DNA of 64,000 bases from a virus (lineage: Duplodnaviria; Caudoviricetes), in the IMG/VR virus record IMGVR_UViG_3300033062_001341, positions 1 through 64,000 of that record, one strand, 5' to 3'. A program made the translations under genes and the position numbers. This document shows, piece after piece, positions 1 through 64,000 of the stretch (the stretch's first letter is position 1; the number at the start of each line of letters is the position of its first letter). The notes beneath the pieces are model-generated. The model was not told the DNA's origin. It saw nothing but the letters and a program-made list of their open reading frames with translations, and searched no databases.

Positions 1-186
1 AGAACCATCTGTACCCGAAGTTCCTGATGTGCCATCCGAACCAGAAGTTCCACTTGTTCCTGAGCTACCATCTGAACCTGATGTACCATCCGTTCCACTT
101 GTTCCTGAAGTTCCGTCTGTTCCACTTGTTCCTGAAGTGCCATCCGCACCAGAAGTACCACTAGTTCCTGAAGAACCAGAAGTTCC
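1..186 (-). repeat. 9-nt/3-aa tandem repeat encoding (GTS/GTD/GSD/GSS)n
   Basis: GTS GSS GTS GTS GAD GTS GTS GTD... read directly from the reverse complement; continues past the window edge. Confidence 0.95.
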
Positions 187-1032
187 ACCTGTTATTGTTA
201 CCGTAATATTACCACCACCATCGTCAATCACTGTAGCACCATTGAAAGTAATTCCTGAAACAGGATTTACCGTTGTTACACCATCTCCAACAGATAAGGC
301 TGATCCAGACCCTGAAGTTATACCTGTAATTGATACTACACTACCATCACTATTATTTAAAGTTAACGTTGAAGTTCCACTATTATATGTTCCACCTGTT
401 ACGGTTCCTGTGAATCCTGTAATTGTTACCGTTTGACCGTTGTTCTCATATAACTCCAAAGTTGTTGTTGCAGAAAAATATGTACCTCCAGTGATAACTG
501 TATCGTTCATATTTGCAATTTTCCATCTTGCATTCTCATGAGTAGCACCACTAATACCTTCAATAGTTGACCCTGTCCATGCATTAACAAAAAGAGCTCC
601 AGCTTCTGTACTATTTTCACAAGTCCAGTTTATCCCGTCAAAACCTAAGGCTCCTGAAGTTTGAGCATTATTCCATAAAGTTACATAATTATCGATAACA
701 TATTGATATGTTGTATCAGCTGATATAACATATACCATCATACCCAATCTTCGTCTACCTGAAGAAATCTCATCACTGTAGAGTGTTAAAACGTTAGGTG
801 TTGAAAACGGTACATTATAGTTAAATGTTATTGGGATTGTATTCCCTGAATACAACACACTACCTTCCGTACCTGGAGGTATTGTGTAAATTAAATCTTG
901 ATGAGAATAAACTTCCATGTATCCACCAATGTTGTATACACTAAAATTTGTTCCAGTACTATTATCGAGAGCAACTCCGACTGGTCCTTCGTAGATTGTT
1001 CCCGCAATTGGGTTTTGATAATTAAAGCTCAT
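1..1032 (-). CDS. Collagen-like (Gly-X-Y; GTS/GTD/GSD) fibre protein, truncated by the left window edge
   Basis: Not in the ORF track because there is no stop in the window. Hand translation from the ATG at 1032 gives MSFNYQNPIAGTIYEGPVG...RRRLGMMVYV... open to base 1. The last 62 codons (1-186) are 20 uninterrupted G-X-Y triplets. Track ORF 29..436(+) is its antisense shadow. Confidence 0.85.
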   Translation of the reverse strand, partial: MSFNYQNPIAGTIYEGPVGVALDNSTGTNFSVYNIGGYMEVYSHQDLIYTIPPGTEGSVLYSGNTIPITFNYNVPFSTPNVLTLYSDEISSGRRRLGMMVYVISADTTYQYVIDNYVTLWNNAQTSGALGFDGINWTCENSTEAGALFVNAWTGSTIEGISGATHENARWKIANMNDTVITGGTYFSATTTLELYENNGQTVTITGFTGTVTGGTYNSGTSTLTLNNSDGSVVSITGITSGSGSALSVGDGVTTVNPVSGITFNGATVIDDGGGNITVTITGGTSGSSGTSGTSGADGTSGTSGTDGTSGTSGTDGTSGSDGSSGTSGTSGSDGTSGTSGTDGS

Positions 1033-1051
1033 GTCCTTTTTTTATTTTTTT

Positions 1052-2983
1052 TTATATTAATGTTGCTCCTTTAAAGTAAATATTATTTGCCGAAGCATTT
1101 ATTCTAAATTCTGACGAAGAATATGTCGTATAAACACGATAAGTTCCTTGAGGAATTGTTCCTCCTGTATAGTTCACTGTCAAGTTATAGTATGACGGGT
1201 TCAGATTTCTTGCTATTAATCCGTTTGGATTATTTGCAGTATTAGTTGAAACTTGTGTCATAATCTGACCATTAGTTGACCCTGTTGGAATGTACCATGT
1301 ATACCAAGCGTTAGTTGGTGTAGTTCCTGCAGGAATTTGAGTAGTTTGGAATAGATACGCCGTTATTGGATTATTATAAGCATCGAGACCACCACTTGTT
1401 CGTGAAATTAGACCAGTAATAACTGCAGGTGAGTTTATTGACCATCCTGAGTAGTTTAGGTAAGAATTTATTTGTTGGTTAAACGTTACCGCATTCGCTG
1501 TTGTTGCACCATTAACAAAGAATCCACGAAACGCAGAACCTTGTGATACCATCCAACCGTTGAAGTTAGCGGTTTGTCCTTGTGGTTCAATTGTTAAATA
1601 AGCAAATAACGGTTGATTAGTCGGTGTTGGGGTTGGTGTAGTAGTGGTTGTTACTGTATTGGTCGGAGTTTGAGTTGGGGTTTCGCTTGGTGTTTGAGTT
1701 GGGGTTTCACTTGGTGTTTGAGTTGGAGTTTCTGTTGGTGTATTTGTTGGTGTATCACTTGGTGTATTAGTTGGAGTTTCTGTAACAGTTGGAGTGTTAG
1801 TTGGTGTTTCGCTCGGAGTATTGGTTGGCGTTACGCTTGGCGTATTTGTTGGTGTATTAGTTGGAGTTTCAGTGTTAGTTGGGGTGTTAGTTGATGTTAC
1901 GCTTGGCGTATTTGTTGGTGTAACGCTTGGCGTATTTGTTGGTGTTACGCTTGGCGTATTTGTTGGTGTCTCTGTAGTAGTTGGTGTGTTTGTTGGTGTT
2001 TGTGTTGGAGTTTCTGTTTGAGAAGCAGTAATAGAAGGTGTTGGTGTTTGTGTTTCAGTTGCAGTTGGAGTTTGACCCGCTGTTGCACTCGGAGTTGGTG
2101 TTTGTGTTTGAGTTGGTGTATTAGTTGGAGTTTCTGTTGGTGTATTTGTTGGTGTATCACTTGGTGTATTAGTTGGAGTTTCGGTTTGTGTTGGAGTATT
2201 TGTTGGAGTTGAAGTTGGTGTATTAGTTGGAGTTTCACTTGGTGTGTTAGTAGGAGTTTCACTTGGTGTGTTAGTAGGCGTTTGTGTTTGAGTTTCTGTA
2301 GGTGTATTAGTTGGAGTTTCACTTGGTGTGTTAGTAGGCGTTTGTGTAGGAGTTTCAGTTTGAGAAGCGGTAATTGAAGGGGTTGGTGTTTGAGACGCCG
2401 TTGCAGTTGGTGTTAATCCTATAGTCACACTTGGAGTTGGAGTATTCGTTGGAGTTGGAGTATTTGTTGGAGTTTCTGTTTGAGTGATAGTATTTGTTGG
2501 TGTATTAGTTGGTGTGTTAGTTGGAGTCTCGCTTGGAGTATTTGTTGGAGTTTGTGTTTGAGTTATTGTATTAGTTGGTGTATTAGTTGGTGTTTGTGTT
2601 TGAGTAACTGTTGGAGTAGGTGTTGGCGTATTGCTACCAGTATTTGTTGGAGTTTGTGTATTAGTTGGAGTTAGTGTTGGCGTTTCTGTATTACTTGGAG
2701 TTTGTGTTGGAGTCCCTCCAGGTAAAGTTTGTGATGGTGTAGGTGTTGGCGTTGGTGTTACACATTCCAATGAAATGACTACCCCATTAAACATGTCTGT
2801 TCTCGTATAACCTGAACCAAATAATGATGCATCAATAAAGATACTAAATGGACCTAATGCATTAGAGTTCGAAGCTAGTCTAACGATATACGTTGTACAA
2901 CCTGAAACTGAAACTTGTTGTTCAATTGAAGTGTCGTTACAACCAGGTGCGTTATTTACGACTGAAATATTATAAAGAGACAT
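1052..2983 (-). CDS. Pro/Thr-rich mucin-like virion/fibre protein
   Basis: Track ORF 1052..3013. The likely start is MSLYNIS at 2983, with a TATTTAT motif 17 nt upstream. Small Cys-containing N-domain, about 380 aa of [14 protein letters not shown] repeats, and a globular aromatic-rich C-domain. Confidence 0.8.
1620..2760 (-). repeat. Degenerate tandem repeats (12/24-nt units; TPTNTPS[EV]) encoding the PT-rich linker
   Basis: For example, the near-exact 24-nt unit gttacgcttggcgtatttgttggt occurs three times around 1895-1970; 60-nt near-duplicates around 2245-2345. Confidence 0.95.
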
Positions 2984-3000
2984 CCGCTTATTTTTATTTA

Positions 3001-3007
3001 ATAAATA
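3001..3007 (-). promoter_or_regulatory. TATTTAT putative late promoter motif
   Basis: 17 nt upstream of the ATG at 2983; motif recurs before many structural genes. Confidence 0.55.
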
Positions 3008-3075
3008 CCACAATTATTCTATTTCCTTACTAATAGTTTTAAAAAAATAAAATGAATTATTTTTTAAATTTTTTA

Positions 3076-3495
3076 TCAACAAACTGGATATGATAATTTC
3101 AAGGAATCAACAGAACAACTTGGGTCATTAACTTTTAGCGAATTAATAAAACAACTTGGGTCAGCTAAAGTAACTCCAAAAACACAAGAAGAATTTTGAA
3201 TATTAATGTCAACAACACAACTTTCCATTTCAATTGTAATTTGAAATGCACATCCAAATGTACAATCAAGAATTTTAAAAACTTGGCATCCATTAGCATC
3301 AACTAATAAAAGCATTATTTGTGGAGCAGTATTAAAAATTGAAGGTATTACCGTGTTATAATAAACTGTAGGTGGAACTGTAGTTCCTGTGGCAATAGTA
3401 CCAATCAAAGACTGGTTATTACCGTATATGTCCGATATGTAAACATTAATCGGATTAGTACCTCCTGATATATCTGTAATTCTTATCTGCGTCAT
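3076..3495 (-). CDS. Hypothetical Cys-rich structural protein
   Basis: Track ORF 3076..3504. Likely start is MTQIR at 3495, forming an ATGA overlap with the upstream TGA stop at 3492-3494. Confidence 0.7.
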   Translation of the reverse strand: MTQIRITDISGGTNPINVYISDIYGNNQSLIGTIATGTTVPPTVYYNTVIPSIFNTAPQIMLLLVDANGCQVFKILDCTFGCAFQITIEMESCVVDINIQNSSCVFGVTLADPSCFINSLKVNDPSCSVDSLKLSYPVC

Positions 3496-5624
3496 GTTAA
3501 ACACATTATATCATAGACAATACTCAATTTAATAATAATTTCTTGTCCGTTTAATGAATTATTAGTTCGGCTTGTTTCAATTGTTATTTGATTATTAAGT
3601 TGGTCAATTATAACATTACCAACACCGTTAATACTCAACAACAAACTCTTAATTGTATCATACCATAAATTATCACTTGGCGCGACATTTAAAGAAGTTG
3701 AAGTAAAAAACGTCTGAGTTACCGAAGTACCTAATGGATTAACCATTACTTGTGCATTAAATGTTGCAGTAACTAAATCACAATTAGTATTTCCTGTTGT
3801 AAGGTCAGCAAATCCTTCGTTCATCATTTGAAGTAAACCATACTTAGTTGGTGATTGAACTTGAATTACTTCAGCCCCCATTACATACGTTTCATAAGAA
3901 ACATATGAAGTTGCACAAGTAATTGTTGTACTTCTACTTAGTGTACATCCCGCAGCATCGGTTATAATCAAAGTGTATGTCCCCGCAGTTAATCCTGAGA
4001 CTTGTATTTGTTGTGGATTACCCGAAACGTTATTAGACCAATTATAATTGAATGGTGGAGTCCCTGACGTTATAAAAGAAGTAATTGAACCACTTGAACC
4101 TTCTCCACATGAAGTGGAATATAATGAGAAGTCTAATCTTTCGCTTGGTTGAACGAAAACAACAGATGTTTGAGTACAACCTGTGGCGTCTGTAACCGTT
4201 ACAATATGTTGACCTGAAGCAACATTAGAAAATGTAACAGCGGTTAAACTTGTGTCTATAATATTTGTAATTCCGTCCAACGAAAAATCGAATGGTTCTG
4301 TTCCACCTGTAGTTCTTGTGACAACAATTGTTCCGTTTCGTTGATTACAAGATGTACCTGTAACGTTTGTTGAAATAGTAAATTTATCTTCGGCGAGAAT
4401 TGTTTTCTCATCCATATAATAACAACCTGAAGAATCACTTACGGCAACCGTATATGTTCCTGTTGTGAGAGCTGGAAATATGAAACTTGTTTGAGAATTT
4501 GTAAACGCACTTGTACTTCCATCAGGTTTAATTAATGTATATGTATATGGTAATGTTCCACCAATAACATTTATAAGAATCGAACCATCAATACTTGAAC
4601 ATGTAGAATTAGATGCAATTACCGAAACACTTGAAATACCTTGTGGTGTTTCTAAAGTTGTTCCCGCATTTAATGTACAAAACCCTGCATCTGTAACTAA
4701 GAAATTATATTGACCCGCAGTCAAATTACTAATAGTATATTGTTGAGAATACGATATTAATACGTCTCCAGTTGAGGCTGAGTAATAATATGGTGCAGTT
4801 CCACCTGTTATGATTAAAGTGACACTTCCATTTTGTTGTAAACACGATGGCGTTGTTGCGGTGAACGAACCAAACCCTATTGGGCTAACATTTGTAATAT
4901 TTGTACCACGGCTAAGTACACATCCTTTACTATCAGTAATTTGAACTGAATAGGCACCTGCTGTAAGTCCTGTCAATGTACTTCCTGTTGTACCATCACT
5001 CCAAAGATATGAATATGGTGCTAAACCTGTTTGACCTGTAACAATTATTTTACCTATCGGTGTTCCCCCACAGCTTGAGTTAGGAACGGCGTACAATCCA
5101 AAATTAAATGATGGTGATTCTTCAATAATAAAAGTCTCACTTCTTCCTGTGCAACCACCCAAATCTTGAGCTTCTAAGAAATATGTTCCAGCAGACAGAC
5201 TACCAAAAACTACCGTAGATAAGTTTGTTGCTGCGGAACTAATAAAATTATTAGAACCATCAAATAAATAATAATTTGTTGATGAATAATCTGATGTTGA
5301 GGTTCCTGTAACTGAACCATTGTTAAAGTCACAAGTTGTATTTGAGATACCAACAATACTTGCACAAACACCATCTGAAACAGGTATGTTAATATAAAAT
5401 TCTTGGTTAACAGGTAATGTGGAATCATTGACCCTGATTACATATGTTTCAGGAAATAGTCCGCTTCTTGTTGAAAATGAAACCGCTTGGTCTTCTCCTA
5501 AATTAGGTGTTGTCCATTCAACAGTATATGGCGGTGTCCCTCCTGTAGGTGTTATATTAATCGCTCCCGCTCCTACCGATTGGCAGTCACCTGTTATTTG
5601 TAATATGTAATTGAATTGTGCCAT
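3492..5624 (-). CDS. SprB-repeat (Ig-like beta-sandwich repeat) structural/adhesin-like protein
   Basis: About 7 repeats of the form G(G)TxPYxYxW...LxAGxYxvxvxDxxGC, e.g. GLAPYSYLWSDGTTGSTLTGLTAGAYSVQITDSKGC, resembling Bacteroidota SprB repeats. Confidence 0.75.
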   Translation of the reverse strand: MAQFNYILQITGDCQSVGAGAINITPTGGTPPYTVEWTTPNLGEDQAVSFSTRSGLFPETYVIRVNDSTLPVNQEFYINIPVSDGVCASIVGISNTTCDFNNGSVTGTSTSDYSSTNYYLFDGSNNFISSAATNLSTVVFGSLSAGTYFLEAQDLGGCTGRSETFIIEESPSFNFGLYAVPNSSCGGTPIGKIIVTGQTGLAPYSYLWSDGTTGSTLTGLTAGAYSVQITDSKGCVLSRGTNITNVSPIGFGSFTATTPSCLQQNGSVTLIITGGTAPYYYSASTGDVLISYSQQYTISNLTAGQYNFLVTDAGFCTLNAGTTLETPQGISSVSVIASNSTCSSIDGSILINVIGGTLPYTYTLIKPDGSTSAFTNSQTSFIFPALTTGTYTVAVSDSSGCYYMDEKTILAEDKFTISTNVTGTSCNQRNGTIVVTRTTGGTEPFDFSLDGITNIIDTSLTAVTFSNVASGQHIVTVTDATGCTQTSVVFVQPSERLDFSLYSTSCGEGSSGSITSFITSGTPPFNYNWSNNVSGNPQQIQVSGLTAGTYTLIITDAAGCTLSRSTTITCATSYVSYETYVMGAEVIQVQSPTKYGLLQMMNEGFADLTTGNTNCDLVTATFNAQVMVNPLGTSVTQTFFTSTSLNVAPSDNLWYDTIKSLLLSINGVGNVIIDQLNNQITIETSRTNNSLNGQEIIIKLSIVYDIMCLT

Positions 5625-8623
5625 TAATTAGTGTTACAATTTATATCTATCATTATACCTGTATTTAAACTCACGATTTCATCTAAATTTCTTGGTTCAC
5701 AGGTTAAAGTTGTAATTCTTAAATTATTACCGTTTAAGAAGTATGTAAACCCATAATCGTATAAACTTGGTAAAGCTGCAATTAAAGCGTTCCTCCACTG
5801 TCTATTTGATGGAACATCGGTACTTCCATATCCTGTATAAAATAGTTGGTGTATTACGGTATCTGTTCCTATGTTTAAGTCAACATACCACTGAGATTCT
5901 ATTGAATCCGCAATACATTGTGTTGACGATAAGTTATTTTGAACTAATAGTGCCGTGACTCTGTTATTCAATATCGCACTAAAGTTAGATACGTTTGTAT
6001 CACCGTTCAACCACGGATATATGAAAAAATCAACATACTCAGTTGCACAATTATATTGGAATATGTTACCAATAATATAACAAGGGTCAACAGGTACTGG
6101 TATAAATTGACAACCACGTTGTCTCCTATAAACAAATTTTTGTTTTTGAAGAATTGAGTTTTCATATCTAATACCTCCGTTCCAAATTGTTGTTGCGGGT
6201 ATCATTTGCTCTACTAACTTTAACCAATAGGGACCAATTCCCTCAACGTAGTCAATTAACTTTTGGTATGTGTATTGATTCGTTGGGACATCAGCACCTT
6301 CGGCCTCAATATACTTCCACCACAACGATTGTAGTGTTGGATATCCTCCTGTTTTACCATCAGTAATATATTGTCTATTTCTTGTATTAATCATATTCTC
6401 CCAAAAAGTTTGTGAGAATTCGAAGAACGTTTTTTTCTTTGGCTTAGGGTCAACATACGTCCAATCTACACCACCAGGAACAGGATATCCGACAGTTAAT
6501 CCTGATTCAGGAATAGGATAATCATATTCTCTTGATGTATCCCAAATAGCATAAGTTAAACCTTGTCCTGGATTCATAAATATATCCACGTTTTTAACGT
6601 TCAAGACAAGTTTTTCGTTATCAACAAAGTAATAAGCGTTGTAGTCTCCTTGGGTTGATATTCTAATTTTTTCGTCATCTTTTAACCATGACTTATTATT
6701 ATCAACAATCTTTCTCAACTTAAACCCTTCCGTCATATAAGGAAAATCTCTGAATCTATTCAAATATGTTTGACCATAAGTGAACGGTTGTAATTGAGTT
6801 TGAATATCATAATTTTGTCCTGTGAAAACATTTCCTGTAACCACCACATTATCAGGACTTCTATGTTGTGGAGTTGTTTCATACCAACCAGCTCCTATTT
6901 GGAAGAAGAAAGATTCTGTATCAACAGGAGCTTTAGGATAACCTTCAGCATCAATTGGGTAATCAGATAGTCTTATTGTTGTGTCTTCATAAACTGTAGT
7001 CGTGGTATAGGCTGTGAATGTTTGTCCTTTAACTTTATATGTTGCTCCAGGAATATATGATGGATACTCATTAACATAAGTTCCACCTGAAATTTGAGCG
7101 AATTGGGTTTCAAACTGTTCGAGATTAATTCTTTGGTCAGCCAAATAAATGTGTTCATTATATTCGATTAAAGAATCGGGAGCACCAATCAATCTCATAA
7201 TAAACTCAACAGACCTCCTTGTTCCTTTTGATTTAAACAAGTAAGCAGCGTTTAGAATAAGATTTCTGTAAAAGGCATAATTTATTTCTGTTGGTGTTAA
7301 TGCTCTAGCATAACCTGGATAAGTTGGTGTATTAGTATTACCAAATATTGATTCTAAAAAATTCTCTTCTGTAATTGGTGAAAAGTTAGATGTCCATCCT
7401 AAAGTTTGAGCTAAGTTAACTAATAATTGAGATGGTATATCATTTTCAGGATTGTAATTCACTGAGTTCATGTAAGCCAAAGCATCAATAAATTGCTTAA
7501 CCTCATCAAAACTTCTACCGTAAATTTGAAATACCTTTTCAACCTTTCTACCGAGAGTATCAAATTCTTTTAATGAATCACTTACCAAGAATCTTGAAAT
7601 TAAATTCGTTTTAAAACTATCTAAATTGACCGCAATATCTTGAAGTTGTGTTAGATAATTATCAAAATTGAACGACCTAATATCTAAATTCCATAAACCG
7701 TCTTTTGGCCATGTTACTTCTTGATTGTTAGTATAAAATTGACCGGCTTCATTTTGTTGTGGTACTTGGAAAGTCGCAGTGTATTCAGGTACAACTAATC
7801 TATTAACAAGAAATTTTTCAACCTCATCGAATGTCTCCAAAAACACTTTATCAACAATAAAATCATTTGGTCTTATTACATAATTCAAAAATGTCTCGGT
7901 ATTTCCTGTTCCGAATGGTGCACCTTGAATAAAAAATTCAAGATAACCACTTGTTAAAGTATCTGAAGGTGTGAATCCGACAACTTTAAATAAATTGTTT
8001 TCCCCTTGGTCATTTGTGAATGCTATACAGTAATCAAGATAAGTGTTGTATAAGTTTCTATAAGGAGAGACTTCCAATTCTCTCACACTTAGATTTGTTG
8101 ATGCACTGAAAGAATAATCAATATCGAAAGGGTTATTAAATCTATCAACATTAACTTTGAAATATGTTTCATCTTCAACTGAACTATACGATATATCGTA
8201 TGCAGTTGCGCCAGTAACAAATGAACTGTTGTTGAACAATACGTCAATTGACGCTGGAAAATAATTAATAATTTTTAATACAGAAACGCTAAATCTTTTA
8301 GACAACGCTCCGTACATTGAGAAGTTAAGAACCTGAGAAACATCATAGTTAGGGTATACTCTGAATTGAGTAGCCATAATACGTCTACTTTCAGCCAAGT
8401 CTTCGATATTCATACTATCGAGAGTCATCGGTTCTGAGAACGCACCTACGTTAAACTTTCTATTAACCTTTTCAGTTATTCCAGTAGTGAACTCGAAATT
8501 ACCTTGCGTCAGACCACCACCTTGTACGGTTTGTAAACCAACAATGTTGTCGGAGAAAGTCGCTGCCCCACTACCCGGTCTCGGCGGATAAAAAAATTTT
8601 GTACTTTTTATCGTTGTTGCCAT
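5624..8623 (-). CDS. Baseplate wedge protein (P2 gpI / T4 gp7-like domain), 999 aa
   Basis: Contains LLVNLAQTLGW...RNLILNAAYLFKSKGTRRSVEFIMRLIG, the LAxxLGW/KGT signature of Tail_P2_I/gp7-like wedge proteins; lies in the structural cluster. Confidence 0.6.
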   Translation of the reverse strand: MATTIKSTKFFYPPRPGSGAATFSDNIVGLQTVQGGGLTQGNFEFTTGITEKVNRKFNVGAFSEPMTLDSMNIEDLAESRRIMATQFRVYPNYDVSQVLNFSMYGALSKRFSVSVLKIINYFPASIDVLFNNSSFVTGATAYDISYSSVEDETYFKVNVDRFNNPFDIDYSFSASTNLSVRELEVSPYRNLYNTYLDYCIAFTNDQGENNLFKVVGFTPSDTLTSGYLEFFIQGAPFGTGNTETFLNYVIRPNDFIVDKVFLETFDEVEKFLVNRLVVPEYTATFQVPQQNEAGQFYTNNQEVTWPKDGLWNLDIRSFNFDNYLTQLQDIAVNLDSFKTNLISRFLVSDSLKEFDTLGRKVEKVFQIYGRSFDEVKQFIDALAYMNSVNYNPENDIPSQLLVNLAQTLGWTSNFSPITEENFLESIFGNTNTPTYPGYARALTPTEINYAFYRNLILNAAYLFKSKGTRRSVEFIMRLIGAPDSLIEYNEHIYLADQRINLEQFETQFAQISGGTYVNEYPSYIPGATYKVKGQTFTAYTTTTVYEDTTIRLSDYPIDAEGYPKAPVDTESFFFQIGAGWYETTPQHRSPDNVVVTGNVFTGQNYDIQTQLQPFTYGQTYLNRFRDFPYMTEGFKLRKIVDNNKSWLKDDEKIRISTQGDYNAYYFVDNEKLVLNVKNVDIFMNPGQGLTYAIWDTSREYDYPIPESGLTVGYPVPGGVDWTYVDPKPKKKTFFEFSQTFWENMINTRNRQYITDGKTGGYPTLQSLWWKYIEAEGADVPTNQYTYQKLIDYVEGIGPYWLKLVEQMIPATTIWNGGIRYENSILQKQKFVYRRQRGCQFIPVPVDPCYIIGNIFQYNCATEYVDFFIYPWLNGDTNVSNFSAILNNRVTALLVQNNLSSTQCIADSIESQWYVDLNIGTDTVIHQLFYTGYGSTDVPSNRQWRNALIAALPSLYDYGFTYFLNGNNLRITTLTCEPRNLDEIVSLNTGIMIDINCNTN

Positions 8624-9531
8624 TATCCTGTTATGTTTGTAAAGTTCTTACTGAAATCAATATTATTACCTCTACTTTGTCTAACCTCATATAACAACGC
8701 ATTAAATTGGTCTCTAATTTCGTAAAGATTGTATTGTCTGTAGATGTTATTTTGAGAATCGTAAATAGTGTAGATACCGTCATCAATAGATTTAGTTTGA
8801 TTACCGAATAGAGCAATCGCAAGAGATGAAATATCGTATTCAACCATTTCTACTTCGAGTGAGATTGGATTGAAGTAGGTGTTTGAAATAATAATACTTT
8901 GATTTGGCTGTCCGATAAATGGAGTAGCGTTTGGTTTGTTTGTTGGTGATGACGATGGTGATAATGTTAAAAACAATAAGTTAGCACTTCCATCAACATA
9001 TCTATATCTAACAGACTTTTGAGTTGTATTCACTTCATTAGTAACAACTGGTTCACAGAAGAAGCTTGAAGTAATAACTCTAAAGAAGTTAGGTATTTTA
9101 GAACCATCAGGATTCAAATATTCAATTCTAAATCCAACAAGTCCTTGAGGTACAAATTTATTTTGATATTGTACCGGCACGTTTGTTAAATCAACCACGA
9201 TACCCTTAACGTTTGGTAATGCACTTAATACACCACAATCTGTAATTACAGTTCTTATTTGTGCAGGTCTTAAATATAATGTATAAATTCCGAGAGCGTT
9301 GAATTGTTCTGCCGGTAATGTAAGATTATACAATCCACCCAATACTTCAACACCCGCATTCCCACCTGTTTCAGAATTATTGAAATAAGGTTGTAAGATA
9401 CTTTGAGCATCTAATGTAGTAAGGACAACGTTATCGGTCACATCCCTTGTAGGAGTGTATGCCATAATAATGTCTACATCTTGAGGGCTAACATCTGAGG
9501 GTCTGATTGTACCGTATGAACCTATTGCCAT
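8623..9531 (-). CDS. Hypothetical virion structural protein (302 aa)
   Basis: Long ORF, TAATG-coupled to the next gene, with a TATTTAT motif upstream. Confidence 0.7.
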   Translation of the reverse strand: MAIGSYGTIRPSDVSPQDVDIIMAYTPTRDVTDNVVLTTLDAQSILQPYFNNSETGGNAGVEVLGGLYNLTLPAEQFNALGIYTLYLRPAQIRTVITDCGVLSALPNVKGIVVDLTNVPVQYQNKFVPQGLVGFRIEYLNPDGSKIPNFFRVITSSFFCEPVVTNEVNTTQKSVRYRYVDGSANLLFLTLSPSSSPTNKPNATPFIGQPNQSIIISNTYFNPISLEVEMVEYDISSLAIALFGNQTKSIDDGIYTIYDSQNNIYRQYNLYEIRDQFNALLYEVRQSRGNNIDFSKNFTNITG

Positions 9532-9545
9532 AATTTAGTTTTTTA

Positions 9546-9552
9546 ATAAATA
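9546..9552 (-). promoter_or_regulatory. TATTTAT putative late promoter motif
   Basis: 14 nt upstream of the ATG at 9531. Confidence 0.55.
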
Positions 9553-9554
9553 GT

Positions 9555-10634
9555 TTAAGGTGCCTTTTGTAAATTGAAAAATCCATATCCATAGTTTAAC
9601 ATATCCCCCAAATTATCCACCTCCCCGAGTCTTTGAATTCTTTCGTATGCACTATTTTTACCTCTTTCCAAAAATACATTTGTTTGTATTTGTGGTTGGT
9701 CCATCACTTTAAGTAATGATTCCAATTTTGTTATTGGTACTGCCGTCAAATTGTTATCAGTAAATCCTGATGACTGTTCAAAGAATATGCTTGTACCGTC
9801 AGCATAATCATAAAAGTTTATTCCCGTTATCGTATACGCAGTATAGATAGGACTTATGTTCGTTATTGCTCCCCAAATTTCACCGTTCTTTATCACAGGT
9901 ACTCCTACTTGGTATTTTGGAGTACCGTACAAGGCGAGTTCCGTAACCCTTGATTTAGTCAGACCTGAAACTGTGAATGGAACACTAACATAATTGTTTG
10001 ATGTTTGAGCCGAAACCACATTGACAGCATCACCCGAAAATATGTAATCGTAGTTTACTGGTGTTCCGAACCAATTACCTCCCTTAGGTGTGAAATATGC
10101 TGTACCTTGTTGGTTATAAATTGTAACCGCAGAATAAGGTAAAGTAACGTTCTTCTCAACTTTAATAATACCCCACGGATTAACTTGTTCTAATTTTATG
10201 GTGTATGTTTTATTTGCTGAAGGATAAACGTGTGAAATTGAATTAGGTGTATATGTAGTAATTGATTGGGGTTGTGAATCATCTCCCCAAGAGATAACAT
10301 ACTTAGATAAATCCAAAAACTTTTGAAACTCACTTGAGGTGTTGTAGACATACACTCTGTATGGGTCGGCTGTTGTAGATGAGAAAATGAAATTAGATAC
10401 CACATCTTTTTGCATAACCGCTCCGTCAAATGGCGTGTAATAACCAGCATCAACAGCAGTTTGTGTTAGGACAATGTTAAGGGTCAGACCTGTCAACAAA
10501 GAGGTACCATAGGTGTTACCACTTAATACTTGACTCATTCCTGAATAGACACCAACACTCTCACCTCTCCAATCAACAACTGATAGGTCCCCTATTATAT
10601 TTTCTGGTGATACTATAAATTTATAATCTGCCAT
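9555..10634 (-). CDS. Hypothetical structural protein with a PKD-like domain
   Basis: YVISWGDDS...ISHVYPSANKTYTIKL resembles the PKD motif (WDFGDG...HxY...YTV). Confidence 0.6.
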   Translation of the reverse strand: MADYKFIVSPENIIGDLSVVDWRGESVGVYSGMSQVLSGNTYGTSLLTGLTLNIVLTQTAVDAGYYTPFDGAVMQKDVVSNFIFSSTTADPYRVYVYNTSSEFQKFLDLSKYVISWGDDSQPQSITTYTPNSISHVYPSANKTYTIKLEQVNPWGIIKVEKNVTLPYSAVTIYNQQGTAYFTPKGGNWFGTPVNYDYIFSGDAVNVVSAQTSNNYVSVPFTVSGLTKSRVTELALYGTPKYQVGVPVIKNGEIWGAITNISPIYTAYTITGINFYDYADGTSIFFEQSSGFTDNNLTAVPITKLESLLKVMDQPQIQTNVFLERGKNSAYERIQRLGEVDNLGDMLNYGYGFFNLQKAP

Positions 10635-11425
10635 TATGGATTAACGTATTCATACCATTTTATCGGGAGTGGTGTTCCTTCTCTGTTACCTGTGATTGTA
10701 TTAAAAACTTGATATGTTCTTTTATCGTAGTCCAACTTAACCTCATAATAGAAATATGTTAGATTATCGAAATTAAACTCCCCCTGAAGAGTTGATTGTG
10801 GCACTGTCATCATTTTTGTAAAGGTCCCTGTGTCCGCATTAAAGAATTTTGCAGACATATAGAATGTGTCCAAATCAATAAAAGTTCTTTTCTTTAACCA
10901 ATAAATAAAGTAACCCTCTTTATCACCAACATAATCCAAAACAAAGTCGGGAATATTAATTGTGACTGGGGTTCTTTGTAAAATAGCATCCGTCTTTAAT
11001 CCCTGTTGTGTCGGAATTATTATCGTAATATAATTCTTTTGTCTCTTATCATCTGTTGTGTCATACAAATCCAACTTGAAAAAAGAATTTGCAAAATTAT
11101 TTTCATAATAATATATGTTACCTGTTGAGAATCCCTCACCTCTATAGTCTAATCTCCAATTTGCAGGATTAGTTAATGTTCCACCTGAATAGAAATAGAA
11201 TTGATATTTGATTGCAGTTTCTTGTGATGCTCCTGAGAATGGTGCATTCGCAAATCTATCGACCTCAAAGTCTCTACCAACACCAATAACCTCGGTAATA
11301 ATTTCTTGTTCATATAAATCAATACTTTCGGCAAGACCAACATAGTCCCAATCTAAACTAACAGGGATATTAACCTGTTTGTCAGTAAAAGTATCCCCTC
11401 TCATAATATATTTATTCACATCCAT
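10634..11425 (-). CDS. Hypothetical structural protein (263 aa)
   Basis: Long ORF in a coupled operon; the start could instead be the GTG at 11419. Confidence 0.7.
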   Translation of the reverse strand: MDVNKYIMRGDTFTDKQVNIPVSLDWDYVGLAESIDLYEQEIITEVIGVGRDFEVDRFANAPFSGASQETAIKYQFYFYSGGTLTNPANWRLDYRGEGFSTGNIYYYENNFANSFFKLDLYDTTDDKRQKNYITIIIPTQQGLKTDAILQRTPVTINIPDFVLDYVGDKEGYFIYWLKKRTFIDLDTFYMSAKFFNADTGTFTKMMTVPQSTLQGEFNFDNLTYFYYEVKLDYDKRTYQVFNTITGNREGTPLPIKWYEYVNP

Positions 11426-13109
11426 CTATCAACGGTTTTATAGGGAAATCAAATCCAAGTAAGGCTGAATTGAAGTTTATTCCTTCAGGTATTAATCTGA
11501 AAACGATATCCGTATAAGGATATTGAGCAGTATTGAAGAATGGATAATCCACACCTCTTGTTAAATTGTCTTTGAACCCAAAACTATACAGGTCTCTCCA
11601 TCTGAATTGTTGGTCAGAGTTTGAGAAGTATGAGTATGATGGAACTTGGTCTATAAAATCAATTTCTCCTGTTTCAATATAATCAGAAAATACTCTAAGA
11701 GTCATCTTATTGTGTGGGGTATAATAAAAACCTGGAGAGTTTTGGTCTGTTTCTCTTGTTGTTTGGAAAATTCTTTGATTATACTTTATCTTATGATAGT
11801 ATGGCGAAATAATTCTTTCGGTTTGTTCATAATCATTCCATTCACAAAAATCACCATCAATTAAATCATCTTTCTTTAAATCTGCATTGTAATAAAAAGT
11901 ATATGTTCTTCCGCTTTGACTTCTCGTATAAGAAGAAACAGGAATATTTGAATTTGATTTATCGTTAGTCGTACTCCAATAACTGTTAGATACTTTAGTT
12001 AAATTAAATTCCCACCCTTGTTTCAGTCCTACATTATTAAAAGGAGCATTGAAGTATCCGCTATAACCTTTATTAATGATTGTTAAGTACAATTCACTAA
12101 TTGGTCTTTTTTGATTATCTAAAATATTATTAAAATCCAAATCATAATTTACCGTAGCATTATATGCGTTACTACTTGTTAATTGTGATATTCTTGTAAC
12201 ATTATTCGGAGTAATCGAACTGTATTCTAATTTTTTAAGTTCACTGAATACATTCTTTTCAAATCCAGCTTTAGTCATTACTACATCTTCAAGGTTTGTT
12301 AATATCTTGTGTGTCCTAACATAATACTTAGACCTAGTTTCTTCTATATTATCAGGATTAGTAATTCTTCTGAATGTTCCGACAGTTTTATTTTGAAACG
12401 TAGTTCCTGTATACCCGATATTGTAGATACTAAAGATATATTCATCACTACCAAACAAGTCATTACCTAATGAGTACACTTGAAATAAGTTTTTACCGTT
12501 ATAAAATATTGATAGTTCAACATATTCTCCGATTTTAAGCCCATGAGGAGCAATACATTGAAATGCAATTATTGGGCTTCCGTTTTGAGTACTATTATTA
12601 ATTACAAATGGAATTCCTGTAGACGCTGTCCAAGTTAAATTTGTGTCATTCAAAGAATAATATAATTGCTTATTGTAGTTATTACTGTAACCATAACTTA
12701 AATAATAAGTCCAATTATAGGTATATGCACTTTTTGCTTTGTAGTCTACATGTTGGTCAGTGATATTAGGTCTGAAAAAATCAAACTCATAATATTGTGG
12801 TAATCCTTTCCAAATACCATTAGCCTTAGAGACTTCTGGTTGAGTGTAATATAAATTATATTGGAATGGTGTATATGTCGTTGTTCCTGTATAGGTATTC
12901 CCGTAAAGATATGTTACTTTAAATGTTGGTCTAAAAATTAAACACGCTTGTCTTTCATCGTCATATACTTGAGCCAAACTAATAGTGCTACTTCTGTCAT
13001 ACTCAATAATACCTTGACTTTTCTCTTCTAATGAAATAGAAATTTCTTGGTCAACAGATGGTGCCGATTGATACTCTAAATTACTCGGTATGATTTTATA
13101 GTTATTCAA
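11412..13109 (-). CDS. Hypothetical structural protein (565 aa)
   Basis: Long Tyr/Asn-rich ORF; its TTG start overlaps the upstream stop (TTGAATAA). Confidence 0.7.
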   Translation of the reverse strand: MNNYKIIPSNLEYQSAPSVDQEISISLEEKSQGIIEYDRSSTISLAQVYDDERQACLIFRPTFKVTYLYGNTYTGTTTYTPFQYNLYYTQPEVSKANGIWKGLPQYYEFDFFRPNITDQHVDYKAKSAYTYNWTYYLSYGYSNNYNKQLYYSLNDTNLTWTASTGIPFVINNSTQNGSPIIAFQCIAPHGLKIGEYVELSIFYNGKNLFQVYSLGNDLFGSDEYIFSIYNIGYTGTTFQNKTVGTFRRITNPDNIEETRSKYYVRTHKILTNLEDVVMTKAGFEKNVFSELKKLEYSSITPNNVTRISQLTSSNAYNATVNYDLDFNNILDNQKRPISELYLTIINKGYSGYFNAPFNNVGLKQGWEFNLTKVSNSYWSTTNDKSNSNIPVSSYTRSQSGRTYTFYYNADLKKDDLIDGDFCEWNDYEQTERIISPYYHKIKYNQRIFQTTRETDQNSPGFYYTPHNKMTLRVFSDYIETGEIDFIDQVPSYSYFSNSDQQFRWRDLYSFGFKDNLTRGVDYPFFNTAQYPYTDIVFRLIPEGINFNSALLGFDFPIKPLIDGCE

Positions 13110-16100
13110 TTAAAGAATATTTTGTTTTGAATTTATCTAACGCGGATTCACCTTTGACAACTCCAAAATAGAATTGGAATGGTGCTCCAACAATGAATTT
13201 ATCACTTGTTGCACCAACAGTTGAATAAACTCCATTAGAATCTACACTGAATATGTACCCTCTCGCATATAAATCATTAACACTTGATGTTGATGGTCTA
13301 AAATAATTTGGTTGAGTCAACTTAGTTCTATCCAATGATTGATATCTTTGGTTTTGAACGATATCTTCAGAGCCTGTCGCCCAACTATTATATTGGTTAC
13401 CAAATATTGTTGTTGTATTATTTAATTTCCATTGATAGAATGGAACTACTTGAGATTTTATACCATAAGGATATGGATAGTTATTAGAATTATCGTCAGT
13501 TCTAAAATTAATTCTTCCCGGTGTAACAAAATCTTTAAATTGAATGTCGTTCGTTGATGATGAAAACCATACAGCAATTGTTGGGTCACTAGCAGTGCCT
13601 AAAATAGTTGTTGGGTCCGTTGTCGAACCAGGGACATTCTCATAATATTCAGGAGAAAACTTAATTACACCTTCTTCCGAGTTAATCGACATTAACTGAG
13701 CTAAGTCACCATCAATTCTTCTGGCCTGATTAAATAAACTAACATTATTTCTACTGAATAATTGATTTAACGCGTTGTCACCAACAGCAATTATTTGACT
13801 CAAAAAACCTTCATCAGTAATTCTTGAAATTACAAATAAATTAACCAAATCAGATACATCACCATAACTTGTTGAATCCAAAGTTGGCATGATATATCCT
13901 CTAGTAGTTGGGTCAAAAGTTATTTCTTGGTAGAAATAATCTTTCATTCCTAAGTTAATAATTGTTGTTGGAAATAGTAAATTTCTAACGTTCACACTAC
14001 CATCAGGACCAGCAATACCGATGAATTTTTTACTACTATTATTAAATGGACTACTTCTATAATAGAAATTATTTGTTGCACTATCAAAATGAACCAAATC
14101 CGTACAAAATAAAGAAAATGGTTGATTCCTACTATTATATCTCGTATCAACTTGTACTGGAAACATATACAAACTACCATTAACCCAGTTATTCATAAAT
14201 GATTGTGAAAGAACCCCTCTACATAAACCATAGAAAAATCTAAACCTAAAACCCCACTCAGCAAAAGTGCCTAAGTCTTTAATTAAATCTGTTAACGGTC
14301 TTCTCATGAATAAGTAACAACCATTTTCTACCACATCGTCCACCGTACACTGCTGATTAATTTCAAAGTTAGTTCCGAACCCTTTATAACATTTTAATCC
14401 AACCATTGATTCACAATTAAAGCTCTCCAAAACTTTAACTGAGTTTGTAAGACCTTCCAAATCAGGTGTTACAATGTCGGCACCAGTTGTGAATGAAGAA
14501 CTACTAATATCGTCACCATCAGTATTAAGAAGGTATATTGCAAAATTATTGTTTTGTTGTAGTAAAGAAGGATTGTTTGTAAAACTTCCACCATCCAAAG
14601 AATCCGATGTGGGCAATCTATCGGTTCTCAACACATTTAATTGAGAAGTACTAATTGTTATTGAGTTCGTAGGATTTGAAAATATACTATTAGTATAGTA
14701 TGAGTAATTAAAATAATTTTGATAGGTAGATGGTACAAATCCACTTCTCACATAGTCGACACATCCTATTAATCCCGCTCCTGATAAATCCTCAGAACCA
14801 TCATAAAATGAACTACTCGGATTATTGTCATAAAATCCATTAGATGTTTTTGTAATTATTTCACCATTGTTTGTTGTACCATAAGTGGTTGTTACTTCAG
14901 AACTTAAAAGACCATAATACGCTGTATTGGTTGTTGTATATCCAGTAAATTGACCTCCAGACACAGTACTACCGCTAACGCCTGGACTAAAAAAGTATGA
15001 TTGATAAAAAATATCATTCTGATTACTGTATCCTTGTATTGTTGTTGATGTATTAGTTAATTTTTGTATTGGTATATTTAGTCTTGTTTCTGCGGTGAAA
15101 GTCCAATTAGAATCTGATTCATCGGTACCAAATATATCACCTAAACTATATTCATTTTTGTATTTTGGTGAATAAGGGTCAACACCCCTTTGTAAAACTA
15201 AAACATATTGACTCTGAAAATCAGAAAAATAATCTGAAGCTTTTAAATCAATACTAGCTGTTGAATGTGCGTATGTACCAACATTTGGTACTCTAACCCA
15301 AAAATCAACACCCGTACTTGATTCGAAAAGATTTGGAAAAGATTGTAAATCACTACTATTCCAAATTGATGTAGCTTGAGATACCGTTAATGCAGTTACT
15401 ACTTGAAAATACTCTACGTCTGCAGGAAACTTATAATTATTTTCAACTGAACCATATGGGAGATTATAAACTATTGTAGGTGAATTAACGTATTGTGAAG
15501 TTGCGTAACTAACATTAATTGTTGTCGCACCTGAACCATTATATGAAGTACCACTTATACCTGTTTCAACACCGTTAATTGTATCTGCACTATACAAATA
15601 GTTCGTATCTGTTGTTCCACTAATGTTGATGAAAGTTAATAAATCACCCGCACTGTATTGTTCTGTCGATAAGACCGTTAAGGTATTATCATAATGATAC
15701 TTCCCATTATTCGAATCTTTAGCAAAAGTAACTTTCATTTTATTTTTACCAATGAAATAATTTTTTCGTTGATTGAATATATTCACTCGTTCTCCCAATG
15801 GTAAAGATTTTGATGAAGCGAAGGCTGATTGGGTTGAATCTCCATTAACAAGTGCAACGGTTTGAGATAGTGGTAATTTATAAACATTAGAGTTATTAAC
15901 AAACGCAGCAGTATTTTGACCTGCCAACGCCTCACTAAACGCCGCGGCCACTACACTACTATTTGTTGTGTCTCCAGAAAAATAATCTGTTAATAAACCA
16001 TCATAACTTAATGGTGATGAGAGATAACTTAAAAATCCATTTGATGATGCATTTAATGCTAACGATGGGGAGGTTTTTATAGTTGAGCTACAGTCACACG

Positions 16101-17808
16101 CCTGACAGTCAGGATATGTAATCATAGGTAATCTTATAGTATAATCCTTTTTTTCACATTTAATTCCAAGATTTCTACAAATAAAAGCAAATGGACGACC
16201 TCCCAATATTTTAATATTACATATCGAACAGAGAGCATTTATTACAATATTATACAAGTAAATTAAAATGTGGGCAATAATCAAAACTGAAATTCCTATT
16301 GGTTGAATTATTGTGAATAAAATAGAAAACACAAAGAATAACAAATCAAAGTTTCTAAATCCGTCATTGACAGGGAATTTATTCACTGAACTCGCACAAT
16401 CGTCATTATCTATTTCTTTAATACCGATAAATCTACCTTTTGCACCCTTCTTATACTCATCAATTAAACCAGCAACGGTATAAACTCTATTGAATTTAAA
16501 CTCATAAAACGTATCTTCACAATCAATTGCCTCGTTTAACCTGTCTATTTTTTGAGCTCCGTTAAATCCGTTTGTGTATCCACTCCAAGCTAACCCGAAA
16601 TAATAAGAACTATCTAACTGCCTACTATCAGGACCATATTCTTTAATATTTGGGACTAAGTAATTTGGTCTTCTTGTTTGAGTTGTTAAAGCGGCTGGTT
16701 GTTGCCATTTTATTTTGAATCTATACTTAGCCTTTGTTGGAATACCTACAGTTGGGTCATTAGATAATACTTTTTCACCAAATTGATTTGTTACCAAATA
16801 ATCTAAATTCATCGGTAATTCAGTTAACCATGTTCCACTACCATCAATTACATTACCCGCCTGTTCTAGTTGGTATACTTCTAATATTGGATTACCATCA
16901 GAATCTTGTTGAATGGTTTGTCTTATTGCCAAAATTTGTCCGGGTCCCGCAACCAAAGAACACAGATTACCCATATTATCTCTCGGTTTACAATTTCTTC
17001 TGACTCTAAAGGAATCCGCTGTTGAATATATTGAACCCATAAATGTGGACGTAGGCTGAATATCGATATTAGCATCGTTTCTTAAATCAAAATCAATTCT
17101 ATTAATTGCAATTTGACATATATCAGGGTCACCCCACAAAGGAGATATCTCAGCATTTGTTGTTAAATTAACAATCTGTGGTAATGAATTAAGGTCTGTG
17201 GATGTTCTAAATTGATTTCCAGCAACTTGTGCTTCAGTTGCTCTACCCATTCTAATTAAGTCCTGAGGTGTTAATGAAAACTCACCGATATCAGACAAGT
17301 CAACATCCATTACGATAGTTTGACTACCTAATGGAACACCCATAATCATGTAATCACCACTTTCATTTGTTCTAGCAGTAAGTCTATAGTATTTGTCGTA
17401 GATTTCAACTGCAGTTCCCCCTGTTAATGCATCTGTTCTTGATGGTAAAGTACCTGTGGCAGCGTGTTTTGAGTATGATTTTTCGTATGGTAATAAATTA
17501 TATCTATATCCATCACTATTTATATCCGTAATCGATTTATACGGGTAGATACTTTGGATAATTGGGTTTGATTCGTCAATACTTTCGATTGGAATGAAAA
17601 TAGAAACTCTTGCATTTGGAAGACCAAAACCATTGTTAGCACTAACCCTTCCCACTATAACACCATAATCAGCACAGCTTCTTGTATAGATATCAGACTG
17701 TTGTATCTTTATCGAAAGTATTTCAAGAAATTCAAATTCTTGGTCTAACTGAAGATTGATTGTTTTATTGACCCCGACCTCTGTTGGTATTCTATATGAT
17801 TGACCCAT
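13102..17808 (-). CDS. Large structural protein (1568 aa) with N-terminal carboxypeptidase-regulatory-like (CarboxypepD_reg) beta domain
   Basis: GVIVGRVSANNGFGLPNARVSIF...RTNESGDYMIMGVPLGSQTIVMDVD near the N-terminus. An internal hydrophobic/Cys-rich segment (LLFFVFSILFTIIQPIGISVLIIAHILIYLY...C..C) is present. Confidence 0.65.
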   Translation of the reverse strand: MGQSYRIPTEVGVNKTINLQLDQEFEFLEILSIKIQQSDIYTRSCADYGVIVGRVSANNGFGLPNARVSIFIPIESIDESNPIIQSIYPYKSITDINSDGYRYNLLPYEKSYSKHAATGTLPSRTDALTGGTAVEIYDKYYRLTARTNESGDYMIMGVPLGSQTIVMDVDLSDIGEFSLTPQDLIRMGRATEAQVAGNQFRTSTDLNSLPQIVNLTTNAEISPLWGDPDICQIAINRIDFDLRNDANIDIQPTSTFMGSIYSTADSFRVRRNCKPRDNMGNLCSLVAGPGQILAIRQTIQQDSDGNPILEVYQLEQAGNVIDGSGTWLTELPMNLDYLVTNQFGEKVLSNDPTVGIPTKAKYRFKIKWQQPAALTTQTRRPNYLVPNIKEYGPDSRQLDSSYYFGLAWSGYTNGFNGAQKIDRLNEAIDCEDTFYEFKFNRVYTVAGLIDEYKKGAKGRFIGIKEIDNDDCASSVNKFPVNDGFRNFDLLFFVFSILFTIIQPIGISVLIIAHILIYLYNIVINALCSICNIKILGGRPFAFICRNLGIKCEKKDYTIRLPMITYPDCQACDCSSTIKTSPSLALNASSNGFLSYLSSPLSYDGLLTDYFSGDTTNSSVVAAAFSEALAGQNTAAFVNNSNVYKLPLSQTVALVNGDSTQSAFASSKSLPLGERVNIFNQRKNYFIGKNKMKVTFAKDSNNGKYHYDNTLTVLSTEQYSAGDLLTFINISGTTDTNYLYSADTINGVETGISGTSYNGSGATTINVSYATSQYVNSPTIVYNLPYGSVENNYKFPADVEYFQVVTALTVSQATSIWNSSDLQSFPNLFESSTGVDFWVRVPNVGTYAHSTASIDLKASDYFSDFQSQYVLVLQRGVDPYSPKYKNEYSLGDIFGTDESDSNWTFTAETRLNIPIQKLTNTSTTIQGYSNQNDIFYQSYFFSPGVSGSTVSGGQFTGYTTTNTAYYGLLSSEVTTTYGTTNNGEIITKTSNGFYDNNPSSSFYDGSEDLSGAGLIGCVDYVRSGFVPSTYQNYFNYSYYTNSIFSNPTNSITISTSQLNVLRTDRLPTSDSLDGGSFTNNPSLLQQNNNFAIYLLNTDGDDISSSSFTTGADIVTPDLEGLTNSVKVLESFNCESMVGLKCYKGFGTNFEINQQCTVDDVVENGCYLFMRRPLTDLIKDLGTFAEWGFRFRFFYGLCRGVLSQSFMNNWVNGSLYMFPVQVDTRYNSRNQPFSLFCTDLVHFDSATNNFYYRSSPFNNSSKKFIGIAGPDGSVNVRNLLFPTTIINLGMKDYFYQEITFDPTTRGYIMPTLDSTSYGDVSDLVNLFVISRITDEGFLSQIIAVGDNALNQLFSRNNVSLFNQARRIDGDLAQLMSINSEEGVIKFSPEYYENVPGSTTDPTTILGTASDPTIAVWFSSSTNDIQFKDFVTPGRINFRTDDNSNNYPYPYGIKSQVVPFYQWKLNNTTTIFGNQYNSWATGSEDIVQNQRYQSLDRTKLTQPNYFRPSTSSVNDLYARGYIFSVDSNGVYSTVGATSDKFIVGAPFQFYFGVVKGESALDKFKTKYSLIE

Positions 17809-17823
17809 TAAATGGTTTTAACT

Positions 17824-17830
17824 ATAAATA
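17824..17830 (-). promoter_or_regulatory. TATTTAT(A) putative late promoter motif
   Basis: 15 nt upstream of the ATG at 17808. Confidence 0.55.
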
Positions 17831-17897
17831 GTTTATGCGGTATTTTATCAAGAAAATACACCACATTAATTATAGTTCAAAGAAGGTAAAAATAAAC

Positions 17898-19736
17898 TTA
17901 TGAGAACGTAACGGATTGGAAGTTCTTAACAGATACTCTAATATCCTTATTAGGATATCTAATTTGATAAACCTGTGAAGGTTGTGCAAAGATTGTATCG
18001 TCAACTGGTCTGATTAATTTTGTTTCAGGGTCAGCATAAACCATCGAGGTTTCTGCGGATGAATATTGTCCCCCAACTTCATTATAAATATCAAGACCTG
18101 CAACTGTTAACACTCCATTTAGATTTTGAATAATGCTTCTGATTTCGGATAGATAGATATTCTGACCAAGTTGTCTTGTTTGAGGATTGAAGTATGTTGA
18201 TACTGCATCGATAACAGACGAAATAATTTGACCTGAGTTTTGAGCCGCGTCTAAAACAATTGAAACATCAACACTTACATCAATTACTTCAGCGGTAAAT
18301 ATTGAAATGTAATCGTTCATCATTCTATAGTTAGATAGATAATTTGCAATATTTTGTTTCAAGGTATTAGATACAATATTCGTTAATTTTCCCGAAGTAT
18401 CGTATGATAATATTTGAATCATTATTTTATTATCGTTTTCAGTAATAGATACTTTTGCAGGTGCTCCGAACTGAGCTGGCATGTTTCTAATAATCGATTC
18501 GTAATCTTGGACTGTCACAGCTCTCTTTTGTGCTGAGAAGTTGAATGATACGTAGTTTCTAATTTCTTCAATTGTTGGTACACCTGCTCCACCAATAGCT
18601 GCCGTTACGTTATTACATCTCAAAGAATTAATCACCGATGAGTTAGTTGCCTCTGAAGGTCCGTTAACAAAGAATGATACAGTACCAATTTGATTGATTA
18701 CGTTCGTACCTAAGTTGGTTTGTAATCCACCTCCAACTCTATACTGAATAAACAGTGTTGAGTTTGGTGATAACGCAGCCCCTAATGAAACGTTATTAGA
18801 ATATCTCTGAAGTTCTAATGTTGTTCCTAAAGTAGTGAATTGGTCTAAAGCATCTTGAGCGGTATTTGTTCCACCACCAAATGTCATTTTCTTAAATCCT
18901 TCTGCGGTAAATTCACTGATAAATCTATCTTGTGTTTGGATATATCTACCAACTTTAATACCAGGCTGGTCTGAAACTTTTGTTGGGTCTTCAATAAAAA
19001 CTCTATCTTCCGCTAAAGCATCTACCTCGTACCATCTGTTAGTCACCCCCAAAAATTCAGCTGATGTCGGTACGTTCGTGTATTCGGTTCCGTCTTTTAA
19101 TAGAACACTCGTGATACCTAAAACATTCTTTTCAGGTAAAAATAATTCAAAGAATGGTTTTACGTCATTTGGTGTGATAACTCTTTTGAACACTTTGGTA
19201 ATACCATTAACAACAACCTCTCTTTTTGTGATTGTGTAATTTACTAATATACCATTGGCGTTGAAGTTGGGAATCTTTAATCTGTTAGGGAAACCTTGAG
19301 CGTTATATGGTGATGTAAAATCAATATCATATTGGTTTTCGAAAACCAATCCAGCACCAATAACTTGAGACCCTCTCAACAAAGTACCAAGATATCTCTC
19401 ATCCTCTTTATCACCAAATGCGGGTACTGTAATTGAGAAATCAACCAAAGAAACTGAAGGTCTTTGACCCGGTAACTTTAGACCGTATGTTCTGGCAATG
19501 TTATAAATTGACGACTTTTGTTGAGCATACTGAAGAACTGTCTCTTGTATACTTCTATCAATGTGATAGTGTAAATTATCTGCAACAGCGGCATTCAAAT
19601 CTAAGAACACTGAGAAAACTGAAGCGTCATTAAAATCCTGAATTAAGTCAGGATAGTAAGTTCTAACATAGTTTAACAGTTCGGTTCTTATTCCTTCGAA
19701 GTCTCGGGTTGTGTATGATATCTTACGATTAGCCAT
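17898..19736 (-). CDS. Baseplate wedge subunit (T4 gp6 / baseplate J-like)
   Basis: N-terminal YTTRDFEGIRTEL...DFNDAS...LDLNAAVADNLHYHID...AQQKSSIYNIARTYG and C-terminal AQKRAVTVQDYE are gp6-family hallmarks. Confidence 0.9.
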   Translation of the reverse strand: MANRKISYTTRDFEGIRTELLNYVRTYYPDLIQDFNDASVFSVFLDLNAAVADNLHYHIDRSIQETVLQYAQQKSSIYNIARTYGLKLPGQRPSVSLVDFSITVPAFGDKEDERYLGTLLRGSQVIGAGLVFENQYDIDFTSPYNAQGFPNRLKIPNFNANGILVNYTITKREVVVNGITKVFKRVITPNDVKPFFELFLPEKNVLGITSVLLKDGTEYTNVPTSAEFLGVTNRWYEVDALAEDRVFIEDPTKVSDQPGIKVGRYIQTQDRFISEFTAEGFKKMTFGGGTNTAQDALDQFTTLGTTLELQRYSNNVSLGAALSPNSTLFIQYRVGGGLQTNLGTNVINQIGTVSFFVNGPSEATNSSVINSLRCNNVTAAIGGAGVPTIEEIRNYVSFNFSAQKRAVTVQDYESIIRNMPAQFGAPAKVSITENDNKIMIQILSYDTSGKLTNIVSNTLKQNIANYLSNYRMMNDYISIFTAEVIDVSVDVSIVLDAAQNSGQIISSVIDAVSTYFNPQTRQLGQNIYLSEIRSIIQNLNGVLTVAGLDIYNEVGGQYSSAETSMVYADPETKLIRPVDDTIFAQPSQVYQIRYPNKDIRVSVKNFQSVTFS

Positions 19737-19741
19737 CTATC

Positions 19742-20212
19742 TTAAATATTGATAATTAGAAAATCACTCTGAGAAAACGTTTGGGCATTAACTGAGTAAT
19801 CTATTTTTATTTTTGCAGTATATTCTGATGTTCCTTTACCGGGGAATCTGTATATTGAAGATTCACTAGTCCCAACAAAATTTTGACCCGTCGCAATATC
19901 AACTTCTTCTTGTGGGTCAGCCGGTGTAATTGTTATATTATTGAGTAATAGATTCGGCATAAAATTTTCAACTGCATCTCTAATATCTGATTCAATAGCA
20001 TTAAAAGTAAGTCCATCAAATGGTTCAAAAAGAAATTCATACAATCTTGTACCAAATGTTGGTAAATAATATCTTGAACCCTTTCTAGTTAAAAGAAGAT
20101 GTAATAGACTTGACTTAATTGCATCCCTTTGAAATTCGGTTAATCTTAAGTAATCTCCTCTTAGTGAATCCGCGAATGGAAATTCAAGACCATATGTTAT
20201 ACCATTTGCCAT
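19742..20212 (-). CDS. Baseplate wedge protein gp25-like (GPW_gp25)
   Basis: AIKSSLLHLLLTRKGSRYYLPTFGTRLYEFLFEPFD motif. Real start is probably MANG at 20212, not the track's 20287. Confidence 0.9.
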   Translation of the reverse strand: MANGITYGLEFPFADSLRGDYLRLTEFQRDAIKSSLLHLLLTRKGSRYYLPTFGTRLYEFLFEPFDGLTFNAIESDIRDAVENFMPNLLLNNITITPADPQEEVDIATGQNFVGTSESSIYRFPGKGTSEYTAKIKIDYSVNAQTFSQSDFLIINI

Positions 20213-20217
20213 ATCAC

Positions 20218-20224
20218 ATAAATA
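20218..20224 (-). promoter_or_regulatory. TATTTAT putative late promoter motif
   Basis: 5 nt upstream of the ATG at 20212. Confidence 0.5.
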
Positions 20225-20232
20225 TACATGGA

Positions 20233-20445
20233 TTAATTTTTTCTTAAAGAGATACTTCCTCTTGTGTGTTTGGGGTCGTAAGGACAATGTCTACAATAAT
20301 TACCACAACATGAACCTCTTCTTATGTGAAATTGTGCAGTAAATATAAGTCTGTCACCTTCCATGTAATAATCAGAAGGGAGGAGTTTTTTTGACTCCTC
20401 CCTCTTATTATTATCTATTTCCGTGGATTGAACTATAGATTCCAT
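20233..20445 (-). CDS. Small Cys-rich protein (DUF5522-like)
   Basis: YYMEGDRLIFTAQFHIRRGSCCGNYCRHCPY motif (RGxCCGxxCRHCPY). Confidence 0.7.
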   Translation of the reverse strand: MESIVQSTEIDNNKREESKKLLPSDYYMEGDRLIFTAQFHIRRGSCCGNYCRHCPYDPKHTRGSISLRKN

Positions 20446-20479
20446 TAATAATATTTTGAACTAAATTATCGTGTACCAT

Positions 20480-22336
20480 TTATTTAATTTCGCAAGCACC
20501 CCCCGCACATGCTAGTTCACCACTTAAATCTGTATCATCGTGCATTTCAACGATTTGAGATAAATCAACATCGTGAAGAGACTTCATCAAATCATCATAT
20601 TTTTCTTTGGTACAATCTTCAAACGGTGCTTGAATATAACTACCTCCGTCATATGGTAAACAAGATAAACCATTATAGTATTCTTTGTTATCCCACATCC
20701 ACTCACCAACTGCTGGCCACTCATGTTCTCTAATTGAGATAGTTGCCGATACGTTATGTGCATTGTTTCCATTTCTATGTCCTGGTTTAATCCACTCTTG
20801 TTGAACTTTTTTCACCCTCTCCAACAATTGGATTGGTGATTCGTTTCTTAAGATTGACCCCTCAGGTGCTTTTTGTGGAATTCCAATAACCGCTGTGTCG
20901 TGTGGTCTGAAGTATTCATCTTCAACTAATTCAGGATGATTAATCTTCAAGTGTGAATAAATTGCTTCGTTCTTTCCAACTCTAACTCTTCTAATATAAT
21001 AATCATTGTGCCAAGCGTGAATACCTGAAGATGTTCCTAATGTTAAGGATGTTGTTCCCGCAGGTTTAACAGTTGTTGTTCTTGCAGAAGGATTAATTTT
21101 TATTAACTCAGCAACTATTTTGTTTTCTTCTTTTACAACTTTAGCCGCCGCTTTCATATTCAAACCTAAAACCGCCCCTGAACCGATACCTGTCATTGAA
21201 ATTCCAATTAACGCATCTTTTTCAGTTGTTCTTTGCCAAATTGGTCTTAAGTAGTGGAAGTTAGTATATCCCGCTTGTAATGTACCAATGAATGATGCCG
21301 CTCTAACTCTAGTCTCATAATCTTCTTGTGAAGCAACGTTAGATACGTTAACCTCCGTAAGATTACAGAATTGAAATGGTCTTAATGCGATTTCACAACA
21401 AGGGTTAGTTCCCCAATCTTTATCATTACTTAAGTAGATACCAGGTTCACCAGCTCCACTCGCTTCGATTCTCTTCCATAAATCCATGAAATAATCTTTG
21501 GTGATTTTGTGTCTCATCAAAACTGCAGAGTTATTAGCTCTACCTCTTTGTGGATTTTTTTCCCACCACGCTCCACTTTTACAACCAATCATTTCTTCAT
21601 CAGTCGCTGAAAATAATGAGATAAGAGCCGCTCTTCTGATACCACCAGCTAACACCGCATCTGCAATATGACAAACGATATCATGAACTTCAATTGGTTT
21701 TAATTTTTCACCATTGTGTTTTGAATCTAAGATTCCTTCAACTTTAATTAAACATTCTTTTAGTGGTTGAGGACCAGGGGCTTTACCACCTGAAGTGATA
21801 AGTCTTGCACCTTTTGGTCTGATGTCACTAAAATCAAATTCAATTTTAGAACCACCGAAGAAGTATGATTTAACCAACACTTTTACTGCGTCAGCCCATC
21901 CTTCGATTGAATCAGCAACTAACCATCTTCTACCTCTTTCTTTATTCGGTTTTCTAATTTCAGGTAAAACATCAACGTGATGTTTTTGTACTGAATAACC
22001 AACTCCTGTTCCACCTAATAATAAGAACATAATTTCTGAAAATACTCTCCAATCATCAATCGGGGCAAATGCACAGTTATAAATTCTGTTTGGTGAAATC
22101 TCGATAGGTTTTCCTGCAAATTGCATTGACCTCATTGATGGAAGAACCTCTTTGTTATAAACAAACTTGTAGTTCTCTCTGATTTCATTCTCTAATTGTG
22201 GATACTGCTTAATATGCATCTCCATGTTTCTTGTCACCAACTCGTGCCAAGTTTCTCTTCTTTTTAACTCAGGGATATACTTCGCGTATTTCATATACAC
22301 TGTAATATCCGATAAAATCCTGTTTGAAATGTCCAT
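20480..22336 (-). CDS. nrdJ: Class II (adenosylcobalamin-dependent) ribonucleotide reductase
   Basis: IYNCAF, GTNPCCEIAL (thiyl-radical NPCxE), QFCNLTE, TTVKPAGTTS and C-terminal CAGGAC. No NrdB partner nearby. Likely start is MDISN at 22336. Confidence 0.9.
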   Translation of the reverse strand: MDISNRILSDITVYMKYAKYIPELKRRETWHELVTRNMEMHIKQYPQLENEIRENYKFVYNKEVLPSMRSMQFAGKPIEISPNRIYNCAFAPIDDWRVFSEIMFLLLGGTGVGYSVQKHHVDVLPEIRKPNKERGRRWLVADSIEGWADAVKVLVKSYFFGGSKIEFDFSDIRPKGARLITSGGKAPGPQPLKECLIKVEGILDSKHNGEKLKPIEVHDIVCHIADAVLAGGIRRAALISLFSATDEEMIGCKSGAWWEKNPQRGRANNSAVLMRHKITKDYFMDLWKRIEASGAGEPGIYLSNDKDWGTNPCCEIALRPFQFCNLTEVNVSNVASQEDYETRVRAASFIGTLQAGYTNFHYLRPIWQRTTEKDALIGISMTGIGSGAVLGLNMKAAAKVVKEENKIVAELIKINPSARTTTVKPAGTTSLTLGTSSGIHAWHNDYYIRRVRVGKNEAIYSHLKINHPELVEDEYFRPHDTAVIGIPQKAPEGSILRNESPIQLLERVKKVQQEWIKPGHRNGNNAHNVSATISIREHEWPAVGEWMWDNKEYYNGLSCLPYDGGSYIQAPFEDCTKEKYDDLMKSLHDVDLSQIVEMHDDTDLSGELACAGGACEIK

Positions 22337-22469
22337 TTTGTAAATTTTAAGGTGTAGATATTTTATTAAAAAATCAACGATTTTTATGATAAATATGTGT
22401 TCGAATACCAATCGACCAGCAAATTTAATAAAAAAAAATAAGTTTTTTGTGAAAAAAGTGTATATTTAA

Positions 22470-23852
22470 TTAAATGGATTTTTGCTGAGCTTCTCTTTCT
22501 TTTCTTTTCTCGAGAAGTTCTTTGACTCTGTCCCTTTTTCTTTCCTCTTGTTGTCCCTCAAAACCTAAGAATGTAACTGAGGATTCTGTATCTATTTCAA
22601 GAAGTTCATTGTTAAACTTGCAATTTTCGAAGACAACTCCATCTTTACCAAGACGTGATTTTGTGATGGCTATCGTTGCTAAATTCATTTCTTTTTGTTG
22701 TAATGACTTAGCCACAGTAATGATTACGTGTCCTACTTGAGCCTTTTTGATTGAACCACCCATTTGGTCTGTAGTAACAACCTCAGATGAGATTGAGCTT
22801 CTATTACCTTGAGTTGCTGTCCATCCAGCAAGATTCAACTCGTGACACATACCTTCAAAGCCTCTCATTACAGAACCTTCAGCTTTCCACTCATCCTTAG
22901 CACTTGATTCAGGGAGAACACAATCAATATAATCCAATAGAATCATATCAATCTTTGTACCATCAGCAATAATTTTTCTAACTTGATTCTTGATTTGATT
23001 CATAGTCATACTGTCAGAAGCCAACTTCTTCAAGATTAACTCATTCTTCATCGTCTCTTTAATCTCAGTTATCTTACTCATTACAACGTCTTTATGAAGA
23101 ACCAAATTATCTGGTTCAATCCCTGTCCACATTGTAAAATGTTTTCTTTGAATAATCTTTGGGTTGTCCTCAAAAAATATTTGAAGAACGTTATAACCCA
23201 TATTAAATGCTGTGTTAGCAATCTTACATAAAACTGTGGTTTTACCAACCCCCGTAGGAGCCAATATAACCCCAATCTCACCCTTTGCAAGTCCACCCTT
23301 AAGTAGTTTGTCAATTCCACTGATACCCATTGGAATAGGGTGTCTGTAGTCTTCGTCGAGAACTGTGTCCAAGTTATCGAAAACATCTGTCTGACCTTTC
23401 TCAACTTCACCTACTTGTAGTGCCTCTCTGATAAGACCTTCCACCTTGTCGTAAGATTCAAAGTCACCTTCAGTAATAATCTTTTGTGATTTGTCCATCG
23501 CCTTCTGTAACTCTTGTTGTTTACAGAATTTTAATGCCTTCTCTTGAACAAAAGATGTTCCCTCAAACGGAGCATCTTTTACTTGTTTAAGTGTATCCAA
23601 AACAATCTTGGCAACAAGTTCTTGGGGTATTTCGGATTTCACAATCTGCTCTAGGGTATCAAAAGTAGGTGTCGACTCATACTTTATATGATACTCTTTA
23701 ATCATCTGTATAATGATTTTAAAATACTTGTTGTCGAAGTATGAACTCTCGATAACATCCATAATTGAATGTGAAAAATCCTTATCGACAACTATTTGGT
23801 TGAGTAATTGTATCTGAAATGTATTCCCTAAATAATCAAAATTCTTGTTCAT
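22470..23852 (-). CDS. dnaB: Replicative helicase, DnaB / T4 gp41-like
   Basis: Walker A GEIGVILAPTGVGKTT, Walker B ILLDYID, WTATQGNRSS, GGSIKKAQ, KSRLGKDG. Confidence 0.9.
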   Translation of the reverse strand: MNKNFDYLGNTFQIQLLNQIVVDKDFSHSIMDVIESSYFDNKYFKIIIQMIKEYHIKYESTPTFDTLEQIVKSEIPQELVAKIVLDTLKQVKDAPFEGTSFVQEKALKFCKQQELQKAMDKSQKIITEGDFESYDKVEGLIREALQVGEVEKGQTDVFDNLDTVLDEDYRHPIPMGISGIDKLLKGGLAKGEIGVILAPTGVGKTTVLCKIANTAFNMGYNVLQIFFEDNPKIIQRKHFTMWTGIEPDNLVLHKDVVMSKITEIKETMKNELILKKLASDSMTMNQIKNQVRKIIADGTKIDMILLDYIDCVLPESSAKDEWKAEGSVMRGFEGMCHELNLAGWTATQGNRSSISSEVVTTDQMGGSIKKAQVGHVIITVAKSLQQKEMNLATIAITKSRLGKDGVVFENCKFNNELLEIDTESSVTFLGFEGQQEERKRDRVKELLEKRKEREAQQKSI

Positions 23853-23889
23853 AATTGTTTTAAAATGTCCCCCCTCTATTATTAAATAC

Positions 23890-24342
23890 TTACTTACTCA
23901 AGTCGAAATCCAAATATTGGTAAGATAATTTGTTGTTTGAAAAAATGTCAGTTAATTCTCTTAACACATCTTTCAAAAATGGTCGTACGTCTACCGTATA
24001 ACGAACTTTCGGCGGAAATAATTTTCCATCAAATTGTCTATGACAAATTGTCTGTTCTCCAACTTTCACAAAAAGGTTAAATACTTCAGGACCATCTGTG
24101 AATGATGTATCCATAACTTTAGGGTCATGACTGATTGCATCTCTGTTGTCCATCATGTAAACAACTGTTTTCATCTTAAGATAATACTGTAACTCTTCTT
24201 TCAGAGCTTTGATGTACTCATACAAGTCCACCGAGTTCTTCGCCTTAGGGTTAAAACCTCTAACGTTGAAGAATCTTTGTACAACAATGTTGTCATTCAA
24301 AGTCAAAAGGAATTCCATTTTGGTGCTGTCCATTTCTTTCAT
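23890..24342 (-). CDS. Hypothetical protein in the replication operon (150 aa)
   Basis: Compact ORF between the exonuclease and helicase genes; no motif recognised. Confidence 0.7.
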   Translation of the reverse strand: MKEMDSTKMEFLLTLNDNIVVQRFFNVRGFNPKAKNSVDLYEYIKALKEELQYYLKMKTVVYMMDNRDAISHDPKVMDTSFTDGPEVFNLFVKVGEQTICHRQFDGKLFPPKVRYTVDVRPFLKDVLRELTDIFSNNKLSYQYLDFDLSK

Positions 24343-24347
24343 TGCGT

Positions 24348-25343
24348 TTAATTTTTGTTTGTGTTCCGTTTTTCTTTTCTTATTAATTTTGTAAATGGTG
24401 TGAGAAAGTTAACCCAAGCCTCATCATCTTTTGGGAGGTACTTGAATAACCCATCTTCCATCATCATTCTCATTAGATTTTTATATCCCCTGTCAGTGGG
24501 GTCAATTGTATCAGTATAAATTTGTTCTACTAAGGTCTTCCCATCATCCGTGATTAGTGGGTTTGAAAGGTCTACAATTTGTTTGTTTGTGTTATAAAAC
24601 TCTTCTCCAAGAATAGTTGATTTTGTCTTGCCTGTCAAAATATTTGATAAAGTTTTAATAGGTTTTTTTTGCGGGATATTTCGTGCAATATCGAGTAATT
24701 CTTCGATAGTGCATGGTTTTTCCTGCACTTGTGGGAAGTATTTTATTAAAGTTTTTTCACCAAGACCTTCAATTCCATCTATGTTATCTGATTTGTCACC
24801 TGTAAAGATTTTACATAACAATACGTTATAATGAGGTATCTCTACTTTATTTATGATAATGTTATCTCCGTTCTTGAAGTATTGTTTAGATACGGGTGAA
24901 TAGATACTAATATTCTCGTTAATTAACTGAGTTAAGTCCTTATCAGCAGAAAAAACAATAATCTGTTCTTCAACAGCAACTTTACAATAATAAGCAATAA
25001 GGTCATCTGCCTCATTATTTATCATTTCAACTTGTCTTATGAAAATCTCTTCAAGGTATTCTTTAATTCTTGATTGTTGATTAAGATATGATTGGTACTT
25101 GTCCTCGTTCATATCTTGGCGTCTGTTAGCCTTATATTGTGGGTAGATTGATTTACGGATAGAAGAATTGGAATCCCAAAATACAACCACTTTATCGTGG
25201 TCATGTTCTTCTAAGAATCTTCTAAGAATGTTTATAAAGTGATAGATTCCACCTAAATGGTCCCCATCACTGTATAAATCTCTGACTCCGTGAAATCCTA
25301 TTTTAAATAAATTGTTTCCGTCTACTAAAAGTGTTTTAATCAC
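24348..25343 (-). CDS. 5'-3' exonuclease / flap endonuclease (PolA 5'-exo, T4 RNase H-like)
   Basis: LLVDGNN, YPQYKANR, EADDLIA, SADKDLTQL, GDKSDNIDGIEGLGEKT; GTG start. Confidence 0.92.
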   Translation of the reverse strand: MIKTLLVDGNNLFKIGFHGVRDLYSDGDHLGGIYHFINILRRFLEEHDHDKVVVFWDSNSSIRKSIYPQYKANRRQDMNEDKYQSYLNQQSRIKEYLEEIFIRQVEMINNEADDLIAYYCKVAVEEQIIVFSADKDLTQLINENISIYSPVSKQYFKNGDNIIINKVEIPHYNVLLCKIFTGDKSDNIDGIEGLGEKTLIKYFPQVQEKPCTIEELLDIARNIPQKKPIKTLSNILTGKTKSTILGEEFYNTNKQIVDLSNPLITDDGKTLVEQIYTDTIDPTDRGYKNLMRMMMEDGLFKYLPKDDEAWVNFLTPFTKLIRKEKRNTNKN

Positions 25344-25373
25344 TTTGTTAAATTAGAGGTGATAAAAATTGTT

Positions 25374-26360
25374 TTACTCGCTGATATCATCAGTTGTTTC
25401 TTCTAAAGTTAACTCACCTGTTCCTGACAAGATACCGTTCCAATACTGTGAGTATTCTTTTTTGTATGCCTCCAAAGCCTCTTTGGTATCTTCGATATAA
25501 CCTTGTGGTACTGCAATCAACTTACCGTCATTGTAACCCAAACCATTAACGTGGTTCTTCAAGATTGAAATCTTAGTTCTGATAGCGTATCTTACAGTTC
25601 TTCCACCTTTGGTTGCAGTGATGTGGTTAATACCAGCACTTGCTTGGTTACCAAAAAGGAATACCAATGATGACGCTAACCATAGAGCCTCTCCACCTTT
25701 TGCCTTAATTGTTGGTTGACCAAACGGATTGTCAGGAAGAGCAACCCAAGGTTGATTTACAACCACTAAAGTATTGTAGTAAGCATAGTCTTCTTTCTTT
25801 GATTTAGAAATTCTTGAGTGAACTCCCATACCAATCTTGTCAGCAAGTGTTGCCGCATTATGTTGTTTACCACCCTTACCATCGAAAGTCATCTTACAAG
25901 GAATTGAACCTACTGAATCCCAAAGGAATAAAATAGATTGTTGTATTTCACCTTTCTCTTGAGCATCTAACACTTCATTAATAAACTCAGTTACTTGTTC
26001 AATATAATCAAAACTATCATTAAAGATAAAGTCACCATCCCACTCACCTTCAGAGTTCTTCTTGGCATCCAAACCTAATTCAACAGCATGTTCCCAACTC
26101 CATTTCTTTTCAGTAATGATAAAGACAGGTAAGTGTCCTTTCTTTTGAGCATCAGCCGCAGCTAATATCATAGCAGTTGTCTTAGAACTATTACTATGTC
26201 CTAAGAACATATTAATACCTCCCATAACAGGGCCTGGTAGTCCACTAGCATTTAGGAAAGCTTCTCCACAAAAGTAGTAAGCTGTTTCTTTATACTTTGT
26301 TTTGGTTGAGAACTTATCTTTAAATCCTCCACCACCTTCTTTTTTCTTAATTGCCGCCAT
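25374..26360 (-). CDS. recA: RecA/UvsX-like recombinase
   Basis: MFLGHSNSSKTT (Walker A), FLWDSVGS (Walker B), LVVVNQPW, KGGEAL, KISILKNHVNG. Confidence 0.85.
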   Translation of the reverse strand: MAAIKKKEGGGGFKDKFSTKTKYKETAYYFCGEAFLNASGLPGPVMGGINMFLGHSNSSKTTAMILAAADAQKKGHLPVFIITEKKWSWEHAVELGLDAKKNSEGEWDGDFIFNDSFDYIEQVTEFINEVLDAQEKGEIQQSILFLWDSVGSIPCKMTFDGKGGKQHNAATLADKIGMGVHSRISKSKKEDYAYYNTLVVVNQPWVALPDNPFGQPTIKAKGGEALWLASSLVFLFGNQASAGINHITATKGGRTVRYAIRTKISILKNHVNGLGYNDGKLIAVPQGYIEDTKEALEAYKKEYSQYWNGILSGTGELTLEETTDDISE

Positions 26361-26643
26361 TTTTTTTTCTTTTAATGTTTGGTAATTTACTTTCTTTTAG
26401 TGTAATATAGAATGAATCATCTTCTTCATATAGTACACCAATCTCTTCTTTGTGGAATGTTACTAAAGTAAAATATGATTCCCCTTCCTCATTTTCACGT
26501 TTCAACATACCGAATAAAATTGTATCACCAATTTGTTTACCTCTACCTGAAAAGTAATTCTTGTGTTCTAACTCACTTAATAACTCATAAGACAATACTC
26601 TATTGTCTCTTAGTTGTAAATCGATTTCTTCTTTAAATGTCAT
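26347..26643 (-). CDS. Hypothetical protein
   Basis: Track ORF 26347..26679. Likely start is MTFKEE at 26643; the upstream part of the track ORF is the terminator hairpin. Confidence 0.6.
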   Translation of the reverse strand: MTFKEEIDLQLRDNRVLSYELLSELEHKNYFSGRGKQIGDTILFGMLKRENEEGESYFTLVTFHKEEIGVLYEEDDSFYITLKESKLPNIKRKKNGGN

Positions 26644-26653
26644 ATAATAAATT

Positions 26654-26681
26654 AAAAAAGGGTGGAGTATTACCTCCACCC
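26654..26681 (-). terminator. Intrinsic terminator after the SSB gene
   Basis: Perfect 8-bp stem GGGTGGAG/CTCCACCC (26660-26681) with a 6-nt loop, followed by T6 on the minus strand. Confidence 0.8.
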
Positions 26682-26688
26682 GTATAAA

Positions 26689-27549
26689 TTAGAATGGTAA
26701 ATCTGAATCAGCCTCATCTTCAGCTTGAGGGTCAACTGCCTTTGCAGGTGCTGCCTTTTTGCTACCACCGAAAGTTTCTTCAGCAACCGTTGCATCACCG
26801 TAAACGTATCCACCTTTTTCAGTGTCCCATTTTGGTGTCTCACCTCTTGCAATCGCCTCAAGGTATTCAACAGGTTTTTTAGAATATACATCCAACCAAG
26901 TTAACTCGTCATTAATCCAAGCATTAGCTTGCTCTTTTTCTGCGTGAACAGGAGCTTGGTCTTCGTACATAATTGTAGATACACTTGTGTACTCTTTACC
27001 TGCCGGTGTTTTAGATTTTGTTAACTCGATGATTAAATCACGTCCTGTTGTAGGGTCAGTGATATCACCTTTGTTTCTCCAAATTGGAATGATTTTGTCC
27101 AAGATACCATCGTTCTTGTAATTGTGTTTGAATCTCCAAAACTTTGGACCGTCTTCTTCGTGGTCTCTGTCGATTACTTTAACGATATAGAACTTACGAG
27201 ACTTATATTGTTTCGCCAATTCTTTATCCGATTCTTTGCCCGTAGACATCAATTCTTCATAAACCTCATTCAAAGGTGAACGCTCGTTGTCATTCTTTCC
27301 TGGGTCGTAGAACTTCTGCCATTGACCACCAACTTGAATTTCGTGGTACCAAGCTTCTTTAAACGGTGATGAACCGTCTTGAGTAGGAAGGATTCTTACT
27401 CTTCTCTGTCCTGATTTCTCTTTATCACCAAGGATTAAAGCGAAATACTTTTTCATTCTTTCGTCTTGCGACATTTTACTTTGGGCCCCGCCCGATGAAT
27501 TCTGTGATTTCTCATACTGTGCCAATACGGCGTCTAATACGTTACTCAT
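26689..27549 (-). CDS. Single-stranded DNA-binding protein (T4 gp32-like)
   Basis: RVRILP...PFKEAWYH...RKFYIVKVIDRD...GPKFWRF...DITDPTTGRDLII; acidic C-terminal tail EDEADSDLPF; located next to recA. Confidence 0.8.
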   Translation of the reverse strand: MSNVLDAVLAQYEKSQNSSGGAQSKMSQDERMKKYFALILGDKEKSGQRRVRILPTQDGSSPFKEAWYHEIQVGGQWQKFYDPGKNDNERSPLNEVYEELMSTGKESDKELAKQYKSRKFYIVKVIDRDHEEDGPKFWRFKHNYKNDGILDKIIPIWRNKGDITDPTTGRDLIIELTKSKTPAGKEYTSVSTIMYEDQAPVHAEKEQANAWINDELTWLDVYSKKPVEYLEAIARGETPKWDTEKGGYVYGDATVAEETFGGSKKAAPAKAVDPQAEDEADSDLPF

Positions 27550-27583
27550 GTTTTTTTGATTAAAATTATTAAATTGTTTATTA

Positions 27584-27612
27584 AATATAAGTATAAATTG
27601 GTTCTATGTCAA
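27584..27612 (-). promoter_or_regulatory. Sigma70-type promoter TTGACA-N17-TATATT for the SSB-recA-exonuclease-helicase operon
   Basis: -35 TTGACA at 27612-27607, exactly 17-nt spacer, -10 TATATT at 27589-27584. Confidence 0.7.
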
Positions 27613-27614
27613 AT

Positions 27615-27641
27615 AAAAAAAGGTCATCTTTCGATGACCTT
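27615..27641 (-). terminator. Intrinsic terminator
   Basis: 9-bp stem AAGGTCATC/GATGACCTT with a 4-nt loop, followed by a T-run on the minus strand; downstream of gene 27663..28340. Confidence 0.8.
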
Positions 27642-27662
27642 CTTATTAATTATTTTATTCAA

Positions 27663-28340
27663 TTACATTAAATCGTTTTCTGTTGGTTGGAATGATTTTT
27701 TGACATCATTCGCATTAATATCAGTAACGTCATCTGATGTTAACACATAATCTTTCTTACCTGTTAATTCCATTTCTTCTTTCTTATCTTCAAAAAAATC
27801 AGATAATTTTTGGTTGAAAGGATAAGAATCATAAGACCTTAACTCCAATTTCTCTTGAGGAGTTTTTTCTCTGTATTTCTCAATCTTAGCTTCAAGAGTA
27901 TTTAATTTGGACATGATTTGGTCCATCTCTCCTAACCTTGATTCTAATTTAGTTAATTGACCAAATAGATTTTCAAAATAATCTTCTTGCTTTTGTTCAA
28001 TACTTTTTTGAGAATCAACGAGTTCAGTGATATCTAATTCTTCACTACCACTTTCTTCATCATCTTTCTTTTCTTCAGATTCACCTTCATCATCAATCTT
28101 TTCAACATCAGGGTCATTTGCAACATCAATTGGTTGAGGTGTTGCGTCTGCCGCTGGTGCTGCTGGTGGGGGTGCCGCTGCTGCAGGGTCTGCAGGTGGT
28201 GGTGGTGCTACCGCTCCTAAGTCAGCCGCTGGGTCAGCAGGTGGTGGAGGAACTGCAGCATCTAAAGCTTGCTCAGTTATGTATTTGTTGATATTTCTAT
28301 ATCTTTCAATTTCGCTGATAATTTTTCTATCTAAGCTCAT
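27663..28340 (-). CDS. Hypothetical protein with a Pro/Ala-rich linker and acidic/coiled-coil C-half
   Basis: VPPPPADPAADLGAVAPPPPADPAAAAPPPAAPAAD low-complexity segment; possibly head-associated. Confidence 0.7.
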   Translation of the reverse strand: MSLDRKIISEIERYRNINKYITEQALDAAVPPPPADPAADLGAVAPPPPADPAAAAPPPAAPAADATPQPIDVANDPDVEKIDDEGESEEKKDDEESGSEELDITELVDSQKSIEQKQEDYFENLFGQLTKLESRLGEMDQIMSKLNTLEAKIEKYREKTPQEKLELRSYDSYPFNQKLSDFFEDKKEEMELTGKKDYVLTSDDVTDINANDVKKSFQPTENDLM

Positions 28341-28344
28341 GTTG

Positions 28345-28569
28345 TTATCCGTTTAAAAGTTGTTTTATTCCTTTGGCAGTTTCTACTCTAACTCTTCTGT
28401 TAGCTGTTGTTTGATGGCCTGCTCTTTCAATTAGTCCATCTCTTTCTCTTACTGTATAACAGTCGCCAGTATCCAAATCACAAACTTGTTTACTTCCGTC
28501 TCCGTTATCTTCCTCAGAATATCTCACTGATTTTCCAAGGTAATTGTTCAATGCTGATTTTAAGTCCAT
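28345..28569 (-). CDS. Hypothetical protein (74 aa)
   Basis: Track ORF with its own TATTTAT motif; QVCDLDTGDCYTVRERDGLIER. Confidence 0.65.
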   Translation of the reverse strand: MDLKSALNNYLGKSVRYSEEDNGDGSKQVCDLDTGDCYTVRERDGLIERAGHQTTANRRVRVETAKGIKQLLNG

Positions 28570-28583
28570 AAAAATCTTTTATT

Positions 28584-28590
28584 ATAAATA
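28584..28590 (-). promoter_or_regulatory. TATTTAT(A) putative late promoter motif
   Basis: 14 nt upstream of the ATG at 28569. Confidence 0.55.
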
Positions 28591-28608
28591 TACTAATTCA
28601 CCGTTAAA

Positions 28609-31600
28609 TTAAGTTTTTAAGATTTTGAACTTGTACGATGTGTTTATTTGTTTTTTATTTTTGTCTGTTGGTATTGTTGTTAAGAACACTCCTCCAAGTA
28701 TTTCCTTTGTTTTTTGGATTTCTTCTTTTGTAAATTCTCCGCTGTTTTCTATTATATCATCAATATCAAGTGAGCTAATAGAAAATAATTGTCCTCTATT
28801 TAAAACATATCCAGTCTTTGTGAATCCAGCTTCTCCAATTAACACCTTTTTTATTGAATTGTTTGCACCTATCTCATAACCAAATAATTGTAATTGTATA
28901 TTCACGCTCTCGTTTATAGTCCATGTACCAACTTGATTGTCTGTATTCACATTAGCCTTTATGTTTACCATAGTTCCTGTTGGAAGTGTTGTAATTGTTT
29001 CAAGTAAAACTTTAGGTCCTGTTTGTCCGTCGTTGAATGTAGAGCTCTCATCATTAGCAATTTTTGTTTGGTCTTGTTGACTCACATTAGTTGTATTTTT
29101 TGGTATCGCGGAGCCGAGAGTATTTGTAGTCGCAGGGTCATAAGTAAACTTACCACTACTTGTCGCATTACCAAACTGACCTTTAACGGAAACCTCAATA
29201 CCTTGTGTTGTATTTATCGTTACTTTAGGTACTGTAACAATAATCTGAGTTCCGTCTTTAGATTTTATAAGTCCTTTAATAACCTTGACATTACCATTGA
29301 ATGTAACCTCTGTTACTGAATCAAGTTGTTTTCCTTTAATAGTTAAAATGGTATTCTCACCACCTAAGGTAGGAGTAAACGATGTTATAGAAGGTGGTAA
29401 ACATGCACTAGTTCCTGAAGTACCACTAGTACCAGAAGTTCCAGCAGTACTACTTGTACCAGACGTTCCTGATGTACCACTAGTACCAGAGGTTCCAGCA
29501 GTGCCACTTGTACCAGACGTTCCTGATGTACCACTAGTACCAGAACTTCCATTAGCACCATCCAAGTCAGGCAATCCTAAACTATTTGCCGATTTAATCG
29601 CCTTCTCAAAAGTTTCTTGTACTGTTTTAAATTCTTTATCTTTGTTTGTATCGTAATACTGCTCAGTTAAATTAGAAATTGGCCAATAACAAACATAATA
29701 CTTTATTAATCCCAATTGTGTTATTCTTTTAATGTTAGGTTGTAATTTCGAAATCATGAAATCAATGAATCTACCTACATTTTCAAAGTTTGCAATTGGT
29801 AAAATATTAGTACTTGTTTTTGTTGTTGAATTAGTCTTAGCAACATCTAAACAAACATATTTCTTTTGGGCTTGAGTAAAATATACATTGTTATTACCGT
29901 AATCTAAATCTAATGTTACAGACGCAAAGTTATTATTTACACCCACAAATGTTGATGTTTTAGGTCCAGGTTGATTAGTTCTAACATAACAAATACAGTA
30001 AATAATTGTCTGAAGTATTCCATTAGTTGTTTTAGAAACAATTGCATCTTTGAATGCTTTTGCATCCAATGATGTTGTTTGAGCAACATCCGTAACCCAT
30101 CCCTGCTCACTGTATATCGGATTTAACTTTGCAGTACAAGAATTTTGTTCCGCAGTTTTTGCCGCTGCCTCTTGAACTACTTTAGCAGCCTTATTAATAT
30201 CAGTCGATGCAATTGCAGGATTAGGCGGTTCGTCTTTTTTGTTCAATACTGCTTGTTCAATTTTAGTTAAAAGATTTTGATTTATACTTTGTAAGAAGGT
30301 ATCAATTGCCGGTAAATCAAACATACCTTGTCTAACACCTGTAAGTGTTGTTTCAAAACCACCAGGACTAATAGCATGAGAAACATCCGTAATCATATAT
30401 GGTCCATTAAACATCGGTACGTGTTGTAAATTAAAATACATTGTAGGTTGCAATAACGCATTTCCTAAACATTGTACCGTACACTTATAACTTCTTTGTT
30501 TATACAAATTATACAAACTAACGTTTTGAGTTGCAACATTTCTACCATTCGCTTGGTTAATCATATTCAACTCGGTATTAATTGATTCGGATGTTGCTTT
30601 ACCAGCTTCTTGAGAAACTTGAAACGAATAGAAAACATTTTGATTTCTTATTCCTATCTCAACATTAAAACCAACACACCTATTTGACAAACCATAATCC
30701 TTCTTATTTTGCATATTCTCAATTAAAGGATTTTCAGACGCTCTTCTCATCTCGAAACTATCATCTCTAAATCTAAAATTACCTTTTGGTAAGTTCAAAT
30801 ACTCTGAAGGTTTACCAACATAAAAACAAATCATTTTTGGACCTGAGTCTCTGTAATCAACATTTAAAAATGTTCCCCACATATTGTTAGCAAACTGTAA
30901 TGAACCTTCACTTTTCGTGAAATTAACACCTGTAACGTCTTGTACGTTGTAGAAGTTAACATATGCTGGTAATGGCATAACATTAAAGTTATTCTTAATT
31001 AAAATTCCACTAATCAATGTGAATACGCTCATTGATTCGGTATAGGCGTTTTGGTTTAAAACATTTTGTAAATCAAATATATCTATGATAACTGTGTCAC
31101 CGATGTTTCTTGAAGCTCTGTCTAAGAACAACATATCTTCAAATAACGTTTTTGTTTTGTAGTCTCCACCAGCAATCCATTTGTCATTAAGAGCTTTAAA
31201 CATTTCATAGTTTTCAACTTTGGATTGTTGTCCGTCTATAACTGATTGAATTACTTTTTCAGGTAGTTGTGATTGTTCAGGTAGTTTCGCTCTGACTGAA
31301 GACATTGTATCATTTATTATAAGACTTTGTAAATTACTACCATTTGAAATAAACTCTGTGATTTGATTTTTAAATGATGTACTTGTTATCGATGGGTCTA
31401 ATAACTTTCTTGTCGCATATATCTTAATTAATTGTGATAACAACGTGATGTTTTGAACCGTGAACGCAACGTTGTTATCAACAAAGAAGTCTGTAATATA
31501 TGAACCTCTATCGGTGTATATCAAGTTTTCTATTGTTGAAAATCCTACCTCAGTTTTCAATGCCGCCCATTGTGTCGAATAACTCGCCTGACTTTGAGCA

Positions 31601-34600
31601 AGACTAATATTACCCCCCAATGTTGGTAACGTTCCTTTTTGATAAACCCCGAAGTTAATTGGGTCTATAACGTCATTAATGAATGAGTTGAAAACTCTTC
31701 TATTATAATTTCCAGGATTACCGTATCTCAAAAGGACATCATACTCCATAAAACTTTTTATGTTAGATGCAAACACTTGTGCTTGAGTCGCCGCTGTGTC
31801 TTTAAAATATTGTTCTTCTGTTCCCCCGTTTTGAGCTGGTACTGTCATCAAAGTTCTCATCAACGCTTGGAAATTCTTAAAGTTGGCATTGGTATCTATT
31901 GGTGATTGTCCAAGACCTACAATACTTAAAGCTCCGTTTAAAGTGTTGTTCGGTTTACAGAAACTTAAAAACTCTTGTTCAAACTGATTTAAAATTGACT
32001 TATCGAACACAGAAAAAATTTCTTCTATCTTAGTGTAAGTATCACCTGAAAGAAGCGTCATTGGTGATTGATTCGAAGATAATGTTTCATTTAAAGATAG
32101 TGGATTAATATAATTCATATAAGAATCCGGCTTTGGTTTAACGATTGTTGTCGAATCGAAATACCCATAGTTAGGTGCTGCCCATAGTGTTCTGACACTT
32201 CCGTTATACATTGATTGGTTACTACTTAAATTAACAACAGTCTTATTGTTACTAATACATTGTGCCGCTGTCTGATTGAGTACGGTACCAAAAGAAGGTA
32301 CAACATAATATTCCAATCCAACTGTATTATTAGCGGGAACACAAACATCCGCCGTTTTCGTTGAGTTATCTATTAAGTCAGGTATCATAACACTAAAAGG
32401 CTTAACATCAACGTATCTATCTCCTTGAAGAACCGAGTTTATGTTCGATTCTTTAATTGAGAATAACTTCATCCCTCTATTTAAACTTCTTTGAATTTCT
32501 TCGTTTGTATAGTTTTGATATAAATCATATCCATTGTAGAAGTAGTTGAAATCATTAACAACTTTAGGATAGAATCCATTTTGTATTGTAATTCGGGTTG
32601 TTGTTTCGCTTTGAAGAACAATTTTTTCTGTTCTAATTTGTCCATCAACACCTTTCACTTGATAACTATATTCATGAGCGACTGAACCTCCTATTGGGTC
32701 GTAGTTGGTAATATAATTAAAGTTTGTCCACGCGGTATCTAATATATCAACACCTGTTTCTGTATATCTTTTATATCTATGCCAAATAGAACCCATCTTC
32801 AATATCCAAGCGTAGGGCACCTTATGCAGTGCTCCAAATTTTTTGAATACCGACGCCATATAGTCCAAGTCAGTAGTCTTACCATTCTCATATGTCTTAT
32901 ATCTTTCTCTTAATGAAATTAGTGGTAAAGAATTAATAAACAGATAAGCTCCTTGAACATACGGATATAGGTCACTTCTTCTTTGATTATAAACACCATT
33001 TTGAATTGCATTTACAAAAAATGGTGTATTAATAATTGATGTTGTTGTTTGGGCTGTAAAAGTCGATACTGGTGATGGAAAATAACAATATCCCTCAGTT
33101 GGGTAAAATTCGTCTTGTCCTCTAAAACTATAAAAGAAACTTAACGTATTATTTGATAATCCATCTGAAGGGTTAGAAACTTTCAAATATGAAAAGTTTG
33201 TTACTGGTCTGTTAACACTATAATTTGTTATATCATTGAAATTAGCAATAACATTATTATCCGAAAAAACTTTATATGTTTTATTTGTATTATAAACTAA
33301 ATCATTAGTATTTTTAGGTGAAGTATCCATATTACGTAAACACCATGTAGGGTCAGTAAATGGATACGTATCTAATAACATTGGAGTGTTATACGCCCCC
33401 TTAACAATCTCAGTTAAAGCCTTTGGGTCTGGTGCGGCTACTGGTATTTTTCCTGTATTATTTACATCCAAAATAGAGAATGAAGTTTCAGTAATCGCCT
33501 TAAGATATGGTGTGATGTAGAAATCTCTTATGAAGTCTTGATATGCTCTACCAGTTCCTTGGTTGGAAATTGTTTGTAATGTGGTTTGGAAATTTGAGGC
33601 ATTAATATCTAAGTTCTTTAACTTTACAGTCAAATACGGAGAACTTCCTCCTAAACTTTTAACAATATTTGATGACTCACAAAGTGTGTTATATTTTTGA
33701 AACACGTCCGTACCGTTGTTATTCCCTAATAGTCTTACATAATTTGAATAAAACGCCGTAATATATTGTCTCTCCCAAATTTCATAGAAGAATTTAATCT
33801 CTTCCTTATTAAGATATGCTATACCCTCATTTGGAAATTCAATCGCATTAACGTTAGTTATTATTGTTTTGTTTTCCGCACCTATTGACGGTTGGCTAAG
33901 AGGATTTTGAAATTTTTGAGTTAGTCCTCTCATATATTCTTCAACGAACTCAACCTCAGGCCATTTATCATACAGATAACCTTTAGTCAGATTAACCACA
34001 GAAGGGTCTGCAAGATACTTCAATTGGAATCTACCCTTTTTATCTTCAGGGGTTTCCACAAAAAATTGAGGCCAAGGATAAACGGGAATTTGAGAGGTAG
34101 ATAAACCTTGATTTGATTGCTGTGCAGACGTTGATATCTTAACAACCTGTACAGTATCTGAGCCAGGTGCAGATGATGGATTGTCTAATATCGCTGCCTT
34201 TCTAATTGGGTCGTATTTTACATTCCATGCATTAGTATGAACATCATCCATCAATCTAATAAACGCCTCAGCAGATGCCATAAGTACAGCAATAACATTT
34301 CTCACTGTAGGTTTAAAACCTAATCCTGTTGCCTTATCTTCGATTTTTCTTGCTAAGTCAGCAGACAATAGTGTTTCCGCCTCCGATAATTTAGCATTAG
34401 CTTGTGTCTCCATGTTGGCAATATTCTTGTCAAACTTTTTGTCACCTTCAAATATAATAAATTGTGGGAAAACAATATTTGTGAACGAAGTAAGAGTTGC
34501 ATTTTTTTCGACCTCGAATGCCGGTTTTAACTGCTTAAGTAGTTTTGTTACAACGTTCAACTTATCCTGTTCTGTTGGCAAAACAATACCTGTTTGACTT

Positions 34601-35997
34601 CTTACTGTGTCAGTTAATTCAATATCGGCATAATTTACATCTTTAAAAAAATCATCATATTTTATTGGGTTTGTTATTGGTGATGAGCCGGTTTTACCTA
34701 ATGTTGGATTTTCCGCTAATGCAATATTATATCTTGCAACTAAATCAGAAAGTTTTGATTTTGCCTCTGCCTTTCCAGCCTCATCTATGTTTGCTTTGAA
34801 CGCATAAACATTTTGTCCACCCCTCAAAACTATTGGTCTTATTTCACAATATGTGTTAAACCACGATGTTTCAGAACCCCTCACATTTGCAAAATAATCA
34901 GTAAGTTTTTGTTTATACGTTCTAATATTAGTCAAAGGCTCAACATTTGATTTCTTATACGAGTTAACAATCGCTTGTTCAAAGTTCGCAAGTTTGTTCA
35001 TTAATTGTTGAACCGTCAATTCAGGAAAATCAGGAGCAACTAATCCTTTGGCTTTGTACTCGCTATAAATCTCAACAACTTTTTGATATCCTCTTTCCGC
35101 AACTATTTCTGTTGTCACGTTGTTTGTGCTTGTCGTTCCAATACCAGTTCTTCCTGCCTCTGTAGCCGAAGCTTTTATATCATTTGAGTTTTGGGATTGT
35201 GTCGGAGATTGTGTTATTTGAAATCTTTGAGAGTACATGTGAGGTGCAGCCAATAAATGACCGAATGCAATCTCATTCAATATATTAAATTTGTATCCCT
35301 TGAAGTTCAACGTTACTTGATAGTTTCCACTAAACGAGTTGAATCTAGCATTGAATGTGTAAAGATTTAATTGATATCTTATTGCCTGACCATAATACCC
35401 TTTCAAGGTTAAATAGAATGGACAATATGGTAAGTTAAAAAACGCAGCGTAAGGTGAATTATTACCAAGTTCAAATAACGCCTTTCCTTGAATGTCCTCA
35501 AGCTCGATGTCAACACTTGGGATAAATGATGTACCTGTTCTAATGTTAATACTTGTAATACCCAATAAACCTGTATCAATAACATTGGTTTCGTCCGCAA
35601 CACTATTTCTTATGTATGGTTTTTCACCATTTCCAAAATTAATAACACTTTCTTTAGGTTGATTTACAGCTTGAAATTTTGTAGAATTTTCTCCCGTTAA
35701 CTCATCATAATAACCTGTACCTAAAGAATTATTTTTAGTCGGTTTAAGAAAATTAATTTTTGCAACAGATATTGTTCTGATTCTATCTTCAGGACTTCCT
35801 CCCACTGATAATTTTGTTCTTGGAATAATCTCGGCTTCAAGATTTGCATACATAACCAAATTCTCGTGGTCTACAAGTCTTTCTCGGATTTTACCCATAT
35901 TATCAATAGTCTTATTTGGGTCAACCACAATAAGATTATTATAATCGAAATCCACTAATATATTCCCGCTGTTATCAGCTTGTAGGTTACCTGCCAT
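28609..35997 (-). CDS. Giant baseplate hub protein (gp27/gpD/VgrG-like) with GTS collagen-like linker and IPT/TIG domain, 2462 aa
   Basis: CTVQCLGNALLQPTMYFNL...GPYMITDVSHAISPGGFETTLTGVR (about 30330-30490) is a hub/late-control-D C-terminal signature. PPSITSFTP...ILTIKGKQLDSVTEVTFNG is IPT/TIG-like. It follows the LysM/gp53-like gene as in contractile tails. Confidence 0.65.
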   Translation of the reverse strand: MAGNLQADNSGNILVDFDYNNLIVVDPNKTIDNMGKIRERLVDHENLVMYANLEAEIIPRTKLSVGGSPEDRIRTISVAKINFLKPTKNNSLGTGYYDELTGENSTKFQAVNQPKESVINFGNGEKPYIRNSVADETNVIDTGLLGITSINIRTGTSFIPSVDIELEDIQGKALFELGNNSPYAAFFNLPYCPFYLTLKGYYGQAIRYQLNLYTFNARFNSFSGNYQVTLNFKGYKFNILNEIAFGHLLAAPHMYSQRFQITQSPTQSQNSNDIKASATEAGRTGIGTTSTNNVTTEIVAERGYQKVVEIYSEYKAKGLVAPDFPELTVQQLMNKLANFEQAIVNSYKKSNVEPLTNIRTYKQKLTDYFANVRGSETSWFNTYCEIRPIVLRGGQNVYAFKANIDEAGKAEAKSKLSDLVARYNIALAENPTLGKTGSSPITNPIKYDDFFKDVNYADIELTDTVRSQTGIVLPTEQDKLNVVTKLLKQLKPAFEVEKNATLTSFTNIVFPQFIIFEGDKKFDKNIANMETQANAKLSEAETLLSADLARKIEDKATGLGFKPTVRNVIAVLMASAEAFIRLMDDVHTNAWNVKYDPIRKAAILDNPSSAPGSDTVQVVKISTSAQQSNQGLSTSQIPVYPWPQFFVETPEDKKGRFQLKYLADPSVVNLTKGYLYDKWPEVEFVEEYMRGLTQKFQNPLSQPSIGAENKTIITNVNAIEFPNEGIAYLNKEEIKFFYEIWERQYITAFYSNYVRLLGNNNGTDVFQKYNTLCESSNIVKSLGGSSPYLTVKLKNLDINASNFQTTLQTISNQGTGRAYQDFIRDFYITPYLKAITETSFSILDVNNTGKIPVAAPDPKALTEIVKGAYNTPMLLDTYPFTDPTWCLRNMDTSPKNTNDLVYNTNKTYKVFSDNNVIANFNDITNYSVNRPVTNFSYLKVSNPSDGLSNNTLSFFYSFRGQDEFYPTEGYCYFPSPVSTFTAQTTTSIINTPFFVNAIQNGVYNQRRSDLYPYVQGAYLFINSLPLISLRERYKTYENGKTTDLDYMASVFKKFGALHKVPYAWILKMGSIWHRYKRYTETGVDILDTAWTNFNYITNYDPIGGSVAHEYSYQVKGVDGQIRTEKIVLQSETTTRITIQNGFYPKVVNDFNYFYNGYDLYQNYTNEEIQRSLNRGMKLFSIKESNINSVLQGDRYVDVKPFSVMIPDLIDNSTKTADVCVPANNTVGLEYYVVPSFGTVLNQTAAQCISNNKTVVNLSSNQSMYNGSVRTLWAAPNYGYFDSTTIVKPKPDSYMNYINPLSLNETLSSNQSPMTLLSGDTYTKIEEIFSVFDKSILNQFEQEFLSFCKPNNTLNGALSIVGLGQSPIDTNANFKNFQALMRTLMTVPAQNGGTEEQYFKDTAATQAQVFASNIKSFMEYDVLLRYGNPGNYNRRVFNSFINDVIDPINFGVYQKGTLPTLGGNISLAQSQASYSTQWAALKTEVGFSTIENLIYTDRGSYITDFFVDNNVAFTVQNITLLSQLIKIYATRKLLDPSITSTSFKNQITEFISNGSNLQSLIINDTMSSVRAKLPEQSQLPEKVIQSVIDGQQSKVENYEMFKALNDKWIAGGDYKTKTLFEDMLFLDRASRNIGDTVIIDIFDLQNVLNQNAYTESMSVFTLISGILIKNNFNVMPLPAYVNFYNVQDVTGVNFTKSEGSLQFANNMWGTFLNVDYRDSGPKMICFYVGKPSEYLNLPKGNFRFRDDSFEMRRASENPLIENMQNKKDYGLSNRCVGFNVEIGIRNQNVFYSFQVSQEAGKATSESINTELNMINQANGRNVATQNVSLYNLYKQRSYKCTVQCLGNALLQPTMYFNLQHVPMFNGPYMITDVSHAISPGGFETTLTGVRQGMFDLPAIDTFLQSINQNLLTKIEQAVLNKKDEPPNPAIASTDINKAAKVVQEAAAKTAEQNSCTAKLNPIYSEQGWVTDVAQTTSLDAKAFKDAIVSKTTNGILQTIIYCICYVRTNQPGPKTSTFVGVNNNFASVTLDLDYGNNNVYFTQAQKKYVCLDVAKTNSTTKTSTNILPIANFENVGRFIDFMISKLQPNIKRITQLGLIKYYVCYWPISNLTEQYYDTNKDKEFKTVQETFEKAIKSANSLGLPDLDGANGSSGTSGTSGTSGTSGTAGTSGTSGTSGTSGTSSTAGTSGTSGTSGTSACLPPSITSFTPTLGGENTILTIKGKQLDSVTEVTFNGNVKVIKGLIKSKDGTQIIVTVPKVTINTTQGIEVSVKGQFGNATSSGKFTYDPATTNTLGSAIPKNTTNVSQQDQTKIANDESSTFNDGQTGPKVLLETITTLPTGTMVNIKANVNTDNQVGTWTINESVNIQLQLFGYEIGANNSIKKVLIGEAGFTKTGYVLNRGQLFSISSLDIDDIIENSGEFTKEEIQKTKEILGGVFLTTIPTDKNKKQINTSYKFKILKT
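29407..29559 (-). repeat. (GTS)n collagen-like repeat with 54-bp internal duplication
   Basis: About 17 G-X-Y triplets with one STA interruption; an identical 38-nt block at 29453-29490 and 29507-29544. Confidence 0.9.
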
Positions 35998-36310
35998 AAT
36001 AATAAAAATAATTTTCTAACGCACCTTTATAGTCCTGTAATGAAGCTATAAGCGGAAATGGAATAATCAATACTGCACCGTCATAAATATTATTTTCTAA
36101 TCCACCAAATTCAGGATTTGCTTGTAATATTAACCAACTAAAGTATGGAGCATTATAAAATTCTTGAGAAACTTTATCCAACCTACTTCTACCTACTTTA
36201 TAAATAAAAGTTTGGTCTGTTGGTTTTGATGGTATATTAACAAAAGGCACAACAGTTTGTTCACCATTGATGATGAATTCACTGTATCGATTATAATATG
36301 AATATGCCAT
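35987..36310 (-). CDS. LysM-like baseplate protein (T4 gp53 / P2 gpX-like)
   Basis: YKVGRSRLDKVSQEFYNAPYFSWLILQANP...GAVLIIP is the typical tail-X/LysM pattern. Confidence 0.8.
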   Translation of the reverse strand: MAYSYYNRYSEFIINGEQTVVPFVNIPSKPTDQTFIYKVGRSRLDKVSQEFYNAPYFSWLILQANPEFGGLENNIYDGAVLIIPFPLIASLQDYKGALENYFYYYGR

Positions 36311-39300
36311 TAGTTAAGTTTTAATTTTGCTACGTATACTTGGGCTTCTTTATCTTGATTATTCCAACTTATTTTGTTTGTGTTTGCTAAAACTCTACCC
36401 AAACCATTAATCAAATCTTTCTGACCAGCAATTGGAGATATTGATTTCTCGTAAGTAAACTCTCTTGTTTTTGATGGGAATGGAGTGTACTTAATAAAAT
36501 CTTTTAATATACCTTTTTCCATATTATCAATAAACGCATTAGTTATTGCATTTTCTTCAGTGAACTTAGGTTTTGCAATTTGTAACCAATAACCATCAAA
36601 CTGTGCTTCAACATCCATACTTCCACTACCAATTATATCTGTGTTCTTAATTATATTACCAATTATCGCATTCTTAAAGGTTTGATATCTTTTATCATCA
36701 GTTATTTCAGGTGATAAAATCATATACATTCTTTTAAATGATTTGAATCTAAAATCTTCATCCAAACTAAATGGTATGAATACATTTGGTTTCAAGTACT
36801 TATCATAAGTTGTTTGTTCTCCATCATCACCATATAATAGTTTTCCTTTATATGTTTTAGGTCCATAAGTGACACTATTTTCTTTAATCACCGCAATATA
36901 ATACGCTGTGATTCCTTCACCAATTTTTTTTATGTCTTTTTCTAATTCTATAAACGTATTGGCAGCCTCTTCGGTTTTATAAACTTTTGTGGTTCCTTGA
37001 ATATCGTAAATTTTAATATTACCATTCTTTTCTTGTAATCCGTCAGTTCCTTTATCTGTTGAAATTCCAAAAGGTAAAACATTAGCCCTTGTTAAATATT
37101 GAATATATGTCTGTTGTTGATTAGTAATATCTTGAGTTAGTGTTGACACCGCATTTTGATAACTACCTTTTTTACCTACAACAAAATTTTTCATGTTCAT
37201 TTTTAGTTGTCTAATAACTTTTGGACTGAATCCTTTACTAGTTGATGACATAAAATTGATGAATCTGTCTTGGGTTGTTTTATCGTCACTCTCGATATCC
37301 GCAACATAATCTTTGAACACGTTATCAATTCTTGTTTGAATGTTCGCTGGTTTGCCAATAATCAAAACATCTTTAGCTGTATCTGCCAACAATTTTCCAT
37401 TAACATAATTTCTCTCACAAGTCCAGTTTTGTAACATAGCATTATTATATTGCCTTACACATTCTTTACTCTTATTTACAAATGTTTGGAAATAAGTTTG
37501 TGTTTGTGCAACAAAACCATCCATATATTTTTTGTAGTTAATAGTACCAGTTTCTGCTTGGTCAGTAATTGAATTTGATGTTACTTCTCCAATCGTGCTT
37601 TCGTTTGTTTGTGGGTTGTTGTCTTGTGTTTGATTGACTGTTGGTGCTGGTGGTTGTGCCCCAATAGATTTTAAGAAATCTTTATCAATTACTTTGTAAC
37701 TGTCATCGGTAACATCCGCTCTTTCATCATACATTTCTGTATTAGCATAATAATTGAATGTCAATGCGTTTTGTAATTTATCAACAGATTCTTTTAACCC
37801 GCTACCTCCCACAAAATTAAAACCCATAGTTACATTGGCAATCATTGGTTGAATACCTATACCTTCTGGATTAATATCTAACTCCTCATAAGTGAGCGCC
37901 AATGATGTTGGAATAATTTTAGTGTTATAAAAATCACCAACTCTTAACACTAAAACAGGCGGTGCACCAAAGGCTGTATTGACTGCGTTATTATATTGAA
38001 GTTCGTTCGTTTGACCAACTGTTTTGATTGTAGGAATTGTATCGCCAGGTCTCATACATTGTTGAAGAAATGTTAATCTTGTGTTTAATCCTTCAGGTGT
38101 CATCGAATGAAACGCTGGTTGGAAAAACTTTAATTTCTCTTTTAGATTATCATAAACCATCGGGGTTTCTTCTTTGATAGTCTCGAAGTAATTACATTCC
38201 GATAATAAAGACCTTAACACTCTTTTGGTAATATTATCTCTTTCAACCCATGATTCTTCAACTGTTTGAACTGTTGTTGTTACGGGTGTTACTGTACCTA
38301 CAAGAACATCTTGTGTAGTACCAGCTTGTGTTTGTTGTGTGAATGCTACTGGTTGTTGTGCCGATGTTTGTGTTAAAGTTGATTTAATACTCGAAATAAA
38401 GGCTCTTCTACACGCCATAGCGTTTGTTGTGTATATCTCACGTGACGCCTTAGTGTCACCACCTTTAGCTTGTGGGTCGTTATCAGTACAACTCACAGGG
38501 GGAAGACTAGTGAAATTTTTTGACTGTGCATCGTATTGTAAAACACTCGATTCTTCACCTAAATTTTTACCAGCTAGAACCAACAATTTTTTGTTAAAAT
38601 AATATTGTGCAGTATTGAAGTCGGTTGCAAAAAATTGTATCGCAGCATTAATTCTTCTTGTTGCTAATTGTTTATTATACGCACTTGTTGCTGGTGCAGA
38701 ACAACTAGCATCAATAACAATTGTAATAGTTCCATCACTATCTTTATTATTTTCAATTTCTTTTTTTATTAATACACAAAGTTTTTTAATTTCATCGTAG
38801 TTAGGTGTAACCACCGAGTCAAAAAATGATTTGGTAACACCAGCAGTACTTTGTTTTGTATAATTACCACTCAATACGTTTGTACTATACGCAGCGTATT
38901 CTGAAACATAGTTGGCGACATTTTCTTTTTCTTTAGGTATATCGTTATCAAAATAAAAAGCTTTATTAGTAAATCCTTCGAAAGGGTTTGTTGGATTACT
39001 TGGTGCAACAGGTTGTGTGCCAGGTGTTGAATCGTTTCCTGTTTGAACTGTTTTTATTGCATACGTCAATTGTTCCTTTGTCAACTCTTTCGAAGAAATT
39101 GCCTGTTGTAATTGATATAAATCATTCGGATTGATTGTATAATACTTCTTAGCTAATTCATATAAGTCATAAGTTCTACATCCCGCAAAGAATGAATCAA
39201 TGATACTGTCAATTCTTGTCTTATTTGATTCGTTCTTTAATACTTTATCAACGATAACATTTAATACAGATGGATGGTCAACAACTATTTTCCAAGTAAG

Positions 39301-41340
39301 ACTACCAGTTCGATTTGTATTAGTGTATGTGTATATTGGTTCAGGTCTTCCAAGGAAATCATTACCTTTCCAGTTAGCGGACACGTTTTCACTAAAGGTT
39401 AAACCATAAGGTGGGAACCACATTACTCTACCTCCATTTGGACCTCTCTCACAAACCGCTAAGTCTGCGACAGAGAAACCTGGTGTATTCGAAGTTCTCC
39501 AAGCCAAATTCTCAATTGAGAACATATATTTCTTAGCATAGGCATCGTTAACAGTACCAATCAAGTTGGTCGAATCTTGGCCACCTTCTTGTTTGTTAGG
39601 ATAGATATTTAAATTCCAAGTCTTATCCATAACCGAATAAGCAAATCTCCTACCATTCGTTGTCATACCATTTCTTTTCTGCAAATCATTATATTGCAAA
39701 TAAGGAACATCCTTAGCAAAAATACGACAATATTCGGTTCCTACTTCCTGTCCAATCGCACCAACATAGGTTAACACTTTAGAACCCTTTGTAATCTCTT
39801 TGTAACCGTCATGGAAGACCTTACTCACTTGGTCGATGGCATTACCCACGTGTTGTAGTCTCCTTCCACCTTGAGGTTGGCTGTCAATAATTCTTTGGGT
39901 GTCATCAAGTATTGAACCTTCTCTATATGTTCTATTTGTTGATTCAGTACTGTTATACGATGATGGTTTAAAGTCTTGGTCTTGTGAAGTAATCTCCCCA
40001 CCAATGCCAACTTTAAATCCAGCGTTTCCTTTATACTTCGGAGACACCCAAGTAAATCCTCCTTCGATGCCACCACCGTTACTGTATATTGGTCCGTTAG
40101 CACCAAGTCTTACATCTCTACTTGGTCCTTCATATAACTGAGCCAACTCTTGTGGACCATATACCGGTGACTGTTGTTCTTGACCAAACTGATTAACAGG
40201 AATATCACCACCTGGTGAAAATACCCTTGATGGGTCAGATGTTATGGAACCTACGTAGAAGTTACTATTGTTTGTTGTAGAACCAACAAGAGCACCGGCA
40301 GCTCTATCAAATAGGGTTCTATCATAACTTGGCTTATATTTGTTGAAGTCAATGTTACCAAATAATCTCGACTTTTGACCTCCTCCTGTGTTGTTCAGGA
40401 ATAACTGTGAACCTGAATTGCCACCCAACAATCTACTGAATGACCTACCCACAGATGTTCTACGGAATGCATTACTTAATTGTTGTATTGTTGTCGGTTG
40501 ACCTGAATTAATACTAGCATCAAAGTATGAACCTGGAATTGTAGATGTTGGGATAGTGCTACCCGCAAGTCTTAAAGCAAAGTCTGTTGCGGCAATTAGT
40601 GGATTTGATGGTGCTGTAATGGTATAGTTAGGCTCAATCAAAGGAACTCTACCTGTAACTAAATTCAATACATCAGTACCACTTCTTACATTGAATGCAT
40701 TGGCTCTTCCAACTGTTTGTTGAATAATTCCTGTTGCTATCCTTTCTTGGAAACCCTTTCTTAAGGTGAAAGCTCCCAAACGGGCAAGATAAGAATCTGC
40801 ACTCAATAAACCATTACTACCTTGAGGGTCTGGTGATAATAATATCCCCACAGGTCCATAAGATGATGGGTTGAAGTTTGGGTATGGTTGGTTGTTATAA
40901 TATCTTAAACTGCCGTTGGGGTCAATTGTTTCGAAAGTTTGTATAAAATCACCACTATCATATAGTTGTTCGGCACCACTACCGAAGGCATTAACCTTTC
41001 TCCAATTCTTTGACTCGGGTTCCGCCTCATCAATAATTCTAGCGTCTGCAAAACCATATTCACCTTCGTTTGATTTGGTGTTTAAGTTTGCGTTGGGGTC
41101 TGGTACTTGTTGATATCCACCCTCATTACCATATCTGTTTAATGGGTATAACCTGTTTGCAAACGATGGTTCGTCAATAAGTTGGTCAGGACTGTTTAGT
41201 ACTGATGTATCAGATTGTATGTATTCATAGTTAGTCTCAACCGTAGGTCTATTTGGCGCCTTAGCATAAGGAGTCAAATTTCTCGTGATGAGTTTCTTTC
41301 TAAACGTTTCCGAACTGACTAAATCTAAGGGACTACCCAT
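36310..41340 (-). CDS. Tail tube initiator/baseplate protein (gp48/gp54-like) with inserted OmpA-like domain, 1676 aa
   Basis: LTFSENVSANWKGNDFLGRPEPIYTYTNTNRTGSLTWKI and RVGDFYNTKIIPTSL are tube-initiator-like. FYFDNDIP...IVIDASCSAPATSAYNKQLATRRINAAIQFF...ACRRA (about 38390-38960) is OmpA-like. Lies directly downstream of the tape measure gene. Confidence 0.6.
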   Translation of the reverse strand: MGSPLDLVSSETFRKKLITRNLTPYAKAPNRPTVETNYEYIQSDTSVLNSPDQLIDEPSFANRLYPLNRYGNEGGYQQVPDPNANLNTKSNEGEYGFADARIIDEAEPESKNWRKVNAFGSGAEQLYDSGDFIQTFETIDPNGSLRYYNNQPYPNFNPSSYGPVGILLSPDPQGSNGLLSADSYLARLGAFTLRKGFQERIATGIIQQTVGRANAFNVRSGTDVLNLVTGRVPLIEPNYTITAPSNPLIAATDFALRLAGSTIPTSTIPGSYFDASINSGQPTTIQQLSNAFRRTSVGRSFSRLLGGNSGSQLFLNNTGGGQKSRLFGNIDFNKYKPSYDRTLFDRAAGALVGSTTNNSNFYVGSITSDPSRVFSPGGDIPVNQFGQEQQSPVYGPQELAQLYEGPSRDVRLGANGPIYSNGGGIEGGFTWVSPKYKGNAGFKVGIGGEITSQDQDFKPSSYNSTESTNRTYREGSILDDTQRIIDSQPQGGRRLQHVGNAIDQVSKVFHDGYKEITKGSKVLTYVGAIGQEVGTEYCRIFAKDVPYLQYNDLQKRNGMTTNGRRFAYSVMDKTWNLNIYPNKQEGGQDSTNLIGTVNDAYAKKYMFSIENLAWRTSNTPGFSVADLAVCERGPNGGRVMWFPPYGLTFSENVSANWKGNDFLGRPEPIYTYTNTNRTGSLTWKIVVDHPSVLNVIVDKVLKNESNKTRIDSIIDSFFAGCRTYDLYELAKKYYTINPNDLYQLQQAISSKELTKEQLTYAIKTVQTGNDSTPGTQPVAPSNPTNPFEGFTNKAFYFDNDIPKEKENVANYVSEYAAYSTNVLSGNYTKQSTAGVTKSFFDSVVTPNYDEIKKLCVLIKKEIENNKDSDGTITIVIDASCSAPATSAYNKQLATRRINAAIQFFATDFNTAQYYFNKKLLVLAGKNLGEESSVLQYDAQSKNFTSLPPVSCTDNDPQAKGGDTKASREIYTTNAMACRRAFISSIKSTLTQTSAQQPVAFTQQTQAGTTQDVLVGTVTPVTTTVQTVEESWVERDNITKRVLRSLLSECNYFETIKEETPMVYDNLKEKLKFFQPAFHSMTPEGLNTRLTFLQQCMRPGDTIPTIKTVGQTNELQYNNAVNTAFGAPPVLVLRVGDFYNTKIIPTSLALTYEELDINPEGIGIQPMIANVTMGFNFVGGSGLKESVDKLQNALTFNYYANTEMYDERADVTDDSYKVIDKDFLKSIGAQPPAPTVNQTQDNNPQTNESTIGEVTSNSITDQAETGTINYKKYMDGFVAQTQTYFQTFVNKSKECVRQYNNAMLQNWTCERNYVNGKLLADTAKDVLIIGKPANIQTRIDNVFKDYVADIESDDKTTQDRFINFMSSTSKGFSPKVIRQLKMNMKNFVVGKKGSYQNAVSTLTQDITNQQQTYIQYLTRANVLPFGISTDKGTDGLQEKNGNIKIYDIQGTTKVYKTEEAANTFIELEKDIKKIGEGITAYYIAVIKENSVTYGPKTYKGKLLYGDDGEQTTYDKYLKPNVFIPFSLDEDFRFKSFKRMYMILSPEITDDKRYQTFKNAIIGNIIKNTDIIGSGSMDVEAQFDGYWLQIAKPKFTEENAITNAFIDNMEKGILKDFIKYTPFPSKTREFTYEKSISPIAGQKDLINGLGRVLANTNKISWNNQDKEAQVYVAKLKLN

Positions 41341-41354
41341 TCAATACTTTTATT

Positions 41355-41361
41355 ATAAATA
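41355..41361 (-). promoter_or_regulatory. TATTTAT(A) putative late promoter motif
   Basis: 14 nt upstream of the ATG at 41340. Confidence 0.55.
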
Positions 41362-41389
41362 GGTTAATTGATAATTTTCTGAAGTTGTA

Positions 41390-43225
41390 TTACTTCGTCT
41401 TTTCTTTTTGTTTGTTTTTTTCCTGAACATACATGTATATCTGCTCTTTGAATTTTTCACTATTCAAAAAGTCTGTAAGGTATTGAGTACTAACACCAGC
41501 TGGTGCGTCAACTTTGAATACGATTGTTCCACTATAATCAACGGTCTGATTTACCGTTGATGTTAATGTTTTGTCTTTGCTTGTACTACTTGTGAAGGCG
41601 TCTGTTCCCTCTAACAATGAAGATTTTCCGCTTGTTGGTTTTACTTTTGTACCGCTTTTAGTACCTGTAGCCGCAGCGTTTTTACCGAAATCTGTTTTAT
41701 CAACATAGTCTTGTAATGCATTTTTTGCACTTTGTGCCAAATCACCAACTTCTGAAGACCTAAATCTTAAATCAGACTTTTTTAAATCATTATAGATTGA
41801 TGTACCAAGTTTTTCAACAACCTTTTTTACATCTTCACTTTGTTTTCCAAATTTACTACCAAAGTCTTTCATTACATCACCCATGGATTTTCCATCACTC
41901 TTTGCCAATTCTTTAGCAACATCCCTAATTGAGTTACTTAGTGTTTCAAATTCTTTATTATAAATTTCTGTTCTTCCTGCTTTGTCTGATAAAATCCCTG
42001 ATGGAATTGTTGCTGCCTTTCTAACTCCCTCAAGATTATCTTTAACCACTGTTGTCCCTACCGCACCTCTAACAACCGCCTCTTTAATTGCTGTAACATC
42101 ATTTCTTATAATATCACTTGTTTTCATACCAGCTCTGGCAATCTCTTCCATAGACTTTGGCTGATTCTTTTGTTCAGTAATTAACTTATCGAATTCTTGT
42201 TGGGTTACATCACTAAGTTTTTTAGTTTCTTGGTCACTAATTTTAACAACATAGTTACCAGACGCGTCCATTTCAGATAAATTACTTAAGAATTGTTTGT
42301 CTGATTCATCTTTGAAAGTAATACTAGGGTTGATATTTGAAAGTCTCTTATCTAACTCCGCAGAGGCTAAAGCAGCTTTAGATAGTGTACCACCAGCCAA
42401 ACCAGCCTCTTTCTCCATTTGTTTTAACGTCAATATACCTTGAGGATTAATTCTAAAGGATTTTGTTTTCTCGTCAAAATATGTGAATTGTTTACCAACT
42501 TTTGCTAAACTTTCTTGTAACGCTCCTGGGTCATTAATAGATTGATTCATTAATGCAAATGGGTCAGAAAGATTTCCTGCAGTAACACCAAGTCTTTGAA
42601 ATGCGGATGCCATTTCTATAGCATTTTCAGGGTCCATCATCCTGTCAGCAAAATCAAGAGCGGTATTCATGTCAATTTTTAATTGAGCAGCTCTTGCGGC
42701 CATTTTTGTTAATCCTTGAACCCCTCCGTCAAAATTAAATTTATTGAGTGCTGAAGCGTTTGAAACAACATCTTGCATTACCTCTTTAGCATTTAACCCC
42801 AAATCTCTAACACTGTTTGTTGCTTCTTCTAATTGACCACCAACAACACCAAACTGAATTCCTGCACCTTCAAAGTTTTTAACAATTGTTCCTGTACTTT
42901 GTTCTAAAACTTGGGATGTAGCATATAATTTAGCAACACTATCTGCCGAAGCTAAGGTATTTTTACCTGTAGCCACAGCAATTTCTTTCATTGTAGACAT
43001 TGTCTGTTCAAAGCTAGCACCAAGTCTTCTCATTCTCGGAGCAGCCTCATTAACAGCCGTCATCATCTCACTTACTCTGGCACGAGATTGTGTGAAGGCT
43101 TTGGTAAGTTCGTTACCCGCCTGAATCATTTGTCCAGTAGCTCCTATAAATTGGTCTGCGCCAAAGGATATGGCATCCGACATTGATTTACCGTACTCTT
43201 CTGCAGATTCTTTTTTCTCAGCCAT
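41390..43225 (-). CDS. Tail tape measure protein
   Basis: Ala/Gly/Lys-rich, predicted alpha-helical, 611 aa; canonical position after tube and chaperone genes and before baseplate genes. Confidence 0.75.
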   Translation of the reverse strand: MAEKKESAEEYGKSMSDAISFGADQFIGATGQMIQAGNELTKAFTQSRARVSEMMTAVNEAAPRMRRLGASFEQTMSTMKEIAVATGKNTLASADSVAKLYATSQVLEQSTGTIVKNFEGAGIQFGVVGGQLEEATNSVRDLGLNAKEVMQDVVSNASALNKFNFDGGVQGLTKMAARAAQLKIDMNTALDFADRMMDPENAIEMASAFQRLGVTAGNLSDPFALMNQSINDPGALQESLAKVGKQFTYFDEKTKSFRINPQGILTLKQMEKEAGLAGGTLSKAALASAELDKRLSNINPSITFKDESDKQFLSNLSEMDASGNYVVKISDQETKKLSDVTQQEFDKLITEQKNQPKSMEEIARAGMKTSDIIRNDVTAIKEAVVRGAVGTTVVKDNLEGVRKAATIPSGILSDKAGRTEIYNKEFETLSNSIRDVAKELAKSDGKSMGDVMKDFGSKFGKQSEDVKKVVEKLGTSIYNDLKKSDLRFRSSEVGDLAQSAKNALQDYVDKTDFGKNAAATGTKSGTKVKPTSGKSSLLEGTDAFTSSTSKDKTLTSTVNQTVDYSGTIVFKVDAPAGVSTQYLTDFLNSEKFKEQIYMYVQEKNKQKEKTK

Positions 43226-43240
43226 TCAAGTGTTTTTCTT

Positions 43241-43247
43241 ATAAATA
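43241..43247 (-). promoter_or_regulatory. TATTTAT(A) putative late promoter motif
   Basis: 15 nt upstream of the ATG at 43225. Confidence 0.55.
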
Positions 43248-43264
43248 GAAGAAGGACTATTTTT

Positions 43265-43420
43265 TTAGTCCCCCTTGTGTTCTTCAATCCATTTATCCAA
43301 CAAATATTTTCTTACAAAAATTGGCATTTTTTCAAAATCTTGCCATGCAATATTCATTAATGTACTCAAATAATAAAATTCATCCAATTGACCTTTTCTA
43401 TAATCAGAAGAAAGGACGAA
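43265..43420 (-). CDS. Second part of the tail assembly chaperone (gp51/'T'-like), probably reached by +1 frameshift
   Basis: Below track threshold. Hand translation: FVLSSDYRKGQLDEFYYLSTLMNIAWQDFEKMPIFVRKYLLDKWIEEHKGD*. It overlaps the 3' end of 43404..44147 in the +1 frame. Confidence 0.7.
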   Translation of the reverse strand, partial: FVLSSDYRKGQLDEFYYLSTLMNIAWQDFEKMPIFVRKYLLDKWIEEHKGD

Positions 43421-44147
43421 AAAATTCCACCCCAAAACCGACGTTGACTGTCAGTCTATCTCCTGATGGGGTTGTTACTACTCTATTCATGTTTAATCTT
43501 GGTTCGTTGTCATCCATAAATTTTCTTATGAATTTGGAATCCATGATTGGCATTTGTTCAATAAACTTGGCAATCTCTCCTTTGTCTTGACTTCCATTTA
43601 TTTCGACAATTTGTTTATTTAATCTCCAAGTAACTCTTGGTACTGTTCTTCCTTGTGGATATGACTCAGCCATTTTGTTAATTTCCATTATTTCACCATA
43701 TGTCATTGGTCTTATTTTGATAGTCGCCTCTGATTTTGGTAATGTGAGGATGAATGTTCCATCTTCTAATGGTTCTTGACCATTAACAATTGTTAACTCA
43801 TCTAAAACAACAGTTGTTTCAAACATCTTTTTCGTGTTGGGGTCTGTCACATTTAATGTGACTTCAGGTCCAAATGAAGTGTTTCTCAAGAAAACAAGAA
43901 TAGCCTCAACGTCACCTTCTAATAAATCCTCAACTCTAATGTCTGGTTCGTATAGTTTAGTTCTGATTAAATTAGTGGTAATGTCCTCACCACCTGATAG
44001 AAGAATGTTTTCATCTGCAGCGGTAAGATAACCGACCTTAACAGATTTCTTCTTGTTTTTATAAAATACTCCTTGGGATGGTAAAGGTACCACGTCATGA
44101 GGGAGTGTGAAATTAGATTGTGCGTAATTTGATGTTTGATTGTCCAT
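43404..44147 (-). CDS. Tail assembly chaperone / baseplate hub assembly protein (T4 gp26-like)
   Basis: VVPLPSQG...YLTAADENIL...DLLEGDVEAILVFLRNTSFG...LPKS...IRPMT...FIEQMPIMDS...FFRPFF; lies between tube and tape measure genes. Confidence 0.8.
   Translation of the reverse strand: MDNQTSNYAQSNFTLPHDVVPLPSQGVFYKNKKKSVKVGYLTAADENILLSGGEDITTNLIRTKLYEPDIRVEDLLEGDVEAILVFLRNTSFGPEVTLNVTDPNTKKMFETTVVLDELTIVNGQEPLEDGTFILTLPKSEATIKIRPMTYGEIMEINKMAESYPQGRTVPRVTWRLNKQIVEINGSQDKGEIAKFIEQMPIMDSKFIRKFMDDNEPRLNMNRVVTTPSGDRLTVNVGFGVEFFRPFF
43416..43424 (-). other. Candidate +1 programmed ribosomal frameshift site UUU_UUU_CGU
   Basis: In-frame codons GAA TTT TTT CGT, four codons before the TGA. A +1 slip gives TTC GTC and opens the 50-codon downstream ORF. 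Confidence 0.55.
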
Positions 44148-44149
44148 AT

Positions 44150-44184
44150 AAAAAAATAACCGTAAAGTTTATGTCTTTACGGTT
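44150..44184 (-). terminator. Intrinsic terminator after the tail tube gene
   Basis: 10-bp stem AACCGTAAAG/CTTTACGGTT (44158-44184) with a 7-nt loop, followed by A-T7 on the minus strand. Confidence 0.8.
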
Positions 44185-44218
44185 AAATATAGTTTCTATT
44201 GATTTTTTATAAATAGTA

Positions 44219-44707
44219 TTAGTAAACCAACACGCAACGGTCAGGACGAAGACTTGCTGTGATGTCTGCCAAAGCGTCTGTTGAATACCCTAAAGAACCA
44301 AAGTCTACACTTGTTAAGAAGGTTCCATAAAGAATCCATTTTTCGACAACAACTCCTGTTGGGTCTAACATCTCCAAGTCAATGTCTTTCTTATAACCCG
44401 CTGCGTATCCCATACGACCTGTTACAGACTCCGCGTGTAAACGAACCCATTCCATAAGAGCTTGAGCTGCTGACGGTCCAATTGGGTCTCTAAACTTGAC
44501 TGTTATTTCGTCCCAATTAAATCTACCTGCAACGTATGTTGATGTATTTAAAAATTGTATTTCTGTTGAAGCAATTTTGATAGATGGTCTTTTCGTACTT
44601 TCTACGAACCACTCATTAATTCCTAAGCTTGAAGGAAACCTCAAGATGAATCGGTTCTGACGTTTCGGTTCGTAAGGAATCGGCATTTTCATTAGTAAAT
44701 CAGCCAT
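44219..44707 (-). CDS. Tail tube protein (T4 gp19-like)
   Basis: YEPKRQNRFIL...YVAGRFNWDEITVKFRDPIGPS...WVRLH...YKKDIDLEMLDPTGVVVEKWILYG...LDY-type motif, 162 aa. Confidence 0.92.
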   Translation of the reverse strand: MADLLMKMPIPYEPKRQNRFILRFPSSLGINEWFVESTKRPSIKIASTEIQFLNTSTYVAGRFNWDEITVKFRDPIGPSAAQALMEWVRLHAESVTGRMGYAAGYKKDIDLEMLDPTGVVVEKWILYGTFLTSVDFGSLGYSTDALADITASLRPDRCVLVY

Positions 44708-44739
44708 GTTATTATAATTTTTTTTTTATTTTATATCTT

Positions 44740-44746
44740 ATAAATA
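44740..44746 (-). promoter_or_regulatory. TATTTAT(A) putative late promoter motif
   Basis: 32 nt upstream of the tube ATG at 44707. Confidence 0.55.
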
Positions 44747-44798
44747 TAGTCTTATCAAAAATATTTCTATTTACTTTGTAGTTGGAAATTAATATTCA

Positions 44799-45626
44799 TT
44801 ATTTATATTCCTTCTTAATTCCTCCAGCAGTAGAATAAGTTTTTACTATATTATCTGGTTTATCTTTAAAATGCTTACTTATCTTTTCTACATTCTTTAA
44901 ATCATCATCTGAAAAACCTATTTTAGGTTGCTCTGGTATAAATCTATTACCTATATCTTTTTTAAGGAATGCTTTTTTATTAAGTAAAGCCGCTAATCCT
45001 TTCACATAGTCTACAAACTCATCCATCGCCATAACTTTTAATTCTTCAGGACTTGCAGCACTTCCATCATTACCAAACGATACGGGATGATATCTATTAA
45101 GTTCTAAATAAGACCTAATCAAATCATCATCAGACATATCTTCGTCATCTGAGAAGGTTCTATATTTTTTAAGGTTCTTAACTAATTGGTCTTTATCGAT
45201 ACCACCAAATCCATTGATGATATAATTGTAAACCGCTTCTTTTAATGTGTTGGGGTTGTGACCTCTCGCTGTGATTATTGAAAACACCGAACCATTATTA
45301 ATGGCTTCTCTAAAGTCATCAAACGCGGGACCTTTCTTAGCTGTCATTGCATCAATTAGAAAGTCTTTATCACCATCTGTTCTAAAATTTCTGAAAGCAT
45401 CATTAGCAAAACCAACAACCATCTCACCCTTATAATCAAATGGTTTTTTTCCAATATCCTGTCTATACTCTGCAAAGTCATCAGTACTCATACCTACCTC
45501 ATCACCGTCTTCAGTCTTCAAAATTATTTTAGTCGGCATATGAACAATATTATCATCCCAATCGAATGCATAATATTTCATATCTGGTGTATGCTCTGAT
45601 TTAAATCCTTCTACTATTCTTCTCAT
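44799..45626 (-). CDS. HAD-superfamily phosphohydrolase
   Basis: Motif I YYAFDWDDNI (DxD), motif II IITARGH, motif IV GFSDDD. Confidence 0.75.
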   Translation of the reverse strand: MRRIVEGFKSEHTPDMKYYAFDWDDNIVHMPTKIILKTEDGDEVGMSTDDFAEYRQDIGKKPFDYKGEMVVGFANDAFRNFRTDGDKDFLIDAMTAKKGPAFDDFREAINNGSVFSIITARGHNPNTLKEAVYNYIINGFGGIDKDQLVKNLKKYRTFSDDEDMSDDDLIRSYLELNRYHPVSFGNDGSAASPEELKVMAMDEFVDYVKGLAALLNKKAFLKKDIGNRFIPEQPKIGFSDDDLKNVEKISKHFKDKPDNIVKTYSTAGGIKKEYK

Positions 45627-45633
45627 ATTGGCT

Positions 45634-45656
45634 AAAAGGGGGAGATTAACTCCCCC
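45634..45656 (-). terminator. Intrinsic terminator after the tail sheath gene
   Basis: 7-bp stem GGGGGAG/CTCCCCC with a 5-nt loop, followed by T4 on the minus strand. Confidence 0.65.
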
Positions 45657-45667
45657 CTATATTTTTA

Positions 45668-48600
45668 TTAGATATTTTCAAACGAAGCTCCTGTTGGAGT
45701 GATGAAGAATTCTATGTCGATGAATTCTAAAGCCTTCGTAGGTTTTAAGTAAATCTTACCTGTAAGTGTGTTTCTGTCTAAGTCTTCAGGAGAAGATGAA
45801 ACTGTTACACGGAAATCGTATAAACCTCTGTCTCTTCTGATAGAGTCTAAGATTGGGTTAACACTGTCTAAGAATTGTTGTCTAACGATTTGGTCGTTTT
45901 GTTCGAACAATAATCTTACAGCCACCGCTGAAATTAACTTACGAGCTTGTAACAATAATCTTCTAACATTCAATCTGTTAAGAGCTGTGTCAGCAACTTG
46001 TAAAGTTTTGTTACCAAAGATTACTGTTCCAACATCAGAGAAAGTTGCGATAGGGTTGATTCTACCTTGATATAATGTATCTCTATCTTCTTGAGTTAGT
46101 TTTTGTCTAGCTTTGATTGAGTTTACAAGACCTCTTGTGTAACCCGCTGATGCGAACCAAGGAAATGAAATATTATCTGTTAGAGCTAAGTTTCTACAAA
46201 CTTCACCTGTTGGTGGTAAGTAGATTTGTGTATTGTTAACCGTATCTCTTGTTAAAATCCAAGGATAGTAAGTTGCTGTGTAGTTAGAATCAATTCCTGT
46301 GTTATCTAAGTTATCAACCGCTTCTTGAGAATAAATTACTAACTCTGGATTATTAGCATCCGGTAAGTTCAAACGATAGTCAGGAGTTGTTACGATATAA
46401 ACCGAATCAGCTCTTGAGTATTGAATCATATCAATAGCTTCTTCACATAAGTTAGAGTTATTAATATAGTCGATACTTGCAGTTGCAAATACGTTAATAT
46501 TTGTAGATTCAGGGTTTGCGTAAGTAAGAATACCAAGTAAGTAAGCGTAGTAGTCCGTGTTTGCAAAATCTTGTGTGTTATTTTGAACAACAATTCTTTT
46601 GAATAAACCTTCTCCTGTTGCGTTTGGATATCTTGATGAAGGAGATGAACCTGCTAAGTAACCGTTAGCACCTAGTTGGAATCTATCTTCATTTGTTCTA
46701 CGTTCGTTATAGATATCCCAACCATCAAATCCACCCGCAAAACATACTGTGTATTTTCTTGCATAAATGAAGTAATAAGGATTTTCTTGAAATTCTGGGT
46801 CCGTTCTGAAATCAGCATCTCCACATTCAAACGCTGTTTGACCACTTGTTTGGAAAGAGGTAGCGATTGTTACAACTGTAGCACCTGAGTCCATATGGAA
46901 ACCTTTACTTACAACGTTCCAAGGAGCCCCTTCTTGAAGTGGGTCATTAATCCAATTCGGTGGGTTTTGTTTTCCTTTGTATTGTAAGAAAGCCTCATCA
47001 ACACCATATTGTGTTGAGAAACCTAAATAACTTCTTCTTACAATATCTCCAGCAGATTCTGTATTAGTTAAATTACCAAAAAACGGAGGATTTGCAATTG
47101 TTTCGCCAGGGAAGAAATACTTTGTTTTATATTGTATGTAAGGTGATGGATACTCAGAAACATTAAAATACTCTCTTTGAGTATATCCACGGAACCCACA
47201 AGGTATTGCATCTATTGGAGCTGTTGGTGACATTTCAACCATTACGTATTTTGAAAGTAACGCATATTCACCGTTTGATGTACCAATCTTAACACCAATA
47301 AAGTTGTTAGATAATGGGTCCAAATTACAATTAGTGAATTTTTCAATCACAACAGGACTAGCATCTGTATCGAAGAAATTTCTAACTAATACATCGAAAG
47401 ACATATTGTTGAAAGAAAGATTTGCAATAGAAACTTTAACTTCGGTGTTTGCTGCATTTCCATCAGATATTGAAATGAATTTAAATAAATCATAAACCTT
47501 ATTACCTCTTAACTCAGATACTAAGAACGGAGTTTCAGGTGATTGATATCTCTCTAAGTTATACGCAATCGACGTACCACTTTGACTTCTAGCATCAGGT
47601 AAATCAATTAGATTACAATTGATTCCTTTGATATACCCCTGAGAATAAGCAATATTTAAAGACGATTGATAAGACTCTTCCACAAACACAGGAACCGTAA
47701 ATCTTGATTTACCAAAATTATCAACACCAAATACTTTTGTAAGATATTTTGAAGAAGAAGCCAATAATGATGTTTCAAATTGGAATGTGTTGTTATCGTC
47801 AGTAACACCTGAGATTAAGAATGTACCGTAAGGGTCTTTACTTACACCAGAATAAGCTCCATCGCAAACCATGGTTAAACCTGTAGTTTGATAGATAGGT
47901 CCGTGATTTTCAGAAGCCGAACTATTAGTAAATAAAGCAATACCTCTTGAACGTAAAGTTGCAACAACCATGTTGTTATATTCACTGTACGCAGTTCCTG
48001 AGAATGAATATGTATTACCAGATATTGTACCTGTAACCACATCACCGTTAATCGATAAAGTATTAACAATATAATCAAAAGAATAACCCGAATAGTTATC
48101 ACCTGTATAATTTTCGAAGTTAGCATAATACCAAGCATCATTAGAACCTGAACTTAAATCGTTGTACTCAATCTCTCCATCTCCCGGAACATCATAAACG
48201 TTTTTCAGATTACTATATTGATTAACCAACGAATACCAATCTTCAGAAGGTATTGAACCGTATATTACTGAAGTATTAGCAGACAATGTTGTTGAATCAG
48301 CTATTTGACTAATGTAAGTGTTGAAATCATCTTGTAATGTTGAAGTACTCCCATCACTTAATCTGTATTGAACATTTAAGTTAGTTTCAACTTGTGAAGG
48401 TAATTCTGTTGTGTCTAAGAAAACAATTGTATTTCCAGACGCAGTACCTGTAAATGTTGCAGTGAATGGTGTTGCTGCTGAAGACGATGTAAACCCAATT
48501 GTTAAAGGGTCAACATTCGCGGTTACAGATATACTCCAAGATGGACCCGCATCATATCCTGATAAACCTAATACTCTTGTAACGAATAATTGGTTCGATT

Positions 48601-48868
48601 GTTGTAAATAAGATTTTGCAATATATGCCGCCTCATACTTAGGGATTTGTGTGTTCACGAATTTCACAGGTTCTGTACCACCGAAATAGGCTTGGAACTC
48701 ATCATAGTTAGTTATAAAAATTGGTTCGAAAGCGGGGCCTTTTATAGTTTCCCCAACCACACCTAAAGTTGTTACACCCACGCTTTGGGCTACGAACGAT
48801 AAGTCCGTTTCAGAAGTGTATACACCAGGTGAAACGTACACCTTTTTGTTTGCTTGTGCTGTTGCCAT
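45668..48868 (-). CDS. Tail sheath protein (T4 gp18-like), enlarged to 1066 aa
   Basis: N-terminal VYVSPGVYTSETDLS...LGVVGETIKGPAFEPIFITNYDEF; C-terminal PWFASAGYTRG, INPIATF, IFGNKTLQ, LNVRRLL, IYLKPTKALEFIDIEF. Confidence 0.95.
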   Translation of the reverse strand: MATAQANKKVYVSPGVYTSETDLSFVAQSVGVTTLGVVGETIKGPAFEPIFITNYDEFQAYFGGTEPVKFVNTQIPKYEAAYIAKSYLQQSNQLFVTRVLGLSGYDAGPSWSISVTANVDPLTIGFTSSSAATPFTATFTGTASGNTIVFLDTTELPSQVETNLNVQYRLSDGSTSTLQDDFNTYISQIADSTTLSANTSVIYGSIPSEDWYSLVNQYSNLKNVYDVPGDGEIEYNDLSSGSNDAWYYANFENYTGDNYSGYSFDYIVNTLSINGDVVTGTISGNTYSFSGTAYSEYNNMVVATLRSRGIALFTNSSASENHGPIYQTTGLTMVCDGAYSGVSKDPYGTFLISGVTDDNNTFQFETSLLASSSKYLTKVFGVDNFGKSRFTVPVFVEESYQSSLNIAYSQGYIKGINCNLIDLPDARSQSGTSIAYNLERYQSPETPFLVSELRGNKVYDLFKFISISDGNAANTEVKVSIANLSFNNMSFDVLVRNFFDTDASPVVIEKFTNCNLDPLSNNFIGVKIGTSNGEYALLSKYVMVEMSPTAPIDAIPCGFRGYTQREYFNVSEYPSPYIQYKTKYFFPGETIANPPFFGNLTNTESAGDIVRRSYLGFSTQYGVDEAFLQYKGKQNPPNWINDPLQEGAPWNVVSKGFHMDSGATVVTIATSFQTSGQTAFECGDADFRTDPEFQENPYYFIYARKYTVCFAGGFDGWDIYNERRTNEDRFQLGANGYLAGSSPSSRYPNATGEGLFKRIVVQNNTQDFANTDYYAYLLGILTYANPESTNINVFATASIDYINNSNLCEEAIDMIQYSRADSVYIVTTPDYRLNLPDANNPELVIYSQEAVDNLDNTGIDSNYTATYYPWILTRDTVNNTQIYLPPTGEVCRNLALTDNISFPWFASAGYTRGLVNSIKARQKLTQEDRDTLYQGRINPIATFSDVGTVIFGNKTLQVADTALNRLNVRRLLLQARKLISAVAVRLLFEQNDQIVRQQFLDSVNPILDSIRRDRGLYDFRVTVSSSPEDLDRNTLTGKIYLKPTKALEFIDIEFFITPTGASFENI

Positions 48869-48902
48869 TATTAATTAATTCTGTTGCAGATTTATTTTAA
48901 TG

Positions 48903-48909
48903 ATAAATA
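48903..48909 (-). promoter_or_regulatory. TATTTAT putative late promoter motif
   Basis: 34 nt upstream of the sheath ATG at 48868. Confidence 0.55.
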
Positions 48910-48988
48910 TTCATTACTAACACAAAAAACTTGACTTTTGGATATGTATTTGTAAACGGTATGATTTAATTCTGCCTTTTTTCTACCT

Positions 48989-49150
48989 ATGAAAATAAAG
49001 AAAGAAATAAAGAACTTGAAGATATCACCCGAATCTCACGAGGTATTAAAAAAATACTGTGATAAAAGGGGAATCAAGATTTATAAGTTTATTGAGAATT
49101 TGATTATGGAAAAGTGTAAGGAGAATAGAGATATCTATGGTGAGGGTTAG
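48989..49150 (+). CDS. Ribbon-helix-helix (CopG/Arc/MetJ-like) DNA-binding protein, 53 aa
   Basis: Below track threshold. Hand translation: MKIKKEIKNLKISPESHEVLKKYCDKRGIKIYKFIENLIMEKCKENRDIYGEG*, with an alternating beta-strand (KNLKIS), helix A, G turn and helix B. Confidence 0.75.
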   Translation: MKIKKEIKNLKISPESHEVLKKYCDKRGIKIYKFIENLIMEKCKENRDIYGEG

Positions 49151-50187
49151 ACTAACTTGTTTTCAAAAACAATTTTACCCTCTAAAGTATTATCTTCTTT
49201 CACCACTTGTATTCTTAAAGTGTCGTTGGTTGTGATTTGAATTAAATTAACATTACCACCATAATAATCATTATTGATATAAACATCATAACTCGAAATA
49301 TTTTCAGTTCCAACTAATTCCATGTTTGCAGTAAAATCAATTACATCAACCAATGTTGTGTTTCCAACAACAAATAAAAAATTGTTTTCAAAATTATCAG
49401 GATTTTCAGGGAATTGTTGTCTTCTCTTGTTTAATCTGTTGTTATCAATTTCAAACAATTGAGTAACTCTTTGAATTGCTGGTTTAACCTGAAACTCTTC
49501 TTCATCAATAAGATATCCTAACATTGTGAAATCATAACTTTGAACGTAATACTTTCTTGATTCCAAACTCATTTGAGATTCGTCTGAAACATTATTCATA
49601 ATGATTGGAACATATTGACCCTTAATAAAAGTGTATGCCTGTCTTGATGAGAACTTCTGCATTACAATCTTGTTAAGTTGGTTCAACTCTCTCATTCTAT
49701 TACAAATAATTTTAACACTGTAGTTGATATCGACAGGAACTGGTTGTGGTATTGTATAGATATCCATACCCTGTTCATTACCATTCCATGTTGGGACCGA
49801 AGCATAATAGAATTGTTTTCTGTTTGGTATTGTATATTGAAGTGATGGGTTTGTCCCGTACTTTACTTCAGGACTTCTAACGACTGTGATAAAAGGTGGT
49901 GATGGGTTATAATCTAAATCAACAAACAAAGCAGTCTCAACATATTGTGTCCAGTTTTGTGTTGTTATTATAATATCAACCATTGGCACAATCTTTCCCG
50001 CAGTAACAACCTTTAAATCTTCTTTAACAAAATCCAGCATCCCTCTGTCCAAGTCAGCATGTAAAACTGATTTAGGTAAATAAGTTCCATCTTCATTAAT
50101 ATATTCCAACAACTGTTCTCTACGAGCAGATAAAGTCTTCTTAGGTACTAACGGTAGTGTTGGTTTAACTTGTTTTGGAAATGCCAT
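49147..50187 (-). CDS. Tail terminator / sheath stabiliser (T4 gp15-like)
   Basis: PQPVPVDINYSVKIICNRMRELNQLNKIVMQKF; position upstream of the sheath gene. Confidence 0.7.
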   Translation of the reverse strand: MAFPKQVKPTLPLVPKKTLSARREQLLEYINEDGTYLPKSVLHADLDRGMLDFVKEDLKVVTAGKIVPMVDIIITTQNWTQYVETALFVDLDYNPSPPFITVVRSPEVKYGTNPSLQYTIPNRKQFYYASVPTWNGNEQGMDIYTIPQPVPVDINYSVKIICNRMRELNQLNKIVMQKFSSRQAYTFIKGQYVPIIMNNVSDESQMSLESRKYYVQSYDFTMLGYLIDEEEFQVKPAIQRVTQLFEIDNNRLNKRRQQFPENPDNFENNFLFVVGNTTLVDVIDFTANMELVGTENISSYDVYINNDYYGGNVNLIQITTNDTLRIQVVKEDNTLEGKIVFENKLV

Positions 50188-50699
50188 TATATTCCTCTAA
50201 ATTCATTTTCACTTACGAAAGTAGCCATAATTGTTCTATAGAACGGTTTATATCCACCATAAGTATGTTTATTGTCTGACCTGACATATCCGTCATCAGC
50301 CACAACATAATATCTAACCCTGTCTTCTGTCTCATAATATCCGATATAATCCCCTTGGAATATTTCAATCCCTAAATCCTCAAGAGTTTTTTGATATATT
50401 GAAAACTTCATATTACCAGGCTCTTGTAACTCGACTTTTGAGTTACCAATAAGTTTGTGTTGTGGTGCCATGATTTGAACTAACCCTTTCAACTCAACAG
50501 GAGCTAAGAATTGTATACCGTCTTCCAACACCTCACCATAAACATCATCCGTTTTGGTTTTGTATCTATCAACTCTATAAAGAATAATTGTAAAGTTCAT
50601 ATCACCTAACAACCACTCCTCACCCATACCAATATCCAACGTATAATCCTCTCCACCGAAGAACTTACCTAAACGAGTAATAGGGACTAATTTTTCCAT
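50187..50699 (-). CDS. Head closure / neck protein (T4 gp14-like)
   Basis: Likely start MEKLVP at 50699; DDVYGEV...FLAPVELKG...IFQGDYIGY; coupled to the gp15-like gene. Confidence 0.65.
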   Translation of the reverse strand: MEKLVPITRLGKFFGGEDYTLDIGMGEEWLLGDMNFTIILYRVDRYKTKTDDVYGEVLEDGIQFLAPVELKGLVQIMAPQHKLIGNSKVELQEPGNMKFSIYQKTLEDLGIEIFQGDYIGYYETEDRVRYYVVADDGYVRSDNKHTYGGYKPFYRTIMATFVSENEFRGI

Positions 50700-50700
50700 A

Positions 50701-50729
50701 TTGATAAATACTTTAATTATAATTATATT
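50701..50729 (+). promoter_or_regulatory. Sigma70-type promoter TTGATA-N17-TATATT for the SET-SET-SNF2 operon; overlaps the minus-strand TATTTAT motif (50704-50710) of the gp14-like gene
   Basis: -35 at 50701-50706, 17-nt spacer, -10 at 50724-50729; same architecture as the SSB promoter. Confidence 0.6.
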
Positions 50730-50745
50730 TAAAGTAAAATTTTTT

Positions 50746-51144
50746 ATGAGGATAAATCCACCAACCAAAATCTATGTTGAAAGTAGTCCAATTCACGGAC
50801 TTGGCGTTTTTGCGTCTGAAGATATTAACGAAGGAGAAATCTTGGAAGTCTGCCCCGTTATTGATATGGGTATGAGATTTGGTGACAATAGTCACATATT
50901 AATTGATTATAGGTTTAATTGGCCTCAAGGGGGAAATCCTTGGGAAAAACAAGTGGTGTCAACAGGATTTGCATTACTTTATAACCACAGTAGTACCCCA
51001 AACGCTGCGTGGAGGTCTAATCTTGAAAACAACACATTTGAATTTTATTCTATAAAAAATATAAAAGCGGGAGAAGAAGTCTTCGTATGGTATGGTGATA
51101 TCAACTATTGGAATGACGGAAGAACTCACACAAACGTTGTATAA
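50746..51144 (+). CDS. SET-domain protein (putative lysine methyltransferase) 1
   Basis: SPIHGLGVFASEDINEGE, LYNHSSTPNA, IKAGEEVFVWYG; likely start MRINPP at 50746. Confidence 0.9.
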   Translation: MRINPPTKIYVESSPIHGLGVFASEDINEGEILEVCPVIDMGMRFGDNSHILIDYRFNWPQGGNPWEKQVVSTGFALLYNHSSTPNAAWRSNLENNTFEFYSIKNIKAGEEVFVWYGDINYWNDGRTHTNVV

Positions 51145-51515
51145 TGAATATGAAAATTACCCCTCCATTAAAAATATATCTCAAGGATAGTCCTTTACAT
51201 AACTTAGGTGTTTTTTCTTCACAAAAAATTGAAAAGGGTGAAGTTATAGACATATGTCCTTTCATATCTTTTCCGCAAAGTTCTAAAGAAAAAATACCCG
51301 TTTTTTCAAACTATGCATTTTGTTATCCTCGTTCTGAGAATTGGACAACACATGCATTAGTTTTGGGATATGGTTCATACTATAACCATTCTGAGACACC
51401 GAGTGTTGATTGGAATACCAACGAAAATGACCGAACGTTCATCTTCTTTGCAATAAGAGATATTGATGAAGGTGAAGAATTATTCATAAACTATGGTAAC
51501 GGAAGTAATTTTTAA
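51144..51515 (+). CDS. SET-domain protein (putative lysine methyltransferase) 2
   Basis: SPLHNLGVFSSQKIEKGE, YYNHSETPSV, FAIRDIDEGEELFINYG; TAATG-coupled to SET 1. Confidence 0.9.
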   Translation: MNMKITPPLKIYLKDSPLHNLGVFSSQKIEKGEVIDICPFISFPQSSKEKIPVFSNYAFCYPRSENWTTHALVLGYGSYYNHSETPSVDWNTNENDRTFIFFAIRDIDEGEELFINYGNGSNF

Positions 51516-51516
51516 G

Positions 51517-53268
51517 ATGGAAGCGAGTTTAGAATCAAAAGCAATGTCTTTATTGGAATCTTATGAAGGTGCTAATAACTACCTCATTGAGCTTAAGAGG
51601 AAATCTCAACTAAATAAAAAGTTTTATCCAACAAGAAGTCAGTCCGAATATATTATAAACAATCACGACAAAACACCTAAGGTTGCTAAGAAGTGGGTGA
51701 TACTCGATGCTTATTTTGCACAAAGATTGGCTGACGATAAATTATACACCACAATACCTGAAAAAGTTTGGGTAGAGAAATTACTTGCGGACAAAGAAAA
51801 AGCGTTTCATATTTGGGGGAAAGTTTTTGAGAACGAGGAACTACATGACTTTTGGTTACCTAAAGCCGCTGTGATTAAAGATAACACAGTAAAAGATGTT
51901 CTTATCAACTATGAAAAATATTCTAAACGACCTCCACTATCTCATCAAAAAGAGGCAATCCAAAAGCTCGTTGAGAACAAGAAATATATTTTGGCTGATG
52001 ATATGGGTCTTGGTAAGACAACCTCAACTATCATAGCCGCTCTCGAAAGCGGTGCCAAAAAGATATTAATTATATGTCCTGCGAGTTTGAAGATAAACTG
52101 GCAAAGGGAGATTGAAAACTACACAGACAGAATCGTTTATATTTCTGAAGGAAAGAACTTCAGTAAAGAACACGACTTCGTTATTATTAATTACGATATT
52201 ATAAAAAATTTTCACAGTGTTAAAAAGAAATCTGAATCGCAAATTCTTGACTCCAATTTTGATTTGGTGGTTGTTGACGAAGCACACTATATTAAGAACG
52301 GTCAAGCACAAAGAACAAAACTAATTAACGACCTTGTGAAGAAAGTTGATAGACTTTGGTTGTTGACAGGTACACCAATGACCTCCAGACCAATGGACTA
52401 TTTCAATCTTTTAAGTTTGGTTGACTCACCTGTTGCGAAAAACTGGATGGCATACGCAATCAGATATTGTAGTGGATATCAATTCAATGCTGGTGGTAGA
52501 AAGATATGGAATGTTACGGGTGCCAGTAATCTTGAAGAACTAAGAGACAGAACCGCGGGTCTTACTTTAAGACGATTAAAAGAAGACGTTTTAGATTTAC
52601 CTGATAAGATTATCACACCAGTATATCTTAGACTGAAATCCAAAGCATACGAGGAGATTATGGGTGAATACTATGATTGGTACGACAAGAATCCCGACGA
52701 ATCCAAATCACTCACAGTTCAGTTTACAAAGTTAACTAAGATACGACAAGTAATTGCCGATGAGAAAATTACCCAAACAATTGAACTTGCCGAGAATATT
52801 ATCGAACAAGGAAAAAAGGTTATCATATTCTGTAACTTCACTGACTCACTATCTAAGATATGTGAACACTTCGGAAAGACGGCCGTTAGAGTCGACGGTT
52901 CAACGCCAAAACACGAAAGACAAAACGCTGTTGACCAATTTCAAGACAGTGAAAAAATTAAAGTGTTTGTTGGTAACATTAAAGCGGCAGGTGTTGGTCT
53001 AACATTAACCGCTGCTGAAGTAGTAATCTTTAATGACTTATCTTTTTTACCTTCAGATATGGCTCAGGCGGAAGATAGGGCATATCGATACGGTCAAAAA
53101 AATAATGTGTTAGTTTATTATCCAATATTCGATAACACTATTGAAGGTATAATCTATGATATTGTCAACGCTAAGAAAAAAGTCATAGCAACAGTAATGG
53201 GTGATAATCAAAACCCGTCAGATACCGCTGAAGAAATTTTAAATAAGATTAACAAACTAAGAAAATAA
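51517..53268 (+). CDS. SNF2/SWI2-family helicase (HARP/SMARCAL1-like)
   Basis: LADDMGLGKT, VVVDEAH, LLTGTP, RRLKEDVL, AAGVGLTLTAA, QAEDRAYRYGQ; likely start MEASL at 51517. Confidence 0.92.
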   Translation: MEASLESKAMSLLESYEGANNYLIELKRKSQLNKKFYPTRSQSEYIINNHDKTPKVAKKWVILDAYFAQRLADDKLYTTIPEKVWVEKLLADKEKAFHIWGKVFENEELHDFWLPKAAVIKDNTVKDVLINYEKYSKRPPLSHQKEAIQKLVENKKYILADDMGLGKTTSTIIAALESGAKKILIICPASLKINWQREIENYTDRIVYISEGKNFSKEHDFVIINYDIIKNFHSVKKKSESQILDSNFDLVVVDEAHYIKNGQAQRTKLINDLVKKVDRLWLLTGTPMTSRPMDYFNLLSLVDSPVAKNWMAYAIRYCSGYQFNAGGRKIWNVTGASNLEELRDRTAGLTLRRLKEDVLDLPDKIITPVYLRLKSKAYEEIMGEYYDWYDKNPDESKSLTVQFTKLTKIRQVIADEKITQTIELAENIIEQGKKVIIFCNFTDSLSKICEHFGKTAVRVDGSTPKHERQNAVDQFQDSEKIKVFVGNIKAAGVGLTLTAAEVVIFNDLSFLPSDMAQAEDRAYRYGQKNNVLVYYPIFDNTIEGIIYDIVNAKKKVIATVMGDNQNPSDTAEEILNKINKLRK

Positions 53269-53280
53269 ATTTTTTTGTGG

Positions 53281-53287
53281 TATTTAT
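53281..53287 (+). promoter_or_regulatory. TATTTAT(A) putative late promoter motif
   Basis: 5 nt upstream of the HNH gene ATG at 53293. Confidence 0.5.
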
Positions 53288-53292
53288 AATAG

Positions 53293-53967
53293 ATGACAGA
53301 GCACAAAATATGTAGTAAATGTTCAATTCTTAAATCGTCTGATGATTTTTATAAAAATAAAAATTCAAAAGATGGGTTAAGGTCAAGTTGTATTAAATGT
53401 GGTAATGATTATAAGTCATCTAATGAAAGTAAAATTAAAGAACAGATTAAAGAATATAATAAAAAAAGAAAAGAACAAAAAAAGGAATGGGCTAACAAAA
53501 ATAAAACTAAAGTTAATGAAAGTCGAAAAAAGTGGTTATTAGATAATAAAGAACAAAGGTCTGATTATTTAAAAATATACAATAAAAAATATTACGATGA
53601 AAATAAAATAATTCGTTTAGAATATTCCAAACAAAAACAAAAAGAGTATCGTAAAATAAATCCACTATACAGAATAAAATCAAACTTAAGAAGAAGAATA
53701 AATAGATACTTAAAATCTAAATCAAAATCAACTGAGGATATATTGGGGATAACTTATTTAAATTTTATATTATATCTCGAAAATAAATTCACAGAAGGAA
53801 TGACTTTAGATAAATTAGGAAAAGATATCCATATAGACCACATAACCCCATTATCGTCCGCAAAAACAGAAGAAGAAATTTATAAATTATGCCATTATAC
53901 AAATCTACAACCACTATGGGCGAAAGATAATTTGGTAAAATCAAACAAACCGGATTATTTATTATAA
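53293..53967 (+). CDS. Free-standing HNH endonuclease (homing-endonuclease-like)
   Basis: N-terminal CSKC...KDGLRSSCIKC, a basic repeat-like linker, and C-terminal IHIDHITPLSS...CHYTNLQPLWAKDNLVKSNK; very A-rich DNA. Confidence 0.85.
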   Translation: MTEHKICSKCSILKSSDDFYKNKNSKDGLRSSCIKCGNDYKSSNESKIKEQIKEYNKKRKEQKKEWANKNKTKVNESRKKWLLDNKEQRSDYLKIYNKKYYDENKIIRLEYSKQKQKEYRKINPLYRIKSNLRRRINRYLKSKSKSTEDILGITYLNFILYLENKFTEGMTLDKLGKDIHIDHITPLSSAKTEEEIYKLCHYTNLQPLWAKDNLVKSNKPDYLL

Positions 53968-53981
53968 GATAGTCCAATAAT

Positions 53982-55520
53982 ATGAACAAAATAGAAAAGA
54001 AGATTCAACTTACGGAAAACAAGATACTCGAATCAAAAGTTGAAGAACAAGCCAATCAGTTAATTACTGAAATGAAAAAAATTGGAATAGAAAAATTACC
54101 CTATTCCTACTCAGCCCTCAAACAATTCATTGATGCAGAAACAATGAACTTTCACTACAACAAACACTATAAAGGTTATGTAGACAAGTTAAACAGTGCA
54201 TTATCAAAGAAAGAATACGGGGATGTAGAGCTAGAACAAATTATCAAAACGATAAGTAGGTTCGATAAGTCAATAAGAAACAACGCAGGTGGGGCATTTA
54301 ACCACGCTTTGTTTTGGAATATGTTGACCCCAACTCCAAAGAAATTAGAAGGCGACCTTTACAAGAAAATCATAAAAGACTTTGGTAGTTTTCCCGCATT
54401 TAAGAAAAAGTTCGAAGCTGTTGCCAAAGATAGATTTGGTTCGGGTTGGGTATGGTTGGTGTTAACAACAAGAAATACTTTGAAAATAATGTCGACACCT
54501 AATCAAGACAATCCATTGATGAATGTTATTGAAGGGGGTGGGTTTCCTCTTTTAGGTTTGGACTTATGGGAACACGCATATTATCTAAAGTATAGAAATA
54601 AAAGAGACGAATATATTGCAAACTTTTGGAAAGTTGTGAATTGGGATTTTGTGACTAAGATGTACGAAATGAAGACTAAGACAAAATTGGCCGAGTCTGC
54701 ACAATTAAAACAACTTATGTCTGAAGCAAAATCTGAAGCATGCTCACCTGAAGAAACCGATTTTTATAGAAAAATATTCAATACTCATAAGGAAATTGAA
54801 ACAAAATATAGAGCAGGTATTGAAAGAATATTAATTGAAGTGTTCAGTGACTTGTATGTTGATAATCCACCAGAAGGTGAATTACCGGGAATATTCAATT
54901 TAGAAAGTGAAGGAAGGTCCGTTATTAACAAATTGAACACAAACTATACAACATTCTGTATCTTACTTAACGACATCAATCAAGTAATAAAAACAATTGA
55001 TGGTAAAAAACCAATTGTGTTTAAAGGTAAAACACCTAAAGAACAAGTTAAAGAAGTTGAAAGATTTGTTAATGCGTTAGACTATTTCAAATATAGAATT
55101 TTTGACACCAAGAGTTCGACCTTTGTAAACATAATGAAGACTCTCGAAGATAAAAATGCAATGGGTGATAAAAGAGAAGAAGTCACGGCAGCAATATTGA
55201 GAAGATTTTTTGGTAAAGATGTCAAAATAGAACAAGTTGGTAAGTTAGGTAGTAAAGAAGATGCGTTATCAGGAATAGATTTGAAGTTAACAAGTGGAGG
55301 TAAAACAGAAACGGCACAAGTCAAACCATTCAAAGTTAAAATTGTTGATGAAAAAAAAGGAACTATTATCCTTCTTGGTACAGGTAAAGTTAAACCATAC
55401 TATACCGATTTATTGATTTTCCAAAAAGGAAAAAACGTTTTGGTGTTTAATCAAAAACCTAAAATTATTGGGGGTAACTATGTATTTACAATTGATGCCT
55501 TGAAGCTAAATATAGAATAA
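53982..55520 (+). CDS. sodA: Fe/Mn superoxide dismutase (probably Mn-type) fused to a C-terminal PD-(D/E)XK-like domain
   Basis: All four metal ligands are present: TMNFHYNKHY, NNAGGAFNHALFW, LGLDLWEHAYYLKY; also STPNQDNP. An extra about 270 aa follows, containing GDKREE...DALSGIDLKL...TAQVKPF. Confidence 0.85.
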   Translation: MNKIEKKIQLTENKILESKVEEQANQLITEMKKIGIEKLPYSYSALKQFIDAETMNFHYNKHYKGYVDKLNSALSKKEYGDVELEQIIKTISRFDKSIRNNAGGAFNHALFWNMLTPTPKKLEGDLYKKIIKDFGSFPAFKKKFEAVAKDRFGSGWVWLVLTTRNTLKIMSTPNQDNPLMNVIEGGGFPLLGLDLWEHAYYLKYRNKRDEYIANFWKVVNWDFVTKMYEMKTKTKLAESAQLKQLMSEAKSEACSPEETDFYRKIFNTHKEIETKYRAGIERILIEVFSDLYVDNPPEGELPGIFNLESEGRSVINKLNTNYTTFCILLNDINQVIKTIDGKKPIVFKGKTPKEQVKEVERFVNALDYFKYRIFDTKSSTFVNIMKTLEDKNAMGDKREEVTAAILRRFFGKDVKIEQVGKLGSKEDALSGIDLKLTSGGKTETAQVKPFKVKIVDEKKGTIILLGTGKVKPYYTDLLIFQKGKNVLVFNQKPKIIGGNYVFTIDALKLNIE

Positions 55521-55532
55521 ACCTTTTCAATA

Positions 55533-55539
55533 TATTTAT
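55533..55539 (+). promoter_or_regulatory. TATTTAT putative late promoter motif
   Basis: 5 nt upstream of the ATG at 55545. Confidence 0.5.
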
Positions 55540-55544
55540 TAGAT

Positions 55545-56672
55545 ATGTCAGTAATTCCAGAACCAGAAAGGTCGAAAATATACACTAGAGTCAAACACTT
55601 ATTAGGTGCTCCTTTAAGAAGTGTTGAGGTAGAAGATGAAATGATGGATTCACTTATGGAACTATCTATTCAAGATTATGAAGAATACATTCTTCAGTGG
55701 TTAATTGATAGTCAATGGGTTAACTTAGTTAATCTTAACATGAGTGAAAAATCTGTTGCTAAAGCTCTTGTTACTAGAACAATGGATTTTGAACAACAAT
55801 TCGCATATTCATATTCTAAAATCGTAGGACTTCAAACAATGGGTCCTTGGGTTTTAAAGAAAGATTATTTCATACTTGAAAAAAATAGACAAAACTACGA
55901 AATTCCTGCGGGTCGTGAGGTTAATGAACTTTTATGGTTTAGTAATCAACCATGGAACGCATTTGGATTAGGTGGTGTTGGTGGATTTGGTATGGGTGGT
56001 ATTGGATTAGGTGCCAGTGAAGCAGGTTATGCTCAAATGGGATACCAAGGTTCTTATTTTATGATGTCAGGTTTTGATTATCTAATAAGAATGCAAGAGG
56101 CGAATATCCTTAATAGAATTTTGGGTGGTTCATTAACTTATAGAATAACAGGATTACCTGATGGTAAAAAGAATGTTTTCTTATACAATACACCAGGAGG
56201 AAGATTCAACTGGAATCAATATAGTGATTACGAAGGAAAAGCTGTTTGGTATTGGTATTATGACGTAGGTCCTGATGATAGAGCCGCTTGTTTAAAGGCA
56301 AATAAAGACATTATCAAACTACCAACAGACGTACCATTAGAAGAGCTCACTTGGGAAGAATTAAACGTTCCTGGTAAACAATGGGTTAGAAGATGGTTCA
56401 CCGCATATGTTAAAGAAACATTAGCAAGAGTAAGAGGAAAGTATAGTGGAAATTTAAAAACACCAGACTCTGAAATTACTATGGATTATACAAGTTTATT
56501 AACCGAAGCGAAAGATGAAAAATCTAAATTGTTAGAAGAACTAATAGGAGCTGAAGGTTGGTTAACAAGATTGAGACCTGAAAAAGTAATGGAAAGAGAA
56601 GCATCAATTGCTGAAAACTTAAACAAACAAATGAAATTTAGAGCAATGCCTCGTCAAATTTACGTAATCTAA
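55545..56672 (+). CDS. Neck / head-tail adaptor protein (T4 gp13-like)
   Basis: RVKHLLGAPLRSVEVEDEMM...SIQDYEEY and WVRRWFTAYVKETLARVRGKY...LLTEAKDEKSKLLEEL. Confidence 0.8.
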   Translation: MSVIPEPERSKIYTRVKHLLGAPLRSVEVEDEMMDSLMELSIQDYEEYILQWLIDSQWVNLVNLNMSEKSVAKALVTRTMDFEQQFAYSYSKIVGLQTMGPWVLKKDYFILEKNRQNYEIPAGREVNELLWFSNQPWNAFGLGGVGGFGMGGIGLGASEAGYAQMGYQGSYFMMSGFDYLIRMQEANILNRILGGSLTYRITGLPDGKKNVFLYNTPGGRFNWNQYSDYEGKAVWYWYYDVGPDDRAACLKANKDIIKLPTDVPLEELTWEELNVPGKQWVRRWFTAYVKETLARVRGKYSGNLKTPDSEITMDYTSLLTEAKDEKSKLLEELIGAEGWLTRLRPEKVMEREASIAENLNKQMKFRAMPRQIYVI

Positions 56673-56676
56673 TTTT

Positions 56677-57012
56677 ATGGCAATAGTAAAAACAATACCT
56701 TCGAGAAGAATTATAAACGGGATGCAAATCACAACATCCGAAATCTCAGTGGTTTCCGAATTAGATTATCGTACAAACGGTGAATCGTGTGTTATTGTAA
56801 CTGGTATACCTTTTTCAGTTGTTATACTTGATTCACGAACAACTGACCATGTCGTAGTCAAGTCTATGACACAACTCACAATCAGACCCGACACGGGTAA
56901 GATTGATGAGGATTACGATGAAATAGTAATGGACAGATATGCCTGTGTTGAATTTAGATTTGTCGGTGGTACTTGGTATATCTTATCAAGCGATGGTTTG
57001 AAAAACTCCTAA
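56677..57012 (+). CDS. Hypothetical protein (111 aa, beta-rich)
   Basis: Follows the neck gene by 4 nt; convergent 3' overlap with the DNA polymerase gene. Confidence 0.65.
   Translation: MAIVKTIPSRRIINGMQITTSEISVVSELDYRTNGESCVIVTGIPFSVVILDSRTTDHVVVKSMTQLTIRPDTGKIDEDYDEIVMDRYACVEFRFVGGTWYILSSDGLKNS

Positions 57013-64000: not shown

Follow-up and report, generated by a model that had tools for sequence, protein, structure and literature searches.

A length-variable threonine/proline stalk joins two folded domains in a jumbo-phage protein that is probably a tether

What is the function of a phage protein in which more than half the length is an alternating threonine tract? The gene for such a protein lies in the window analyzed here, the first 64,000 nucleotides of IMG/VR record IMGVR_UViG_3300033062_001341, which form the start of an 80.9-kb contig from an uncultured jumbo myovirus with relatives of 317–326 kb. 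The single open reading frame listed at this position (1052..3013, minus strand) would encode 653 aa if counted from a TTG at 3013. The ATG at 2983 was preferred because orthologues start there; they do not use the TTG, and their stop codons sit three codons upstream of the ATG. The resulting coding sequence (1052..2983, minus strand, stop codon at 1052–1054) specifies 643 aa. Residues 1–75 (nt 2759..2983) form an N-domain with three cysteines and without a signal-peptide-like hydrophobic run, residues 76–457 (nt 1613..2758) form a 382-aa, net acidic (X-Thr)n stalk and residues 458–643 (nt 1055..1612) form a 186-aa C-domain. An earlier sequence-only reading had described about 380 aa of Thr/Pro between two small globular domains, and the measured layout of 75 + 382 + 186 aa bears this out. 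The C-domain is modeled as a folded unit with a pLDDT of 96.4, and the N-domain is recognized by its conservation (68–80% identity across six orthologues). The gene product with two folded ends and a 380-residue Thr/Pro stalk is thus confirmed as real.

Database searches placed the protein outside named families. Pfam and NCBIfam searches of the protein gave no match, and its sole PHROG match, phrog_15511, falls on the stalk. The N-domain profile matched no PDB sequence at E ≤ 10, and ESM Atlas searches with both domains gave nothing scoring ≥0.9, the low rows (CBM_4_9, PPC and T9SS-associated) serving as leads only. Tblastn of the protein against 50,697 phage records returned no match, no cultured phage with the gene was found and literature searches turned up no account of phage fibre proteins with a Thr/Pro stalk.

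The protein probably serves as a flexible tether, perhaps coated with sugars, that presents an as yet unnamed type of binding domain. Our fuller reading, to which we give a probability of about 0.5, is a modular virion tether consisting of an N-terminal anchor, a glycosylated stalk of variable length and a distal binding C-domain. The distal tail or fibre apparatus would be the attachment site of the N-domain. The tract would form a long, non-globular stalk, measuring about 120 nm along its contour if it adopts a polyproline-II-like form, and the C-domain would be the free distal module, binding most likely a host-surface or environmental glycan. The sequence-only reading had proposed a bottle-brush stalk on the virion presenting a C-terminal binding domain. 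The stalk does join two folded modules, with the conserved C-domain at the free end, while the case for a bottle-brush form, for binding and for virion location is circumstantial.

The stalk consists of T (43.7%), P (21.5%), N (9.2%), S (6.5%), Q (6.3%) and E (5.0%), with T, P and S together making up 71.7% and Lys, Arg, His, Cys and aromatic residues absent. Over the 382 residues, Thr fills 83% of the positions in one dipeptide phase and 4% in the other, with the same phase kept throughout; the description of every second residue as Thr therefore holds literally. The tract contains tandem Thr/Ser/Pro repeats like those of mucin-type (PTS) domains and, like Pro/Thr linkers, is dominated by Pro and Thr/Ser and free of a hydrophobic core. 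Tandem Repeats Finder returned overlapping arrays with periods from 6 to 102, each a multiple of 6. A repeat scan located an exact 60-nt duplication at 2123..2182 and 1721..1780 (402 nt apart, minus strand), and both tools detected three exact copies of 23–27 nt with a period of 24 at about 1895..1969 (minus strand), corresponding to TNTPSVTP units. Further exact copies of 35–38 nt occur at offsets 60 and 84. Compared with 200 shuffles that left protein sequence and codon usage unchanged, the stalk contains 31 exact repeats of ≥20 nt (shuffle mean 6.2, maximum 24), the longest being 60 nt (shuffle maximum 36), so that the 24-nt and 60-nt duplications noted earlier exceed what codon usage yields. 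In the probable source run, the contig depth of the 60-mer is about twice that of its flanks (45.7 versus about 22), which fits two real copies. Three of the five predicted terminators are the stalk repeat itself on the non-coding strand, and a promoter scan gave seven matches, not above the 8.9 found in shuffles.

Stalk length varies among relatives, as the notion of a changing repeat number had anticipated. Five orthologues have stalks of 296–468 aa, and across the whole C-domain family the range is 0–651 aa, a freedom of length also typical of Pro/Thr linkers. Within an allele set of one relative (97–99% identical), the only differences are stalk indels of 10, 20 or 30 aa. Slippage in replication, or unequal crossing of one 6n-nt repeat with another, would change the stalk by whole X-Thr pairs. 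Short contigs of the probable source run (Logan) match the reference without differences and end within the repeats. Apparent joints in three freshwater runs have sides of 21–39 nt that are 90% alike, and the tract also attracts sequences from other Thr/Pro genes.

A candidate route to glycosylation is encoded on the same contig. A glycosyltransferase cassette at 60275..64000 (minus strand) comprises an HtrL/GT2 gene, a gene for an unknown 293-aa protein, a GT25 gene and the start of a gene for a PF11397 enzyme, which extends to contig position 64820. Four more Thr/Pro-linker genes lie just past the window (contig 65511–72088). The enzyme matches PF11397 far above the curated cut-off (E = 1.7e-66; 225 bits versus 21) and carries a DSH motif of the DxH type. 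We take PF11397 to correspond to CAZy GT60, which would make the enzyme a GT60-like polypeptide glycosyltransferase. An NCBIfam search with the enzyme gave nothing, and a literature search for 'PF11397' found only an unrelated mention. GT60 and GT27 are described, in the available text of one source, as having in common the DxH motif and polypeptide Ser/Thr O-glycosylation (PMC7185993). The contig thus pairs a candidate initiating polypeptide HexNAc-transferase with a predicted acceptor, as in mucin-type systems. Passage through a secretory route, the other mark of such systems, is not indicated; the target N-terminus has no signal-peptide-like sequence, so any stalk glycosylation would be cytoplasmic. 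It would probably be performed by the phage's own PF11397/GT60-like enzyme together with extender transferases, and the O-glycans would stiffen and shield the stalk.

The evidence for such modification is circumstantial and comes from gene linkage and from a related phage. Thr/Pro open reading frames lie directly upstream of the enzyme gene, on the same strand, in 77 of 80 loci, the remaining three having no upstream DNA. These loci belong to one lineage with enzymes that are 84–99% identical, so that, in evolutionary terms, the linkage amounts to one observation. The pattern TPTxTPTxTP was found in five of five enzyme-carrying records (4–27 matches each) and in none of five large phages without the enzyme, a small comparison of records that are not independent. 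PF11397 was found in none of five short orthologue contigs, which are fragments of 8–12% in which the control also had no match. Cultured Stenotrophomonas jumbo phages also have the enzyme. The cultured Xanthomonas jumbo myovirus XacN1 encodes ORF334, 46% identical to the PF11397 enzyme, with downstream glycosyltransferase genes arranged similarly to those on our contig. Its ORF370, ORF372 and ORF384 have Thr/Pro tracts of 75–175 aa resembling the target, and tblastn found in XacN1 no homologue of the target or of the C-domain. The XacN1 report, in its available text, describes at least two Schiff-stained glycoprotein bands from virions without naming the proteins behind them, and records that no tail fibres were seen (PMC5852040).

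Taken to its full extent, the glycosylated reading becomes one of true mucin-type phage glycoproteins, which we put forward tentatively. Up to about 167 Thr of (X-Thr)191 would be loaded with glycans in the cytoplasm, giving tentacles of about 100 nm with a lectin-like tip of new fold and a reach tuned by length, and, together with the four other Thr/Pro proteins, a particle 'glycocalyx'. The opposite possibility, with the same architecture and virion role, is that the stalk serves simply as a Pro/Thr spacer free of glycans and that the glycosyltransferases serve DNA, the envelope or other proteins. Many bacterial proteins have Pro/Thr linkers that act as extended spacers without any dedicated enzyme. 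The cassette also lies about 60 kb from the target gene, its tight linkage being with the other Thr/Pro genes, and a second glycosyltransferase block includes dUTPase/dCTP-deaminase-like and exonuclease genes, which leaves a role in DNA modification open. We nevertheless regard the plain spacer as doubtful, as the enzyme belongs to a polypeptide-transferase family and follows Thr/Pro genes in nearly all loci, the strict X-Thr phase and complete lack of Lys and Arg resemble selection beyond spacing, and the XacN1 virions in the available account stain for glycoprotein. As a separate point against glycosylation of the stalk, the transferases could instead modify DNA or the host surface.

Gene order connects the protein to the tail. 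Every gene from the baseplate J-like and gp25-like genes (17898..20287), which head a same-strand tail gene block, down to position 1 is on the minus strand, and the target gene therefore lies within a tail/baseplate module. The order of a 999-aa protein (5624..8623), a 710-aa SprB-repeat protein (3492..5624), a protein of 124–139 aa, the target and a collagen-like fibre protein (1..1032, truncated by the contig end) is kept in all five related loci. The upstream neighbour of the target in the window has 142 aa (3076..3504, minus strand). Tblastn against the 50,697 phage records found no match for the 999-aa protein, and a match for the SprB-repeat protein in one uncultured 642-kb phage only. 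The SprB repeats hint at a Bacteroidota host; a tRNA search found none.

In complete relatives, the 999-aa protein (73–76% identity) marks the syntenic slot. A 321-kb relative has at this slot the same N-domain and Thr/Pro stalk with different distal domains, and in two other relatives the slot has no gene. Among five large relatives, all have the 999-aa neighbour and none has the C-domain. The N-domain is presumed to be the virion anchor because it is kept at the slot even where distal domains differ, a pattern of conserved N-terminal anchor and exchangeable C-terminal tip that also marks phage receptor-binding proteins.

The C-domain has a far wider distribution. At E ≤ 1e-3, its family has 170 clusters. 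Of 165 sequences, 151 have the domain no more than 15 aa from their C-terminus, and in 96 of 139 it directly follows a Thr/Pro/Ser-rich stretch. At least five unrelated N-terminal modules, one of which has a LamG-like end, are found ahead of the domain. A 641-aa N-module is followed by two LamG domains on the present contig and, in another phage (62% identity), by the C-domain, which is thereby placed where a known binding domain can sit. Residues 7–81 of the 142-aa neighbour are homologous to an N-module that in other phages ends in the same C-domain (43% identity, E = 7e-12). Since it alternates with lectin-like LamG domains on shared N-modules, the C-domain is probably a distal binding module, and entire distal modules are traded between phages. 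The proposal of a binding domain is thus supported by architecture and not by a match of fold or ligand.

The same distribution could be read in reverse, with the widespread C-domain as one particle anchor and the many N-modules as exposed, variable heads; in T4 Hoc the capsid-binding domain is C-terminal. This polarity appears unlikely, given that in the present lineage the N-domain keeps its slot while C-terminal modules change or vanish, and that the 641-aa module is capped by the C-domain in one case and by two LamG domains in the other. The protein might also be no part of the particle at all. It could be a soluble or released late product, such as a decoy, a matrix or surface binder or an aid to lysis or dispersal; virion incorporation is predicted from gene order, and both ends resemble binding modules, not classical fibre shafts. 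We consider this improbable as well. The gene is separated by gaps of only 19 nt and 92 nt from conserved fibre genes, on one strand and in all five loci, and export is unlikely, given that residues 1–30 include neither a basic residue nor a hydrophobic run of more than 2. Gene order by itself points circumstantially to virion association.

The fold of the C-domain gave no further clue to a ligand. The confident model is an alpha/beta-sandwich (a single-sequence model had a pLDDT of 34 and was useless). The Foldseek search suggested earlier for this end of the protein returned no PDB match at E ≤ 1e-3. With VIA-align, the best Z score was 5.1, under the tool's stated noise level, and the top rows (Z 4.4–5.1) were accessory beta-sandwich domains from the C-terminal ends of dextranases and of glycoside hydrolases related to them. 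Foldseek against the PDB, VIA-align and Pfam thus gave no match to a known lectin or CBM fold. A profile search of the PDB with the C-domain alignment gave a single match, 8zvk_A, a glycosidase linker aligned over linker columns only. By prediction and comparison, the C-domain belongs to an unnamed family of phage domains, and its model has no clear counterpart among solved folds. That it is a tethered enzyme, for example a depolymerase or esterase, is highly improbable, as the glycoside hydrolase rows that might suggest one are non-catalytic domains below noise and the near-invariant residues (G, F, Y, P, W, T and a single D) provide no catalytic set.

Known systems resemble the proposed tether in parts. 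Modular phage receptor-binding proteins combine a conserved N-terminal anchor with an exchangeable C-terminal tip. The target likewise has its N-domain at a fixed slot, swaps of the distal part and a place at the variable end of the tail block, but it has no evident trimeric shaft, a low-complexity connector and a tip without a known fold. Against the tether reading, the Thr/Pro stalk differs from the trimeric shaft of classical tail fibres. Pro/Thr-box linkers also join the domains of bacterial glycoside hydrolases such as CenA and Cex of Cellulomonas fimi. These linkers have a similar composition, connect folded modules of which one binds and vary in length among homologues; the target tract, in contrast, is many times longer, alternates strictly as X-Thr and belongs to a cytoplasmically made protein from a phage tail gene block that has no catalytic module.

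Among glycosylated systems, Trypanosoma cruzi mucins contain 46–54% Thr, 6–11% Pro and 10–13% Asx (PMC3769586), and GT60 polypeptide alpha-GlcNAc-transferases initiate their O-glycosylation (PMC3769586; PMC7185993), as far as the available texts describe. The stalk (Thr 44%, Pro 21%, Asn 9%) and the DxH-bearing contig enzyme are alike in these respects, whereas the T. cruzi system acts on secreted proteins in a eukaryotic Golgi and the phage enzyme would be soluble with a phage protein as its substrate. In mycobacteriophages, phage glycosyltransferases modify phage structural proteins (Freeman et al. 2023, as cited in the available text of PMC11256854). The targets described there are major capsid proteins, while the candidate here is a 382-aa internal stalk in a protein from the fibre region and the enzyme is of a different family.

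If the tether reading is true, lake jumbo phages of a widespread lineage present their binding domains at the end of very long tethers that readily change length, in contrast to the rigid trimeric fibres that prevail in models of phage adsorption, and would provide a bacterial-virus counterpart to eukaryotic mucin-type glycoproteins. The C-domain, compact, well predicted and spread over 170 clusters without a name or solved fold, is a target for structural and glycan-binding work, and the stalk with its candidate enzyme could offer a simple bacterial production system for defined O-glycosylated polymers. Contigs in three freshwater runs match the C-domain region at about 95% identity (for example, 1101–1639 with 24 differences), and close relatives are therefore present in other freshwater studies.

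The first 3 kb of the window hold a single long minus-strand ORF (1052..3013, TTG start), which encodes 643 aa when read from the ATG at 2983, the start common to its orthologues, in which stop codons precede it by three codons. In 20-residue windows, the composition of this protein switches sharply at residues 76 and 458. Residues 1–75 (N-domain) and 458–643 (C-domain) are of ordinary composition and enclose a compositionally defined Thr/Pro stalk of 382 residues (76–457, nt 1613–2758, minus strand). The stalk contains 43.7% Thr, 21.5% Pro, 9.2% Asn, 6.5% Ser, 6.3% Gln and 5.0% Glu, and a composition count found no Lys, Arg, His, aromatic residue or Cys in it. Across all 382 residues, Thr occupies 83% of the positions in one dipeptide phase and 4% of those in the other, and the same single phase is kept in three orthologues over 288–459 residues (92–95% versus 1–3%). 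The stalk is therefore an (X-Thr)n polymer, in which indels are necessarily whole pairs. Pfam and NCBIfam gave no match for the protein; its sole PHROG match, phrog_15511 (unknown function), is positioned on the stalk.

At the DNA level, the periods detected in the stalk by Tandem Repeats Finder are all multiples of 6. An exact 60-nt duplicate is located at 2123–2182 and 1721–1780, exact copies of 35–38 nt recur at offsets 60 and 84, and period 24 is represented by three copies of 23–27 nt. In shuffles preserving protein and codon usage, the longest repeat was at most 36 nt, compared to the 60-nt duplicate observed, and repeats of at least 20 nt numbered 6.2 on average, compared to 31 in the stalk. 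In the probable source run, the 60-mer was found as a separate contig at ~2x the flanking depth, and short assembled contigs break inside the repeat. The gene is real, and its description in the sequence-only reading as a Thr/Pro repeat protein with near-exact 24-nt and 60-nt duplications is correct, every part having been confirmed by composition, phase and repeat scan.

That reading had also proposed expansion and contraction of the repeats, and repeat counts among relatives bear this out. The orthologues are 549, 597, 720, 752 and 768 aa long (target 643 aa), with marked Thr/Pro lengths of 296–468. A more distant orthologue group includes seven sequences of 97–99% identity (380, 390 or 410 aa long, with one copy N-truncated), whose length differences are confined to in-stalk indels of 10, 20 and 30 aa, showing stalk expansion and contraction between very close alleles of relatives. 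The target's stalk aligns collinearly with that of the closest orthologue (N-domain 80% and C-domain 93% identical), with 86% identity over 378 positions and differences by indels; this orthologue has an additional globular domain of ~105 aa inside its stalk that is absent from the window. Such an in-stalk domain is present at about 4540–4850 of L002 and also in L006, both related contigs carrying orthologues, as well as in the orthologues P0017 and P0019. At its place, the target has only SQTLPGG, perhaps a scar left by deletion.

The window covers the first 64 kb of a virus contig of 80,897 bp (CheckV completeness 26%). Profile scans of 43 ORFs recovered structural genes (tail sheath, tube, baseplate hub, gp25-like, Baseplate_J and collagen-like fibre proteins) and T4-type replication genes (family B polymerase, gp32, UvsX-like recombinase and DnaB-like helicase). 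No cultured phage has a sheath more than 32% identical to this one, and relatives are complete genomes of 317–326 kb, one with terminal repeats; the carrier is an uncultured jumbo myovirus. Between the baseplate genes (17898–20287) and position 1, all genes are on the minus strand. The target is the second-to-last gene of this block, flanked by the gene of a 142-aa protein (3076–3504, 92-nt gap) and by a collagen-like fibre gene that is cut by the contig end (19-nt gap). The order of a 999-aa protein (5624–8623), a 710-aa SprB-repeat protein (3492–5624), a protein of 124–139 aa, the target and the collagen-like fibre is kept in five of five related virus contigs, in which the C-domains of the orthologues are 79–93% identical to that of the target. 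The window's contig (1–1032) and all five related contigs (L002–L006) end in or just after the collagen-like fibre gene, and short-read assemblies of the lineage seem to break at its Gly-X-Y repeats.

Other genes of the window were also recorded. Two giant minus-strand ORFs of 2462 and 1676 aa (28609–35997 and 36310–41340), both without Thr/Pro linkers, lie between tail and baseplate genes, the former with a collagen-like stretch near residue 2150. The tail sheath protein (45668–48868, minus strand) has 1066 aa, of which the sheath-family match is confined to the last ~250 residues and the N-terminal ~800 aa are not explained by sheath families. A gene for a B12-dependent (class II-like) ribonucleotide reductase (20480–22411, minus strand) is directly between the baseplate and replication genes. 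In a 512-aa protein (53982–55520, plus strand), a full Fe/Mn superoxide dismutase occupies the first 230 residues, and the remaining ~280 have no family match. Just upstream of an SNF2-family helicase, two adjacent SET-domain proteins of 147 and 123 aa (50701–51515, plus strand; Pfam SET E 8e-15 and 1.5e-16) may be phage-encoded lysine methyltransferases.

A word-indexed search with the C-domain returned 34 related proteins of 358–898 aa. Among 1.84 billion proteins, its relatives comprise 170 cluster representatives at E ≤ 1e-3 and 107 at E ≤ 1e-10, annotated as hypothetical in all sources. The domain was located in 180 fetched sequences, of which 165 gave near-complete matches and 139 had enough upstream sequence. 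It ends the protein, within 15 residues of the C terminus, in 151 of the 165; a Thr/Pro/Ser-rich stretch directly precedes it in 96 of the 139, and Thr/Pro tracts of 20 aa or more are present in 111 of the 139. These tracts range from 0 to 651 aa (median 94), with the target's 390 marked residues near the top. The C-domain was modeled from a 68-sequence alignment as a mixed alpha/beta sandwich (pLDDT 96.4, pTM 0.92). Foldseek searches with this model found no match in the PDB at E ≤ 1e-3 and only another family member in a viral library, while the top row from an exhaustive aligner, a dextranase accessory domain at Z 5.1, is under the level that the tool calls common for unmatched models. The near-invariant residues are Gly, Phe, Tyr, Pro, Trp, Thr and one Asp; the C-domain is therefore without a catalytic set. 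It is treated here as a putative binding-type module, new or very divergent.

At least five unrelated N-terminal modules precede the C-domain among its relatives. In a complete 321-kb relative, the protein encoded at the target's slot has 495 aa; its N-domain is the same and it too has a Thr/Pro stalk, but its small distal domains are different. In two other relatives, the slot is without a gene. Among five large relatives, none has the C-domain and all have the 999-aa neighbor. A 1474-aa Thr/Pro protein encoded elsewhere in the contig and a protein of another phage have a 641-aa N-module in common (62% identity); the first terminates with two LamG domains, the other with the C-domain. Together, the slot and the 641-aa module comparisons argue that N-modules are retained while C-terminal modules are swapped, and the module comparison places the C-domain where a known lectin-like domain can stand. 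Residues 7–81 of the upstream 142-aa neighbor show homology to the N-module of other C-domain proteins (43% identity, E 7e-12), and the small N-modules look like a set of attachment pieces. Fixed N-modules and swapped C-terminal modules are also the logic of receptor-binding proteins, although here the connector is a low-complexity stalk instead of a trimeric shaft. The reverse polarity, of which T4 Hoc is an example, would put the attachment at the other end of the target and is considered improbable.

With N-terminal attachment, the N-domain would dock the protein onto the distal tail apparatus. A polyproline-II helix extends 0.31 nm per residue, and the stalk in this form would span a computed ~118 nm, which could give the C-domain a large volume to sweep or let it get through a capsule or slime layer. 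Glycans on the stalk, if present, would stiffen it and hinder its proteolysis. Slippage among the 6n-nt repeats would alter reach in small steps, and whole modules would be swapped by recombination within stalks. The target can be described as a putative modular, adhesin-like phage protein with an extreme Pro/Thr linker and a tip domain without name or known fold. New here are a tail-block protein, an unnamed C-domain family, module swapping and allele-level length changes.

Two further small modules were noted. Residues 82–142 of the 142-aa ORF (3076–3330, minus strand) are Cys-rich with a recurring SC motif, and these C-terminal 60 residues are shorter or absent in the 114–124-aa versions of relatives. 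A domain of ~80 aa ending in ...YSNG.AWY.VTGG.G.ITSSDPNGC, with no match in Pfam, recurs between Thr/Pro linkers in different proteins of the lineage, at 5459–6943 (minus strand) of L094, a locus of the lineage, and 4508–5605 (minus strand) of L007, a piece of the same contig reaching beyond the window.

Beyond the window, the contig encodes four more Thr/Pro-linker genes (contig 65511–72088), followed downstream on the same strand by genes for a homing-endonuclease-like protein, a candidate glycosyltransferase, a GT25, a 293-aa protein of no known family and an HtrL/GT2. A second glycosyltransferase block contains GT1-like, GT2/GT4, GT2, FkbM-methyltransferase and GT11-like genes. The candidate enzyme (421 aa) matches Pfam PF11397 'Glycosyltransferase (GlcNAc)' with E 1.7e-66, a family that we take to correspond to GT60, and contains a DSH motif. 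According to a survey of GT-A enzymes, GT27 and GT60 carry DxH for DxD and both perform polypeptide Ser/Thr O-glycosylation (PMC7185993). A Trypanosoma cruzi GT60 enzyme starts mucin glycans on Thr, and the mucins, with 46–54% Thr, 6–11% Pro and 10–13% Asx (PMC3769586), are close in composition to the target's stalk.

The viral collection contains 366 relatives of the PF11397 enzyme. Of the best 80 (84–99% identical), 77 are directly preceded by Thr/Pro ORFs of the same strand, and the other three loci have no upstream DNA; since these 80 loci are one lineage, this is conserved synteny and not repeated association. An enzyme 44–47% identical to it is encoded by four cultured jumbo phages (of Xanthomonas and Stenotrophomonas), and one of them, XacN1, has Thr/Pro tracts of 75–175 aa in three large ORFs. 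XacN1 virions show at least two Schiff-stained bands, and its describers proposed its two glycosyltransferases, including the relative of the PF11397 enzyme, as the cause of staining (PMC5852040). A degenerate DNA pattern for TPTxTPTxTP matched in five of five enzyme-carrying records (4–27 matches each; reversed control 0) and in none of five large phages without the enzyme, a small comparison (5 versus 5) of records that are not independent. In mycobacteriophages, capsid proteins are known to undergo phage-encoded glycosylation, as cited in PMC11256854. Taken with these analogies, the sequence data make O-glycosylation of the target's stalk plausible, at about even odds.

Paralogous endonuclease VII/HNH-like genes are present in the window (53293–53967) and beyond it (3877–4467 of L007, contig 64880–65488). 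The latter interrupts the stretch from the Thr/Pro gene cluster to the PF11397 enzyme as an insertion; in most of the best 80 related loci, the last Thr/Pro ORF and the enzyme are at most ~100 nt apart.
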